Shown here in pieces: positions 1 through 64,000 of a stretch of DNA of 64,000 nt; the first letter of the stretch is position 1, and each line of letters opens with the position of its first letter. The notes beneath the pieces are model-generated. The model was not told the DNA's origin, did not search any database, and saw only the letters and a program-made list of their open reading frames with translations. The translations under genes were made by a program, and so were the position numbers. Origin of the DNA: Ophelia neglecta (lineage: Eukaryota); contig OZ260662.1 of the NCBI GenBank assembly GCA_965285935.1, positions 2,108,001-2,172,000 of the forward strand. Direction: 5' to 3'.

Positions 1-672
1 GGAGTGATACCCGCTCCTGATCCCAGGCTGCAAAACTGTGATTAACTAATATTATGTCAACAGGGCAATGTAGAGAAAGAGAGGAGGGGTCGGGGAGGAG
101 GGGGGGGGGGGTAGGGGGGTAAACAGATTCTACTTGAACGGTGAGAGACTGCTATTCCCCTTCAATGTGCAAACAAACTGTGGACAGAAAACCGGATTCC
201 GCCCAAATGCACCGCTTCCCTTGCCCAGGTGACCCCCCTCCCCCCCGGGTAAACCCCCCTTCCCCGGGTGACCTTGCCCCCTCTCCCGAGCGGCCCACCC
301 CCTTCCACCCGGTGACCCCTCAAACCCTCGTTAGACCCCCCGTGCCTGAAGCGGATAATACACTACCAGGCCTTACATACAGGGCCATGTTTGGAACCAT
401 TATTGGTGGGGCTGCCCACTTTAGAACCATTCTCAGTAAGTAATGTCCCTTAAGAACCAGATTTGTTAGTAATGCGCAGTTAAGAATCATTCTCGGTGTG
501 TACTACCTATTTTTGAACTGTTCTCGGTGACGCTGCCCCCTTTAGAACCTTTCTGCAGTGTGAGCTACACACTTTAGAACCATCAATGTCGGAGCAGCCC
601 ACTTTAGAACCTCTCTTGGTGGATATGCCTACTTCCACTCATGTGATCTATTTTTTTTAAAAAGCCCACACA

Positions 673-797
673 TCATAACTCGATTTGAGCCCCTAGAAGT
701 TGACCCCCGTCTCCATGTGTTGCCCTCTGAGTGGCTAAAGAGGGCAACCCATGGAGAGGTGGGTCCACTTCAAGAGGATCAAGAGTCAAATTATGAT
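673..797. repeat. Imperfect palindrome / fold-back (MITE-like hairpin)
   Basis: The arms gaagttgacccccgtctccatgtgttgccctct and agagggcaacccatggagaggtgggtccacttc are reverse complements around a ~10-nt loop. Weaker pairing extends outward. Confidence 0.65.
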
Positions 798-1025
798 CCT
801 CCTCTTCCTCTAAGTGACCTTGTGAAAACAGTCTAGTGAGCAGCACCACTGAGAAAATTTCTTCTTACAATGGGGTTAGGTACACCCCCAGGCCAAAGTG
901 AGTCAAACATCAAGGATATTATACACAATACAGCACAATATGTATATGACATTGGTATTACTTCCCGGTGTAAATAATGGCATTCTTGGTTGAAAAGACC
1001 TGTAGCTACCGGCAGACAAGCACCA

Positions 1026-1283
1026 CTGTACAAGTTGAAATGTTTGCCTGGACATTATTAAGCGAAATTGGCGAGAACAACCAGATTACTAAAATAAAAA
1101 TTCCGGCCAAATTAAAATCCCGCCAACAACTTATCTAAGTTAACTAATCGCAAAAAGGATAACTCTTTATAAGTGCAGCATCCTGCACAATTTTTTTCAA
1201 AGCAAATCCAGGATCTGCGAAAATAGATTTCGGTCAATATTGTTTTGTAAGCATATCCCGCCAATAGTTCTACTTCTACGGTA
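1026..1283. mobile_element. Putative degenerate MITE (non-autonomous DNA transposon)
   Basis: Imperfect terminal inverted repeats (actgtacaagttgaaa / gttctacttctacggt) and internal cgccaa/cgcgaa motifs. A related segment lies at ~1478-1657. Confidence 0.35.
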
Positions 1284-2639
1284 TTCAACATTCCGTCGTC
1301 AACCAAAGTATTTGAACAGTATAAAGTAAACAAGACAGGCCTACTGAGCAATTATGAATGTCTACACTCCTGTAAGCCACTGGCCTAGGCCAGTCCCGGT
1401 AAAGATAACACCAGGCTAACAATATTACCAGTACAGTCTACTTGATATGTTTAACCATTGAAACGTATATTTTGAGAACTGTAATGTTAAAATGTTCCGC
1501 GGGTTTTAATTCACGAAATTCGCGAAAAACTACTCTGCCGCAAATTTAAAAACTTGCAAGCATCCGAATAGCATGTTCACATATATAGAGCCTTCGCGCC
1601 TCTAGCCACGAAAAATACTAGCCTGCTGAGTTTAAGTATTTGCAAAGATTATTACTGTTAAAGGATGCAGCATGGGTCGAGGCTTCCAAGTACTGCACTA
1701 CTTTCTAGATTAAATGTACACAAGATCAATTTACAATCTTTACTGAATGATATTTCTGGTGCGAATACTTGGAAAAAGTTATGCTGTGAAAAAACTGTGA
1801 TTAGAAGAGAATAATGAATATGAAAGAAAACGAAAAGCTCAAAGTCCATAAATATCTTTCATAAGAAGTGCTTTTGAAAAGAAAACATGACTGCCAAGGG
1901 ACTGCTACTAGACCCTGACAATTAAACACTTAAAGGTACACTTCTGTCAAGATAATGCAGAGGTTCAATAAAAACATTATTACCTCTTACAACGAAGGTC
2001 CCCGCGGGAAATAAAAAGGCTGTATTTAGTAATTATAAAATCTTGTAGAGACGTATATGGGCAGCACCACTGAGAAAAGTTCTCATATTCAAATGGGAAG
2101 CACCATAGAGAATGTTTCTAACATTGATGTGAACACTAACGGCGAGTGAAGAGGGCAGCACCAACGAGTACAGTTCTACCTAGGATGGGGCTAGGCACAG
2201 ACCCAGGCCTACGTGACTTTAACCATCAAGGATATTCCTGACGCAGTACAGCAAAATATATATCATTGACCATTGGCATACCTGGTTGAAAATGACATGG
2301 AGCTATCAACAGGCATCTAACATTCCACAGCATGTTATTTGTCACTTACCAGCATTTGGACAATAAAAAGTCAACAAGCTAGGCCTCATATCAGACATAG
2401 ATAAGCCATTATTGGGTAATTCCCTGGCTTGGAGAAGGCCAGTCTGGCCTGCAGGATGGCATACTGAGTCAGTTTCACTTTATCCAGCTTATGAAACTGT
2501 AATCTACGTAACGTTTACAGCACACATTGATTTTATTCCTTAAATTCAAGGCAGATGCAATTAAATTGGAATGCCTTGTGGATTAACTAAATTAATAGTG
2601 AATACTTTTGTTTTATTGTTCCCACATTTCCAAAACATA

Positions 2640-3300
2640 ATGCCATCCCATACAGCCCCTGGCGGATCTAGAGGGGATTCAGTGTCCGGACGGCACTTTA
2701 TCTCTCAGATGGGGCTACCCTCTCCATCCCGTAAAGCCCTTGGCTACCCTCTCCATCCCATATAGCCACTGGCTGATCTAGAAGGGTTTCAGTGTCCAGG
2801 CGGCCCTTAGCCCTGGCACGGGGCTACCCTTCCCATCCAATACCTCCCCTAGCTGATTTAGAGGGTTCCAGTGTCTTCGTCCTAGCATTGGGCTACACTC
2901 ACAATCCCGTACAGCCCCTGGCTGACCTAGAGGGGATTTAGTGTCCAGACGGCCTTTTTGTTTTGCCCTGGTATTGGGGTACCCTCACACTCGCATACAG
3001 CTCCTTGCTGACCTAGATGGGATTTAGTGTCCAGTGTCATTTGCCATGGCACGGGGCTACCCTCACCATCACATACAGCCCCTGGCACAGGGCTACCGTC
3101 CCCATCCCATACAGCCCCTGGCACGGGGCAACCCCATCATCCCATACAGCCCCTGGCACGGGGCTACCCCATCATCCCATACAGCCCCTGGCACGGGGCT
3201 ACAGTCCCCATCCCATACAGCCCCTGGCACGGGGCTACCCCATCATCCCATACAGCCCCTGGCACAGGGCTACCCCATCTTCCCATACAGCGCCTGGCTG
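2640..3300 (+). repeat. GC-rich minisatellite (~35-38 bp unit CCCATCATCCCATACAGCCCCTGGCACGGGGCTAC) preceded by longer, more degenerate units
   Basis: Direct tandem repeats are visible. They explain the overlapping repetitive ORFs at 2927-3351. Confidence 0.9.
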
Positions 3301-6300
3301 ATCTATAGTCAGGTTCATAAATACATTCCACACTATTGTTTTACCATTTGATCACTTTATTACCTGTATATACCATTCAAAGTTTGCACACCATGTTTTG
3401 AGCTCCCCGGGTACCTAACTTTGCCGTCTCCTGGGGAGATGGCTTACTATATACTCCCAGTATAAAAGTGACCAACACTGTTAAAATCAGGCAAAGTCAG
3501 ATTACTACTCAACAAATGTCGTCAAAACAGTATGACAGCCATGTATTATGTCATCATGGAAATGGATATCGAACCTAGACAATCAATCATAACCAGGCAA
3601 TATTTGTCTTTTGTATAACTAGTATGTGCATACCACCTCTGTTCACGGGCTTACCGAGAAACATCTAAGAAATTAAGACACTGATAAAGTTAAACACATT
3701 GTTTATTACCATTCTGGGTGTACCTATACCTTCTCAGTCGAAGGGAGGCTTTATGCACACTGATGGCTTGGGAGGTGTCAAGGGAGGCAATGGCCAAAAT
3801 AGGATAGTATATATGTGTGGGTAAGGGGGTAGAATCTGAGGGGGGGGAGACTGTCTGGCGAAGCTGACTATTAATTTATAATCAAATGTCTTATGACTAG
3901 TGTGTTAAGGTCAAGATAAATACATTTTATTGGAAATGTATTTATTTAAATGTGATATCTTATCAATGCGGGTTGGTATTATTTTAGAGAAGAGTTTTAT
4001 ATAGCCTTGAGAAATGCACTAGAGCAGCTACATACCAGTGCGTTAAAATATTCCATCTCTAACCAAAGGTTGACAACTCAGTTATAATATCTTATTAGAT
4101 AACATATTATGCCCAAGCAGATTCATACCGTGTACGACAATATTGGAGTTTTCCTTGGCGTACAGTCATATATAACGGTATTCATCTCGGCTTAAAGGTT
4201 AAAACAAACCTATTCCGTGAAATATTGATAAATATATCTGTTTAATTTAGCAGTTATTCATTGCCTCGTTCTTCTATTAGCAATCTGACACTAACGAAAC
4301 ATGAATTATCTTACATCCATATCCCATATTATTACATGGGCCCCGGTAGACTAACATGGATTTTACATCTCTGACAGCCTTCCACTGCTGGCCTAACAAC
4401 GGATTCTAGTGCGCAATTTGTAGGTGATCTGCGCACAGACCTGATGCTAAACATCAATACATCCTACCATTATTTCTACTAGTAATTATTTCAATTAAAA
4501 ATCCATCCTCAATGTGTCCTGGGCATTAATATAAGGTTTACGATGAAAACATATTAACACTTGTTGACCACGCAGGATAAATGACCAACTATATAATTTA
4601 AACCTCGTACCAGCCTAATACATTGGGTTAAGCAATGGTCCATCCAAACAGACAGTATAATGTCCCTGTAGTGAGACCATTGTAAAACATTTGTATGTTC
4701 TACATTGGCCTGTGCCTTAATTCACATAACCATCGCAGGAATTGTATACAATATGTGCACAACAATGTATTAAGTGGCATTTTTCATTCATCAACTAGAT
4801 TTTCTGTTTGTTTTGTGTCTACACGAATCCAGAAGATGTACACCATTTGAGATACAGTAGCAGCACTGCTATGTATATTATTGCTATAGCAAGCCGATAT
4901 AAGTTGCCTGCATTAACATGTTATTTCTTCTATTTAATTCATTCCATTTATCCGGAACCGTCAAAAAAGCAAAGAAAATGTAATCGGCATGCATTACTAA
5001 TAAACTAACGTAGATTTGGAAAAAGTAATAGCCGGATTTAATTTGGTTTGGGTGGAGTAGGAAGGAATATCTTGTTGGGCGGTGGATGATTGGTAGAGTA
5101 AAGGCCTCTGAGAATAACCAATTGCATATTGCATAAAACACGACTGATATATTTGAATTAATACCATAATTGGGTTGAACCGGAATAATTTCTCCTGTGC
5201 CAAAAGCATGCCCAATATAATTATGGCACAGGATAACTTCAAAAGTTGCGAAACTTTCCATGAAAAATTCCCATAAACCGAAACAATTGCACGTGCCAGA
5301 CATATACGGACATTGAATACTGGCGGAAACTTGGTAAGCTCACATTAACTCTTAAGTAAAGTATACTGATCATATTCTGTGAGCGTACCTATGGGGAATT
5401 AAATCATTGCTATTTGTCACATAAATGTATTATGTTGTTTTGTCTTCTTTTGTACATCTATTTTGCCATTTTATTTGTATAAAAGACGTGTATGACCACT
5501 TTGGCTTAGCATAAACAGAAACTCAGCTAATAGACATTTCACATGCATGAGTCTGGTCCTGATTGGCTGACAATTAGTTTAATGAAAACGGGATAGTTTT
5601 ATAAGCTGCTAATAGATGGCAGCATGCTACAGCGGCATTTTCTCATGCAGTAAACAATAACATTTGTATGCAGCTCGTGTTGTATAAATTTGAATCTATT
5701 ATCCGCGTAATAATAAAATGAAAGACAAAAAGAATGCGTGATTTCAATGAAAAATACCAAATTTGTTCATGAACAACTTCACTATTGAGAGGGTGAGTGT
5801 TTTAAGCTGTTTGGTATGTGGGTGGCAGACGACCTAACATAGAGCCGTCATGTCTCCGATGCCCATGCTAGTGCTAGCCCGAGGCTGTATTACCTAGTAC
5901 AGTTGAAGGGCTGAACTCACTACAGACGATCTGATCACGATTTGTCTACTACACCGCTTTTGTTCGACCGTTATTTTAATATGCGTGCCCGGTGGGGCGC
6001 CCCGGTCACACACAACAACAATCCGCCTCTATTGAGAAACCCAGAAAAGTGCACTGCGGACTATTCAATCCCATGTGCCATACACTGTGGGCTTGTCCCA
6101 GGCGGGACTGGATAAACTAATTGACAAGGATTGTGCTGTGTTCTTCCAAATTTAATAGTCTAGGAAATTCCCCACCATAAACTCCAACCATTCATCCCAA
6201 GAAACCGAAATGTGGCGATGACCCAGGTCGTAGATTGCCATATCCATTGGCAAAGTGTAGAAGCCAGCGTTATAAGAAAAACTTTCATTTATTCCTTTAT

Positions 6301-9300
6301 AATTAACTATGTAAATTTGCCATACAAAAATATGTTTAAAATCTAGCAATATAATATTTAATCTCGTCTTGATCTTGCCACATACTACAGTGTCAATAAT
6401 TATACATGTATTTTATCTTTTTGCGTTCAATTTCATGCTTATGTACTATAAAAATCTTCGTTTTAGTTCTCTACACAGTTAATGGCAATTCCTTTACATT
6501 CATATAATGCATTTTGACTATTTGAGACAAAGAAGTGCACGTGTGAGAAAAATGCTGAAGCCAGCCTCTCTGTTCCATGCTTTAGGCTTCATTCCTGAAT
6601 AGACAATCAGTAACATCCAGCCCTGTATCTTAACTAAATAATCACTGTTATTTAGTCGTATTGTGCGTATGAGTTGGCAACATTCAACTCTCCAATGCCA
6701 CAAAACCACCCATTTTTATTATACATGATAGTCAGAACCCTAGTATCACAAATTGTACAGGTATCTCATCTTTCAGCATTGAATTTCAAACTTCTGTACT
6801 AAAACAATCTTCTTTTAAGTTCTCTTTACTTCAAATTGCACTTTCTATACATTCGCATTATACATTTGGACTATTTCAGACAAAAAGTTGTGGCTTGTGA
6901 TCCAGCCTCTCTGATCCATGTTTAATGCTTCAAAGCTTCATATGCATGCACTATTTATATTTCCTGTTGTGATGCTCTTTCAATCATGTAATGGTTTACT
7001 AGTACAAATGACAGGAACTGTTCTAGAAAGATATAGTTTGATTGTTTTTGCCTTTGATAAGTATTGACATACTGCATGCAAAATATGGTTACTACCTCAA
7101 AACTTCCTTTTCTTGGCTTCAAGCCTCACAATTAAACACTATATTTGTCCCACTATTTGATATATACATATGCATGTGCAAAGTAGGCATTTTCTGCAAT
7201 ACGACCTTAAATGAATCATTAACTAAATGAATGGACTAATATTCTGATTAAGAATTTAATAAAGAGGTAGAATTCAAAACATATTACCTCTGACGGGTGG
7301 TCCTCACATTATACATGCCTATCTAGCACAGATATTCAACTATTTTTAAACTTAAAAATCAGTATTCATAATTTGAACTTGTACAAGAAGACAACATGTT
7401 AAATTGATTCATGACCCAGAGCAGCTCCTCGCGGGGAGAAAGCTCTGGTTAAAGAGAATGGCCAGGTTTATACACACTCCAATTTGTCTTTGTATAATGT
7501 ATTGGTTAAGAACGCACCACTTGCAATCATGTTCTGAGACTATGTGTTTTAACATTCAAATATCATTTTTATATCCGGGTTTTTGTTCTATCCACCTATC
7601 ATATTTGTTTAATTCATGTAGATGGGGTGCCAATGAACATTTGTTACATATATATATTTTTGAAATGGAGGTATCAGTGTGGGAATAGATAAGATCTCCC
7701 CTCTACTCACTCCCCCACACCCTACCCCTCGACCTCACACACAAGCCCTGCTCCCGTTATCTGTAATTTTTACGTTGCAGTTTTAGCAACTACGCCTCTG
7801 GCATGCAAGCGAATATATGTTGAATCTCACCTCAAAGCTTATACTTAATGTTCAGTCCATCGTCTTTGGAAACATTATATGAACACTCCTGTACTAAAAT
7901 AACCAATGTCCAAATATCCTAGTGGATATGAGGCATTCGTTTATGGTCGTAAGCTGAAGTTGTCCGTGCGCAAACTGTTCAATGTTGTTTATTATCCGGA
8001 AAAAGACACATGTAGCATGTAGCATTTAGGCTGAATTTTATCCATTGACACTCTTACTGATTGCAATTCAACAACCCGATATTCATGCCCTGCTATAAGA
8101 CCTTGGACGTTATCCTAATAGCCATTCTCGACGCTGGTGATATACAATGTGTTAACTAGTGTGCATTGGACTCATGTCGTTTCAATGGTGGTAAAAACTT
8201 TTCTAGATTTGGTGCTTCATGACGAATGTGCATGCTAAGGACGCATTTCACGAAATGAAGAGCCTGTATCGCAAAGAGGAATGCCATTATATTAAAGTGA
8301 ACAGCCTACATTGTATAATAACATGCCTATTATGATATGCGCGCAGCGAGACGCATAGCGCTGCAAGGCACTCCTAGTAGTGAATGAAGAAATGGGTTGC
8401 ACATTTTAGTAAAATAATTCCCCAGGAGACCAAGGGGAGTGGAGAATATGTACAAGGAACGGCGCATTGTGGGATTCAAAGTATGTGGGAGGATTCTACA
8501 TGGTAATCCCTCCGTTGTCTACATTTAAAAATGTGTTTCGTAGCTCCGCTAGCAGAATTCCTAAACAAATTGACCTTTTGCGCATCAGTGTAATATGCAT
8601 GTCTTTCTCCTGATAATTTGTGACTGGGCCACTAGTTATCTATAGTTGTATTATAAACCCCCCTCCCCCTCCTGCTCGAGCAAACACTCCCCCCTCATAC
8701 ATATTCAAAGCCCCCCACCCCCTTAAAATTTGTGCTAATACAAGATATATGTGGCCAGCAAGTCGCGGTACATAAAACACCTGATTGAAATATGCGCGAG
8801 GTTACTAAAATCCTGATGACAGGTGTTGTGTTAATACTCAGATGGGGACACCAGGCGTAAAGTATAAAGTTGCTATTCAGACAAGAACTAGACCTAAGGG
8901 TACTACCCAGAAAGGGATGATGAGCATATGGTTTTTACTCCTATAGAGAAGATAGGCTTAAGGTTACTACCCAGTAGGCATGCAAAGCCCAATGTCACTC
9001 ATCAGAAAAGTTTGCCATTGTTGCTACTCAGATAGAAAAGCCAGACATAAAATTACCTTAGTCCAAGTGTATTATAGAGCCGCTTGCAATATTTTGTGTA
9101 TTATTGCTACACATTCATACGGCCTTTCCCTCACTTTATTCTAGAAAAATTGTGCCAGAGAGTTTTAAGTAGTCATATGTAAATTGGTTGACTTTGACGA
9201 GAAATGTGTACTGTTAAATCCAAAAGTGTCCAATAGGACCTTGAAAATAATGCCTCTAATAATTTTTGTATTTTATGGAAACAGTACCTGAGTACCCTTT

Positions 9301-11939
9301 ATGTGCCAAAGTGGGAGACAATAACAGTTTATTTATTTATAGCCATGTATGCATGTCCTTTGATTGGTGCAAATAGTGTTGGTTACCATAGCAATAAAAT
9401 AATCCTGACAATTGCCTCTCTTTTCTCATTTAGGCCATTTATCTATTTTCATTATTCAATAAATTAAACATCACCAACACCTTGTAAAGGGAACATGCCC
9501 AGGTGCATCACCTTAAATCGGTTCTTATTCGTCGCTTACCAACGTATAAGGGAACCATTAACTACAAGCCCACAAACTACACTCCCCAACTTATATGGGG
9601 ACTAGGAAACTAAGAACTAGGAAAACCACTCTGCCACGGATGTAAAGTCTAGAACTTCTACTGCGAAGGTAATGTCAAGGCTACGATAACTACCAAAATG
9701 TTCAATATTGTTGGGAACGGTTGCGGATTGAGATGGGGTGAAAATGCCACGTAAGTGCTTCACACCAAGCCACAAAGTATTCTTTTAAATCTGCAAACTC
9801 AAATATCAAATAAATCTTGCGGTAACACATTAGTATTAGTATGGTCAATATCAGGTATACATCAATTTCTAAATCGAAATGACCCTGTCAAACCAACTGA
9901 ATATCTGGACATCACCTTATAATAATGTGCATGATATGACTTAACAGACGATGCATGCTGAGTGAATAATGGGTGAACAAAGTCAACAAATGAACTTGAT
10001 GTACTTGTACGTATGGATTGTGATTGCCAGCTATATACATATATAATATGTATAGTGAAAACCCAATTTTCCACCTTATAGATTAACCACCTTTAACAGC
10101 TGGCATAGATCACTTCCAATACCTCTCACATAGTACAAATACTCATGTTCAGACCACAAATTGTTTTTTTCCAACATCCGCACATAAATTGTTCCGTTGC
10201 TTGCACTCATGACAAATTTGATTCCTAGTTATCTGCGTACTGATTAAACTAGAAGATGAGAGATAAATTTGGACTTTTAAATCATTTTCAAATCCGTTCA
10301 AAATAGCTGTTGCTGTAAATAAGAGAAAAACACTCCATATTATGCAACAATTAAATACCCCAATGGTTAAGCTTTGAACTGAGGTGGTGGTGTAATATCG
10401 CAATTAACGGCTGTATAGTAGTATACAACACAATTGGTGCAATAGGCGAAGAAAAAGATAAATAATTGAAGTTCATATCTAATTCCCAGCAGATATCATG
10501 AGTGTAAGATCACTACGCGTCCGATTTTCATTTGACATCAGTATTATATCTCAAGGCCATTTTTTATTGTTCACGCTAGTCACTTATAAACACTCTTGAC
10601 CCCCCCCCCCCCCCCCCGACCTCCGCCTTATAGCCTAAAAGGTCTGAGGCCGCAATTTATAAAAATAACAACCCCCCCCCCCCTTACACACACACACACA
10701 CGGCCCATACAGCTCATGCCCCCTCATAAACCTCCGCCTATAGACAGTAATACCAGTATACAGACACACACCTCGCACTGCGTCATTATACTATAACACT
10801 CTACAAACACATATTAGGCTAACCAGCCCAAATACAAGGCCTAAGTACAGGGGGTGTACTATTTTCAAATAAATCAAATAAGCCTAGTATGCAGCATAGC
10901 AAATGGTAAGCCTCTCCTGCATGGTAAGGCCATATATTTTAATGATTAGAATCATTACTGTTGCCAAATATAATTGAAGATGGATCAATGGAATAGCACC
11001 AATGAAGAGCTCCCTTCTGAAATCTATATTATACTATACTGGTTGGGTTCTCTATTCTCTTTAATATTATAATGTTAATATAACTGATTATTTTATATTA
11101 CATGGCAGTGTTTTTTCACAGGTTCTAAATGTAGAGCTTGGGACAAAACAGTATTGCAAATCAAATGGTTAGGAGTTAAAATTCAGCACTTTGGTTCTGT
11201 GAAAAAAGCAAACGCTAAAAGTAAACATTACTTTGATTTCCCCAAGCTCTTTGATTTCACAGATAACAACGGTGGACCTGGGGAGCAAAAGGCTAAACTG
11301 CGCGACATAGTGCGCTGAAATCTGAACAAACCTCGTCTTAAGCTGTGGACACAATGTACACAATGAACCAAACTTAAAATGCATGAAGGCAGATACTTTA
11401 CCCGTCGTCGATTAATCCTGCCTAGGATATAACTGTGCCACTGAGAGACTTGTTCTCCATAACAGACATAAACATCGTCAATTTTGAATATAACATCGAC
11501 AATGTGTTTGCACGCACTGTTTACACGGACACCAAAGTACACACTAATGTGTACCCCTTCCCAAAACCCTTTGAATTTAGTATAATTTTTTTTCATACCC
11601 TGTGGCTTGAAAGATCTACATGAATGAAGCTATGGCAATAATGTATTTGATGTTTAGTCGGAGTGACATAAAAACCAAGGATATCGAAGCAAGCCCGTCC
11701 ATTCACGGATAGAAACAGTATATGGGTCATAGCTACCTGTCACTTAACCAGGATTCTATGTTCAAATACATCAATAGATATGTCAAGGGGTCCTCTACTA
11801 CACTTATCACAAGCACCATTTTGAATATGATTTTGACGAGAAATAATTCTCGTGTTAAAAGAAAAGAAGCAATTTACATTATAAAAGTCCCCATGAAGAG
11901 GACTTATTTCCATTATGGCCCTTAGCGAGATTGTAGAAA

Positions 11940-12395
11940 AAAATACTTAGCAACAAGAATAAATAGCAGTGAGCGACATAGGGTACTAGTTACAACTATC
12001 AATAAATAAATAAAAATGCTTCACTAGAAGTTACAATGATGAGTTCAATAATTAATTCTTACACTCAGACTTAAACATCTCCAGACTAGAAATACATTTT
12101 ATATGATTTAGCAAGACATTCCATAGCCTTGCCCCTGCACATGTAAATGTTTTCTGCCCTGAATTGACACTTGCTTTCGGCACAATAAAGTATATTGACT
12201 AGCCCTGGTACAATGATCATGTGTGTCATTACTTTAACAAAATTATTAATATAAGAAGGTGCAAAACCACTCAAACACTTTAAAACAAGACATAGGGTGA
12301 AAAATTCCATTCTCTTCGCAACAGATAACCTGTTTTCCACTGTTTGTTCACAGATCCCGGTTCTACATTCCAGCACCTCTCTATTTCTTACAATA
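11940..12395 (-). mobile_element. 3' fragment of a CR1/L2-group LINE
   Basis: The minus strand reads as a decayed LINE ORF2 C-terminus (KCLSGFAPSYI...; F...GARLWN.L..-type motif). It is homologous in inverted orientation to 49610-49780. Confidence 0.6.
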
Positions 12396-12397
12396 TT

Positions 12398-12990
12398 AAC
12401 ATAAAGTACAGGACCGATGACCTCCTTAAGGCCTGAGTACAATACTAATATAAAGTACAGGACCGATGACCTCCTTAAGGCCTGAGTACAATACTAATAT
12501 AAAGTACAGGACCGATGACCGGCCTTAAGGCCTGAGTACAATACTAATTGAAGTACAGAACCCATGACCTCCTTAAGACCTGAGTACAATACTAACATAA
12601 AGTACAGGACCAATGGCCGGCCTTAAGGCCTGAGTACAAAACTAACATAAAGTACAGGACAAATGGCCGGCCTTAAAACCTGAGTACAATATCAACGTAA
12701 AGTACAGGAGCAATGACCAGCCTTAAAACCTAAGTACAATACTAACATAAATTACATCACCGATGACCTTCTAAATTTTTGACCTTTTTAAGGCCTGAGT
12801 ACAATACTAACGTAAAGTACAGGACCAATGACTAGCCTTAAAACAAGAGTACAATACTACCGTAAAGTACAGGACCGATGACCTCCTTAATGCCTGAGTA
12901 CAATACTTACGTAAAGTACAGGACCGATAACCGGCCTTAAGGTCTGAGTACAATACTAACATAAAGTACAGAACCAATGACCGGCCTTAA
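12398..12990 (+). repeat. 49-bp minisatellite, ~12 copies (AAAGTACAGGACCGATGACCTCCTTAAGGCCTGAGTACAATACTAATAT)
   Basis: Contiguous tandem units with no unique spacers. Confidence 0.92.
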
Positions 12991-13489
12991 CGCATCAGTC
13001 TGGAAATTTACACCTGATATTTCTTGTCGGGCTATGTTTAAACGTCGCAAATAAGTAATTGAAACAAACTACATTATTCTGTTAATCTTGAAAAATCAAG
13101 CACGTTATTCAATACATTCAGGTACAACACACAGGTGTGAGAGTTCTCCGTGCAGCTCATATAGGGCCTATGTATATCTATCTCATTCCCATTTATAGAA
13201 CAACTACAATTGCCATAAGCGGCCATAAGCATAATAATGTTCATTAATGTATATCATTTGTTCAGGAACATGTATTTACTTTGAAATAGAACACCTACCT
13301 TAAACAAAGGAGAATAGTAAGTGTGGGAAGGCTTTGGCACGGAAGCGGACCCAAACCGTATAATCTTTTAATGGAGGATTTCTAGTCCACAAAATCAACA
13401 TGTTTAGTTATCTGTCACCAGTGGCGTAGTGATCTTGTATATAGATGAATTTAGTCCCATGAATATAGTGCGTCGTGAAGCTCTGGCTT

Positions 13490-13880
13490 GTGGCCAAATC
13501 GGCTAGTGGAGGCCTTATCAATGGGCTCATGCAGCGTGAACTAAGATCACAGTTTAAGATAAGCAAAACAACCTGAATAGAAGTGAGATGTTCATTTGAA
13601 CTATGTGGAGAACATAAACACATGGCGGGTTTAGCTTAATAATGCACAGATAATACCAAGAAGAACCCCTCCCCCTCCCCCTCCTCATCAAAACGCATAC
13701 ATGTGCATGAAATGGTCATAAAAGCAAAATAAAAAATATTGAAAATTTTGCCGAAAAAAAATAACCCCCATTTTTACACTTTAAAGCAATACTGAATTTT
13801 ATCAAAAAATCCGCAAATAATTGTGCTTTGTTGGAAACTCTTAAGACTATCTGAAATGGCGAGAAACGAAAAAAAGGTTC
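13490..13880 (+). repeat. Dispersed repeat, inverted homolog of ~34410-34800
   Basis: gaactaagatcacagtttaagataagca...gaagtgagatg...catggcgggtttagcttaataatgcacagat and ctgaaatggcg blocks match the reverse complement of 34410-34800. Confidence 0.7.
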
Positions 13881-14420
13881 GACAATTCTTTGCAGATCAC
13901 ATTCTTTTATTGTGCGTTGCTATGGCAATTAAATATATTAGGATGTCTACCAAAAGGTAATCAATTTTTGTTAGGCCTAAAATGCTTTCTCCCTGTCAAT
14001 TTCAGCTCTGTAGCTCCGATACTTTTTTGCGCAATCCTGCTAACGAGCCATATTGCTGTAGAGGAAGTAGTATAGACACTAGGGTGGCACCGTCTATCTC
14101 AAACAAATATTCCAGGCCTATATACTATACCTGTGAAAGATAGCTAGTGTGTACCTAACGGTTGCGCAGCTATTCCTTAAAAAATGGCGGCGCCGGCGGC
14201 GGAGGATATGGCCCTATACATATCCCCAGCTTTTTTTCAAAAAAAGGGTGAGGGACAATAAAGGGGGTTACTTCGAAAAGCTAGGTCTCCTAGAGAAAAA
14301 CGCAACATAACCTGAATAAAACAATACGGACCAATCGAACATGTGCAACCTTGTCGTGATCCTCTCATGTTTCTTCAAAGACAATTCGATAATATAAATC
14401 AAAGTTTCTTCAATCAGATA

Positions 14421-14775
14421 TGTAAATGCCGCAACGCACATTCTAGAGAAGCCTGTTTATTGCCCCAATGGTCTCATACAGAAGCATACTGTTGGCTCCG
14501 TGAAAACTATAAAACAAACATTACATACTACAGCGAAACTCTTATAACAACAAAACATCAGCAAAATCATCCTTTAGCCCAACAATTACTAACCTCATTG
14601 GGCCATCCTAATTCGCTTGACAACAAAAAATTCAATGACAATTGGAGCTTTCCAAAGTTCAATTCCTGCATCCAACATCCAAGACAGTGACATCCGGTGG
14701 GTGCCACGACCAGCCGCCACCAGGTGTCACCGTCGTACAAAGCAATGATAAAGTAGTATTATAGCAGCTGTTACA
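14421..14775 (-). repeat. BEL 3' LTR
   Basis: Direct repeat of 21796-22150, with AATAAA on the minus strand near the U5 end. Confidence 0.97.
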
Positions 14776-14955
14776 CTCCCCCAAAATTAACTCATAAGAT
14801 AATTTTAAGCATTGACAATCCGAAATCAGAACAGAATATTATAAGCACGTAAATCAAACTTATGTTGTTAAACACGTGTTACAAAATTATAGCTTCAATA
14901 TAGTTAACAATATAATGACTACAAACCAACTTATGTTACCAATGCTCCCCCATAG

Positions 14956-17900
14956 CTAAACTGCGGGCTGTGACCCCCCAGATGGAACTTGTTCTACATC
15001 TCCAGCTACTAGGACAATCAACTTATGTATGGGACGCTCCAAGAAAGACTGAGGATTGACACGTCTACCCTTAGAATCCAACATTGGGTCTCCAACAGAT
15101 AGTTTAACACTACGGACCAGCTGGTCTTCACCAACGTGGACCACCGTCACCCTGCCCAACCTCCACAGGTTTCTAGGCAGATTATCATCCTTTATCAAGA
15201 CAACATCACCAGCATGTATATTGCGACGAGGGTGATTCCACTTTTGTCTTGACTGTAAGACTTGCAAATACTCTCGTTTCCAACGAAACCAGAATTCGTT
15301 GAGCAAGTGTTGAACTCTTCTCCATCGTTTACGGGAGTACAAGTCCTCCCTCAGGAACCGGCCAGGAGGGGGGAACAGAACCCTTGTCTTCATAGTAAGT
15401 AAGTTGTTTGGACATAAAGGAAGGAGAGATGGATCACTCAAACTTTCCACAGTAAGTGGACGAGAATTGATAATGTTCATGACCTCGTACAGCAGGGTTC
15501 GCAAAGAATCATCATCTAATTGAGTTCCGTTCTGGGATAAGAGACCAGAGAGTACACTGCGAATGGTCCTTATTTGACGCTCCCAGGTGCCTCCGAAGTG
15601 GCTAGCGAAAGGCACATTAAACTTGAACTCGAACACATCACAACCCTCCTTGAGAAGGTGTTGTCGCACACGATCATAGTCCATCTCATTGAGTGCAGCT
15701 TGCAGCTCATTACTAGCTCCAATGAAATTAGTGCCCTGGTCTGAACGGAGTAGTCTGATTGGGCCTCGAACAGCTAAAAATCTACGCAAGGCGTTTATAA
15801 ATGAATCGGTGCTCAAGGAAACCGCAGTTTCAATATGTACGGCTCTGCACCCCATACAAGTAAATATGCAGCCGTATCTTTTGAGTTCCTTGCGGCCCTC
15901 CCTTATAACAAAGGGGCCAAAGAAATCCACTCCACAGTGTGTGAAGGGTGGCTCTGGATCCGCGCGGTCAGGGGGCAAGTCCGACATCTTTTGTTCGCCA
16001 GTCGGGGCTCGTAGTCGTTTACATAGTACACATCTGGCAATCTCAGCAGAAACAACAGAACTACATCCCACTATCCAGATGCCACTGGATCGTACTTGAT
16101 TTATGGTAATGCCACGTCCTTGATGACCAACATCCTGATGAGCCTGTCTCACAACAAGTGCCGACACGAAGTGCTTCTGCGGCAACAAAATGGGATGCTT
16201 TAGTTCTTTGGCTAAACAAGTCCTACCAAGGCGGCCACCAACACGAAGAATTCCCTCGGAATCCACAAAGGGGTCAAGCCGAAACAGGTTACTTGTTTTT
16301 CTTATTCGATTGTTTCTTTCCTTTGCAGGATCTGTGTCATACTCGTCTGGGCTGATATGATCGAGAACATTCAAAGTCTTGATCTCCTCCTTAAAGCAGT
16401 CACGTTGTACATGTCTGAAGATCAATAGCTCGGCTTTATGAAGTTCATCAACCGTCAATGGTGTAGGTAAGTCTTTGGAGGGGAGACGTTTCCCTCTTAT
16501 GAATACAGCTAGTTTCAATTTGTCCACATATCGCAAACAAAGAGCAAGGGCACGCTTGGTAGAGTGCCAATCTGTAAATCTTCTAAGCCTCTCTATAAAA
16601 GGAGGAAACCGTAGCTGCACCTGAACTGTCATCACTGACATCTTTCTCACCTCAGGATCATCTGGAGAAAGGAATAAACGTTTTTGGGTACTTGGCTTCA
16701 TAATTTCTCTCTCCCACAGAAAGGCTGGTCCGTTCAGCCAACGGGGATTCTGTTTCAGCTCTTGAACACTCAAACCTCTCGAGGCCTCATCAGCAGGGTT
16801 GTCTTCAGTGGGAATGTATTTCCACTGGGACAGTTGTGTACTTTCTCTAATCTCAGAAATTCTGTTTCCCACAAAGGTGTGGAAACGGCGGGATTCGTTT
16901 GCTATATATCCCAAGATAACTTGGCTATCAGTCCAAAAATGTTCCTCAATATCAGGGTATTCCAACTGCCTTCGCAGATAGTTGCTCATTCTGGCAGATA
17001 GGACGGCTGCCGTCAGTTCCAGGCGAGGTATGGTTATAGCCCTCAGAGGTGCCACTCGGCTCTTTCCTATGACAAAGGAGCAGTGGACGTTCCCTTCCTC
17101 ATCTACCATACGCAAGTAACTGCATTGTCCATAACCTGAGTTGCAAGCATCGGAAAAGTGGTGCAGTGATATTTTCTCAGGGCGTCCAAATTCAGCAGGT
17201 TTGTAACATCTGTTGATATTCATTTCAACCAATAACGGAAGACTACTTCGCCACTGCTGCCACCTTGGTCGAAGATAATCTGGCAAAGGGTCATCCCATT
17301 TTAAGGACAATGCACACATCTCCTGGAGTATCTGCTTTCCAGTCATAACCACTGGAGCTATGAAACCAAGAGGATCAAATAACGCACAAATGGTGGCAAG
17401 AACACCTCTTCTGGTAAGTGGCTGGTCTTTCAAGGTAACTCTGAAGTTAAGGGTATCTGACTCGACACACCAGTCCACGCCCAGTGCCCTTTCCATAGGC
17501 AGTTCATCCCTCATCAAATCAAGGCTCATTAATCCTTTTGCACGGTCCTCCACTGGTATGCTTTCTAATACTTCTCTTGAGTTGCAGATAAATTTGTGAA
17601 TGCGCAGACCTCCAGTTTCCCCAAGTTGCTTTATCTCATGGATCAAATTTACAGTCTCTTTCACCGAGGCCAAGGACTTTAACCCATCATCGACGTAAAA
17701 ATTGCGATGAATAAACGCGGGAGCTCCATGTCTCGAGTTTACTCGAAAGTCATCCGCCATCCTACGCAAACCAAAATTGGCACATCCTGGTGAGGATGCA
17801 GCTCCGAAGACATGCACTCGCATACGGTAATCAACTGGCTCAGACGTGAAGTCTCCATCTTTAAACCAAAGAAAACGCAAATAGTTCCGGTGAGCAGGAT

Positions 17901-18438
17901 CGACAAGGAACTGATAAAACATCCTCTCTGCATCGCACGAGAAAGCAATTCTTTCTTGGCGGAATCTCAGTAATACACCTAATAAGGGATTGGTCAAATC
18001 TGGTCCTTGCAAAAGGTGGGAATTCAGGCATTCTCCTTTGTAAGAAACGCTGTAATCAAAGACGACCCGCAACTTGTCTCTGGTACTGGTTTTATACACT
18101 CCATGGTGGGGAATGTACCACACTTGTCCATGGATGGCGTTGTCAGTGCTATAAACCCGTTCGCAGTGATTTTCATCAAATAATCCCTGCATAAAATTCA
18201 TGTAGTCTACTCTGTATTGTGGGTCCTTTAACAAACGATTCTGCAGGGATCTGAACCTGGAATGGGCCTGGTCACGATTGTTTGGGAGCTCCGGTGGGTT
18301 CTCCTCTTTAAATGGCAGGGGCAACATATAATGTCCACCTTCTGTCTTAGTTATTCCCTTGTTCATTTTCGACAGGAAACTTTTGTCTTCTAGTGATAAG
18401 GGAATCCCGGGGTCTTCTTTCGTTGAAGTCCTGTTCAA
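14956..18438 (-). CDS. pol: BEL Pol: reverse transcriptase, RNase H (Pao peptidase A17 region), integrase
   Basis: RT YVDD; HHFSDA, TIPRLEL and WTDS RNase H motifs; integrase H-H-C-C, VDFFGP, SDQGTNF, GGTWER; C-terminal W.LGRV domain. Confidence 0.96.
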   Translation of the reverse strand: MNRTSTKEDPGIPLSLEDKSFLSKMNKGITKTEGGHYMLPLPFKEENPPELPNNRDQAHSRFRSLQNRLLKDPQYRVDYMNFMQGLFDENHCERVYSTDNAIHGQVWYIPHHGVYKTSTRDKLRVVFDYSVSYKGECLNSHLLQGPDLTNPLLGVLLRFRQERIAFSCDAERMFYQFLVDPAHRNYLRFLWFKDGDFTSEPVDYRMRVHVFGAASSPGCANFGLRRMADDFRVNSRHGAPAFIHRNFYVDDGLKSLASVKETVNLIHEIKQLGETGGLRIHKFICNSREVLESIPVEDRAKGLMSLDLMRDELPMERALGVDWCVESDTLNFRVTLKDQPLTRRGVLATICALFDPLGFIAPVVMTGKQILQEMCALSLKWDDPLPDYLRPRWQQWRSSLPLLVEMNINRCYKPAEFGRPEKISLHHFSDACNSGYGQCSYLRMVDEEGNVHCSFVIGKSRVAPLRAITIPRLELTAAVLSARMSNYLRRQLEYPDIEEHFWTDSQVILGYIANESRRFHTFVGNRISEIRESTQLSQWKYIPTEDNPADEASRGLSVQELKQNPRWLNGPAFLWEREIMKPSTQKRLFLSPDDPEVRKMSVMTVQVQLRFPPFIERLRRFTDWHSTKRALALCLRYVDKLKLAVFIRGKRLPSKDLPTPLTVDELHKAELLIFRHVQRDCFKEEIKTLNVLDHISPDEYDTDPAKERNNRIRKTSNLFRLDPFVDSEGILRVGGRLGRTCLAKELKHPILLPQKHFVSALVVRQAHQDVGHQGRGITINQVRSSGIWIVGCSSVVSAEIARCVLCKRLRAPTGEQKMSDLPPDRADPEPPFTHCGVDFFGPFVIREGRKELKRYGCIFTCMGCRAVHIETAVSLSTDSFINALRRFLAVRGPIRLLRSDQGTNFIGASNELQAALNEMDYDRVRQHLLKEGCDVFEFKFNVPFASHFGGTWERQIRTIRSVLSGLLSQNGTQLDDDSLRTLLYEVMNIINSRPLTVESLSDPSLLPLCPNNLLTMKTRVLFPPPGRFLREDLYSRKRWRRVQHLLNEFWFRWKREYLQVLQSRQKWNHPRRNIHAGDVVLIKDDNLPRNLWRLGRVTVVHVGEDQLVRSVKLSVGDPMLDSKGRRVNPQSFLERPIHKLIVLVAGDVEQVPSGGSQPAV

Positions 18439-19561
18439 ACATTCTCAAAATTTCAATGGGGGATATAACCTTTTTAACCTTAGTTTGGCATGCAAGAAGC
18501 ACCTTGTTTGAAAGGCACTGATCAGCATCACTTGTGGCCAACGAGTCTGGCACATTACACACTAACACTCTGTGACTCAATCCAATAGGATCGCAATTGA
18601 CAATGTCTTCATCATTCGCATCAATAACTCCAACAACTCCCCATCCCAGATCAGTTTTTTGTGCAAATGGCCCATCGCCTTCGTGTGGTATCACATCTCT
18701 GGGCGTCAATGCACGAGGACAGTTATAGCCTATTAGTAATCCTACTTCACAATCTTGTAGTGGGTACAAACAGTCTTCAATTTTCTGAAGGTGTGGCCAT
18801 GATTTGATCATGTCTGGTGTTGGCACGTGAGATTTGTCTGCAGGCATAATGCTGCGGGTGTACGTAGGTGGAAGCTGAATAGAAATGTCCGAATCCAGTC
18901 CCCTAACCAGTAAACCTTGAACTAGCCTGCTTTCTATTGGTTGCTTACTAGCTAACATGGTAGAGAGGAGAAGCTGCACATCAGGCCCCTGAACACCCAG
19001 CGCATCGCAAGTATCATCTCTAATGAATGTGGTATCGGATTGAGTGTCCAATAAAGCGTAAACTTTCCGCTCCATTTCAGGTCTATCTACATGGGAAATC
19101 CAAACTGGGACTATCATAGATGCTTGTCCATGCCCTAACATATGTCCCAAATGCGCAGTGCTAACAGTAGCCTGTGTCGTTGCAGCAGGTAAACGCAGTT
19201 GACCTTGTCTCAGGTCAGGTCTCATTTCTTCCTTCCCTACATTTTGTTCAGGCAAGATTTTAGTCAAAGGTCGATCCTTCCATACGTCACCATGCAGGGC
19301 GGTTGGGTGGCGTTTGGAACACACAGCACAGGTGAGGCGATCCTTGCAGTCCTTTGATCTATGACTAGGTTTTAGGCATCCAAAACATAGACGTTTTTCG
19401 AATATGAAAGTCCTTCTCTCCGTCAAATCTTTGGCCAAGAAGGCTTGACAATCATTCAGGCAATGTTTCTTCTCGCATAGCAGACAGACCACCCGAGGCT
19501 GGGCAGAAGATTCTTTTGCCTTGGTATTATGTACATCAAGAGATCTTCTGTCAATTCTTTG
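18347..19561 (-). CDS. BEL Gag zinc knuckles plus aspartic protease; frameshift near 18420
   Basis: Three Cys-His motifs (CLLCEKKHCLNDC, CFGCLKPSHRSKDC, CAVCSKRHPTALH) and protease LLDTQS. Confidence 0.9.
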   Translation of the reverse strand, partial: QRIDRRSLDVHNTKAKESSAQPRVVCLLCEKKHCLNDCQAFLAKDLTERRTFIFEKRLCFGCLKPSHRSKDCKDRLTCAVCSKRHPTALHGDVWKDRPLTKILPEQNVGKEEMRPDLRQGQLRLPAATTQATVSTAHLGHMLGHGQASMIVPVWISHVDRPEMERKVYALLDTQSDTTFIRDDTCDALGVQGPDVQLLLSTMLASKQPIESRLVQGLLVRGLDSDISIQLPPTYTRSIMPADKSHVPTPDMIKSWPHLQKIEDCLYPLQDCEVGLLIGYNCPRALTPRDVIPHEGDGPFAQKTDLGWGVVGVIDANDEDIVNCDPIGLSHRVLVCNVPDSLATSDADQCLSNKVLLACQTKVKKVISPIEILRMFEQDFNERRPRDSLITRRQKFPVENEQGNN

Positions 19562-21064
19562 TCATTGTCCTCTCGGCATATCTGTGGTGGGAACTTTATC
19601 ATGCCCAACCTTTCCCTTTATTGACTGAAGGGACGCCACAGGATCGCAGGCTATATCAGCTTCTTGTTCTAGGAAGCTCACAAATTCCCGAAAGGGCGGA
19701 AACACTTTCCTTTCGTTTTTATACAAGTGCACCTTCCTATTCCATCTGACCACTAACCAGTCCGGAAGCTTGGTAAGAATTTTCCTGTTCTCAGTCTCGT
19801 CATTCATTATTGAAAGGGAAGGTATGCTACTCATGGCTCCTTCACACTGCAGGAGAAAGTCACTCAGGCGTCGCAGTTCATCACCATCTCTGGGAGGAAC
19901 CTTCTTCCATTCATCAATCCTTTGTCTGAAAGCTCCGGCAACAGCAAATGGATCGCCAAAACGCTTCTCAAGCAATTCCACAGCCCTGGTGTAGGCTTCG
20001 GTATTATTCAGATAGAAGTACCCTTCAACTGCAGACCTAGCAGGGCCAGCAAGATATTTTTTCAAATAGTACAATCGCTCCGCAGGGGGTACACCTCTCT
20101 GGCTCACCAACACCTCAAATGCATTCTTCCATTCAGGATAGCGTAAAGGATTTCCAGAGAACACTCCCGGCTCAGGTGATGGCAGGCGGTTTAACAGTAG
20201 CTGTTGGCTCAGGGACTTGGTCAGTTCAATCACTGGATCTTGTATAGTAGGCTCAATCTCATTAACAACCTCATGATCAGAGGCTGTCTCAGGTTCACTA
20301 GACTCAGGCAAGGGGGAAACGACGGGTAAAGCAGCAGTACTATGAGGTGGGGACTTGTCGCCTTTCGCAGATACCGCATTCGCAAATTCAGACTCCTCGT
20401 CCTCTACCTCCGCAATTGCATCAACCCTGGCTTCTGCCATTTTTAGGTCTCTCAAAATTATCAACCTGTCCAAATCGGCCCTTTTTTTAGCCTCTAAATC
20501 AACAAATTTTAATTTGGCCTTTAGCATAGCAGCATTTGCCGCTGCCTCCTTACGCTTAGATTGGCCAGACGTAACCGACGAAGTTCTAGAAGACCTGCTC
20601 TTGATGGATACAGTGTCTATTGACCTCAAATACTCTGAAATGTCCTTTACCAGCTGCAAATTAAATCCTTCTACTTCATCAAACTTATCATGAACGTCTG
20701 ATGTAGGAGGCAAAAGAGTGCTCACTCTGTAGTACGCATCAGTTACATCTCTAGACTTCACATGCAACGTTTCTCGTCTCTGTTTAATTATTGCTACATC
20801 GATTTCGTCGGACAACAAAGTTTGCATTTCAATATAAACCTTTCTCCAAGCAGACACAGCAGCCCTAAACACCAACTGACCCCTATCACACGCATATTGC
20901 CGACCCTTCTCAGTTAAAACACGCTCAGTTTCGGCCCTGGTCCCAACCCCAGAGGCCCTTACCTCCCCAGGGAGATCAAATAAAGGTTGAGTATCCGCAA
21001 TAATATCATCAGGTTTCCCGGCCTGCACACCAGGGGGAGCATTGCTTTCATCGACATTCGACAT
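19562..21064 (-). CDS. gag: BEL Gag N-terminal part (DUF1759-like), ending at an in-frame TGA
   Basis: LPSPEPGVFSGNPLRYPEWKNAF...ERLYYLKKYL motif typical of BEL Gag. The reading frame continues after the TGA into the 19492 ORF (69 nt, same frame). Confidence 0.9.
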   Translation of the reverse strand: MSNVDESNAPPGVQAGKPDDIIADTQPLFDLPGEVRASGVGTRAETERVLTEKGRQYACDRGQLVFRAAVSAWRKVYIEMQTLLSDEIDVAIIKQRRETLHVKSRDVTDAYYRVSTLLPPTSDVHDKFDEVEGFNLQLVKDISEYLRSIDTVSIKSRSSRTSSVTSGQSKRKEAAANAAMLKAKLKFVDLEAKKRADLDRLIILRDLKMAEARVDAIAEVEDEESEFANAVSAKGDKSPPHSTAALPVVSPLPESSEPETASDHEVVNEIEPTIQDPVIELTKSLSQQLLLNRLPSPEPGVFSGNPLRYPEWKNAFEVLVSQRGVPPAERLYYLKKYLAGPARSAVEGYFYLNNTEAYTRAVELLEKRFGDPFAVAGAFRQRIDEWKKVPPRDGDELRRLSDFLLQCEGAMSSIPSLSIMNDETENRKILTKLPDWLVVRWNRKVHLYKNERKVFPPFREFVSFLEQEADIACDPVASLQSIKGKVGHDKVPTTDMPRGQ

Positions 21065-21795
21065 ATTAAATATTCAGCATTGGCCAATTAGTGTGAAAAA
21101 TGTGAAAAATAGGTACAGGCATAGAACATCAAACTATTCATAAATTCACCAAAGGTCATCAAAGCATACCAAGGCACCGCAAAAGAAATTCAATAACACT
21201 CCTTAAATTCTACAAAAAATACAATACAATCTAATATGAGTGGATATTGTAACAAACTATTAGTTTCAAGTGCAGAACCAAATATTGACCACACTACATA
21301 AACATATATATCAAGATTTACATAATACAACAAGTATTCCACAAATTGTACGCAAAGACCAAGATTTGTACAGTAACCACGAGTACTTTCAGTTACATAA
21401 ATGTCAATGGAAAAAGAACATATTGAACATGAATGAAATATTATTGGTCGACCAGGTCCTCAAACGACGATGAGATCTTCTGCACTTGATGACAAGGACG
21501 AATCACCCACGAGATCTGTGGTACGGCGATTTACACAGTACAAAGTATCTATTGTGTAAGCAGTTCCAAAAATCGTACTTGTGATTAATGTTTATTGACC
21601 AACCAGGTCCAATAAATGATTGTTGACAACGGGAATTGAATGTGCTCTACCTGCGTCAATCCACACAAATAAGTTTGGAATGTTCTGTCTAGACGAACTC
21701 CACCAGAGACGCAGTCGTAGATAAAATCCAGAATGTTCCAAAGACGATATGTACGGCCAGGCTCCTCTAAGCTGGAATCCACCTTGAGTTTTCAC

Positions 21796-22150
21796 TGTAA
21801 ATGCCGCAACGCACATTCTAGAGAAGCCTGTTTATTGCCCCAATGGTCTCATACAGAAGCATACTGTTGGCTCCGTGAAAACTATAAAACAAACATTACA
21901 TACTACAGCGAAACTCTTATAACAACAAAACATCAGCAAAATCATCCTTTAGCCCAACAATTACTAACCTCATTGGGCCATCCTAATTCGCTTGACAACA
22001 AAAAATTCAATGACAATTGGAGCTTTCCAAAGTTCAATTCCTGCATCCAACATCCAAGACAGTGACATCCGGTGGGTGCCACGACCAGCCGCCACCAGGT
22101 GTCACCGTCGTACAAAGCAATGATAAAGTAGTATTATAGCAGCTGTTACA
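21796..22150 (-). repeat. BEL 5' LTR
   Basis: Direct repeat of 14421-14775. Confidence 0.97.
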
Positions 22151-22855
22151 AGATACATTGAGCTTTGCTCAACATAGTAGAAAAATATTTCTCTCAGCTG
22201 ACATATAAGCATTTGAAATGTCCACATTGACAAAGGTGCTTTCGGCTGTTTATACTATGGTTTCTTTCGGACCATAAACAACTGAGATATAAGCATTCAA
22301 AAAATTCAAAACGGATCTGTAAGTCTGTGACCTACATATTTCATGTACTTCAACCTGTATATTCCTATCAGCAGTAGTCTTGATTAGCTACATGTATCTT
22401 GTATATATTTTAAACAGTTTAAATATGAGGTCTTAATATTGTCAAAAATGGCGCTGTTACCTACATACTAAACATAAGTCAACCTTCATTATTTCGATTA
22501 ACTGTAATCTAGACTGGCTATTGCGTGGTTTCTTTCGTAAATCCTTATTCATTTTAGATCGTAAATAACTGTACTATGGTCTCTTTCAGTTTGATATTGG
22601 ACAATAAATAACTTAGATATAAGCATTTGAAAACATCAAAATTACGCTGCTATTGATTGGTTAGGAGCCCGTCTTGTGAGGGTATTTCTCACTTGCCACA
22701 CAGATATACAGTGAAATAGCATTTAAACGAGTGGCTTTAAGAAAACCATATCGCCGAGGCATTTGGAAATAGAGGCCATTTAAATGATAGAAGTGTGCCC
22801 GAGTGTGTCAAGCGGTCTAAAATGTGGTAAACGGTGCCACTGTGTCAAATAGGTT

Positions 22856-23408
22856 TGTGGACGGGTAAATTCCCGCCCTTTAATATCTAGACGGAGCGCT
22901 TAGTGTTACACTATATGCCGCGGTCGTCTATTCACTTGATTGCCGCGGATATTGATTGTTCGTTGTACTTTACCACCACTAGGCGTCGCTGACCGCTACT
23001 TATGCGGCACCTTTAAACTTGGAATACATTCTTTCTCTACTGACCGGCTAAGAGCCAACACCACTGGCAAACCGCTCTATATAGTGGTGTAGCATGTGAA
23101 AATAGAATCCCGTTACAAACTGGGTAAGAGTTAGAACATATGTTTGTCACTTATGTGAACATTGTATTCATCCCCGATTATACGTTCATTTTATATTATT
23201 TCTATTACCATGGTTTCTGTAATGCTATGATTTCCATTATTATTTACTTTACATTGTTATGTTCATTCGATTACAGATTCTACTTATTCTATTCATCTAT
23301 TGTATCAGTGTATATATAACCATCGCCGCAAATAGATTAAAGATCACCAAACCCACAAGGAAATATGTCTTCATCTTCATTATGATTAGGACAAACATTT
23401 CCCCTACA
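22856..23408 (+). repeat. Gypsy LTR1 (5')
   Basis: Starts tgtggacggg, ends cctaca, followed by the PBS. Confidence 0.93.
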
Positions 23409-24313
23409 TAATGGCGCCCGATACAGCTTTGGCATGGTTATATGTGTACTGTACAATAATCCTAAGAAGGCAATCTGAACTTCACACCAAGGCGGCAGCT
23501 GGATTACTCCACGCTCGGCCATACTGACCACCACGCCGACCACCGAAACTCCCAGTACAAAGGACCGAGAGGCCTGCCTTCGCCCATGGGAGCGGCCGTC
23601 AGCGAACTAATGAATGACCAAACGCTAAGAACCATACCGGCTGATTGTTCTCCGACTTCGTATTAGATCTTCAGCCTGCAGTGTTTCAAGACTATTCGAC
23701 AGATGTTCGAACATACATTTATATTCCAAACATGAAACGTCAGTGAGCCCATTGAATTCCAAACGAAAAGAACTTTACACGCTGACTGTTCCCCGACTAT
23801 AATATGTAATTATAGTCCTAGTGCTTTAAAAGTACTTCCTTGTGAATGAATAGACGTGTTAAACCTACTGAATAACACTTCGTGCATAATAATGAATTGC
23901 ATGCAAATCAAACTGTTATTGAAGTTCCCTCGTTGATTGATTGCATCTTTCATTGTTTCTATGTACATGATTTGTAAGAACTTCACTTATTTTTGTTTTT
24001 ATTTGATCCCTTATTTGATTGCATGTTGAACTTTGATCGCAACCTGATCGCATCCATTTCACTTCCACTCATCGTTTCATCAGCTAGTTACTGTCATCAT
24101 TAAATGTGTTTAATTAAGTCCCTTTAGAACTCTAGGCTGGAAGAATTTGATTTCGTTTGACACTTCTCATGTGCCCTCCTTGTAGGTTACTTGTGTAAAA
24201 TAACCACCTTTCGAGAATGTCAACTTAGGCGTTTTGGCCTTTGCAGAGTTCTTATATTTGTTCATTTCATTTCATATTCATCTCATGAGTTAACTATATA
24301 CAGATTTGTACAG

Positions 24314-26900
24314 TATGTCTGGTGAGGAGGGTAAAGACGATGTTGTGAGAGGTGCGGCTCCGAATCCAATGATAATGAATCCTGGTGAGGATAAAACCGT
24401 TTCTATGGAAGAATTTGTGAATTAACAGGAAAAATTACTTCAATTGTCCACTTCGTTTAAGGATTATAGAGATTTGGTAGAATCACGCAGTAAGCCCACC
24501 GGTTTGTCACCATATCAGACTAATGATCCTGATGTTAAACCTAAGGTTCAATTTACACACGTGTCTTCACCTGTCGTTCAAAATTCAAACACTCTTGAAA
24601 CCGGTCACGTTGCTGGTTCGAATTCGCCTCCCTCGCAATCAACTCTGCCTCGTACATTTGTTGTAGCAAGGGAGAAGAAATTTCCCAAGTTACCAGGTAG
24701 ACCAGTCAAAAATGATGACCCTGATGTTATTGACTGGGTACAAGATATCAAGTACTACTTGGATAACCAGAACATGACTATGTGTGAAAAGAAAGCTTTC
24801 ATTCTGGAACATTTGAAATGAAATGCTAAACAAGAAATAAAATACAGCTTTGACTCCTTTGCTTCTGATTCAGAGATGATTATAGTTATTAAGGAAGTAT
24901 TCGGAGATTGCTATTCGGTTTCTGCACTTTGGCACAGGTTTTATACTAGAAACCAGAAAAAGGATGAATCTTTTCACACTTACGGTATTTCTCTCATGGA
25001 GATTAGGAATAAAATTAATTCACTGAATGAAATTTCTGATGCTGAAAAGAATCAGGCATTGAAAGAGAAGTTTGCCGAAGGAGTTAGAGATGAACATATA
25101 CGCAGAGATTTGCGCAAGCTCAAGGAAGAGCTACCCCTTCTATCATTCTTTGAGTATAGGTATAGAGTCATCAAATGGACTGCTGATTGTAATGGGCCAG
25201 CCCCTACTAGTGGAACCAAAACATCATCTGTTCAATCCTCTGTTATTTCGAGTAACATTGACCCGATTGCCCTTCAGAGAGGGGAATCCACAAAGACAAC
25301 TATGAACCAAACGTCAAGAAAAACCATGGTAGGTCCTCTAATGCTACGAAGGGGTCCCCAAACTAGATTCCTCCCATAGCAAAGGCCACCCATGGGAGGA
25401 AAGTAAGTCGGGCCTTGAAACCAATGGTTTATATGGAAATGTTTATGGAAGCTGTCCAATAGAAACTGTTACTTTAGCAGGTGTCGAAAGTAAGTGTCTC
25501 CTGGACACTGTCCAGAGCTCAAGTCTCCCTCATAAAATTGTCATATTTTAATAAACATTTGGAGAGTAGGGAGATTAATACTGATTTTGCAAAATTCCAA
25601 CTCACCGCAGCTAATGGTCTCGACATTCCATACGTGGGTATTACTACACTTGATCTTACAATTTGCAAAGTTAATTGTTCTGATATGTTTTTTTTCATTG
25701 AGGACGATACAGGTTGCCCCCAGCGGCTTGTCAATGTCACTATAGGCTGCAATATTTTTAACCAGATTACCAACAAATGTTCCAATTTGTCATTGTTGTA
25801 ACAAGTAACAGAACAAGTTTGGTACGGGTAGGGACAATACCGTTACGGATTCCTGCCAATTCTATGAAAGTCGTAAATGGCCGGACAAAGTGTTTTCCTA
25901 AAGACAAGAAAATACAAGGCCTAGTACAAGCACCAAATGGGAATAACGCTTGTCATCCTTGTTATAGATTCGGTTTCAAGTATTGAAAAGCAAATGCTAG
26001 CGTAAGGGTGATAAACCTCGGTGAACAGGATATTTGGTTGCCAGCACGCTCAGTACTTGGCACTTTGTATACTGACGCTGAGGTGTCCAACCCTGACTAT
26101 GTTGATGTGACAGTTCAGGACGAGGCTATAGTGGTGTCTGTAAAGAGAAACACTTTTTCTGACCAGGATTTGAGTGTAACGAGATACAGGCGGACCAGGT
26201 GAATACACTCATTGACACTGTGTGTGATACTACCCGTATACCTATCTTAGCAACCAAAGGGGGCTCTGCTAGGCAAACCCCTACCTCTCCTCTGAGTTGG
26301 GCAAGTCATTATTCCCAAGATGAATTGAAAAACTCGCAGAGAACTGACCCTTGTACCTCCCGTGTTTTAGCTCTATTGGCTGACAAACATAAGCCAACAC
26401 GTCGTCAACTTTCCAGGGATAATTGGGAAGTCCGTCGTCTGTGCGGCAAATGAGACAATTTCAAACTGTACAACAATTTGCTTTACAGACTTATCCAGTC
26501 AAATGGTCATGATATTTGGCAGCTTGTCATCCCCCGAGCTTTGCGTGACCACATGCTAACCCTCTGCCATGACCAGGCGGGGCATCAGCGTGTAAAACCG
26601 TTAGAGATTTTGGCCATGGATTTTACATTGATCGACAAGGCTTCAAACGGCCTAGAAAACGTGTTGGTTTTAACAGACGTTTTCACTAAACTCACCAAAG
26701 CAATTCCATGCAAAGATCAAAAAGCTACCACTGTTGCAAAGCTATTGGTCAAAGAATGGTTCCAACAATTCGGCGTCCCCGTCCGCCTACATTCGGACCA
26801 GGGACGAAGTTTCGAAGGCAAAACTGGTTGGACCATATCAATTAATCTTGTACATACCTTTGTCGTTCCCGGGTACACCTTACTTTCATTTCATAATTAA
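24314..26900 (+). pseudogene. Decayed Gypsy gag / protease / partial integrase, copy 1 (no RT seen)
   Basis: Gag fragments with stops (FYTRNQKKDESF major-homology-like), frameshifted protease CLLDT...LTAANG, integrase HDQAGHQ, ILAMDF, LHSDQGRSFE. No YxDD found. Confidence 0.85.
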
Positions 26901-27073
26901 TTGATTAACTTGGTATCATTATTATATATTTATATGTGTATGTCAAAACAAAAAAGAAGTAAAAAAAAAACAAAAAAAAACAAACAACTTCATCATGTTT
27001 AAATTGTTGTAAATACTTGTATATAATTTTGCATGTAATTGATGAGGACATAAATATTTTAACCAGGGGAGTA

Positions 27074-27635
27074 TGTGGACGGGTAAATTCCCGCGCTTTA
27101 ATATATAGTTCCGATAGACGGAGCGCTTAGTGTTACACTATATCCCGCGGTCGTCTATTCACTTGATTGCCGCGGATATTGATTGTTCGTTGTACTTTAC
27201 CACCACTAGGCGTCGCTCACCGCTACCTACGCGGCACCTTTAAACTTGGAATACATTCTTTCTCTACTGACCGGCTAAGAGCCAACACCACTGGCAAACC
27301 GCTCTATATAGTGGTGTAGCATGTGAAAATAGAATCCCGTTACAAACTGGGTAAGAGTTAGAACATATGTTTGTCACTTATGTGAACATTGTATTCATCC
27401 CCGATTATACGTTCATTTTATATTATTTCTATTACCATGGTTTCTGTAATGCTATGATTTCCATTATTATTTACTTTACATTGTTATGTTCATTCGATTA
27501 CAGATTCTACTTATTCTATTCATCTATTGTATCAGTGTATATATAACCATCGCCGCAAATAGATTAAAGATCACCAAACCCACAAGGAAATATGTCTTCA
27601 TCTTCATTATGATTAGGACAAACATTTCCCCTACA
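27074..27635 (+). repeat. Gypsy LTR2 (shared, chimeric)
   Basis: The 5' part matches LTR3 variants and the 3' part matches LTR1 variants. Confidence 0.93.
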
Positions 27636-28540
27636 TAATGGCGCCCGATACAGCTTTGGCATGGTTATATGTGTACTGTACAATAATCCTAAGAAGGCAA
27701 TCTGAACTTCACACCAAGGCGGCAGCTGGATTACTCCACGCTCGGCCATACTGACCACCACGCCGACCACCGAAACTCCCAGTACAAAGGACCGAGAGGC
27801 CTGCCTTCGCCCATGGGAGCGGCCGTCAGCGAACTAATGAATGACCAAACGCTAAGAACCATACCGGCTGATTGTTCTCCGACTTCGTATTAGATCTTCA
27901 GCCTGCAGTGTTTCAAGACTATTCGACAGATGTTCGAACATACATTTATATTCCAAACATGAAACGTCAGTGAGCCCATTGAATTCCAAACGAAAAGAAC
28001 TTTACACGCTGACTGTTCCCCGACTATAATATGTAATTATAGTCCTAGTGCTTTAAAAGTACTTCCTTGTGAATGAATAGACGTGTTAAACCTACTGAAT
28101 AACACTTCGTGCATAATAATGAATTGCATGCAAATCAAACTGTTATTGAAGTTCCCTCGTTGATTGATTGCATCTTTCATTGTTTCTATGTACATGATTT
28201 GTAAGAACTTCACTTATTTTTGTTTTTATTTGATCCCTTATTTGATTGCATGTTGAACTTTGATCGCAACCTGATCGCATCCATTTCACTTCCACTCATC
28301 GTTTCATCAGCTAGTTACTGTCATCATTAAATGTGTTTAATTAAGTCCCTTTAGAACTCTAGGCTGGAAGAATTTGATTTCGTTTGACACTTCTCATGTG
28401 CCCTCCTTGTAGGTTACTTGTGTAAAATAACCACCTTTCGAGAATGTCAACTTAGGCGTTTTGGCCTTTGCAGAGTTCTTATATTTGTTCATTTCATTTC
28501 ATATTCATCTCATGAGTTAACTATATACAGATTTGTACAG

Positions 28541-31127
28541 TATGTCTGGTGAGGAGGGTAAAGACGATGTTGTGAGAGGTGCGGCTCCGAATCCAATGAT
28601 AATGAATCCTGGTGAGGATAAAACCGTTTCTATGGAAGAATTTGTGAATTAACAGGAAAAATTACTTCAATTGTCCACTTCGTTTAAGGATTATAGAGAT
28701 TTGGTAGAATCACGCAGTAAGCCCACCGGTTTGTCACCATATCAGACTAATGATCCTGATGTTAAACCTAAGGTTCAATTTACACACGTGTCTTCACCTG
28801 TCGTTCAAAATTCAAACACTCTTGAAACCGGTCACGTTGCTGGTTCGAATTCGCCTCCCTCGCAATCAACTCTGCCTCGTACATTTGTTGTAGCAAGGGA
28901 GAAGAAATTTCCCAAGTTACCAGGTAGACCAGTCAAAAATGATGACCCTGATGTTATTGACTGGGTACAAGATATCAAGTACTACTTGGATAACCAGAAC
29001 ATGACTATGTGTGAAAAGAAAGCTTTCATTCTGGAACATTTGAAATGAAATGCTAAACAAGAAATAAAATACAGCTTTGACTCCTTTGCTTCTGATTCAG
29101 AGATGATTATAGTTATTAAGGAAGTATTCGGAGATTGCTATTCGGTTTCTGCACTTTGGCACAGGTTTTATACTAGAAACCAGAAAAAGGATGAATCTTT
29201 TCACACTTACGGTATTTCTCTCATGGAGATTAGGAATAAAATTAATTCACTGAATGAAATTTCTGATGCTGAAAAGAATCAGGCATTGAAAGAGAAGTTT
29301 GCCGAAGGAGTTAGAGATGAACATATACGCAGAGATTTGCGCAAGCTCAAGGAAGAGCTACCCCTTCTATCATTCTTTGAGTATAGGTATAGAGTCATCA
29401 AATGGACTGCTGATTGTAATGGGCCAGCCCCTACTAGTGGAACCAAAACATCATCTGTTCAATCCTCTGTTATTTCGAGTAACATTGACCCGATTGCCCT
29501 TCAGAGAGGGGAATCCACAAAGACAACTATGAACCAAACGTCAAGAAAAACCATGGTAGGTCCTCTAATGCTACGAAGGGGTCCCCAAACTAGATTCCTC
29601 CCATAGCAAAGGCCACCCATGGGAGGAAAGTAAGTCGGGCCTTGAAACCAATGGTTTATATGGAAATGTTTATGGAAGCTGTCCAATAGAAACTGTTACT
29701 TTAGCAGGTGTCGAAAGTAAGTGTCTCCTGGACACTGTCCAGAGCTCAAGTCTCCCTCATAAAATTGTCATATTTTAATAAACATTTTGAGAGTAGGGAG
29801 ATTAATACTGATTTTGCAAAATTCCAACTCACCGCAGCTAATGGTCTCGACATTCCATACGTGGGTATTACTACACTTGATCTTACAATTTGCAAAGTTA
29901 ATTGTTCTGATATGTTTTTTTTCATTGAGGACGATACAGGTTGCCCCCAGCGGCTTGTCAATGTCACTATAGGCTGCAATATTTTTAACCAGATTACCAA
30001 CAAATGTTCCAATTTGTCATTGTTGTAACAAGTAACAGAACAAGTTTGGTACGGGTAGGGACAATACCGTTACGGATTCCTGCCAATTCTATGAAAGTCG
30101 TAAATGGCCGGACAAAGTGTTTTCCTAAAGACAAGAAAATACAAGGCCTAGTACAAGCACCAAATGGGAATAACGCTTGTCATCCTTGTTATAGATTCGG
30201 TTTCAAGTATTGAAAAGCAAATGCTAGCGTAAGGGTGATAAACCTCGGTGAACAGGATATTTGGTTGCCAGCACGCTCAGTACTTGGCACTTTGTATACT
30301 GACGCTGAGGTGTCCAACCCTGACTATGTTGATGTGACAGTTCAGGACGAGGCTATAGTGGTGTCTGTAAAGAGAAACACTTTTTCTGACCAGGATTTGA
30401 GTGTAACGAGATACAGGCGGACCAGGTGAATACACTCATTGACACTGTGTGTGATACTACCCGTATACCTATCTTAGCAACCAAAGGGGGCTCTGCTAGG
30501 CAAACCCCTACCTCTCCTCTGAGTTGGGCAAGTCATTATTCCCAAGATGAATTGAAAAACTCGCAGAGAACTGACCCTTGTACCTCCCGTGTTTTAGCTC
30601 TATTGGCTGACAAACATAAGCCAACACGTCGTCAACTTTCCAGGGATAATTGGGAAGTCCGTCGTCTGTGCGGCAAATGAGACAATTTCAAACTGTACAA
30701 CAATTTGCTTTACAGACTTATCCAGTCAAATGGTCATGATATTTGGCAGCTTGTCATCCCCCGAGCTTTGCGTGACCACATGCTAACCCTCTGCCATGAC
30801 CAGGCGGGGCATCAGCGTGTAAAACCGTTAGAGATTTTGGCCATGGATTTTACATTGATCGACAAGGCTTCAAACGGCCTAGAAAACGTGTTGGTTTTAA
30901 CAGACGTTTTCACTAAACTCACCAAAGCAATTCCATGCAAAGATCAAAAAGCTACCACTGTTGCAAAGCTATTGGTCAAAGAATGGTTCCAACAATTCGG
31001 CGTCCCCGTCCGCCTACATTCGGACCAGGGACGAAGTTTCGAAGGCAAAACTGGTTGGACCATATCAATTAATCTTGTACATACCTTTGTCGTTCCCGGG
31101 TACACCTTACTTTCATTTCATAATTAA
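28541..31127 (+). pseudogene. Decayed Gypsy gag / protease / partial integrase, copy 2
   Basis: Same ORF set shifted by 4227 bp. One substitution noticed (25561 G vs 29788 T). Confidence 0.85.
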
Positions 31128-31300
31128 TTGATTAACTTGGTATCATTATTATATATTTATATGTGTATGTCAAAACAAAAAAGAAGTAAAAAAAAAACAA
31201 AAAAAAACAAACAACTTCATCATGTTTAAATTGTTGTAAATACTTGTATATAATTTTGCATGTAATTGATGAGGACATAAATATTTTAACCAGGGGAGTA

Positions 31301-31855
31301 TGTGGACGGGTAAATTCCCGCGCTTTAATATATAGTTCCGATAGACGGAGCGCTTAGTGTTACACTATATCCCGCGGTCGTCTATTCACTTGATTGCCGC
31401 GGATATTGATTGTTCGTTGTACTTTACCACCACTAGGCGTCGCTCACCGCTACCTACGCGGCACCTTTAAACTTGGAATACATTCTTTCTCTACTGACCG
31501 GCTAAGAGCCAACACCACTGGCAAACCGCTCTATATAGTGGTGTAGCATGTGAAAATAGAATCCCGTTACAAACTGGGTAAGAGTTAGAACATATGTTTG
31601 TCACTTAGGTGAACATTGTATTCATCCCCGATTATACGTTCATTTTATATTATTTCTATTACAATGGTTTCTGTAATGCTATGATTTCCGTTATTATTTA
31701 CTTTACATTGTTATGTTCATTCGATTACAGATTCTACTTATTCTATTGTATCAGTGTATATATAACCATCGCCGCAAATAGATTAAAGATCACCAAACCC
31801 ACAAGAAAAATATGTCTTCATCCTCATTATAATTAGGACAAACATTTCCTCTACA
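31301..31855 (+). repeat. Gypsy LTR3 (3')
   Basis: Ends ctctaca, followed by TSD ggtt. Confidence 0.93.
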
Positions 31856-32089
31856 GGTTAATACATGTCTGCATCTTTAATATGTAAAAGAAACATGCAA
31901 TTTTCACACAGGTATACCTAGTTAAATCTTGTCAGTAAGTAACAGGGTCAACCAATCCTTTATTTTCCAAAATTTGATCAAAATATGATTTCCCAAAGCT
32001 GAATTTTCATTTGGTTGTAACCAGACGGTATTTCTCAAAGTTAAAACCGATTAACACGTCCTATACAAAACGATATGACAGTACCTACA

Positions 32090-33545
32090 GTCTCTTATCC
32101 GATGGACTGTCAAAAGCCTGCAAAGCCTTTTCTGGACACATGGATGTCAGTTCACTCCGTCGTCTGATTCTCTTCTGAGGACCTCTATTCCCTCTTCCGA
32201 GTTTACAATGATCACAATGCCCAGCGGGGTCAGCCATAACAGGCACTTCCTGTCCATGTATTATCTCTCAGCTTCCAAGTAGACAAACGTCTGCGTCTTG
32301 CATCAGTCTCCACTACTTTTATAGACAAAGGAAATACAGAACCAGGTGCCACAACACCTGCCGAACTAAGCTCGGGGCTCTTTGCGAATATCTTGAAAAC
32401 CCAGGAAGATTAAAAACGAAGGAAAGAATACAACTGGTATTGTGATCATTGTTATCCGATTTTATGGTTACGTAAGAGTCAGTGTGCATGACTACATTAT
32501 ATTTGAGCGATACTAGCCTAATATGCATCTCCTCCATGTCAAGTGTATGGGGTCCACATCACGATGTGGTGAAGCTTGTCCGTGTACTGAATTTTACGCC
32601 TTTTTCTTCTTCAGGTTGTACACACCGCCCTTTGGGCAAGTCCGCTTGGTCTATCAGTCCTGAAAGCTACTCTGACCACTCTTGTTCTGCTTCATTGGGA
32701 ATATGTAAATAAATCATGTAAATAAAAACAGATAGTACAATAACAATATGTAAACTATACCACTCTTAAGACACGAAATGGCCCACATGGTGCCTATGTG
32801 TCGTTAAGCCCCAAAAATCCAAATCCATCCTTGGAAATATGCTCATCCCAATCTAATCTATTTCTGCAAAGGGACTGCAAGATTTGTCTGCCTTGAAGTA
32901 CAAGCGGGGCTACAAGTCCCATCGGGTCGTTAAGTCATCCATTTGCTGACAAGAGCCCTCTTCTTGTCAATGGTTTTACTGGCAAGTTTAGTCCGACATC
33001 AAATATGTCAAGCTGAAGATTCCAGGCGACATCATCTGTCCAATAGGTTTTCAGGGAACTTCTTGACTAGGCACTGATTTTCTACTATCGAGTTTAGGAA
33101 GGCCAAATGAGACATAGTGTTCATGACCGCGAGATATTGCCACAAAAGGTCGGCAAATTTACGTACAGCTGGTCCATTCCCTGTACGGATAGTAGGCCAC
33201 GGGTAGAGCTTGTGCCGAAAAGCCTCCGAAATCCTAACTCAGCAGTCGCTTCGCTTCCCAATATGCCTTACTAGTAGTCAGGGTCAGTAGGCCACGGATG
33301 CTGTCCTTAATTTCTCCTCATGTGTACCTTCCTAGAGAGTACAGTCTTTCTTTCCCGGACTCCGCATGTCCTTCTATCAAACTTTCGAGTGATCCTATCC
33401 AGACGGGGAAGGTCAACAAATCTCCAGAGAAAACTTCTGGCTCTGCCTTTGGGAGGTGCTCTCTCTTGTTTGTGATTGCATCTGCTAGTTTCTCTAACAG
33501 GTGCTCCATGTTTGAATTGCTCGGTGCAAGCTTTGGGCGATTACA
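32090..33545 (-). pseudogene. Old BEL/Pao gag remnant
   Basis: LPKAEPEVFSGDLLTFPVWIGSLESLIE...ERLYSLGRYT parallels the intact BEL Gag motif. Downstream frames are broken, and the left boundary is approximate. Confidence 0.7.
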
Positions 33546-34243
33546 ATTACTCGGTACCACTACTGGTACTTAAATACTCTTTCGTGTACTCGTACTCGTA
33601 CTCGAACTCAGGCTTAAACATAGTGTGTGTACTTGTACTCACTCAATATACAAAACACTCATGTAATCTTGTGTGAATTGTGAGTACTTGACAATTGTTT
33701 GCTTGTTAGCACTTGTACAATTTCCAGACTTTTAAAGTATATTCCCAAATACCAATCCTCGGCTTTCAGTGATTCAAAAACTGTTCCCAAGATGTAAGTC
33801 TTTATAGAATTGACAATACTTTGTAATTATCCCCCCAAAAAACTGTGTTAAATACTGTATATATAATAAATGCTACAGTTTAGAATAATATATTGCACAA
33901 TTCATTGTAACTATGTTTTATAAAAATATCTTTAACTTTGAGAAATAAATGTCCGCCAAGTGTGAAGATTATCTCCCATTTCAAAATTATCACAACTAAA
34001 AGTGGGACTGGCTGCTACAGTACACAAGACAAGAAGTGTATTGAGAATTAATCGAGTTAAATTTGAATACCTATGGCTCCAGAGTAAGTCCATCTGAGAC
34101 TGGATTAAACTACTTGGTACTCGTAGTCGTACTCGCATGAAGTACTCGTACTCGGGTACATCCAGGATTTCTTGTAACGTACTCGTGTGATTGGCCAGTA
34201 CTCGTACTCGAGTACATGAGCCCTGTACTCGCCCCAACCCTGG
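33546..34243. mobile_element. Putative hAT-like non-autonomous DNA transposon remnant with (TACTCG)n subterminal repeats
   Basis: Clusters of tactcg/cgagta at 33548-33610 and 34110-34232. The right end ...cgccccaaccctg reads CAGGGTTGGG on the minus strand. No matching left TIR or TSD found. Confidence 0.45.
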
Positions 34244-34409
34244 ACCGTCGGCGCTGATCCATTGCTTCTGGGCGGTGTTGATGGTTGATTCAACCTCTCT
34301 GTGGGGCTGGCATCATCTCAGGCATAGTTGATATTGTAGAATAATATTTGAAACTCTCTACAGCACCTTCAGCTATCGGCCACTTATCTTTCCTATCCGT
34401 CAACGGGGT

Positions 34410-34800
34410 TCCCGAAACTCAATTTTTGCTTTTCGCGCCATTTCAGGCAGTTTTAAGTGTTTTGAGCAAAAATAATTTTGTTTGTAGTTGTTTTTTTTAT
34501 CTTAGATCTTAGATTTTTCGACCAATATTCAATACTTTTTTTTGGTTTTGTCGCCATTTCAAGCAATTGAATGTTTTGATGGGGGGGGGGGGGGGATCGG
34601 GTTATCCTTGGTAATATATTTGAAACTATGTGTTTGTAAATAAATTTCCCCTTTGATATAATCTGTGTATTATTAAGCTACACCTGCCATGTTCTCACAT
34701 AGTTCAAACTGATGCTCTCTTTTTTACATCTCACTTCCATACCGGCTGCTATGCTTATCTTAAACTGTGATCTGAGTTCAGATGTGCCTACTGATAAGAC
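34410..34800 (-). repeat. Dispersed repeat, inverted homolog of ~13490-13880
   Basis: See the 13490-13880 entry. Confidence 0.7.
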
Positions 34801-36918
34801 CTCCCATCTATCCACTGGGATTACATAAGCATTTTTGCTAGGCATGGCACTGGTTAATTTAGGACTACAGGTCCAGCTGTAGTGGGTAGGCTCTGGTGGC
34901 TAATAGTTTGAATTAGCAGGTGTAAGCACTACATATTTAATAGCTCTGCCTCCTACTTAATTATTTATGTTTTACAGGTATAAGCTTATTGTGTTTACTT
35001 ATGATGAATGCCAAAGGGAGTTAATAAGAGGGGAATGGGTGAGGGAAAGGGGCTTTGAGACTTATCGACCAAATTTCAGCAAACATGTTTTTGCTTTACT
35101 CCTCATTTCATTCGTTTCCAGTATTTTGAGCAAATAAATACATCTCTTTGGTGGGAGGGGGTTCCTACTCTACCTTTGACTTTGCCAAAAGTGACTATGC
35201 GACAGACATGTTTACTATTCCTTTTAATTGTTTCTAAACGCCTTGTTATAGCTGTGCTAACAGAGACATGATTTGTGGTTGTTGTTATTTGAAAATCAAC
35301 AGCATATTCTGTGTCCAAGTTGGCTTTATTTAAGAAAACTTATCAACTTGGATGACAGTGTATATTATATCACCACATAAGATAAAGGCTGGGCGCACGT
35401 AGGAGTATGTTAACTTCATTCAATCTTATTATAAAGGCAACTACTTTGCACAATTTAATATTCATATTCCGCTAAGTATCTCTTCGCATGAATACACCAA
35501 AGTTTTATATACTGTGTGTAAGCTTATTAGCAACTAAACAAAATTGTTACCCATGTACCTTTCAATGTAAATATATTTCCTTATTTTAGTTTGAATATGA
35601 AAAGCCAGTTCTAAGACACTCTAAAGAATTGTTAACTTATTACATATTATTGGTAATTTTTTGCCCATTTTTTTGTTTCTTTTTTTTTGTCATTAAAAGT
35701 TTGTTTTAAATTCAAATGGAATATCTCAATAGTTCGTCTTATTTATTACAATAGTTTTCATTTATTGCTTTTTATTGGTTTATTTTCCTCCTCTAATATT
35801 TTGTTGTTCTGTTTTTATACTTTTATTTACGGATATTGATAGCGCTGTTTTTACTCTTGTTGCTTCTGTCACCGGAAAGTGGTGGAGATATATGTGCTGG
35901 TACTAAATATTCTGAACCTAATAGGCAATTTTCATTATGATAACGAAAGTGCTAATTAATATGCATTTCACAATTTGCTATCAGTTTGACCCGAAAAGTA
36001 AAGGATGTTTGCTGGTCAGTGGTCTGGTGTCAAGGAAATGATTTAATCACAAATTATACCGGTGGATATTAATTTAATGTTTAATGACAGTTCTTTGTTG
36101 GTGTTGCAAAATTCTTAGGTGTATTTAGGTCATAAAATTGAATCTAATAATAAAGTTTAGACTTATAAGGTACCACTAAATACTGAGTCCATGAATTCGT
36201 TCAAATATGCATGGGTGGTTAGTTTAAGTGACTTATCAGTTAGGATCAGGAATAGTTGATTTGCAGATATTCCAAACATTTTGGCAACATTTTTATGTCA
36301 GATAGAAAAGCTAAATGTTAAAGGAATTTAAGCTGCCATGTAATATTGTCAGCAGTATTCAGTTATAATTTGTACTACAAATAAGAAACTCTAATATGGA
36401 TGCCATTGGATACCTAGGATGCTGTGGTGTTGTGATGGCGCTTTACTTTATAGCCAGTGACTGCAATCGGTCTTTAGTTTATTTACAGGTCACTTCTATG
36501 GTGTATCATTGTGAACCAAATAACATGTTGATTATTAATGCATTAAAAGGTTTGACATTGAAGTTTACTTAATGGATCTTGGGTAAAATTGTCTTTTCAT
36601 TTGTCCAGGGTCAATATAAGTCACCAGTCAGATTTCTCATTGTATTTCAAAATCTGAATGATGCTTCTCCGTGTTTATGTTAAACATGATACTAGAATGG
36701 CTAGGTTTGATCATTTAAGAGTTTTCAATCTGCCAAAATTAAAGGTAGATATAATGTATATTTAGTCATGCCAACTGGTGGACATTATTCAGGTCTCCAC
36801 AATAAAAGCAATAATACAGTAGTAGTAGAATTCTTTTTTGAAAAAAATAATTAATAATTAAGACACCCTATATCAGAGTTTTTCTTAATGTTTACATTTC
36901 AAGGGATTTTTATTATTC

Positions 36919-37672
36919 AGACAGCCAGGTGTATGATACAGACAGCCAGGTGTATTATACAGACAGTCAGGTGTATGATAAAGACAGCCAGGTGTATGAT
37001 ACGGACAGCCAGGTTTATGATACAGACAGCCAGGTGTATGATACAGACAGCCAGGTGTATGATACAGACAGCCAGATGTATGATACAGACAGCCAGGTGT
37101 ATGATACAGACAGCCAGGTGTATGATACAGACAGCCAGGTGTATGATACAGACAGCCAGGTGTATGATACAGACAGCCAGGTGTATGATACAGACAGCCA
37201 GGTGTATGATACAGACAGCCAGGTGTATGATACAGACAGTCAGGTGTATGATAAAGACAGCCAGGTGTATGATACAGACAGCCAGGTGTATGATACAGAC
37301 AGCCAGGTGTAATATACAGACAGCCAGGTGTATGATACAGACAGCCAGGTGTATGATACAGACAGCCAGGTGTATGATACAGACAGCCAGGTGTATGATA
37401 CAGACAGCCAGGTGTATGATACAGACATCCAGGTGTATGATACAGACAGCCAGGTGTATGATACAGACAGCCAGGTGTAATATACAGACAGCCAGGTGTA
37501 ATATACAGACAGCCAGGTGTATGATACAGACAGCCAGGTGTATGATACAGACAGCCAGGTGTATGATACAGACAGCCAGGTGTATGATACAGACAGCCAG
37601 GTGTATGATACAGACATCCAGGTGTATGATACAGACAGCCAGGTGTATGATACAGACAGCCAGGGGTATGAC
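36919..37672 (+). repeat. 21-bp minisatellite, ~36 copies (ATACAGACAGCCAGGTGTATG)
   Basis: Highly homogeneous tandem array. It produces the spurious MIQTARC/YDTDSQV ORFs. Confidence 0.97.
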
Positions 37673-39802
37673 ACTTCTGGCTCAGTTGAAATGCACAAAA
37701 AAGACTGCTGTGAGTGTTCAGATGAATTTCTCACAGTCCACTTTATTTAGTATCGATTGTACTGTTTCTTTCAACTCGACCAAGGCGTGTTGTTGTATGA
37801 CCTCGCTGCTTCCTCCTTAGATTATGTGTACGTTGCAAGGCCATGTTTGTACCTACGGGCGTGCCTCTAAATATAATGTGATGCATTAAAAACAAAGAAT
37901 TAATTTTATTAGAAAATTACAATTTATTCATTTTCACAGAAAGTTTACATGAATTCTGGATAACAATCAAGGGTAGCTGTAGCAATGAAATACTTTGACA
38001 TAAATCGCCATTTCAAATATATATTTATTTCACATGCTGTTGATTTGAGACATCTGTCAAATACTCAAACTACGCATGCCATTAAAACTTACAGCCTAGT
38101 TATATTATAAAGCTTTTCCTTTAAAAAACAAATATTTAATCACTCATCAGCCATATATACTGTTATGAATTATAGTTGATGCAATTATTCACAGTTAATC
38201 ATAGTCGCAATAAAGTGGTATGCTTAAAGTGGTATGCTGATAATCAGGCAAATATAATTGTATACAATTAAATCAGGTGACAATTTGATATAATTTACGA
38301 ATGGAGCATAACTGAACACCGGCACGCCAGTCCGTACGATTTATACGGAATGAACAACCGCTTTATTATATGTATGTGTATTAAGCGAGATTCTCAGGCG
38401 TGACAACACTTAATTGTATAAAAGCTACTATGATAACGCCAGCAGTTAAGTACATATTATTTCTGTCTTTTCTACTTCTGAGTTTAAAACATACAGCCAC
38501 ACGTTTTTGAGCTTTTGGTTGCAAAATCACAAAAGACGTTGTAGCAAATTTTAATATCAATATAAATTGGTTAGACACAAACAAATCAAATGCTTCATTA
38601 AAAACAACCCAGGGTATTTTCTTTTAAACAATATAATATGGAACAATGCATCAATCAATCAACTGGTCCTATATACACACACATGCTTACACTGCAATAA
38701 GAAAACTGCACGTTACAAATATGCTCAGAAAAAATTCTTTTATAAAGGCATTTGTCATTGTTTGTACAAAAAAATAAGTAAAACATTGATAAGGTGTGTG
38801 ATTTAGAAATAACCACGAATTACGCCATAATTTTACTGTATGCACTAAAATAAAGTGTATGGAATACGTTATTTGATGAAAGTCTGAAAATGAACTCTAT
38901 TCTCTTTTTTATCTTTATGCTACTAGAGTAGTATATAATCCCTATGGAGGGGCCTATTGATGACGGGTCCTTCTGCTGACAGACAATAAGTATAGTTTGG
39001 TTTTGGTCTTATCATGGGAAAGGCCATCAATCGGTCTGACAGTTACCAACAACATGGAAACTATAGAAAAACAACATGGCTTCATCAGCAGGTTATACAT
39101 ATAAACAGATTGATTTTGTACTGTTCACTTGAGGAAATCAATACTCGTGACTCAGGTCCAATATCCCAGGCCAACAACATATGTATACGTGGAGCTATAA
39201 TGCCATTTGAGTAAAATAGCCTTCATTGAGTGAGCAGCGCTTGCGGCGTTCAGTATTTGATGTTTTGGCATTAGCAATAAATGAAAAACAGAAATATTGC
39301 GTTTCTTACTGAATTTTACCATCTTTTTGTACTGCACTATTGAAAGAATATAATATGACTCCCATTACTATACCTCAGTTTATATTTATTCAGATATTAT
39401 TATATAAATAATGATATCTGATAAATAAATATCAATGTGATTAAGTGGGCAATCGTACAGATTGAATATCTTTACAATGACAAATGATAAGGTTAATGAT
39501 AACATATTTATACCTTAGATATTAAGGAAAATAAATGTTGAATAATATTTACATTCCAGAAAAATTTAACGAATAACACCAATTTTACTTGATTTGTTAA
39601 ATACTTCAATTCTTGATATCCTAAACAATATGTACGAATGGTTTCTTACTGGTATCATTATTTCAGCTATAACTTTGATTCAAAAAATATTTTGGAAAGT
39701 GACAGAAGACAGATGATTCATTCCTATACGAATGTTTTTAGTACCATTCAAGTGAGATGTAGTGACCAAAGAGAGATTACCAGATAAAAGATTAGCGCCG
39801 GT

Positions 39803-39914
39803 CTAATGTGATGAAGATTCCTGGAACATTATTCTTTCTCCAAATTCCAACTTCAGTTCATGCTGCAAATCCATACTTATAGAGTTTTTTAGAATAGCGA
39901 ATGGATTTCCTAGC
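39803..39914 (-). CDS. Predicted terminal coding exon of the LRR host gene ((W)LGNPFAILKNSISMDLQHELKLEFGERIMFQESSSH*)
   Basis: Acceptor tgttacAG, phase-2 compatible with the 40452 exon, open to TAG at 39805-39803. Resembles an LRR C-terminal cap. Confidence 0.65.
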
Positions 39915-40451
39915 CTGTAACATCAATGTGGAGATATTAAGCACATGTAATAGCATAACTATGACACCATTGACATGGTAAGCTATCTGGGCGCTATGGC
40001 TTTACCACCGCAAATACAATGGGATTCTTGTGTTAAGAGCACACAGCTGAGCAAAAATGATTGTTTAATTGTTTTCAATACAATACATATAAATTTGTAA
40101 ATGATAAAAATTGGGATCATAAGATTGGTATCAATAAGAACTCAGAGTTTCAAATAATTAATTAAATAAACAACCATAAACAGTAATGATAACCAATGAT
40201 GTTATATAATGAACATGAATACGTGTGAATAATATCTATACACACGATGTGTTATTATTTGGAGTTTGTGCAGAAACTATTCATATTTTTTTTTTCTGTA
40301 TAAATTTACAAAACATACTCCAGGCCTTCGACCCTTGTAAAGTTAATATATATACGGGTCCAATATATTCTTCAAACAGACGACAGTAATCTAGCCTGCA
40401 GAGTAAAGCTAAATAAGATACACCTCAATACAAAAACAGCCTACAACTTAC

Positions 40452-40532
40452 CATAACGTGTCCCTTGTGTTTAGCCGTAAGGCCTCGGCCAGGTACATGA
40501 CACCCTCATCGTCTATTTCAGCATTGTTGAGC
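40452..40532 (-). CDS. LRR exon (81 nt): LNNAEIDDEGVMYLAEALRLNTRDTLW
   Basis: Acceptor catttcaAG, donor GTAAGT, phase 2-2. Fits the RI/NLRC3-type LRR consensus LxxNxIxDEGxxxLAEALxxN. Confidence 0.85.
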
Positions 40533-41254
40533 CTTGAAATGTAGAACATTCAATGACTTGTGGTTATTAGTCAAGACGTGTCAGTATGCGTGGTGATAGT
40601 ATCTTATTATAATCACATTTGATTCAGTGACCTTGAACAACAAACATAGAATGTTTATTTTATAAAGTATCTCATTATAAATAAAGTCTGTGCAAACAGT
40701 TCCAACACATACCCCAGGCATTGCCCGATGGCCATGCTTATAGACGTATAAAATACTATAAAACAGTGTGAATTTCTTAATGAATACACTTGGTGTGCCC
40801 CATCAGACACTACACAAAAGTAATCGTCGTTCGCCTTTTATTTATTAACACTTAATCGAGGTTTAAGCAAACATCTAGGTCAGCCAAGGACGACACTCCT
40901 TGTGTATTTTTTATATTGGCATATATATTATATATATTGCCATATATATTAAATCACATATTTTATGAGGATATTTGTCATCACTAAACATAAAAGAGAC
41001 ATTGTACATACATCTCAATCTATTTTGACCTTGAAAATAAGGGCAATATTACAGTCCCGGTAAGTAGGCGATACATTGTGTATGCCTTACTACTGGCAAT
41101 CCATATGTTAATATATATTTTTCACTCTCTGGTCACCACAAGATATTCATATATTATGTTAATATTTTTAAGTGACTGATAAGCACAGGTTTGTCATGGT
41201 CTTATGTTGTACTGCTTGTACATGATATTTACCCTACCCATCGAGTTCCGGTGT

Positions 41255-41530
41255 CTGGTGGTAGTTATCTTACTACAGCTGGGCTGGGAATGGAGAACAC
41301 AAGGTGTCTGCAGGTTATTATTTACTATAACCCGGGATAGGAATGGAGAACACAAGGTGTCTGCCGGTTATTATTTACTATAACCCGGGATAGGAATGGA
41401 GAACACAAGGTGTCTGGCGGTTATTATCTTATTAGAACCTGGGCTGGGTATGGAAACACAAGGGCGGGTTGTTATTATCTTCCTATAACTGGGGCTGGGA
41501 ATGGAGAACACAAAGTTTCTGGTGGTTATT
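41255..41530 (+). repeat. ~54-bp minisatellite, ~5 copies (GGAATGGAGAACACAAGGTGTCTG..GGTTATTAT...)
   Basis: Tandem degenerate units. Confidence 0.8.
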
Positions 41531-41968
41531 ACTAGATATCACTAAATGGACGATAGTTACCCGTGAACGGGAACTCCGTTATAACTGAAGGTCTTTACAA
41601 CAGAGTATGCGTTTAAGCCGGCTGTGTCATGGCCAGTTTGGTCAGCGCACCTTATGAGACCGTCAGAACAGGCTGTTTTAATAACTGGTTTGGCAGGTGT
41701 CTGTCTCACCGCTTCAAGCCTTTCTAGCCTTTCAGTGCCCAGATTCGCTTATTATTCTACCAGTCAGCAGAATATCTGGGCAGTCTACCAGTCAAGGTAA
41801 ACTAATATCGCTGATCGAATAACGCCTAAGACAAATCATTTATAACATCATAGTCAAATAGTCGTATTGGAGTAGGAAGGAACAGTTGACCACCCCACAC
41901 CCAGCTTTACTGCAGAAATAAACTTTCGTCGACATTTAGTGTTTATGACACAATCTCAGCTTATTTAG

Positions 41969-44900
41969 TGTTGTGTCCCGCTATTAAAAGGAGAAGGGGA
42001 TGGCCTAGATGATTCACTAGAACACGAGACTGAGTAAACACGAGTTTTATTCATGGCACCGGAAGCACTGGTAGCACTGGTACATTTACATTCGCTAGGT
42101 GACAGCACTAGACTGACCACCACCACATCTCCCCAACTTAGTAAGGAACTACAGTTCCTGTAAATAAAACAGGCTATCTTAATTTCTTTTTTTTTCTTTT
42201 TTTTTTTAAGAATACAATCTTTCACACATACAATCAAATGATCAAATAAACTGTAATACCTTAACAATACTGTTGTTGTTGTTGTTATTAAACTAGCAAA
42301 AAAAACTGTATGTGTCACTTGAAACAATGATGTGTATGGTATGATGAGTTACATTTTAATGCAATATCTTGCCATATACTAGTAATCAAAAACTTCAAAC
42401 TACTTAATACTAGACTGTTAAGCAGTTAAGCTAATTCTCCAAACTTGCAGTCCTACTAAATTTAACCTTTAATACAACAAACAAAATCTTTAGTCCAAGC
42501 AGGTTTTTCCCTGACTCTGCAGGACCTTCTTAATTCAACTTCAGGAGTATTGGCTGCTAACTCATTGGTACTGTTTTCTACACAGGGGGAGGCATTACTT
42601 GTGTGTACATTAGTCTCTGCACTAACAATGGGGGAACTGGGTTCTCCCAAATTAACTGGGACCTGGGCCTCATCTGGAGTGACAGGGCTAGAACACTCCA
42701 GCTGCTCATCCTGGCTGTGATCTTTTTACATGCTCAGTTGACCTAAATTTTCTAGTACCATTTGAGTCTTCTAAAACTACACCACCATTTTCCAGTTTGA
42801 CAACTTTGTAGGGTTCTGATTCATATTGCTTGGTCTTTAGTTTACATGAAGTATCACGCTCCCTGAGCTTACTTTGCCAGTCAATTTCAGTAAATTTAGT
42901 ACTACCAATTTGTAATTTAGGCAACTTGTCCCTGAGCTCTCTACCCATCAATGCTTGAGCAGGCGAAACACTTGTAACAGTGTGGGGAGTGTTTCTATAC
43001 TGAAATAAGAAATTTTCTACCTCCCTTTTCCAATCTTTCTTTTCAACTTTGGCAATTCTAATTATTTTCAACAAAGTTTCATTAAACCTCTCCACACACC
43101 CATTGCTTTGTGGCCAATATGGGATGCTACACTTGTGCTGTATCCCCAAGTATTCTAGAAAAGCTTCAAATTTTTCTGAATTGAAAGGGGGGCCGTTGTC
43201 ACTTCTAACAGTGAATGGAATACCATGTGTTTGAAATACAGTCTCCAGACATCTATTCACATGTTCAGCATCGGTTTTTCTAAGCAATATCACTTCAGGC
43301 CAACGTGAATAATAATCAGTGATCACTAATAAATGTTGACCACCAGAGACTTCAAGCAAATCTGTGGCTATGTCACACCATGGACCCTCAGGTAAAACAG
43401 TAGACGTCAAAGGCTCAGGTACAGGTCTTGCACCAACTAACTGGCACGGGTAACAGCTCTGATTCAGTTTCTCAGTTTCTCGATCCATACTGGGCCACCA
43501 AACTTTACCCCTAAGGCGGGACTTTGTCCTCACAATTCCTTGATGACCCTCATGAGCCAGCTTAAGTACATGTGACTGCAAGCTCTGGGGGATAACCAGC
43601 CTATTGCCCCGTAAAACGATATGTCCATACAGCCACAGCTCATCTTTAAGAAACCAGAATGGAGTACTTTTTAGAGTAGCCCAATTACCAGACAATATGC
43701 ACTTTTCAACTTTCTGCAAGACAGGGTCTTTTGCAGTTTCTGTTTCTATTAATTTGGGTGAAAGTGCTGATGGGACAGTCTCTATAACAGTACTGTAAGC
43801 AAAATCTTCAGTATTCTGACACTTGTCAGGGTCTTTGCTATCAATTGGTAGTCTACTCAGTATGTCAGCATAATTTGATGTGCCACTGATATGTACAATT
43901 GTATAGCCAAAATCCTGTAAAAACAGTAGCCAGCGCTCTACCCTAGCCGATGGTGGCTTTGAATTTGGGCTCAGCACCTTTAACAGTGGCTTATGATCAG
44001 TTCAGATCTGGAAGTTTGTTCCTATCAGGTATAGTCTAAATTTATCACATGCCCACTTCACTGCCAAACATTCCCGCTCAAATTGTGAATATCTTTGTTC
44101 TGTGGGGGTTAATTTGCGACTGGCATAGTGAACAGGTCTGTATTGGCCATCTTCTTGTAATTGTTCTAATATTGCACCAACACCCACAGGGGAACCATCT
44201 GTGGTCACCCTAGTTTTTGCATCAGGCCTATAGTAGGCCATGACAGGAGCGGTTGTCAACTTTTCTTTGAGCTCACAAAATGCTTCCTCATGTTCAGAGG
44301 TCCATTTCCAATCTACTGAAGCTCCTGTCAGATTCCACAGTGAGCTGGTTATGATTGCAAAATTCTCAACAAATTTTGAGCAAAATTGTGCTAAACCCAA
44401 AAAACTGCGCAATTCAGCTTTGCATGTTGGCCTTGGAGCCTCTGTGACAGCCTTAATTTTACTTTCGGAAATTTGTACCCCTTGTGCTGTCATAACATGA
44501 CCCATGAAAACCATCTTGTCTCCAATTTCACACTTGGAATAATTCAGGGTCAACCCATGTTCTTTGAGACGGAGTACTACTATCTCAACTCTCTCATACA
44601 ACTGCTTATAGTTTTCTGCTACTACTCGTATGTCGTCATGGATGTTGTGCACGCCAGGACACCCCTTTAATATCTGACTTATAATATTTTGAAACTTTTC
44701 TGTTGCCATGTTTACACCAAACACCAGCCTTTTGTAGCGATACAATGAATCTGGACCTGCAAATGTTGTGATGTCCCTACTACTTTCATCTAGCTCTATT
44801 TGGTGAAAAGCCATACTCATGTCTAGTTTACAGAATACCTTTGCACCACTTATTTCCTGCAAAGTTTCATCTAAGGTTGGAACGGGATGTTTCTCCCTTA

Positions 44901-46830
44901 CAATAGCTCTGTTTGCTTGGCGCATGTCTAGACATAACCTGATGTCACCAGAAGGCTTCTCTACAGTTACCAAAGGATTAACCCATGAAGTTGGGCCAGT
45001 GACTTTCTCAATTACATCAAGTTTTTCAAGTTCGGCTAGTTTTTTACGAACTTGTGCCCTCCTGTTAAACGGAATACGCCTGTGCTGTGATACTGGCTCT
45101 ACATTGTGATCTATGTGTAGCTTTAGCTTGTAATTCTTTAGCTTACCTACACTCTCAAATACACTAGGGTATTTCTCCCTCATACCCTCCAAAATTTTGG
45201 TACCTTGTACATTTTTCTCAGACATACATGCGTTTACCTCAAACCCAACACGCAGCATGGTCAACTCTTCAGAGGTTTTAAGCCCCAACAATGTAGGCTT
45301 GTTACCTGGTACAACAATAAAATCAGCAATACAACATTCATTACCAGCTTCCACATTCAGTGCACACCTGCCCAATACATCTAATGGCTGCTTGGAGCCA
45401 TATGTGAACACCCTGCTATCGCAGTTTCTTAACCTTACATTATCATCAGCCAACATGTTAAAAGTTGATTCTGAGATTATATTGCAAGTGGCACCAGAGT
45501 CTATTATTACAGGTGTGTCTGTATATTGGATACTAATATTGAAAGTATCTTTGTTCCTTGAATCAGAAGATGTTCTGAAAGCAAAATAGTCAAATGCTGA
45601 ATTAACAGTTTCTTTCTCAACAGTCTCTTGGTTATCAGAATTGTCTTCTTTCACCTGTCGGACATTTTGTCGACCACCACGAATGCCTGAGCCACGTCCT
45701 CTGAAATTCCCGGAATTTCTCTCTCCGGACCTACTAGTTGCAGCCCCTCTGCCGCGATGACTGCTCCTGCTGCCACGATGACCAAATTGTGACTGTCCTC
45801 TGTTGCCGTATGCTCTCCCACGACCTGGCCTTCCTGTACCGGGACTACCCTGGTTTGTCGGCGGAGGGTGATCACCTTCACGTGGGCTGTTGCGACTGCT
45901 ACTGTTGCAGTCACGGGCTTTGTGCCCCACCTTCGAGCATTTCCAGCAACGAAATGGAAAATAGCTGTTAGATTTTATGAAGTTTGCACTTTGAGTGTTC
46001 TCTGACTTTTCTCCATTTCCATCACAGAGAATAAGGGCACTCCTGTCACTAAAAGAACGTATTATTTCTATTGTCTTTTCTAGTGTGAGGGTCTCTTCCT
46101 GGTATAGTTTACTCTTCAGGGACTTGTTGGTTATGAACAACAATAAACGGTCCCTTACATGGTTGTTGGATTCCTCACCATATTCACAGTCCTTTGCCAA
46201 CGCCTTCAGTCGAGTAATGAAACTGTCTATTGTTTCTCCTGTTTTTGGTGAACATGTAATAAAGTTCTGACGCACTAGAGGTGTATTCTTTTTTAGTTTG
46301 AAATGTCCATCCAAACAATCGGTGAGCTTCTTGTATTCGCCATCATTTCCCCTCTCGACTTCCGTTTTTGTGTAGTAGATGTCTCTAATACCTTCACCGG
46401 CCATGTGTAACAATAACGCACGCTTCTGTGTATCATTCGAAACACCAGAAGCCGTGCAAAACAGATTAAAGTCATGTAACCACCGGTCCCAGCGAGTTTT
46501 CAAGGACTCCGGTGAACCAATACAGTCAAATGGCTGCAGGGCCGGCAAGCCGCTCAACGTTACAGCAGAGGCCATTTCGCCGTTCAATTTTTGCTTCAGA
46601 ACAGGCACTATTCACTTAATGTTTGCTTCAGAACAGACACTACTCACTTAATTTTGATCCTCGTCGCCATTTGTTGTGTCCCGCTATTAAAAGGAGAAGG
46701 GGATGGCCTAGATGATTCACTAGAACACGAGACTGAGTAAACACGAGTTTTATTCATGGCACCGGAAGCACTGGTAGCACTGGTACATTTACATTCGCTA
46801 GGTGACAGCACTAGACTGACCACCACCACA
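41969..46830 (-). mobile_element. Gypsy LTR retrotransposon, Mag-like, inside an intron of the LRR gene
   Basis: 159-bp LTRs at 41969-42127 and 46672-46830 appear identical. 5-bp TSD TTTAG. PBS TGGCGACGAGGAT is complementary to the tRNA-Ser(GCU) 3' end. PPT aagttggggaga. Single gag-pol frame. Confidence 0.97.
42706..46608 (-). pseudogene. gag-pol: Mag-like gag-pol polyprotein interrupted by one in-frame TGA (44004-44002)
   Basis: CCHC (CWKCSKVGHKARDC), protease IIDSGA, RT (LCLDMR, IHDD), RNase H (TDGS, FQI*TDHKPL), integrase (HEGHQG, SDNGPPF, SNGCVER). Confidence 0.93.
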
Positions 46831-47699
46831 TTTAGAAAAAGCATGCTCACTCTTAAAAATTCCGAAGGCGTGCCCCCTATGCTTTGAAGAAAAGGAAGTG
46901 TGGTCGAAATTGAGTGGAATTACTGCAAAAAAGCTGGGCAGTGTGGCCTTGACTGATGTTTACAATGCGCACATATGTTTCAGAGTACTACAGCTGAGGT
47001 TGCTAATATTAGATCAGAGACTGTGTGCACCAAAAGCAGCCTCATGAAATGCTGGAATTGGTGCAAAATTATATCATTTGTACAATATGTTAGTGCATTG
47101 ATAACTGTATCATCCACCCCCCCCACCCCCCTCCATACGAAAAACTGCTAGTTTCAAACAGGCGTGTAAATTTTACATACCAGTCATATATGTTATATTA
47201 TGTTAGAAAGAACTGTGATTGGTTTAAGGATGTAGACTTACTTGCATTAAAGTTCAAGGGGCCATACAAATTTACAAAAGTTAGATAATCAATAGACTTT
47301 TCCACCCTAGAGAATATACGCGGTTCATTCAGTTCCATTTCATTAATACTCCTTCGCTTATATTAAAGGCGCAAATATTGATGTTAACCAAATAAATGCA
47401 TGTGACAGTGTATGACTACAGTGTTGAAACAACACTTCTAAGAAGAAAATTTGAGTTATAAATCCCGAAGAGGCGCGTATAAGCAGGCGAAAGTGCCATT
47501 GACATACATTTATACACGCACTAGTTAACTTTGACATTACTGTTATACAATTGTCATTGATGTCTGTGTTGACGTTAAATAAATCTGACCATTTATTGTG
47601 GTATGGGTTTCTACGCAATTTTTCTGAACACTGTAGATAGAAATGTCAGGTCCTATACATTTACAATTATATGTAAAAAAAATACACTCGATAACTTAC

Positions 47700-47783
47700 T
47701 CTAGCTTCTCCAGTACAATATTCTTTTGGAGAGCCTGAGCCAGGTGCCTGGCTCCCTCGTCACCAATATCACATCCATTCAAC
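47700..47783 (-). pseudogene. LRR exon (84 nt) with mutated acceptor: LNGCDIGDEGARHLAQALQKNIVLEKLE
   Basis: Perfect 28-aa LRR and GTAAGT donor, but the acceptor reads ataccGG instead of AG. Confidence 0.8.
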
Positions 47784-48009
47784 CCGGTATAATGGAATAA
47801 TACAATAATCCAAGGATGGGATTGTTGTAGTAGTTTTTACATGCATCTTACGTCAACTCTTTTTAATATTGATTAATCTGTTAACAATTGCTATATTATA
47901 TTCTAACGATCAAATGGTTTATTCTTGGAAACTGGGTTTGGCAATTGCCATGTAGCCTTGGTTTATAACTAGAAGTTAAATACACAGAGTTAAATAATGC
48001 GGTTTTTAC

Positions 48010-48122
48010 CACCCAAACGATCTTCGTCAATATCAATCTGAGTAGTGTTTAAATATTTGTTGATATGGGGGGCTTCCGCAATACATCTAGCACCCTCATC
48101 ACTGATAGTACGGTACCATAAA
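48010..48122 (-). pseudogene. Decayed LRR exon: LWYRTISDEGARCIAEAPHINKYL...
   Basis: LRR consensus is recognisable. The acceptor reads tttccAA, and the available GT donors are out of phase. Confidence 0.65.
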
Positions 48123-49479
48123 TTGGAAATATAAATATTCATAAAACAGAAGGTTATTTCAGTTATTCAGAAATTTTGTCTAAAAGAAAAGTCTATTAAT
48201 TATAGTACTTTTGTAATGGAACTTAATGGCGTGGGGTTCAATGCCTTATTTTATTTGCGGACCCCACGCCTTTTTACATCACCTAATAAGAGGCTGGACA
48301 AGATGAACACAGTTTTTAGGGCCAGGACAACCAAGCCGGCAGAATCGAGATTCTTCCCTCCCAGTCTCCCGTCCTCATTCCAACCCTCATTAACTATGTT
48401 AGCTTATTATTGGGATGTGCTACCTGTAAATATATGCTATAAAAAGTAGTGTTGTTAGTCGCCGGACCGCTTAGTATGCACTTATCATAAATAAGCACTA
48501 CCTGTAGTCTCTTAACCAACTTTGGTTTATGGCCTGCTTCCCCGAAAATGAGCATCCCGGTAGCACCATTTCTTTAAATATTATATCATAATTTTCGAGC
48601 AGCACAAGATTATATATGATATCACAATCTGTTGAATTACTCAGAGTAGATTTTATAAGTGCAATATTGCTGTGATTATATTGTCACTACTGTATGTGTT
48701 ATCGTGACTTTACCGGAACTTAATATATTGGATAGGATTTTTATTATCTTGTTTATCTGAGAGAGCTTAGTCCATCATATTCTCTCCTATGGCTTTGTTA
48801 TCTTTATACAACGTTGACCATTGATTAAATTTTGTTATACTGTGTCTGCTTAGTGTCCACTCGCGTTTACTGCTAGTAGAACGGACACCCCACACGCACG
48901 GCTTTGTCAGTTGACAAGACTCCTGCCACACAGGCTGGATGCCAAGTCAACTTATGGGTAAGAAACCAACCATAGTATGTTTATTGATAAGGCTGTTGTT
49001 CTGCACATATGTGTATAGCGAGTCAAACGTATGACTTTCTAGAAACTTACCCATGCTTTGCAGTCCCGAAAGTGAAATTGTATTGCTAGCCACGGTACTA
49101 TAACCTGATTTAAATATTATAGCCATTTTTGCAACGTTCCAGATATATAATTCCCCCTTAAAAAAGATAAGTTGCAAACGCGAGTTGAATGGTAGCATCA
49201 ATAGGTGGGGCACATGCCTATATGGGCTATGTAGACCTGATTCAATTTCAATTTTTCAATTTCAATTTAATTGCCAAACAAGATGTAAACGGTACCTAAT
49301 ATGAATTATAAATTTTCAATAATAAAAAAGCACTCGTAAAGGAAGGAAATCCTAATAGTTTTTTAGCCATGGATGGAGAAGCCACTGGCTTATTGGTCCC
49401 TAATTGTAGTACCAAGAAATTACTAAATTATACTTAGTAATGATTGAATATTACAAAAAAAAAACGAACGGAAAGCTTG

Positions 49480-50170
49480 GGATTGATATCTGTAAGTGGG
49501 AGACGGTTCAGCTTGGTAGTGATATGTATGGGTCCGCGGGGGACGGTTAAGCTTGGTATTGATATGTATGGGTCCGCGGGGGGACGGTTCAACTTGGTAT
49601 TGATATTGATAATTTAATTGTGCCTAAAGCAAATTCCAACTCAGGTCTAAACACCTTTGCATGTACAGGGGCAAGGCTATGGAATGCCTTGCCTAATCAT
49701 CTCAAGTGCTTATCTAGTTAGGAGATGTTTAAGTCTGCCTGCAAACAATTTTTTGGAACATATTGTAATTTCTAGTCTGGCATTTTTTTCCATATAAGGC
49801 TATAAATGTTACCAAATGGATATGTGTCGCTTGCTGCTATTATTTTGTGGTGCTATGTATTGTCGTCCACTCTCTATGTGATGGTGCCATATATTTATTG
49901 TCTGCTGTGATATACATTGTATTTTGTACACCGTCTATTTACTTTTTATTGAATAAAATCAAATCAAATCAAAGCAATCATGGCTCCGCCGGGGACGGTT
50001 TAGCTTTGGATTGATATGTGAGGTCGGCATGTGAAGGTTCGACTTGGGATTGCTATCTGTGGGTACCCAGGAAAAGGTTCTGCTTGGTATTGGTATCTGT
50101 GGTCCCATGGAGACTGTTTGGGATTCGTAGTGATATCTGTGGTCAGCAGGAGACGGTTCAGGATTCCCGC
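49480..50170 (+). repeat. ~39-bp degenerate minisatellite (GGGGACGGTTCAGCTTGGTATTGATATGTATGGGTCCGC) interrupted by a LINE 3' end
   Basis: Units are present on both sides of 49610-49975. Confidence 0.75.
49610..49975 (+). mobile_element. 5'-truncated CR1/L2-group LINE 3' end
   Basis: Translates VPKANSNSGLNTFACTGARLWNALPNHLK, followed by a 3' UTR, AATAAA and an (AAATC)n tail. Confidence 0.8.
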
Positions 50171-50368
50171 AGAAACAATTTCATTGTACTGCTTTTGCTA
50201 TCGATGTTTAATAGATCGGGTAGTCATTTATCAATTAAAATCTACATTAACCAGCAAACTCGTAAATACAGACTAAAGGCACATTGTCCCGGGATGGGTA
50301 ACATATTTATAATAATGACTGAAAGAGGAAATTTTCAAATCAAAAAAAAAAAAAAAATTGTTACTTAC

Positions 50369-50452
50369 TTTAATGTTGTAATCGATTGCTTGACTTTGAT
50401 GCCATCTGCAATGTGTTTGGCTCCCTTAGCACCGATGGCATTAAATGTCAGT
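50369..50452 (-). CDS. LRR exon (84 nt): LTFNAIGAKGAKHIADGIKVKQSITTLK
   Basis: Acceptor cttttccAG, donor GTAAGT, phase 2-2, NLRC3-type 28-aa LRR. Confidence 0.9.
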
Positions 50453-51099
50453 CTGGAAAAGATCAATAAAGATAAATCCAGGTGTTTAGCCATTTTATGT
50501 CAATGAATGTTGTCAATTATTATAATCTTATTCATCAGATTTGCTTTGATATCATAAAGCAACAGTTAGCAATGATAAGCGTAACGGTGGTGTCTAGTTG
50601 CCTAGTAACCTATTTGTTTTACACACTCAGAACGGAATAGCACAATAATGGGCAAGTAGGATGGTCTGCCATGACATGTATGTTTACACGGATCGTACAT
50701 CAAACCCAATTCAAAGATAATGTTCTATCCGCAATGCTCTATCACATGTGTAGGACAACCTGATCATGTTAAACCAAATTATACGTGCATTGGGCCATGG
50801 ATGATTTGAGGCGAGTCAATGGTCGACTGGCGCGAGATGAACCCCTTGTAAAACGAGGCAGATGGTCTCCACCTTACTCAGAGTCTAATAACCAAGATTA
50901 GACGAATAAAGAGGCACACGTAGAATACCTATTTGACAGTTGAAACTCAACTCCCATGCCTCAAGCAACAAAAAGGGACCGAAGTGACATAGAGAAGGTG
51001 TAGTTCTGATTGATATATTTGACCAAAGGGAATCATCCGAGTAAATAGGTGAGGAAGTGGCAGGAATGATGGCAAACAAACAAAGCTAACTCAAGGTAA

Positions 51100-52220
51100 A
51101 AAAGAGACTGAGCTTAGGTCATCTAGTTGGAAAAATACAATCAGGGGTCTGAAGGGTATCAAGAAAAAAAGTGTACTCCTCCAAAAAGGACTTTGTTGTA
51201 TGATTGTTTTTATTTGATGGTGGGGGACGGTAAACCACAAGTAGCCTAACACTCTTATCTTTCGTCCGAAGCATGACGTCAATATATTCAATTTTTTGAC
51301 ACCTGTCCCCCTCAATGACAGATGTGGAAAAGTTTTCCTTAATAAGAATACCAACACCTCCATAGCCCTTCTACCTGGACTGTTGGTGGAGCCTATAGCC
51401 GGGAGGACACAGGGCAGCAACAACCGGATCATCCTCACCATTCTGTTTTAGCCAGGTTTCAGTTATCAAGAGAATGTCAACATCATTTTCTGTGATATAA
51501 TCATGGATCTTATTCGCCTTATTTCTCACAGATCTAGTATTTATTAAACACATATGAACTTGATTTTGTTGGGCCTCAGGTGCGGTCAACTTGTTTGTGG
51601 TCTTGATGTGAACCAAGCTTGGCATTAATTCATGCGCATGGCCCATGACCAGTGGCAGGCCCTTGTCATGGTGCTTGTTATTGTTTATGATCACTAGTAT
51701 TTGTTGTGGTTCCTCTATGGTACATTGCACAATATTGTCTAGATTGGGGCCCTGTTGACTGACCTGCTCATACTGACCAGGAGTGTTAATAACCACACTG
51801 AATTTTCTAAAATGCTTCTTGCCTGCAGTGGTACCACGGGTAGCTGGCTTCTTTGTGACCCCAAAGCTGTCAAGGATGGAAGTGAGTCACTCACTGGGGA
51901 CAATTCCTGGCCTATTGAGAGATCTTAGTTGGTTACAGCTGTATGCTATCCTCCTGGGTTTGCCTGCCAGGCACATGGTTAGAACAATGAGAGTTAGGTT
52001 CAATCTGTAGGCCCACATCTGACATACGAGCAATTCAGTTTGAAAAACTTGGAAGTCCTGGTAAAAATCACCATAAGAACACTAAAAGCTCAAAAAGTAC
52101 AACATCACATAAATTAAAAATCCAGGAACGCTGATGAATATCCTGACATAGAATCAACCACCACGAATGAGTGTTAGAGGCAGTAAATCCCAACAAAACA
52201 GGAGCTCACTGGAGGCCTGT
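51100..52220 (-). mobile_element. 5' part of a CR1/L2-group LINE (AP endonuclease), present only in copy A
   Basis: CLINTRSVRNK...DILLITETWL...PPGY endonuclease motifs. Confidence 0.85.
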
Positions 52221-54909
52221 CGCCTTAGCGCCTAAGACCAAATAAACCAAATGGAATCATCCGAGTAAATAGGTGAGGAAGTGGCCGGAATGCTGGCAAA
52301 AACAAATGTACAAAAATAGACTGAGCATAGATCCTCCAGTTGAAAAATTCAATCAATAAAAATATTGGCGAGAGGATGGTCGTACCTGGCTTGTTTAAAG
52401 AGATCAGGTCGACCCTAAGCACCCTCTTCATTAAAAAAACTGCAAAAAGCAGTGATGTAATCAGCAGATGTAATCAAAACAATGACTTAACTTGCATTTG
52501 GGGGGAAGACAAACCCTTCTGATACCGCCTGGCAAAGATTGGTTATAGGTGGCCCGGAAGCTATACCTCTGATGAGCTATATCAATAATGAACTGTCCCA
52601 GCACAGAAAATATGAACCGAAATATGCGTTGAGCAGTAAATACCAATAGGTTTTATAATGTCAGTATTAAGACTAGGGAAACAAACAAGACAAGTCTATT
52701 GATCTAAACTCTCCTCTCTTATTTTTATTTCTAATAACGAAGTGTACATATGTGTAGAGATAGTGGTGATCATTCTGGTCCTGCCAGTTGATTGGATAAA
52801 GGAGGATATAGTCAGGAGAGCGCAAGCGAATCGAGATAGGCAGAGTGAGAGGTATACATATCTATTGCTAACCAAACGTTCAAATAAAATAGAGAGCAAG
52901 AATAGTGGGATTCATTAGGGTAAAGGGTGTTTACTGACATGCCGAGGTTTTTAAAATTAAAATGTCTTCATTGTTGAAAATCAACACAATTATTCTTAAA
53001 TTATCATAGTTTATAATATCGAATATGTGTATACATGAATTATGGCAACATCATTTACAATATTGACAGGAACTGGCGTCATGCCACAATTTAACTAGTA
53101 ATTTGATTTGACAGAAGATTAGTGTAAAGACATGTGAATAATTGAAGGCAACAGTCATGAACTAATCTGTTCCTTTAAAATATTATAAAAAAATAACTAT
53201 TAGTTTACTTAACATATATAATTCCATAACCATACATATATACAATATAATTAACGTTATTCGTTAAGCGTTAAAATTAACGTCACCCCACGATTATTAG
53301 TTTAAAAAAAATTACATAGTATTAAAAAAAGGTAGAGTGAACAGAAAACAGGGGCACTCAGGACTCGGTACCAGGCACTGATATAGCTTGGGGTCGTAAT
53401 ATATCGATTGAAGGAATGAAGAACCTTGCCATGAATGACATAAAGTTCTGAAGTGTGTGGTTTATGAATTAGGTTCAAAATTCTATGGTTATAGAATTTC
53501 GCAATAGGGAGCAATTTGGGAAACATTATTTTAGACTTTGTGTTAATGATTTCCTTTTCCGTTTCTCCCCAATCCACGCTTAGATAAGCGAGATAGCATG
53601 CTTTCTCCATATTTAAATTTAGTAGGCAGTGGTCAGAGATAGTGTCTCGTTTACCCTGAGCACATGGACAAGCATCGAATCCACCACACTGGAAAATTTT
53701 AAAACTACTTCGGATTGATAGCGGGAGTTATTATAGTAGTAGAACAGGTTATTCTGTCGAATCTTGTCGTAGACAAACACTGTGAGATTGGTGAGGCCGA
53801 TCATTAAAGATAGAGCCAACATGCCAATAATGGCACAGGCAAACACTCTATCGATAGGTTTAATCCTACTGTCTTTGTCGACCGATCAACGGCAAACATT
53901 GGTATCGGTGTCTACTCAATTAGTTTGGGCAAAGCTGCCGAAGTTACAGCGAGTAACAATTTACGGTGTTTACCAAACAATCTTGTTAAAACTAATGCCA
54001 ACGAAATTACAGCTGCAAATGACAGGCCAAACAAGGTAATTGAAAAATATATAGTAGATATTTGCCGTCGGACGAACTAGGGTGTATGTGTGAAAAGAAA
54101 CTTCTGTCCCCTTGAACACTCAAACGCTGCTTGAGGAAGTCTAGTGAAACTAAATTACGTTGGTCAGCTGCCAACCCAAACGGTAAATCAACAAGTAGAC
54201 TTGTATCAAAATCAGGCAATCTAAACAGCTAACGGTTGTCTGGCAAGCTGACTAGGTAGAATATTGTGGTATTAACTAGGAGTATAGAAATTTTAACACT
54301 AAATCTGGAACTGAAGTTAAAAACAAAAGAAATAAAACACTGGGTTGTGAACATGAATTCGATTTTAGGAACCACACAGAATACTCGGACTCGGAGGCAA
54401 AGGAATTTGTCAATAGAGATTGCAAAATAACTGGCAATTTAAAGTGAACAAAACTAACCTCAAAAGAAAAGTACAAATCTTAAAAATGCAGATCTTAAGT
54501 CCGCATTATATTAGAAGAGTCGTTTCCAATAAGATCCGAAGTTTTAAAAAAGCTGTTTCACAAACTCTTTTTAAAATATCATAAAATAGGAAACTCAACG
54601 AATCAACCCTAAACATAACACAATATTTTAATTCTCAAATCGGTGAAAAAACTGATATTAATGACAGTAAGTTCTTAGATTTTCTAGAGTGCAGTGATTT
54701 CATACAAAATGGTTTGAAACCTACTCATATACATAGACACATACTTGACCTGGTGATAGGTATAAACCAGTTTAGAGAGTAAGCGGGGGTTGAACTTCCC
54801 ATGGGATGAGCCGGTGCCAGAAGGAAGTGTAAAGTTCTACTGGCCGTTTCTGTCCTGGCTTGGAGAATCTGGCACACGGCACTATCAGAGTTGCCAGGGG
54901 GGTTTCTAG

Positions 54910-56100
54910 TTGGAGGTTTACCAAAGTAACATCATCACCGTAGCTGGGCGAGTAGGAGTCGTGCCCATATATACCGGTCCCTTTCTACACGTTGACAGTT
55001 TGGCTAATAGTCAGTTAAAGATAAAGACACACAAGAGCAAGGATAACAGACCACCCTGGTGTAGGCGTTGCCATGACTCAAAACTTCGGGATTTTGGAAC
55101 CGCCTTTGAAGATTGGAACCTGGATGGCTTTCCTGAAGCATAAGGATATATATTCAAATTTAACCATAGCATTGACGATATCAGTCAGCACGGTAGGCAG
55201 GCGGGCACCCCCAAATTGTACATAGAGTAAGGCTTTCTATACCACCGGCTTTCTCAAGTTTCAGGCGCGCAATCATGGACGCAGTTTCCTCCTTGGAAAG
55301 AAGGGTTTGAAGATGTTGACTTTCTCTGTGTCTAACTGCGCCATATATGTTGGAACCTCCCCATTGACTAGGTATTTGAAGTCAATTTGATAGGTGTTTC
55401 CACATTAGGGCTGGTTAGATCAATGTAATATCTACGCTATTCTTCACGGATATTGCCCATATCTCATTTTCGATGGCGGGCGTCTTTATCAGACAGCCAG
55501 CTTTGAGTTTTCTTTCACGAGTTGCCAATAAAAGTCTTGATTGAGCTACCGGAAGTGATGATTTCTGCTTGTTTTTTAACGTCCTTGTTGTGTATTGCTT
55601 TTCTCCTTCCTGTATGCACCTTTGATGATTTGTACTGCTGGAAAATATCGTTTTGGTCGGCACGTGGCCTAACCGCACCAATCCAAGCATGCAGGGCGGA
55701 AAACTGGTCCCTTTTCAGTGTATTCACCTAAGTACTCTGGCGAGGTTTTAACCACCGTTTGAACCCGTACCACGGGATGGTATTTTCAGCCGCGGTGTCC
55801 AGCATATTTGTGACTGTTTTTGTGCCACTATCATTGCAGTTTATATATGAGCTCAGCTTCATCAGCCTAGGCACTTCAGTATGATACATTATGTGAAAGG
55901 ACTTTAACTTTAGGATCAGTAAGAATGGAAGGTGATCTGAAAGTAAGTTTTGGTCGTCTTCCAGGACAGCCAAACTTATAATGAGTTAAAACAGACAAAA
56001 CTAGGCAGTGGTCTAAATAGCTTCTAATGTCACCATTCCCAATGTAGGTACATCCTGGACATGTAGTATTTTCTCACGCATCCTCTGGCACCATGACTTT
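54910..56100 (-). mobile_element. Decayed LINE ORF2 fragment (endonuclease end to RT start); second copy at ~61900-63200
   Basis: LSDHLPF motif. Copy B reads LKLGKAGGIESLTLEHV...VPIFKGG. Confidence 0.75.
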
Positions 56101-56199
56101 TTGTTATGATGTGGTCATCGAGCATCCTGTCATTACGCCTTAGTGCGGGGTAGCCTTGCGGGCTATACCTTACACTAACCTGCATATTGGCTTCTCATA

Positions 56200-56990
56200 C
56201 TTCACTTGGGGAACCGGCCCACCCTGTCTCCCACTATTTTAGAGATGAAGTGAGAAAGATATAAGCTGACCTTGATTCGATGAGAACTTCTCAACTTATC
56301 CCATTCTCTAAAAACCTTTGCTGGTGCTCGTGCTCCGTTAGAAGGCTTAAAACGGCAACTATTGATGGAATTAGGTCAATTATAAAAAATATCTGCATCA
56401 AAACCATGTGAGCTTGACCCTTGGTCCAGGTGGGTTCTCAAGGTCACCCTGGAGTTTGTCCTACCTGCAATTACCCGAATCAAAAATTTGTCCCGGGAAT
56501 CGGGAATGCTGCCTAACCTGCTATGGAAAACGGTCACTGGACCAATTCTAAAAAGGCAAACCTGGACAAGGTCTCTCTCGGTAATTACCTTTCTTAATTG
56601 ACAGAAAGAGTTGTAGCCTCTAGTTTTGTTGATCATATGCAAAGAAACCACCTTGACGAGGTATAGCCGTCAGCATATTAGATGAACCACAGTGTGGAGA
56701 CAGCATTGCTGCACGTATAATATGACATTCCGAGGGCACCTGATCAACTATATGGAGCACGAGTTATTCTCGGGCTCCTAGATTTGTCTTCGGCATTTGA
56801 TTCCGTGAGTCACTTCGTTCTCTTGGTAAGTCTGTGAAATTTAATAGGTATGTGCAACCTAGCTAATAGTTGTTGTAACTCTAACCTGACTGATAGGTGT
56901 CAAAGTGTTTCAATAGGTGCTACTGGGAAGTGAGATCCCTGCCTTCTGGACAGCGTGGTTCCACAAGGTAGTGTTTTGGGCTCCTTGCTT
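56200..56990 (+). mobile_element. Decayed L2/CR1-like RT fragment; partial second copy at ~63340-63812
   Basis: CELDP, HSVETALL, LLDLSSAFD and VPQGSVLG motifs across broken frames. Confidence 0.8.
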
Positions 56991-57734
56991 ATAGACACAG
57001 AATAATGGTGCGCTTAAGACATACCCTTACCTCATTCCTCTTCAGACAACCTGTATGTTTTTATATATCCCGGTGACCGGCGACTCAGTGTGTCTAAGTA
57101 TCCTTGGGATAGTGAATGGTATGAACGCGATCCTGTCATCAATTTCTACTGGAGTCAGGTTTAGATGAAGTCCTGTGTACCCGTTCAGTGATTACATCCT
57201 TTAAGTTCAATTATTACTTAAGTATGACCTTTATATCAGCATTAAGGTGTGCTTGTTTTCTTGTGTCTTAAATATCATATCCCTCCAAAGTGTCCGTCTC
57301 ATGCTCCTTTTCATATAGCTTTTCCACTAGGTGGGCTATCCCCTTCTCTAGATCAGTAATTCGAAAATCGTATTCCTTGCAGTGACTTTCAATGTCTCTC
57401 ATACTTTTTCCCTGAGTATCTAGTTTTCCTCAGTGGAAGTTACCTTTGCAAGGATTAAATCCAGCGTTTGTTCCTGGGAGTTACCCACCTGAGTAGATCC
57501 TGAGATAATGGCAATCAAGCAGAAAACTTTGACATTTGTCCATGGTACTGCTTTTGCTATCGAGGTTTGATAGACCATGTTGTTATTTATTAGTTAATAT
57601 GAATAAGTACATTAACCACCACACCTGTCAAAGTACATACAGCCTATAGCCACCTTCTCCGGGGACGGGTAACATATTTATAATAATGGCTGCAAGAATA
57701 GATATTCGAAACACAAACACAATTCGTTACTTAC

Positions 57735-57818
57735 TCCAATGTTGTAATCGTTTGGTTGACTTTGATGCCATCTGCAATGTGTTTAGATCCCTCAGCACCA
57801 ATGCTATTAAAGCTCAGA
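57735..57818 (-). CDS. LRR exon (84 nt): LSFNSIGAEGSKHIADGIKVNQTITTLE
   Basis: Acceptor cttttccAG, donor GTAAGT, phase 2-2. Paralog of 50369-50452. Confidence 0.9.
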
Positions 57819-60800
57819 CTGGAAAAGATCAATAAAGATATATCCAGGTGGTTAGCCATGTTATGTCAATGAATTTTGTAAACTATTATAATCTTATTCT
57901 CCAGATTTGCATTGATATTATAAAGCAACAGTTCGCAAGGATAAGCGTAACGGGAGTGTCTGGTTGCCTAGCAACCTATTTGTTTTTCACACTCTGGACT
58001 GGTAAGGAATAGTGCAATAATGGGAATTTGGGATGGTTTGCCACGATATGTAAGTTAACACGTATAGTACATCAAACCTAATTCAAAGATAGTTTATCTG
58101 CTATGCTCTATCCCAGGTGTAGGATCACCTGTCCCTTTTAAACCACATGGCTCCAGGACTTTCAAGCTATACGTGCAATGGGTCATGGAGGAGTTAAGGA
58201 AGGTTAATGATCAGCTAGGCGGAGACGAACCCCTTGTAAAATGAGGCAGATTGTCTCCACCTTACTCAGAGTCTAATGAGCAAGATTAGCCGAACAAAGA
58301 GTCACACGTAGAGTACCTATTTGCCAGTTGAAACTCAACTCCCACACCCCAAGCAATAAAATAGGACTGAAGTGACATAGAAATAGGTGGAGTTCTGATT
58401 GACATATTTGACCAAAGGTAATCACAACAATGACTCAGCTTGCACTTGAGGGGAAGAAAAACCCTCCTGATACCGCCTGGCAAAGATTGGTTATAGGTGG
58501 CACGGACGCCATAGCTCTCATGGGCTTTATCAATAATGAACTGTCCCAGCACCGTAAATATGGACCGAACTATGAGTTGAGCAGTAAATACCGATAGTTC
58601 TACATTCATAATAAATATACATCAGTTCTTGTTGAGTTTAATCTTTGCACGGCTATGGCAGATGCTAAACAAGTGGCCTGTTGAGGAAAAAGGCCACTGG
58701 ACAACAGTCTCCAAGAAATGGCCAGGAAATGGAACCAGAACTGGAAACGGCACAAGCAAGAGAAACAGGTTTTATAATGTCAGTATTAAGACGAGGATAA
58801 CAAACACGACAAGTTGATGTCTATTGATCTAAAATCTCCTCTCTGATTGATGTCTTTTGATTTAAAATCTCCTCTCTGATTTTATTTCTAATAACGAAGT
58901 TTGTACATGTGTACAGGTAGTGGTTATCATTCTGGTCCTGCCAGTTGATTGGATAAAGGGGGATAAAGTCAGGAGAGCGCAAGCGAATCGAGATAGGCAG
59001 AGTGAGAGGTATACATATCTATTGCTAACCAAGCGTGCAAATAGAATAGAGAGCAAGAATAGGGGGGATTCATTAGGGTAAAGGGTGTGTACTGACATGC
59101 CGAGGTTTTTAAAATTAAAATGTCCTTATTGTTGAAAATCAACACAATTATTCTTAAATTATCATAGTTTATAATATCGAATATGTCTATATATGAATTA
59201 AGGCGACATCATATACAATATTGACAGGAACTGGCGTCATGACATAATTTAACTAGTAATTTGATTTGACAGAAGATTAGTGTAAAGACATGTGAATAAT
59301 TGAAGGCAACAGTCATGAACTAATCTGTTCCTTTAAAATATTATAAAAAAATAACTATTAATTTACTTAACATATATAATTCCATAACCATACATATATA
59401 CAATATAATTAACGTTATTCGTTAACCGTTAAAATTTCCGTCACCCCACGATTATTAGTTTTTAAAACATTACATAGTATTAAAATAAGGCAGAGTGAAC
59501 AGAAAACAGGGGCACTCATGACTCGGTACCAGGCACTAATATAGCTTGGGGTCGTAATATATCTATTGAAGGAATGAAGAACCTTGCCATGAATGACATA
59601 AAGTTCTGAAGTGTGTGGTTTATGAATTAGGTTCAGAATTCTATGGTTATCGAATTTCGCAATAGGGAGCAATTTGGGAAACATTATTTTAGACTTTGTG
59701 TTAATGAATTCCATTTCCGTTTCTCCCCAATCCACGCTTAGATAAGCGAGATAGCATGCGTTCTCCATATTTTAATTTCGTAGGCAGTGGTCAGAGATAG
59801 GGCCTCGTTTAACCTGAGCACATGGACAAGCATCGAATCCACCACATTGGAAAAAACTACTTCGGATTGATGGCGGGAGTTATTATAGGAGTAGAACAGG
59901 TTATTCTGTCGAATCTTGTCGTAGACACACACTGTGAGATTGGTGAGGCCGATCATTAAAGATAGAGCCAACATGCCAATAATGGCACAGGCAAACACTC
60001 TATCGATAGGTTTAATCCTACTGTCTTTGTCGACCGATCAACGGCAAACATTGGTATGGGTGTCTACTCAATTAGTTTGGGCAAAGCTGCCGAAGTTACA
60101 GCGAGTACCAATTTACGGTGTTTACCAAACACTCTTGTCAAAGCTAACGCCAATGAAATTACAGCTGCAAATGGCAGGCCGAGCAAAGTAATTGAAAAAT
60201 ATATAGGTAGATATTTGCCGTCGGACGAACTAGGGAGTATGTGTGAAAAGAAACTTCTGTCCCCTTGAACACTCGAACGCTGCTTGGGGAACTCTAGTGA
60301 CACTAAATTACATTGGTCAGCTGCCACCCCAAACGGTAAATAAACAAGTAGACTTATATCAAAATCAGGCAATCTAAACAGCTAACGGTTGTCTGGCAAG
60401 CTGACTAGGTAGAATATTGTGGTATTAACTAGGAGTATAGAAATTTTAACACTAAATCTGGAACTGAAGTTAAAAACAAAAGAAATAAAACACTGGGTTG
60501 TGAACATGAATTCGATTTTAGGAACCACACAGAATACTCGGACTCGGAGGCAAAGAAATTTGTCCAAAGAGAAATCAAAATAACTGGCAATTTAAAGCGA
60601 GCATAACTAACCTAAAAAGAAAAGTACAAATCTTTAAAATGCAGATCTTAAGTCCACATTATATAAGAAGAGTCGTTTCCAATAAGATCCGATGTTTTAA
60701 AAAAGCTGTTTCACAAACGCTTATTGAAATATCCTAAAATAGGAAACTCAAGGAATCAACCCTAAACATAACACAATATTTTGATTCTCAAATCGGTGAA

Positions 60801-60888
60801 AAAAGCTGATATTTATAACAATAAGTTCTTAGATTTTCTAGAGTGCAGTGATTTCATACAAAATGTTTCGAAACCTACTCATAGAAAT

Positions 60889-61726
60889 TATAGCGATATT
60901 GATCTTTTATTAAGTACTAATCAGTTCTAGCCTATCCCCAAGGCATAGAATAATAATTTTATCCATTACTAATAGTCCAGATGGGGCCTATCCTTGTATC
61001 TTTAGGCTGTTAGGTGCTTGAATGGTGTGCACTGTGGTAACAATGCACTGAATGACCAGGGGCTTGACAGACCAGGGAGTGACTCTATAGACTGGGGACA
61101 TACAAGACAGGTAGGACAATATATAGGACGGTTGACAGCTACAAGTCATGCAAACATTGTACAGGATATGTTCAGTAGTCTTTGGCTTATTATCCACAAG
61201 AACAAATTATAGAAACTGGTGCAATGTTCTTGGTGTTTAAACTGGATTGCATTGCTTGGTGGGGTGGATCCACATGCAGTATAGGACACTGCATCCCCAC
61301 TTCTGTGTTGTGCTTATTCATATGACAGAAGGGGAATTCTGTCTAGTGCCTATCTTGTGTTCATTAGGAGCTGGTCATGACCAATGCTAGATATCAGCCA
61401 TTTCAGGAGCTGTCGGGTAATGGCACTACCCCATCACCAAGAATGTTTCCCCGAAACATTCAAAAGAAACGCCAGTCTAAGAGGCTTGATATATTCTACT
61501 TAAGAAATCAGCCCCCACATTATCTGTGCCTTTGATAGCATGAATTTGGAAGCGGTAATTTTGTAGGAAGAGTGCCCAACGCATTATCCTGCTGTTGGCT
61601 ATTTTACATCGATTGATGTACATCAGTGGTTGGTGATCCGTTTGGATCACAAACTCCCTGCCATACAGGTATATCTCAAACTCTTTTGAACTAATTAGCA
61701 CTTAATAAAAGATCAATATCGCTACA
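60889..61726 (-). mobile_element. 838-bp Gypsy-derived insert with ~39-bp terminal inverted repeats and 5-bp TSD GAAAT
   Basis: Inverted ends tatagcgatattgatcttttattaagtactaatcagttc / gaactaattagcacttaataaaagatcaatatcgctaca. GAAAT at 60884-60888 and 61727-61731. Empty site in copy A (~54730). Contains the RNase H C-terminus (QTDHQPL...RWALFLQ...ADFLSR). Confidence 0.88.
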
Positions 61727-64000
61727 GAAATAGACACATACTTGATCTGGTATTAGGTATAAACCAGTTTAGAGAGTAAGCGGGGGTTGAACTTCCCATG
61801 GGATGAGCCGGTGTCTAGAAGGAAGTGTAAAGTTCTACTGGCTTTTCTGTCCTGGCTTGGAAAATCTGATACACGTCACTGTCAGAGTTGCCAGGGGGGT
61901 TTCTAGTTGGAGGGTTTTCTCGGTACTGTGGATTTTACCTAGTCCAAGGCGAATGTTAGCTGGTTGTACATCTCAGTTGCTAAAGGACTCGCATCTCCCA
62001 ACGTGGTAGTCCATGCACCATTTCTTCACCTATGTATTGGCAATGTCTAATATGGTCTGCATTTTCTTTTGGGTCTGTGGTTACCAGAGTTACATCATCA
62101 CCGTAGCTGGGCCAGTAGGAGTCGTGCCCCTATATACTGGTCCCTTTCTACACGTTGACAGTTTGGCTAATAGTCCGTTAAAGAAAAAGACACACAAGAG
62201 CATGGATAACAGACCACCCTGGTGTAGGCGTTGCTTTGACTCAAAACTTCCGGTTTATGGAACCGCCTTTGAAGATAGGAACCTCGATGGCTTTTCTGAA
62301 GCATAAGGATATATATTCAAATTTAACCATAGCATTGACGATTTCAGTCAGCACGGTAGGCAGGCGGGCGCCCCCAAATTGGACATGTTCCAGAGTAAGG
62401 CTTTCTATACCACCAGCTTTCCCAAGTTTCAGGCGCGCAATCATGGACCCAGTTTCCTCCTTGGTAAAAGGGGTTTGAAGATGTTGTCTTCCACTGTTCC
62501 TTACTGCGCCATATATGTTGGAACCTCCCCATTGACTAGGTATTTGAAGTCAATTTGATAGGTGTTTCCACATTAGGGCTGGTTAGATCAATGTCATATC
62601 TACGGTATTCTTCACGGATATTGCTCATATCTCATTTTCGATGGCGGGCGTCTTTATCACACAGCCAGGTTTGAGTTTTCTTTCACGAGTTGCCAATAAA
62701 AGTCTTGATTGAGCTACCGGAAGTGATGATTTCTGCTTGTTGTTTAACGTCTTTGTCGTGTATTGCTTATCTCCTTTACAGTATGTACCTTTGATTATTG
62801 GTACTGCTGGAAAATATCATTTTGGTCGGCACGTGACCTACCCGCACCAATCCAAGCATGCCAGGCGGCAAACTGGTCCTTTTTCAGTGTATTCACCTGA
62901 GTGCTCCGGCGAGGTTTTAACCACCATTTGAACCCGAACCACGGTATGGTATTTTCAGCCGCGGTGTCCAGCATATTTATGACTGTTTATATATGACCTC
63001 AGCTCCATCAGCCTAGGCACTTCAGTATGATACATCATGTGAAAGGACTTTAACTTTAGGATCAGTAAGAATGGAAGGTGATCTGAAAGTAAGTATTGGT
63101 CGTCTTCCATGACAGCCAAACTTATAACCTATATAGCTCCTAATGTCACCATTCCCAATGTAGGTACATCCTGGACCGGTAGGGTTATCTCACGCATCCT
63201 CTGGCACCATGACTTTTTGTTATGATGTGATCATCGAGCATCCCGTCATTACGCCTTAGTGTGGGGTAGCCTTGCGGGCTATACCTTACACTAACCTGCA
63301 TATTGCCTTCTCATACTTTACTTTGGGAACCGGTAAACACTGTCCCCCACAATTTTAGAGATGAAGTGAGAAAGATATAAGCAGACCTTGATTTGATGAG
63401 AACTTCTCAACTAATCCCTTTTGCTGGTGCTCGTGCTCCGTTAGAAGAGCTTAAAACGGCAACTATTGATGAAATTAGGTCAATTATAAAAAATATCTGC
63501 ATCAAAATCCTGTGAGCCACCCTTTGCCCAGGTGGGTTCTCAAGGTCACCCTTGAGTTAGTCCTACCTGCAATTACCCGAATCATAATTTTGTCCCGGGA
63601 ATCGGGAAAGCTGCCTAACCTGCTATGGAAAACGGTCACTGGACCAATGCTAAAAAGGCAAACCTGGACAAGGACTCTCTCGGTAATTACCTTTCTTAAT
63701 TGACAGACAGAGTTGTAGCCTCTAGTTTTGTTGATTACATGCAAAGAAACCACCTTGACGAGTTATTCTCGTGCTCCTAGATCTGTCTTCGGCATTTGAT
63801 TCCATGAGTCACTTTCAATTTGTTCATTTTGCTGAAGCAGGGATACTTTGGAACACTTCTTTTTCCACTGTATAGCTACAAAACCAATGTGGGCTATGGT
63901 CGAAAGTGATATATATGTGTTGACTAACTATAAAGTTACATTAACTGAAAAGGATGTAATAATAGGAATTCTAAGCTCACATAATGATTCCATTGCTAAT

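Follow-up and report, generated by a model that had tools for sequence, protein, structure and literature searches.

The question raised by this locus is how a BEL/Pao retrotransposon with no tRNA primer-binding site (PBS) after its 5′ LTR begins reverse transcription, a step that has so far been little studied in this superfamily. The answer that we favour, and to which we give a probability of about 0.75, is that minus-strand synthesis is primed by the element's own RNA in a Tf1-like manner, with a primer that is assembled by splicing; within this reading the transcription start site (TSS) and the RNase H cut are inferred. The window, by which we mean the whole stretch of DNA that was analysed, comprises 64,000 nucleotides of Ophelia neglecta contig OZ260662.1, and coordinates given without a contig label are positions within it.

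The element is a full-length LTR retrotransposon on the minus strand (22150-14421), flanked by a 5-bp target-site duplication (TSD), TATCT, at 22151..22155 on its 5′ side and 14416..14420 on its 3′ side. The 5′ LTR (21796..22150) and 3′ LTR (14421..14775) are each 355 nt long, end in TGT...ACA and are 100% identical (automated repeat finding gave just 300 nt for each), and the polypurine tract (PPT) GGGGGAG (14776..14782) lies directly before the 3′ LTR. The gag ORF (19562..21064, minus strand) carries DUF1759 (E-value 8e-12) and stops at an in-frame TGA (19564-19562), beyond which the same frame continues without a Pfam match (18347..19561). The pol frame (14956..18444, minus strand), which contains Peptidase_A17/Pao (7e-46) and DUF5641 (1.5e-27), is shifted relative to gag, with the change of frame falling within 18444-18350. 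In pol the element shares 50-55% identity with BEL/Pao polyproteins from echinoderms, molluscs, cnidarians and fish. Pfam domains, pol identity and the LTR, TSD and PPT criteria are all met, and the element belongs to BEL/Pao (Belpaoviridae); membership of the Tf1/sushi group by phylogeny is not met, the pol profile being of the Pao type and not RVT_1/RT_RNaseH. The window copy is a recent insertion. It has the in-frame TGA after gag and the frame change before pol despite its identical LTRs, and these could represent either recoding or damage; with this stop and shift the copy may be non-autonomous. In the related contig L002 gag and pol likewise lie in overlapping frames.

Several other features of the window are recorded here. 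A Ty3/gypsy element (42706-46608, minus strand) has an 868-aa ORF with zf-CCHC, RVT_1 and RT_RNaseH and a second ORF of 423 aa with Integrase_H2C2 and rve. Two 167-aa ORFs on the plus strand (24876-25379 and 29103-29606), 4227 nt apart, have identical weak scores to PNMA, a gag-like family, and may be the product of a direct duplication of about 4.2 kb. A tandem array built of 36 copies of a 21-nt unit, with 95% matches (36911-37671), lies within a 310-aa ORF (36888-37820), and a second array with a period of about 50 nt (12389-12990), its unit containing the palindrome GGCCTTAAGGCC, is found just past the 3′ flank of the BEL/Pao element.

The first bases after the 5′ LTR are GTGAAAACTCAAGG (21795-21782, minus strand), and the 14 nt next to the LTR are free of TGG, the nearest starting 15 nt on at 21781-21779. 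The 64-kb window contains no tRNA genes and no Rfam families. The PBS-equivalent, GTGAAAACTCA (21785..21795), abuts the LTR end, and the LTR itself contains, at 21883-21875 (LTR positions 268-276), the 9-nt segment AGTTTTCAC, which is the exact complement of 21795-21787. Overlapping this segment is a candidate splice acceptor, tgtttgttttatAG (ttgttttatAG, last base 21882), at the end of a pyrimidine-rich tract plus AG spanning 21896-21882, and upstream of it lies a candidate donor, GTTAGT (21968-21963), in the context GAG/GTTAGT. Between them they define a proposed LTR intron of 87 nt (21882..21968, minus strand). Its motifs meet the criteria of a U2-type intron (GT..AG ends, donor consensus, pyrimidine tract, pyrimidine at -3), and splicing of the window copy is inferred from these motifs alone, without RNA data. 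Once this intron is removed, the proposed end of exon 1, TGAG (21969..21972), pairs with positions 8-11 of the PBS-equivalent and the proposed start of exon 2, TTTTCAC (21875..21881), with positions 1-7, giving an 11-nt match of the joined sequence to 21795-21785; the 3′ end of TTTTCAC would provide the primer 3′-OH. The initial annotation had claimed that no tRNA PBS or TGG directly follows the 5′ LTR, that the LTR holds a 9-nt complement of the first bases after it, that a donor at 21968 and the acceptor AG bound an 87-nt intron, and that the spliced junction lengthens the match to 11 nt, and all of these held, the coordinates without exception.

In the window copy the gain from splicing is only 2 bp (9 to 11 nt). 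Of 20000 shuffles of the LTR alone that preserved its dinucleotides, 33 produced a match of 9 nt or more beginning at the base next to the LTR, and 14 produced a match of 11 nt or more split by GT..AG. Two further signals are placed relative to the intron. An AATAAA poly(A) signal (21831..21836, minus strand) lies 45 nt past the acceptor, and the start of exon 2 is therefore placed inside R, while the sole TATA-like motif upstream of the donor, TATAAT at 22133..22138 (LTR positions 13-18, minus strand), is a possible promoter element judged from sequence alone.

Relatives were sought with a gag search and a pol search, which matched thousands of BEL/Pao polyproteins, and the pol alignment was used to fetch 80 metagenome contigs. 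A scan that was blind to the donor, looking for CA followed by a 7- or 8-mer with its reverse complement upstream, found LTR:PBS complementarity to be recurrent, with sequences that differ between elements and that always lie beside a pyrimidine tract and an AG. L002, in which both LTRs are present, has AGTTTTAC in the LTR against GTAAAACT after the LTR, with GGAG/GTACGT upstream. About 30 related elements with the same layout were identified in the genomes of sea urchin, starfish, clam and fish and in unassigned metagenome contigs, and the splice-site pattern of the window LTR is common to 28 relatives, whose LTRs have upstream donors of the types GTAAGT, GTATGT, GTACGT and GTGAGT. Consensus bases are frequent at the donor (+3 A in 23/29, +5 G in 25/29, +6 T in 20/29) and at the acceptor (-3 pyrimidine in 29/29, -5 T in 28/29); the donor filter demanded four matches out of six, which accounts for part of the donor enrichment. 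In every element with a readable LTR, the bases before the donor resume the complementarity precisely where the segment after the AG ends.

In the 29 distinct elements splicing brings the duplex to 10-17 nt, with one case of 35 nt besides, and the mode is 11 nt (14 of the 29). Without splicing the match is 5-11 nt; of the 28 elements having an unspliced value, 27 stay at 5-9 nt, and the lone contiguous match of 11 nt belongs to an LTR unit of uncertain affiliation in L001. The window copy, at 9 nt, does not meet the criterion of about 10-11 contiguous nucleotides for self-priming of the Tf1/sushi type. In the 29-element summary the share of exon 2 is 5-9 nt and that of exon 1 is 3-10 nt, and the LTR introns range from 87 to 1321 nt. 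The lengthening is clearest where the AG is unpaired, as in L055 (7 to 17 nt), L057 (9 to 13 nt) and L071 (7 to 15 nt); in four families a 5-nt unspliced match, the exon 2 share, becomes 11 nt on splicing. As the total is constant and the split point variable, we argue that the joined sequence is the functional unit.

Two loci among the relatives deserve separate mention. L070 (3594-3608) and L071 (553-567) are near-identical copies that are one PBS base apart, and the change in L070 shortens the spliced match from 15 to 12 nt; this is a natural variant that bears on the rewriting of the PBS considered below. The 35-nt case is a 692-nt LTR-like unit in L001 (12416-13142), in which the 35 nt after the unit match, without a single mispair, the junction that its own splicing would form (26 nt from exon 1, 9 nt from exon 2, intron of 97 nt). 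No long ORF or coding region lies downstream of it, it may be a non-autonomous or decayed element, and it is not used as support.

The initial annotation had proposed covariation between LTR and PBS in relatives as a check, and this was carried out and found the pairing to be both conserved and covarying. Among 28 elements there are 22 distinct PBS 10-mers, each matching its own junction, and eight of the ten positions vary. For 18 elements chosen without reference to donor sequence, the continuations of the PBS were permuted 20000 times: the summed extension observed was 74, against a permuted mean of 44 and maximum of 71 (p <= 5e-5). A splice-aware scan gave 32 sense against 6 antisense matches of at least 11 nt, and 5 against 0 of at least 13 nt. 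The pattern was also met by elements fetched after it had been defined, since all six of those with a readable LTR and PBS show the split duplex: Strongylocentrotus purpuratus (14 nt), P. miniata (12 nt, LTRs 100% identical), R. philippinarum (11 nt), the fish P. dabryanus (11 nt, donor ambiguous) and the Logan contigs L086 (15 nt) and L087 (10 nt). Acanthaster L083 and Actinia L093 were left out of this count owing to runs of N at the LTR or PBS. Of the two inferences in the initial annotation, self-priming in place of a tRNA is supported by the relatives, as is completion of the primer duplex by splicing of an LTR intron, with the reservation already made for the window copy.

The simplest alternative is plain self-priming of the Tf1 type without splicing, in which the TSS would lie at or near the A of the pyrimidine-AG, acting as an initiator-like element, the donor would fall in untranscribed U3 and the first 8-9 nt of the RNA would pair with the PBS. 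In its favour, the window has a TATAAG inside the proposed intron (21921-21916), 38 nt upstream of the acceptor AG, and in 17 of 28 elements there is an unspliced match of 8-9 nt that starts exactly at the AG. Against it, four families match over only 5 nt when unspliced, the AG is unpaired in several elements (L055, L057 and L070/71), and both groups attain 11-17 nt only across the junction; the ends of exon 1 covary with the PBS, and no consistent TATA was found about 30 nt upstream of the AG across families. An initiator or TSS at the AG was indeed suspected first, from the TATAAG at -38 and the AATAAA at +45, and was dropped on the split duplexes of the relatives. We regard this alternative as very unlikely. 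TATA positions relative to the donor are likewise inconsistent among families.

Precise removal of LTR introns of this kind is indicated for two related families. Their predicted junctions are present as contiguous sequence in other contigs: the LTR of L025 has lost the intron exactly at GT..AG, and the RT tree nests L025 within an intron-bearing clade, while the 3′ LTR of L015 is without a 536-nt intron that is present in the 5′ LTR region in its family. Intron-less LTRs arise only from spliced RNA, whether the contigs are themselves RNA-derived or represent reverse-transcribed DNA, and precise removal of the LTR intron is thus shown in these two related families. They prove splicing of the LTR unit and do not show which copy, 5′ or 3′, was spliced, so that the presence of exon 1 at the 5′ end of the RNA is left unproven. 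Logan contigs L086-L091 gave no transcript evidence, being either unspliced or ending short of the acceptor. Of 25 elements, 19 have an AATAAA past the acceptor and before the LTR ends, which puts the beginning of exon 2 within R. The contig L007 opens (1-10) no more than one base away from where exon 2 is predicted to start, and the donor is present in its 3′ LTR; this is what would be expected if the assembly graph forks at a splice junction, which remains a possibility only.

A second alternative accepts the composite pairing and denies that the primer is the spliced 5′ leader of the same RNA; instead the intron might be looped out of an unspliced RNA, the primer might act in trans, or it might come from a spliced 3′ LTR copy on the same or a co-packaged RNA. 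It can be said for this view that the 3′ LTR copy in every genomic RNA has exon 1, intron and exon 2 whatever the TSS, that the intron-less LTR copies show the 3′ copy to be spliceable, and that the unspliced fold retains the helix in the 35-nt case. Folding predictions weigh against the looped-out option. In predicted minimum free energy (MFE) folds the primer:PBS helix is kept in 13 of 25 spliced leaders (all 11 pairs in that of the window) and in just 1 of 25 unspliced leaders, the exception being that same 35-nt case. Moreover, a looped-out intron would not need canonical splice signals at the edges of the duplex, yet these are conserved. Priming from the 3′ copy would, by inference, sever R from U3 and require a second RNA for strand transfer. 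On balance we consider this alternative unlikely.

A third possibility is that the primer is a cellular RNA (a tRNA, a tRNA half or another RNA) and that the LTR:PBS pairing serves packaging, dimerisation or circularisation, or is due to chance. The host tRNA set was not compared, which leaves this view some room. However, TGG is missing within 14 nt of the LTR, the 22 PBS 10-mers follow the LTRs of their own elements, and the duplex invariably runs up to the base that adjoins the LTR, which is the required site of a primer 3′ end. Because the PBS varies and tracks its own LTR, a shared cellular primer is excluded, and chance is excluded by the LTR shuffles together with the PBS permutation test. 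We rate this possibility, too, as very unlikely.

On an RT tree of 84 rows with a midpoint root, split elements occur on both sides of the root and in all major clades except one of 24 rows. No split primer was found in that clade, where most members are undetermined, and rescanning the undetermined loci yielded only noise, both when G:U pairs were allowed and when the CA rule was dropped (18 sense against 27 antisense matches). Within the same clade, L032 (1-175) and L036 (1-225) have an unsplit 9-nt LTR:PBS match placed 2-4 nt after the LTR, which covaries between the two, and gag begins within 20 nt. In L081 (614-690), also of this clade, an inverted repeat of 17 nt lies upstream of pol at a distance of about 3.1 kb.

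Under the splice-assembled self-primer model, then, transcription of the 5′ LTR would start upstream of the donor, a step that is inferred and for which there are no TSS data. The LTR-internal GT..AG intron would next be removed, as is shown with precision for two related families and is indicated by motifs alone in the window copy. The junction would pair over about 11 bp with the sequence directly after the LTR, exon 1 supplying its final 3-10 nt and exon 2 its initial 5-9 nt; the basis for this step is sequence complementarity and covariation. By analogy with Tf1, RNase H would cut after the ...AC that is paired to the GT beside the LTR end, and reverse transcriptase would extend the resulting 3′-OH through U5 and R before jumping to the 3′ R, which we infer to lie between the acceptor and the poly(A) signal. 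Since plus-strand strong-stop synthesis copies the primer, each cycle would renew the PBS from the spliced primer, and such rewriting would explain the perfect and element-specific complementarity across the junction.

Several points count against this model, among them the small gain in the window copy, its disrupted coding frames and the inconsistent TATA positions already described. Intron-bearing LTRs persist in very young copies, whose LTRs are 100% identical, and templates must therefore keep the 3′ intron and yet lose the 5′ one, an asymmetry that is unexplained; nonsense-mediated decay of RNAs spliced in their 3′ UTR might conceivably account for retention of the 3′ intron, an idea that is untested. 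A long exon 1 might also leave the primer with an unpaired 5′ tail that plus-strand strong-stop synthesis could copy, a difficulty that is absent in Tf1. Finally, no element has RNA evidence for its 5′ end and the TSS is unmapped. In a bolder form of the model, splicing would act as a switch that licenses reverse transcription in an old and widely distributed BEL/Pao lineage: unless its 5′ LTR had been spliced, an RNA could not fold the helix and become a template, unspliced RNAs would do other jobs, and renewal of the PBS from the spliced primer in each cycle would tie replication to the host spliceosome. We think this form less likely than not.

If the model is true, host RNA processing and the replication of retroelements would be linked in a new way, through a primer that comes into being only once the pre-mRNA has been spliced, and self-priming would reach a third superfamily of LTR retrotransposons. 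It would also explain why standard detectors of PBS and of self-primers fail on these BEL/Pao elements, and it supplies an annotation rule for active copies, namely that joining the end of exon 1 to the beginning of exon 2 gives the PBS in reverse complement. The puzzle that it raises is what shields the intron of the 3′ LTR in the course of replication. In the searchable full-text literature we found neither self-priming nor an LTR intron reported for BEL/Pao, and the two main open-access surveys of BEL/Pao never mention PBS, tRNA or priming; an older description in a subscription journal is not excluded. Within those bounds the splice-assembled self-primer is probably undescribed, and we judge it to be a new form of self-priming.

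How this form relates to known systems can be set out from the nearest to the most distant. In Tf1 it is the opening 11 bases of the RNA that anneal to the PBS, and the RNase H cut falls between bases 11 and 12 (PMC7175516). Like Tf1 and Tf2 of S. pombe and the Tf1/sushi elements of Ty3/gypsy, the elements described here lack a tRNA PBS and have a duplex of about 11 nt between their own RNA and the sequence adjacent to the LTR, the modal duplex of 11 nt being equal in length to the Tf1 self-primer. They differ from the Tf1/sushi group in superfamily and in having the complement split in the DNA, within the LTR, by a spliceosomal-type intron of 87-1321 nt, and from Tf1 in that the pairing segment probably does not form the very 5′ end of the RNA. 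In plants, self-priming has been predicted from LTR:PBS complementarity alone for the Tcn1 (gypsy) and TAR (copia; Houba, Osr-1) lineages, with a detection rule of at least 10 contiguous bp located 0-5 bp after the LTR (PMC6317226). Our inference is likewise drawn from LTR:PBS complementarity; unlike those contiguous matches, the split primers of BEL/Pao, with 5-9 contiguous nt, would escape that rule, the 11-nt match in L001 excepted. With tRNA-primed elements, including the copia-type elements that use a half-tRNA, they share a primer-binding position that directly abuts the 5′ LTR, and they depart from them in that this position is without TGG, variable and element-specific. HTLV-1 and foamy viruses have a splice donor inside R of the LTR; their acceptor lies far downstream in the body of the genome, the products are subgenomic mRNAs and priming is by tRNA. 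In BEL/Pao, by contrast, both splice sites lie within the LTR and the junction between them would itself be the primer.

Follow-up and report, generated by a model that had tools for sequence, protein, structure and literature searches.

An 838-bp unit with inverted ends in the genome of Ophelia neglecta appears from its sequence to be composed solely of parts of one Gypsy family. With some reservation, we favour the view that it descends, by inversion and deletion in place, from a copy with two U3 ends, and that this copy came from a template switch during reverse transcription. The unit lies in the window, by which we mean the whole 64,000-nt stretch analysed (positions 2,108,001 to 2,172,000 of OZ260662.1, assembly GCA_965285935.1), and positions without a contig label refer to this window.

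Structure of the 838-bp unit and its parent family

The insertion spans 60889-61726, and its ends form an inverted repeat that matches at 36/39 positions, as a sequence-only reading of the window had reported. Pairing ends there (37/45 on extension), and an inverted-pair search of the window detected the terminal pair as a 37-nt pair at 95%, one of six inverted pairs of at least 30 nt. The clean 5-bp target-site duplication of the earlier reading also stands: ATTTC, read on the minus strand, occupies 60884-60888 and is repeated on the other side of the unit at 61727-61731, a 5/5 match with a chance probability of about 0.001. The left end is TGTAG. The right end is altered at base 2 (TG to TA) and reads TATA, not TACA, so that the ends are not the TGT...ACA pair previously described.

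From the left, the long arm (60889-61421, plus strand) contains bases 1-533 of the 896-bp family LTR, counted from the U3 tip. The parts beyond it lie on the minus strand. They are CC, present in neither source sequence, at the inversion junction (61422-61423); TG, the first two bases of a normal 3' LTR, which at the switch point also match two bases of the antisense LTR (61424-61425); the parental polypurine tract (61426-61438), the same as that before the 3' LTR in 2/2 family copies having one; 41 untranslated 3' bases that separate the tract from the pol stop (61439-61479); the last 68 codons of pol and the stop (61480-61687); and the short arm (61688-61726), comprising LTR bases 1-39 and 39/39 identical to arm B of the sister insertion described below. 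The RNase H C-terminus (PF17917 positions 62-105, E 1e-11), the stop and the purine-rich tract had all been recognised correctly. The start codon and upstream frame are absent from the pol remnant, and the unit is a dead fragment that encodes nothing complete.

The 537 bp beyond the tract had been taken for a complete LTR, but they consist of TG, CC and antisense LTR bases 533-1, or 60% of an LTR. Bases 534-896 are missing and both ends of the unit are LTR base 1. The TATA-like word and AATAAA that were read as LTR signals both sit on the antisense strand of U3, AATAAA at antisense bases 18-23. The inverted copy had been placed at the 39-bp tip, whereas it is the long arm that is inverted and the tip that is a normal LTR start. 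Microhomology of GTTC had been proposed between tip and pol; LTR base 39 and pol in fact meet with 0 shared bases, and the parent pol ahead of the junction reads A-I-K-K-F-E rather than V-Q-K.

Searching the same genome with the 838-bp unit returned at least 35 matches, among which the 838-bp form is found in one copy; these and our other DNA-search counts are lower bounds from one assembly. A full-length family copy (G000:C9:19930813-19937361) has 896-bp LTRs that differ at 5/896 sites (99.4% alike), a 5-bp duplication and the domain order gag, Integrase_H2C2 (zinc finger), rve core, RVT_1 and, last, RNase H. Its frames are interrupted, with the integrase and RT domains in one frame in which Integrase_H2C2 and rve come first. 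Integrase thus precedes RT in the parent, in agreement with the Gypsy origin and Gmr1-type order proposed earlier, and by domain order alone the family would be labelled a Gmr1-type Gypsy. Family duplications are 5 bp long, with matching 5-mers at 2/2 two-LTR elements and also at solo LTRs L051, L052, L056 and L059. Another family copy (G000:C12:71906673-71918438) has an insert of ~5.3 kb within pol. A solo LTR on the small contig C25 (G000:C25:167781-168671) shares flanks and duplication with the C12 copy and is probably its other allele after LTR-LTR recombination.

The family LTRs are of the TG...CA type and start TGTAGCG directly after the polypurine tract, while the far LTR end adjoins a primer site complementary to the 3' end of genomic tRNA-Pro (genes with matching 3' ends were present at 3/6 loci checked). 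Because the tip follows the tract and the far end adjoins the primer site, the tip is the start of U3. The inverted ends are therefore LTR-derived, as had been supposed, but represent U3 starts and not U5 ends. Nor does the parental LTR end in the repeat sequence, as that reading had anticipated, since in intact copies this sequence is the U3 start after the tract. Only three inverted bases (TGT/ACA) are common to the two LTR ends. The sole TATA run near LTR base 533, at 573-590, suggests that base 533 lies inside U3. We considered base 533 as a transcription start, with CC as a cap-dependent addition, and found this unsupported, the only nearby TATA run being that at 573-590 and a sense AATAAA being absent from the LTR.

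Empty sites, the sister insertion and the reads

The host repeat around the insertion has seven close copies on the same contig, of which two are filled and five empty (five distant loci were excluded from this count). One of the empty paralogous sites, at ~54735, had been noticed in the sequence-only reading; its target (54730-54734) lies in an older host-repeat copy that is ~5% diverged. Exactly one ATTTC is present in 3/5 empty sites. The empty paralogues are older than the insertion. They were also considered as excision footprints, which was rejected on the basis of their divergence of 5-9% and the presence of the target once.

The window contains a range of other repeats. From ~50000 to 64000, and continuing in G000:C2 to at least 2212000, it is occupied by an array of host units of ~6-7 kb with 88-98% identity; further units of the same array kind lie in G000:C2 near 970000 and 988000, and a weak endonuclease match at 51374-51886 within the array suggests LINE remnants. 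A tandem array of the form LTR-interior-LTR-interior-LTR at 22853-31855 has a period of 4,227 bp and is ~99% identical, with LTR-like units of ~556 bp that end in TACA, a primer-site-like word after two of them, and a weak PNMA (gag-like) match at 24822-25376; none of the frames tested gave a pol match. A minus-strand BEL/Pao retrotransposon at 14421-22150 has a 5-bp duplication and is very recent, since its 355-bp LTRs are identical. At 41969-46831 lies a Gypsy whose domains follow the usual order (RT, RNase H, integrase); its 160-bp LTRs are identical and it is flanked by a 5-bp duplication. Minisatellites are located at 36764-37800 (21 bp), 12389-12999 (~50 bp), 2617-3307 (35 bp) and 41250-41532 (53 bp period).

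The host segment around the element occurs twice, ~98% identical and 25 kb apart, and the second copy contains a sister insertion of 5,184 bp (G000:C2:2193931-2199114). Both insertions have the left and right flanks, the duplication and the TG>TA change at one tip in common. The sister runs from a full 5' LTR (A) through the internal region, RT, RNase H, the tract, TG and CC to inverted LTR bases 533-1 (B), with a U3 start at each end. A 968-bp deletion in its internal region, with 4 shared bases at the join, takes out the integrase zinc finger and core. The 18-base junction pattern (tract-TG-CC-antisense LTR) is found at two places in 762 Mb, the window and the sister, in opposite orientation relative to the shared flanks, and relative to the sister 4,346 bp are missing from the window copy after the flip. 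The earlier suggestion that integrase inserted the 838-bp unit itself is most likely wrong, because the same insertion persists as a 5.2-kb element at the duplicate site. The argument holds in either case, be the segments a tandem duplication or two alleles assembled in tandem. A 7.6-kb element (G000:C2:2180365-2187985; L031, L032), with 537-bp direct repeats differing at 7/536 sites and a 4-bp duplication, is found in the sister's copy of the host segment and is lacking from the window's copy.

The two LTR arms of the sister can be told apart by diagnostic bases. The window long arm agrees with A at LTR bases 2, 28 and 34 and with B at 158 and 521, where the derived bases of B were not found in the other family LTRs compared. 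On these bases the outer part of the long arm derives from A and the inner part from B, the changeover falling somewhere between LTR bases 35 and 157; such a hybrid would be the product expected from recombination between inverted arms. The three mismatches between the inverted ends of the 838-bp unit are exactly the A/B differences at 2, 28 and 34. A and B differ from each other at 9/517 sites (eight, plus one bordering a net deletion of 15 bp in B). Among 12 other LTRs with long overlap, the nearest shows 11-12 differences in ~530 bases and the rest show 13-60; one LTR with an 83-base overlap is not comparable and stands apart from this ranking. Four private substitutions are found in A and four in B, as expected if both aged from one sequence. 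The window and sister copies differ by 4 substitutions in 696 orthologous element bases, compared with 1.3-1.9% in the flanks (P ~0.017), and we count this low divergence against our preferred explanation.

Three contig sets built from reads cover the region, all from one sample that is possibly the assembly source. A 131-nt contig present in 2/3 runs spans both the tip/flank and the tip/pol junction, reaching 35 bases into pol, with 0 differences; as the sample may be the source of the assembly, the contig proves no more than the presence of the junction in reads. None of the contigs listed in the three sets bridges the tract/inverted-LTR junction or any sister-specific feature, and none of the read sets listed as holding the region is an RNA set. 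A joint that skips the element was found in 3/3 runs and may derive from the empty paralogues.

Probable formation of the two-U3-end copy and its collapse

The idea of a cDNA with two identical ends made by template switching had been put forward in the sequence-only reading with two U5 ends. The broad idea remains, with U3 ends in place of U5, and we hold it probable that a template switch at the polypurine-tract border made the two-U3-end insertion seen in the sister. Plus-strand synthesis begins at the tract/U3 border, and it is also here that the plus strand, as it nears completion, reaches the 5' end of the strong-stop strand. Two bases into the 3' LTR, synthesis at this border would have changed template and continued from base 533 of a plus-strand LTR, adding two untemplated bases and running off at LTR base 1 to leave a further U3 end. 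The product would be no different if a plus strand of 533 bases had mis-primed at the border. Integrase would then have inserted the two-U3-end DNA with the 5-bp duplication typical of the family. The evidence for this step is the position of the junctions: the outer ends are exact U3 termini, and the inner junction lies 2 bases past the tract/U3 border with a 2-base match and two extra bases. A 5-base target represents 0.08% of the element or 0.6% of the LTR, a post-hoc figure. The tract also has a 9-base inverted match to LTR bases near 556-564, but the junction does not use it, and folding of LTR bases 500-600 and 1-80 (run without shuffled controls) gave weak structures.

With the host segment present twice and an insertion in each copy, the 533-bp inverted arms of the window copy would then have recombined between LTR bases 35 and 157, flipping the interior, and 4,346 bp would have been lost by blunt joining of LTR base 39 to the pol end. 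A single template switch at a fork, or break repair, could give flip and deletion together. The inversion, the 4.3-kb deletion and their common location can be read from the two copies, and although the order of events is deduced, it is very probable that the 838-bp form arose in place in this way.

The inverted arm could alternatively have formed after insertion, the 3' LTR of a normal element being flipped or recopied at a fork with loss of LTR bases 534-896, before the same collapse. Before-insertion and early after-insertion origins would both predict that A and B started out the same, and the product of the switch is equally obtained if the full 3' LTR flips between its TGT/ACA ends and then undergoes a deletion. 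Such a flip leaves TG following the tract and CA preceding the duplication, which is what is observed, and the locus clearly does rearrange, with an inversion, a deletion and a segment duplication. We nevertheless give it a minor chance, as just three inverted bases are common to the LTR ends, both switch points would have to hit the LTR termini exactly, and a paralogue with direct LTRs is found in 0/7 sites. There is also an outside chance that one integrase complex inserted the U3 ends of two different cDNAs tail to tail, after which host repair linked the two free ends or the long palindrome gave way, so that one copy was truncated at the tract and its partner at LTR base 533. Such an event accounts for the normal 5-bp duplication as well as for a pair of exact U3 ends, and A and B are mutually nearest relatives, fitting two cDNAs of one source. 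A 2-base match with two filler bases is typical of end joining, and the junction has this form. However, the break 2 bases from the tract/U3 border becomes a coincidence and ~6 kb of the second copy has to vanish.

The order of the two forms might also be reversed. An 838-bp mini-cDNA would then have been inserted first, as the sequence-only reading proposed but with U3 for U5 ends, and the sister would be a later reconstruction in which the unit inverted at its 39-bp ends and the gap was repaired from another family copy. The shared bases at 2, 28, 34, 158 and 521 are formally compatible with this sequence of events, but a crossover would be required within bases 35-39, together with a 4.3-kb conversion from a donor nearer to arm B than any copy found; A and B, with four private substitutions each, look as if aged from one sequence, and the tip/pol junction has no microhomology. 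We therefore regard it as improbable. It is scarcely credible that the unit is a Ginger-type MITE that captured Gypsy DNA, the alternative raised in the sequence-only reading, or a member of a mobile LTR-derived MITE family. Its TGT...ACA-type ends and 39-bp repeat resemble the Ginger1 ends described in extracts of PMC2836005, but the duplication is 5 bp rather than 4-bp CCGG/CCGT, there is a single insertion site, and wherever the tip matches in the genome (12/12) it begins an LTR of the parent Gypsy family. An assembly artefact at the inverted repeat is equally hard to credit. Inverted repeats within a tandem array do assemble poorly, and the gaps in bridging among the listed read contigs would allow for one; against this, the tip/pol junction is spanned with 0 differences in 2/3 runs, the inversion junction is seen twice with private substitutions in each copy, and the duplication is exact against the empty paralogues.

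Relation to mobile element classes and significance

The 838-bp unit shows several of the features by which MITEs are recognised, being short, with inverted ends, a duplication and no coding capacity. The one assembly searched contained no dispersed copies, each at a site and with a duplication of its own. The junction pattern had been expected to recur with different duplications if the structure were mobile; its two places represent one insertion site and give no sign of movement in this assembly. The 19-nt tip pattern (one mismatch allowed) identified only starts of the family LTR in its 12/12 genome matches, so that the tip was found around no unrelated cargo and with no autonomous Ginger1 or Ginger2 partner sharing the same ends. 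In the same window, a 31-nt inverted pair at 87%, ~880 bp apart (47272-48216), is possibly a real MITE.

Other element classes also fit poorly. According to extracts of PMC2836005, Ginger1 ends begin TGTNR, with terminal repeats of ~40-270 bp and a 4-bp CCGG/CCGT duplication. Like Ginger1 and Ginger2, the unit has TGT-type ends and an inverted repeat of ~40 bp (39 bp, starting TGTAG, with the right end changed at base 2), but it is unlike them in being an 838-bp unit at one site with no transposase and with a 5-bp ATTTC duplication. Between its repeats lie the RNase H end, the tract and part of an LTR in place of a Ginger integrase-like transposase free of RT and RNase H; the sister has retained RT and lost the integrase core, its zinc finger and core both being deleted. 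The direct LTRs of an ordinary LTR element or TRIM, and the whole LTR ending in U5 of a solo LTR, are lacking in the 838-bp unit. DIRS elements, as summarised in part of PMC3950715, have inverted terminal repeats and a tyrosine recombinase; here no tyrosine recombinase replaces the DDE integrase, and the parent has an rve integrase.

In the available text of PMC8220671, Gmr1 elements have the order gag, integrase, RT, RNase H. The family resembles Gmr1-type Ty3/Gypsy elements in the domain order of the parent, the TG...CA LTRs, the tRNA-Pro primer site, the polypurine tract and the 5-bp duplications, while the insertion differs in having the U3 end on both sides and no right U5 end, and the window copy retains 13% of the element. 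The title of a 2002 paper by Hughes and Coffin reportedly refers to a retrovirus-related element resembling a DNA transposon. The literature searched, with most subscription journals outside its coverage, yielded HERV-K124 as the only structural precedent. Inverted, truncated LTRs are already known from HERV-K124, where truncated LTRs lie inverted against the 5' LTR in what the sections of PMC3625200 available describe as a rare event with an unresolved mechanism. The LTR element described here also has a truncated LTR inverted against a 5' LTR, but the host element is a Gypsy, and an intact parent is present together with a long inverted and a collapsed form at one site. What is unusual is that parent, intermediate and MITE-like end product occur in one genome, the latter two at the same site.

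Rearranged products of reverse transcription have been described in cereals, where, in the parts of PMC1950507 available, template-switched cDNAs were inserted as one piece and two parent elements sharing LTRs were fused. The abnormal switch and insertion of a rearranged cDNA as a whole would be alike here; in contrast to those examples, the LTR is inverted and partial, with two identical ends, and two parents are not fused. In one-ended HIV integrations, viral DNA of either strand is appended, usually with long host duplications or deletions (PMC5041404, in excerpt). Element DNA of either strand at one end is a likeness to such aberrant integrations with one host-repaired end, but, in contrast to the cases in that excerpt, the present insertion has exact termini on either side and a duplication of the normal 5 bp.

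Bao et al. 2010 proposed a pair of opposite LTRs flanking an integrase as a possible origin of Ginger1 ends, by a chain of events that the extracts of PMC2836005 call unclear. The locus is a concrete case of that opposite-LTR geometry, although the opposite LTRs come from one element and not, as in the extracted proposal, from two insertions, and the integrase has been lost with no spread. It is a long shot that Gypsy insertions with two U3 ends supply the missing first stage by which an LTR retrotransposon becomes a Ginger-like DNA transposon, with this locus a series caught in progress and the family integrase able to move such units as DNA in other individuals; the support here is limited to geometry. 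If it were true, a single copying error would place ends that integrase recognises in opposite orientation around the element, within one duplication, and the host would then trim the result to the size of a MITE by inversion and deletion. The inner junction, which falls 2 bases beyond the polypurine tract, also provides one data point on where reverse transcription errs. For the annotation of transposons the locus advises caution where inverted ends, a clean duplication and an empty paralogous site together give a MITE-like look, as a Gypsy insertion can give rise on the spot to an object with all of these marks that has apparently never moved as DNA.
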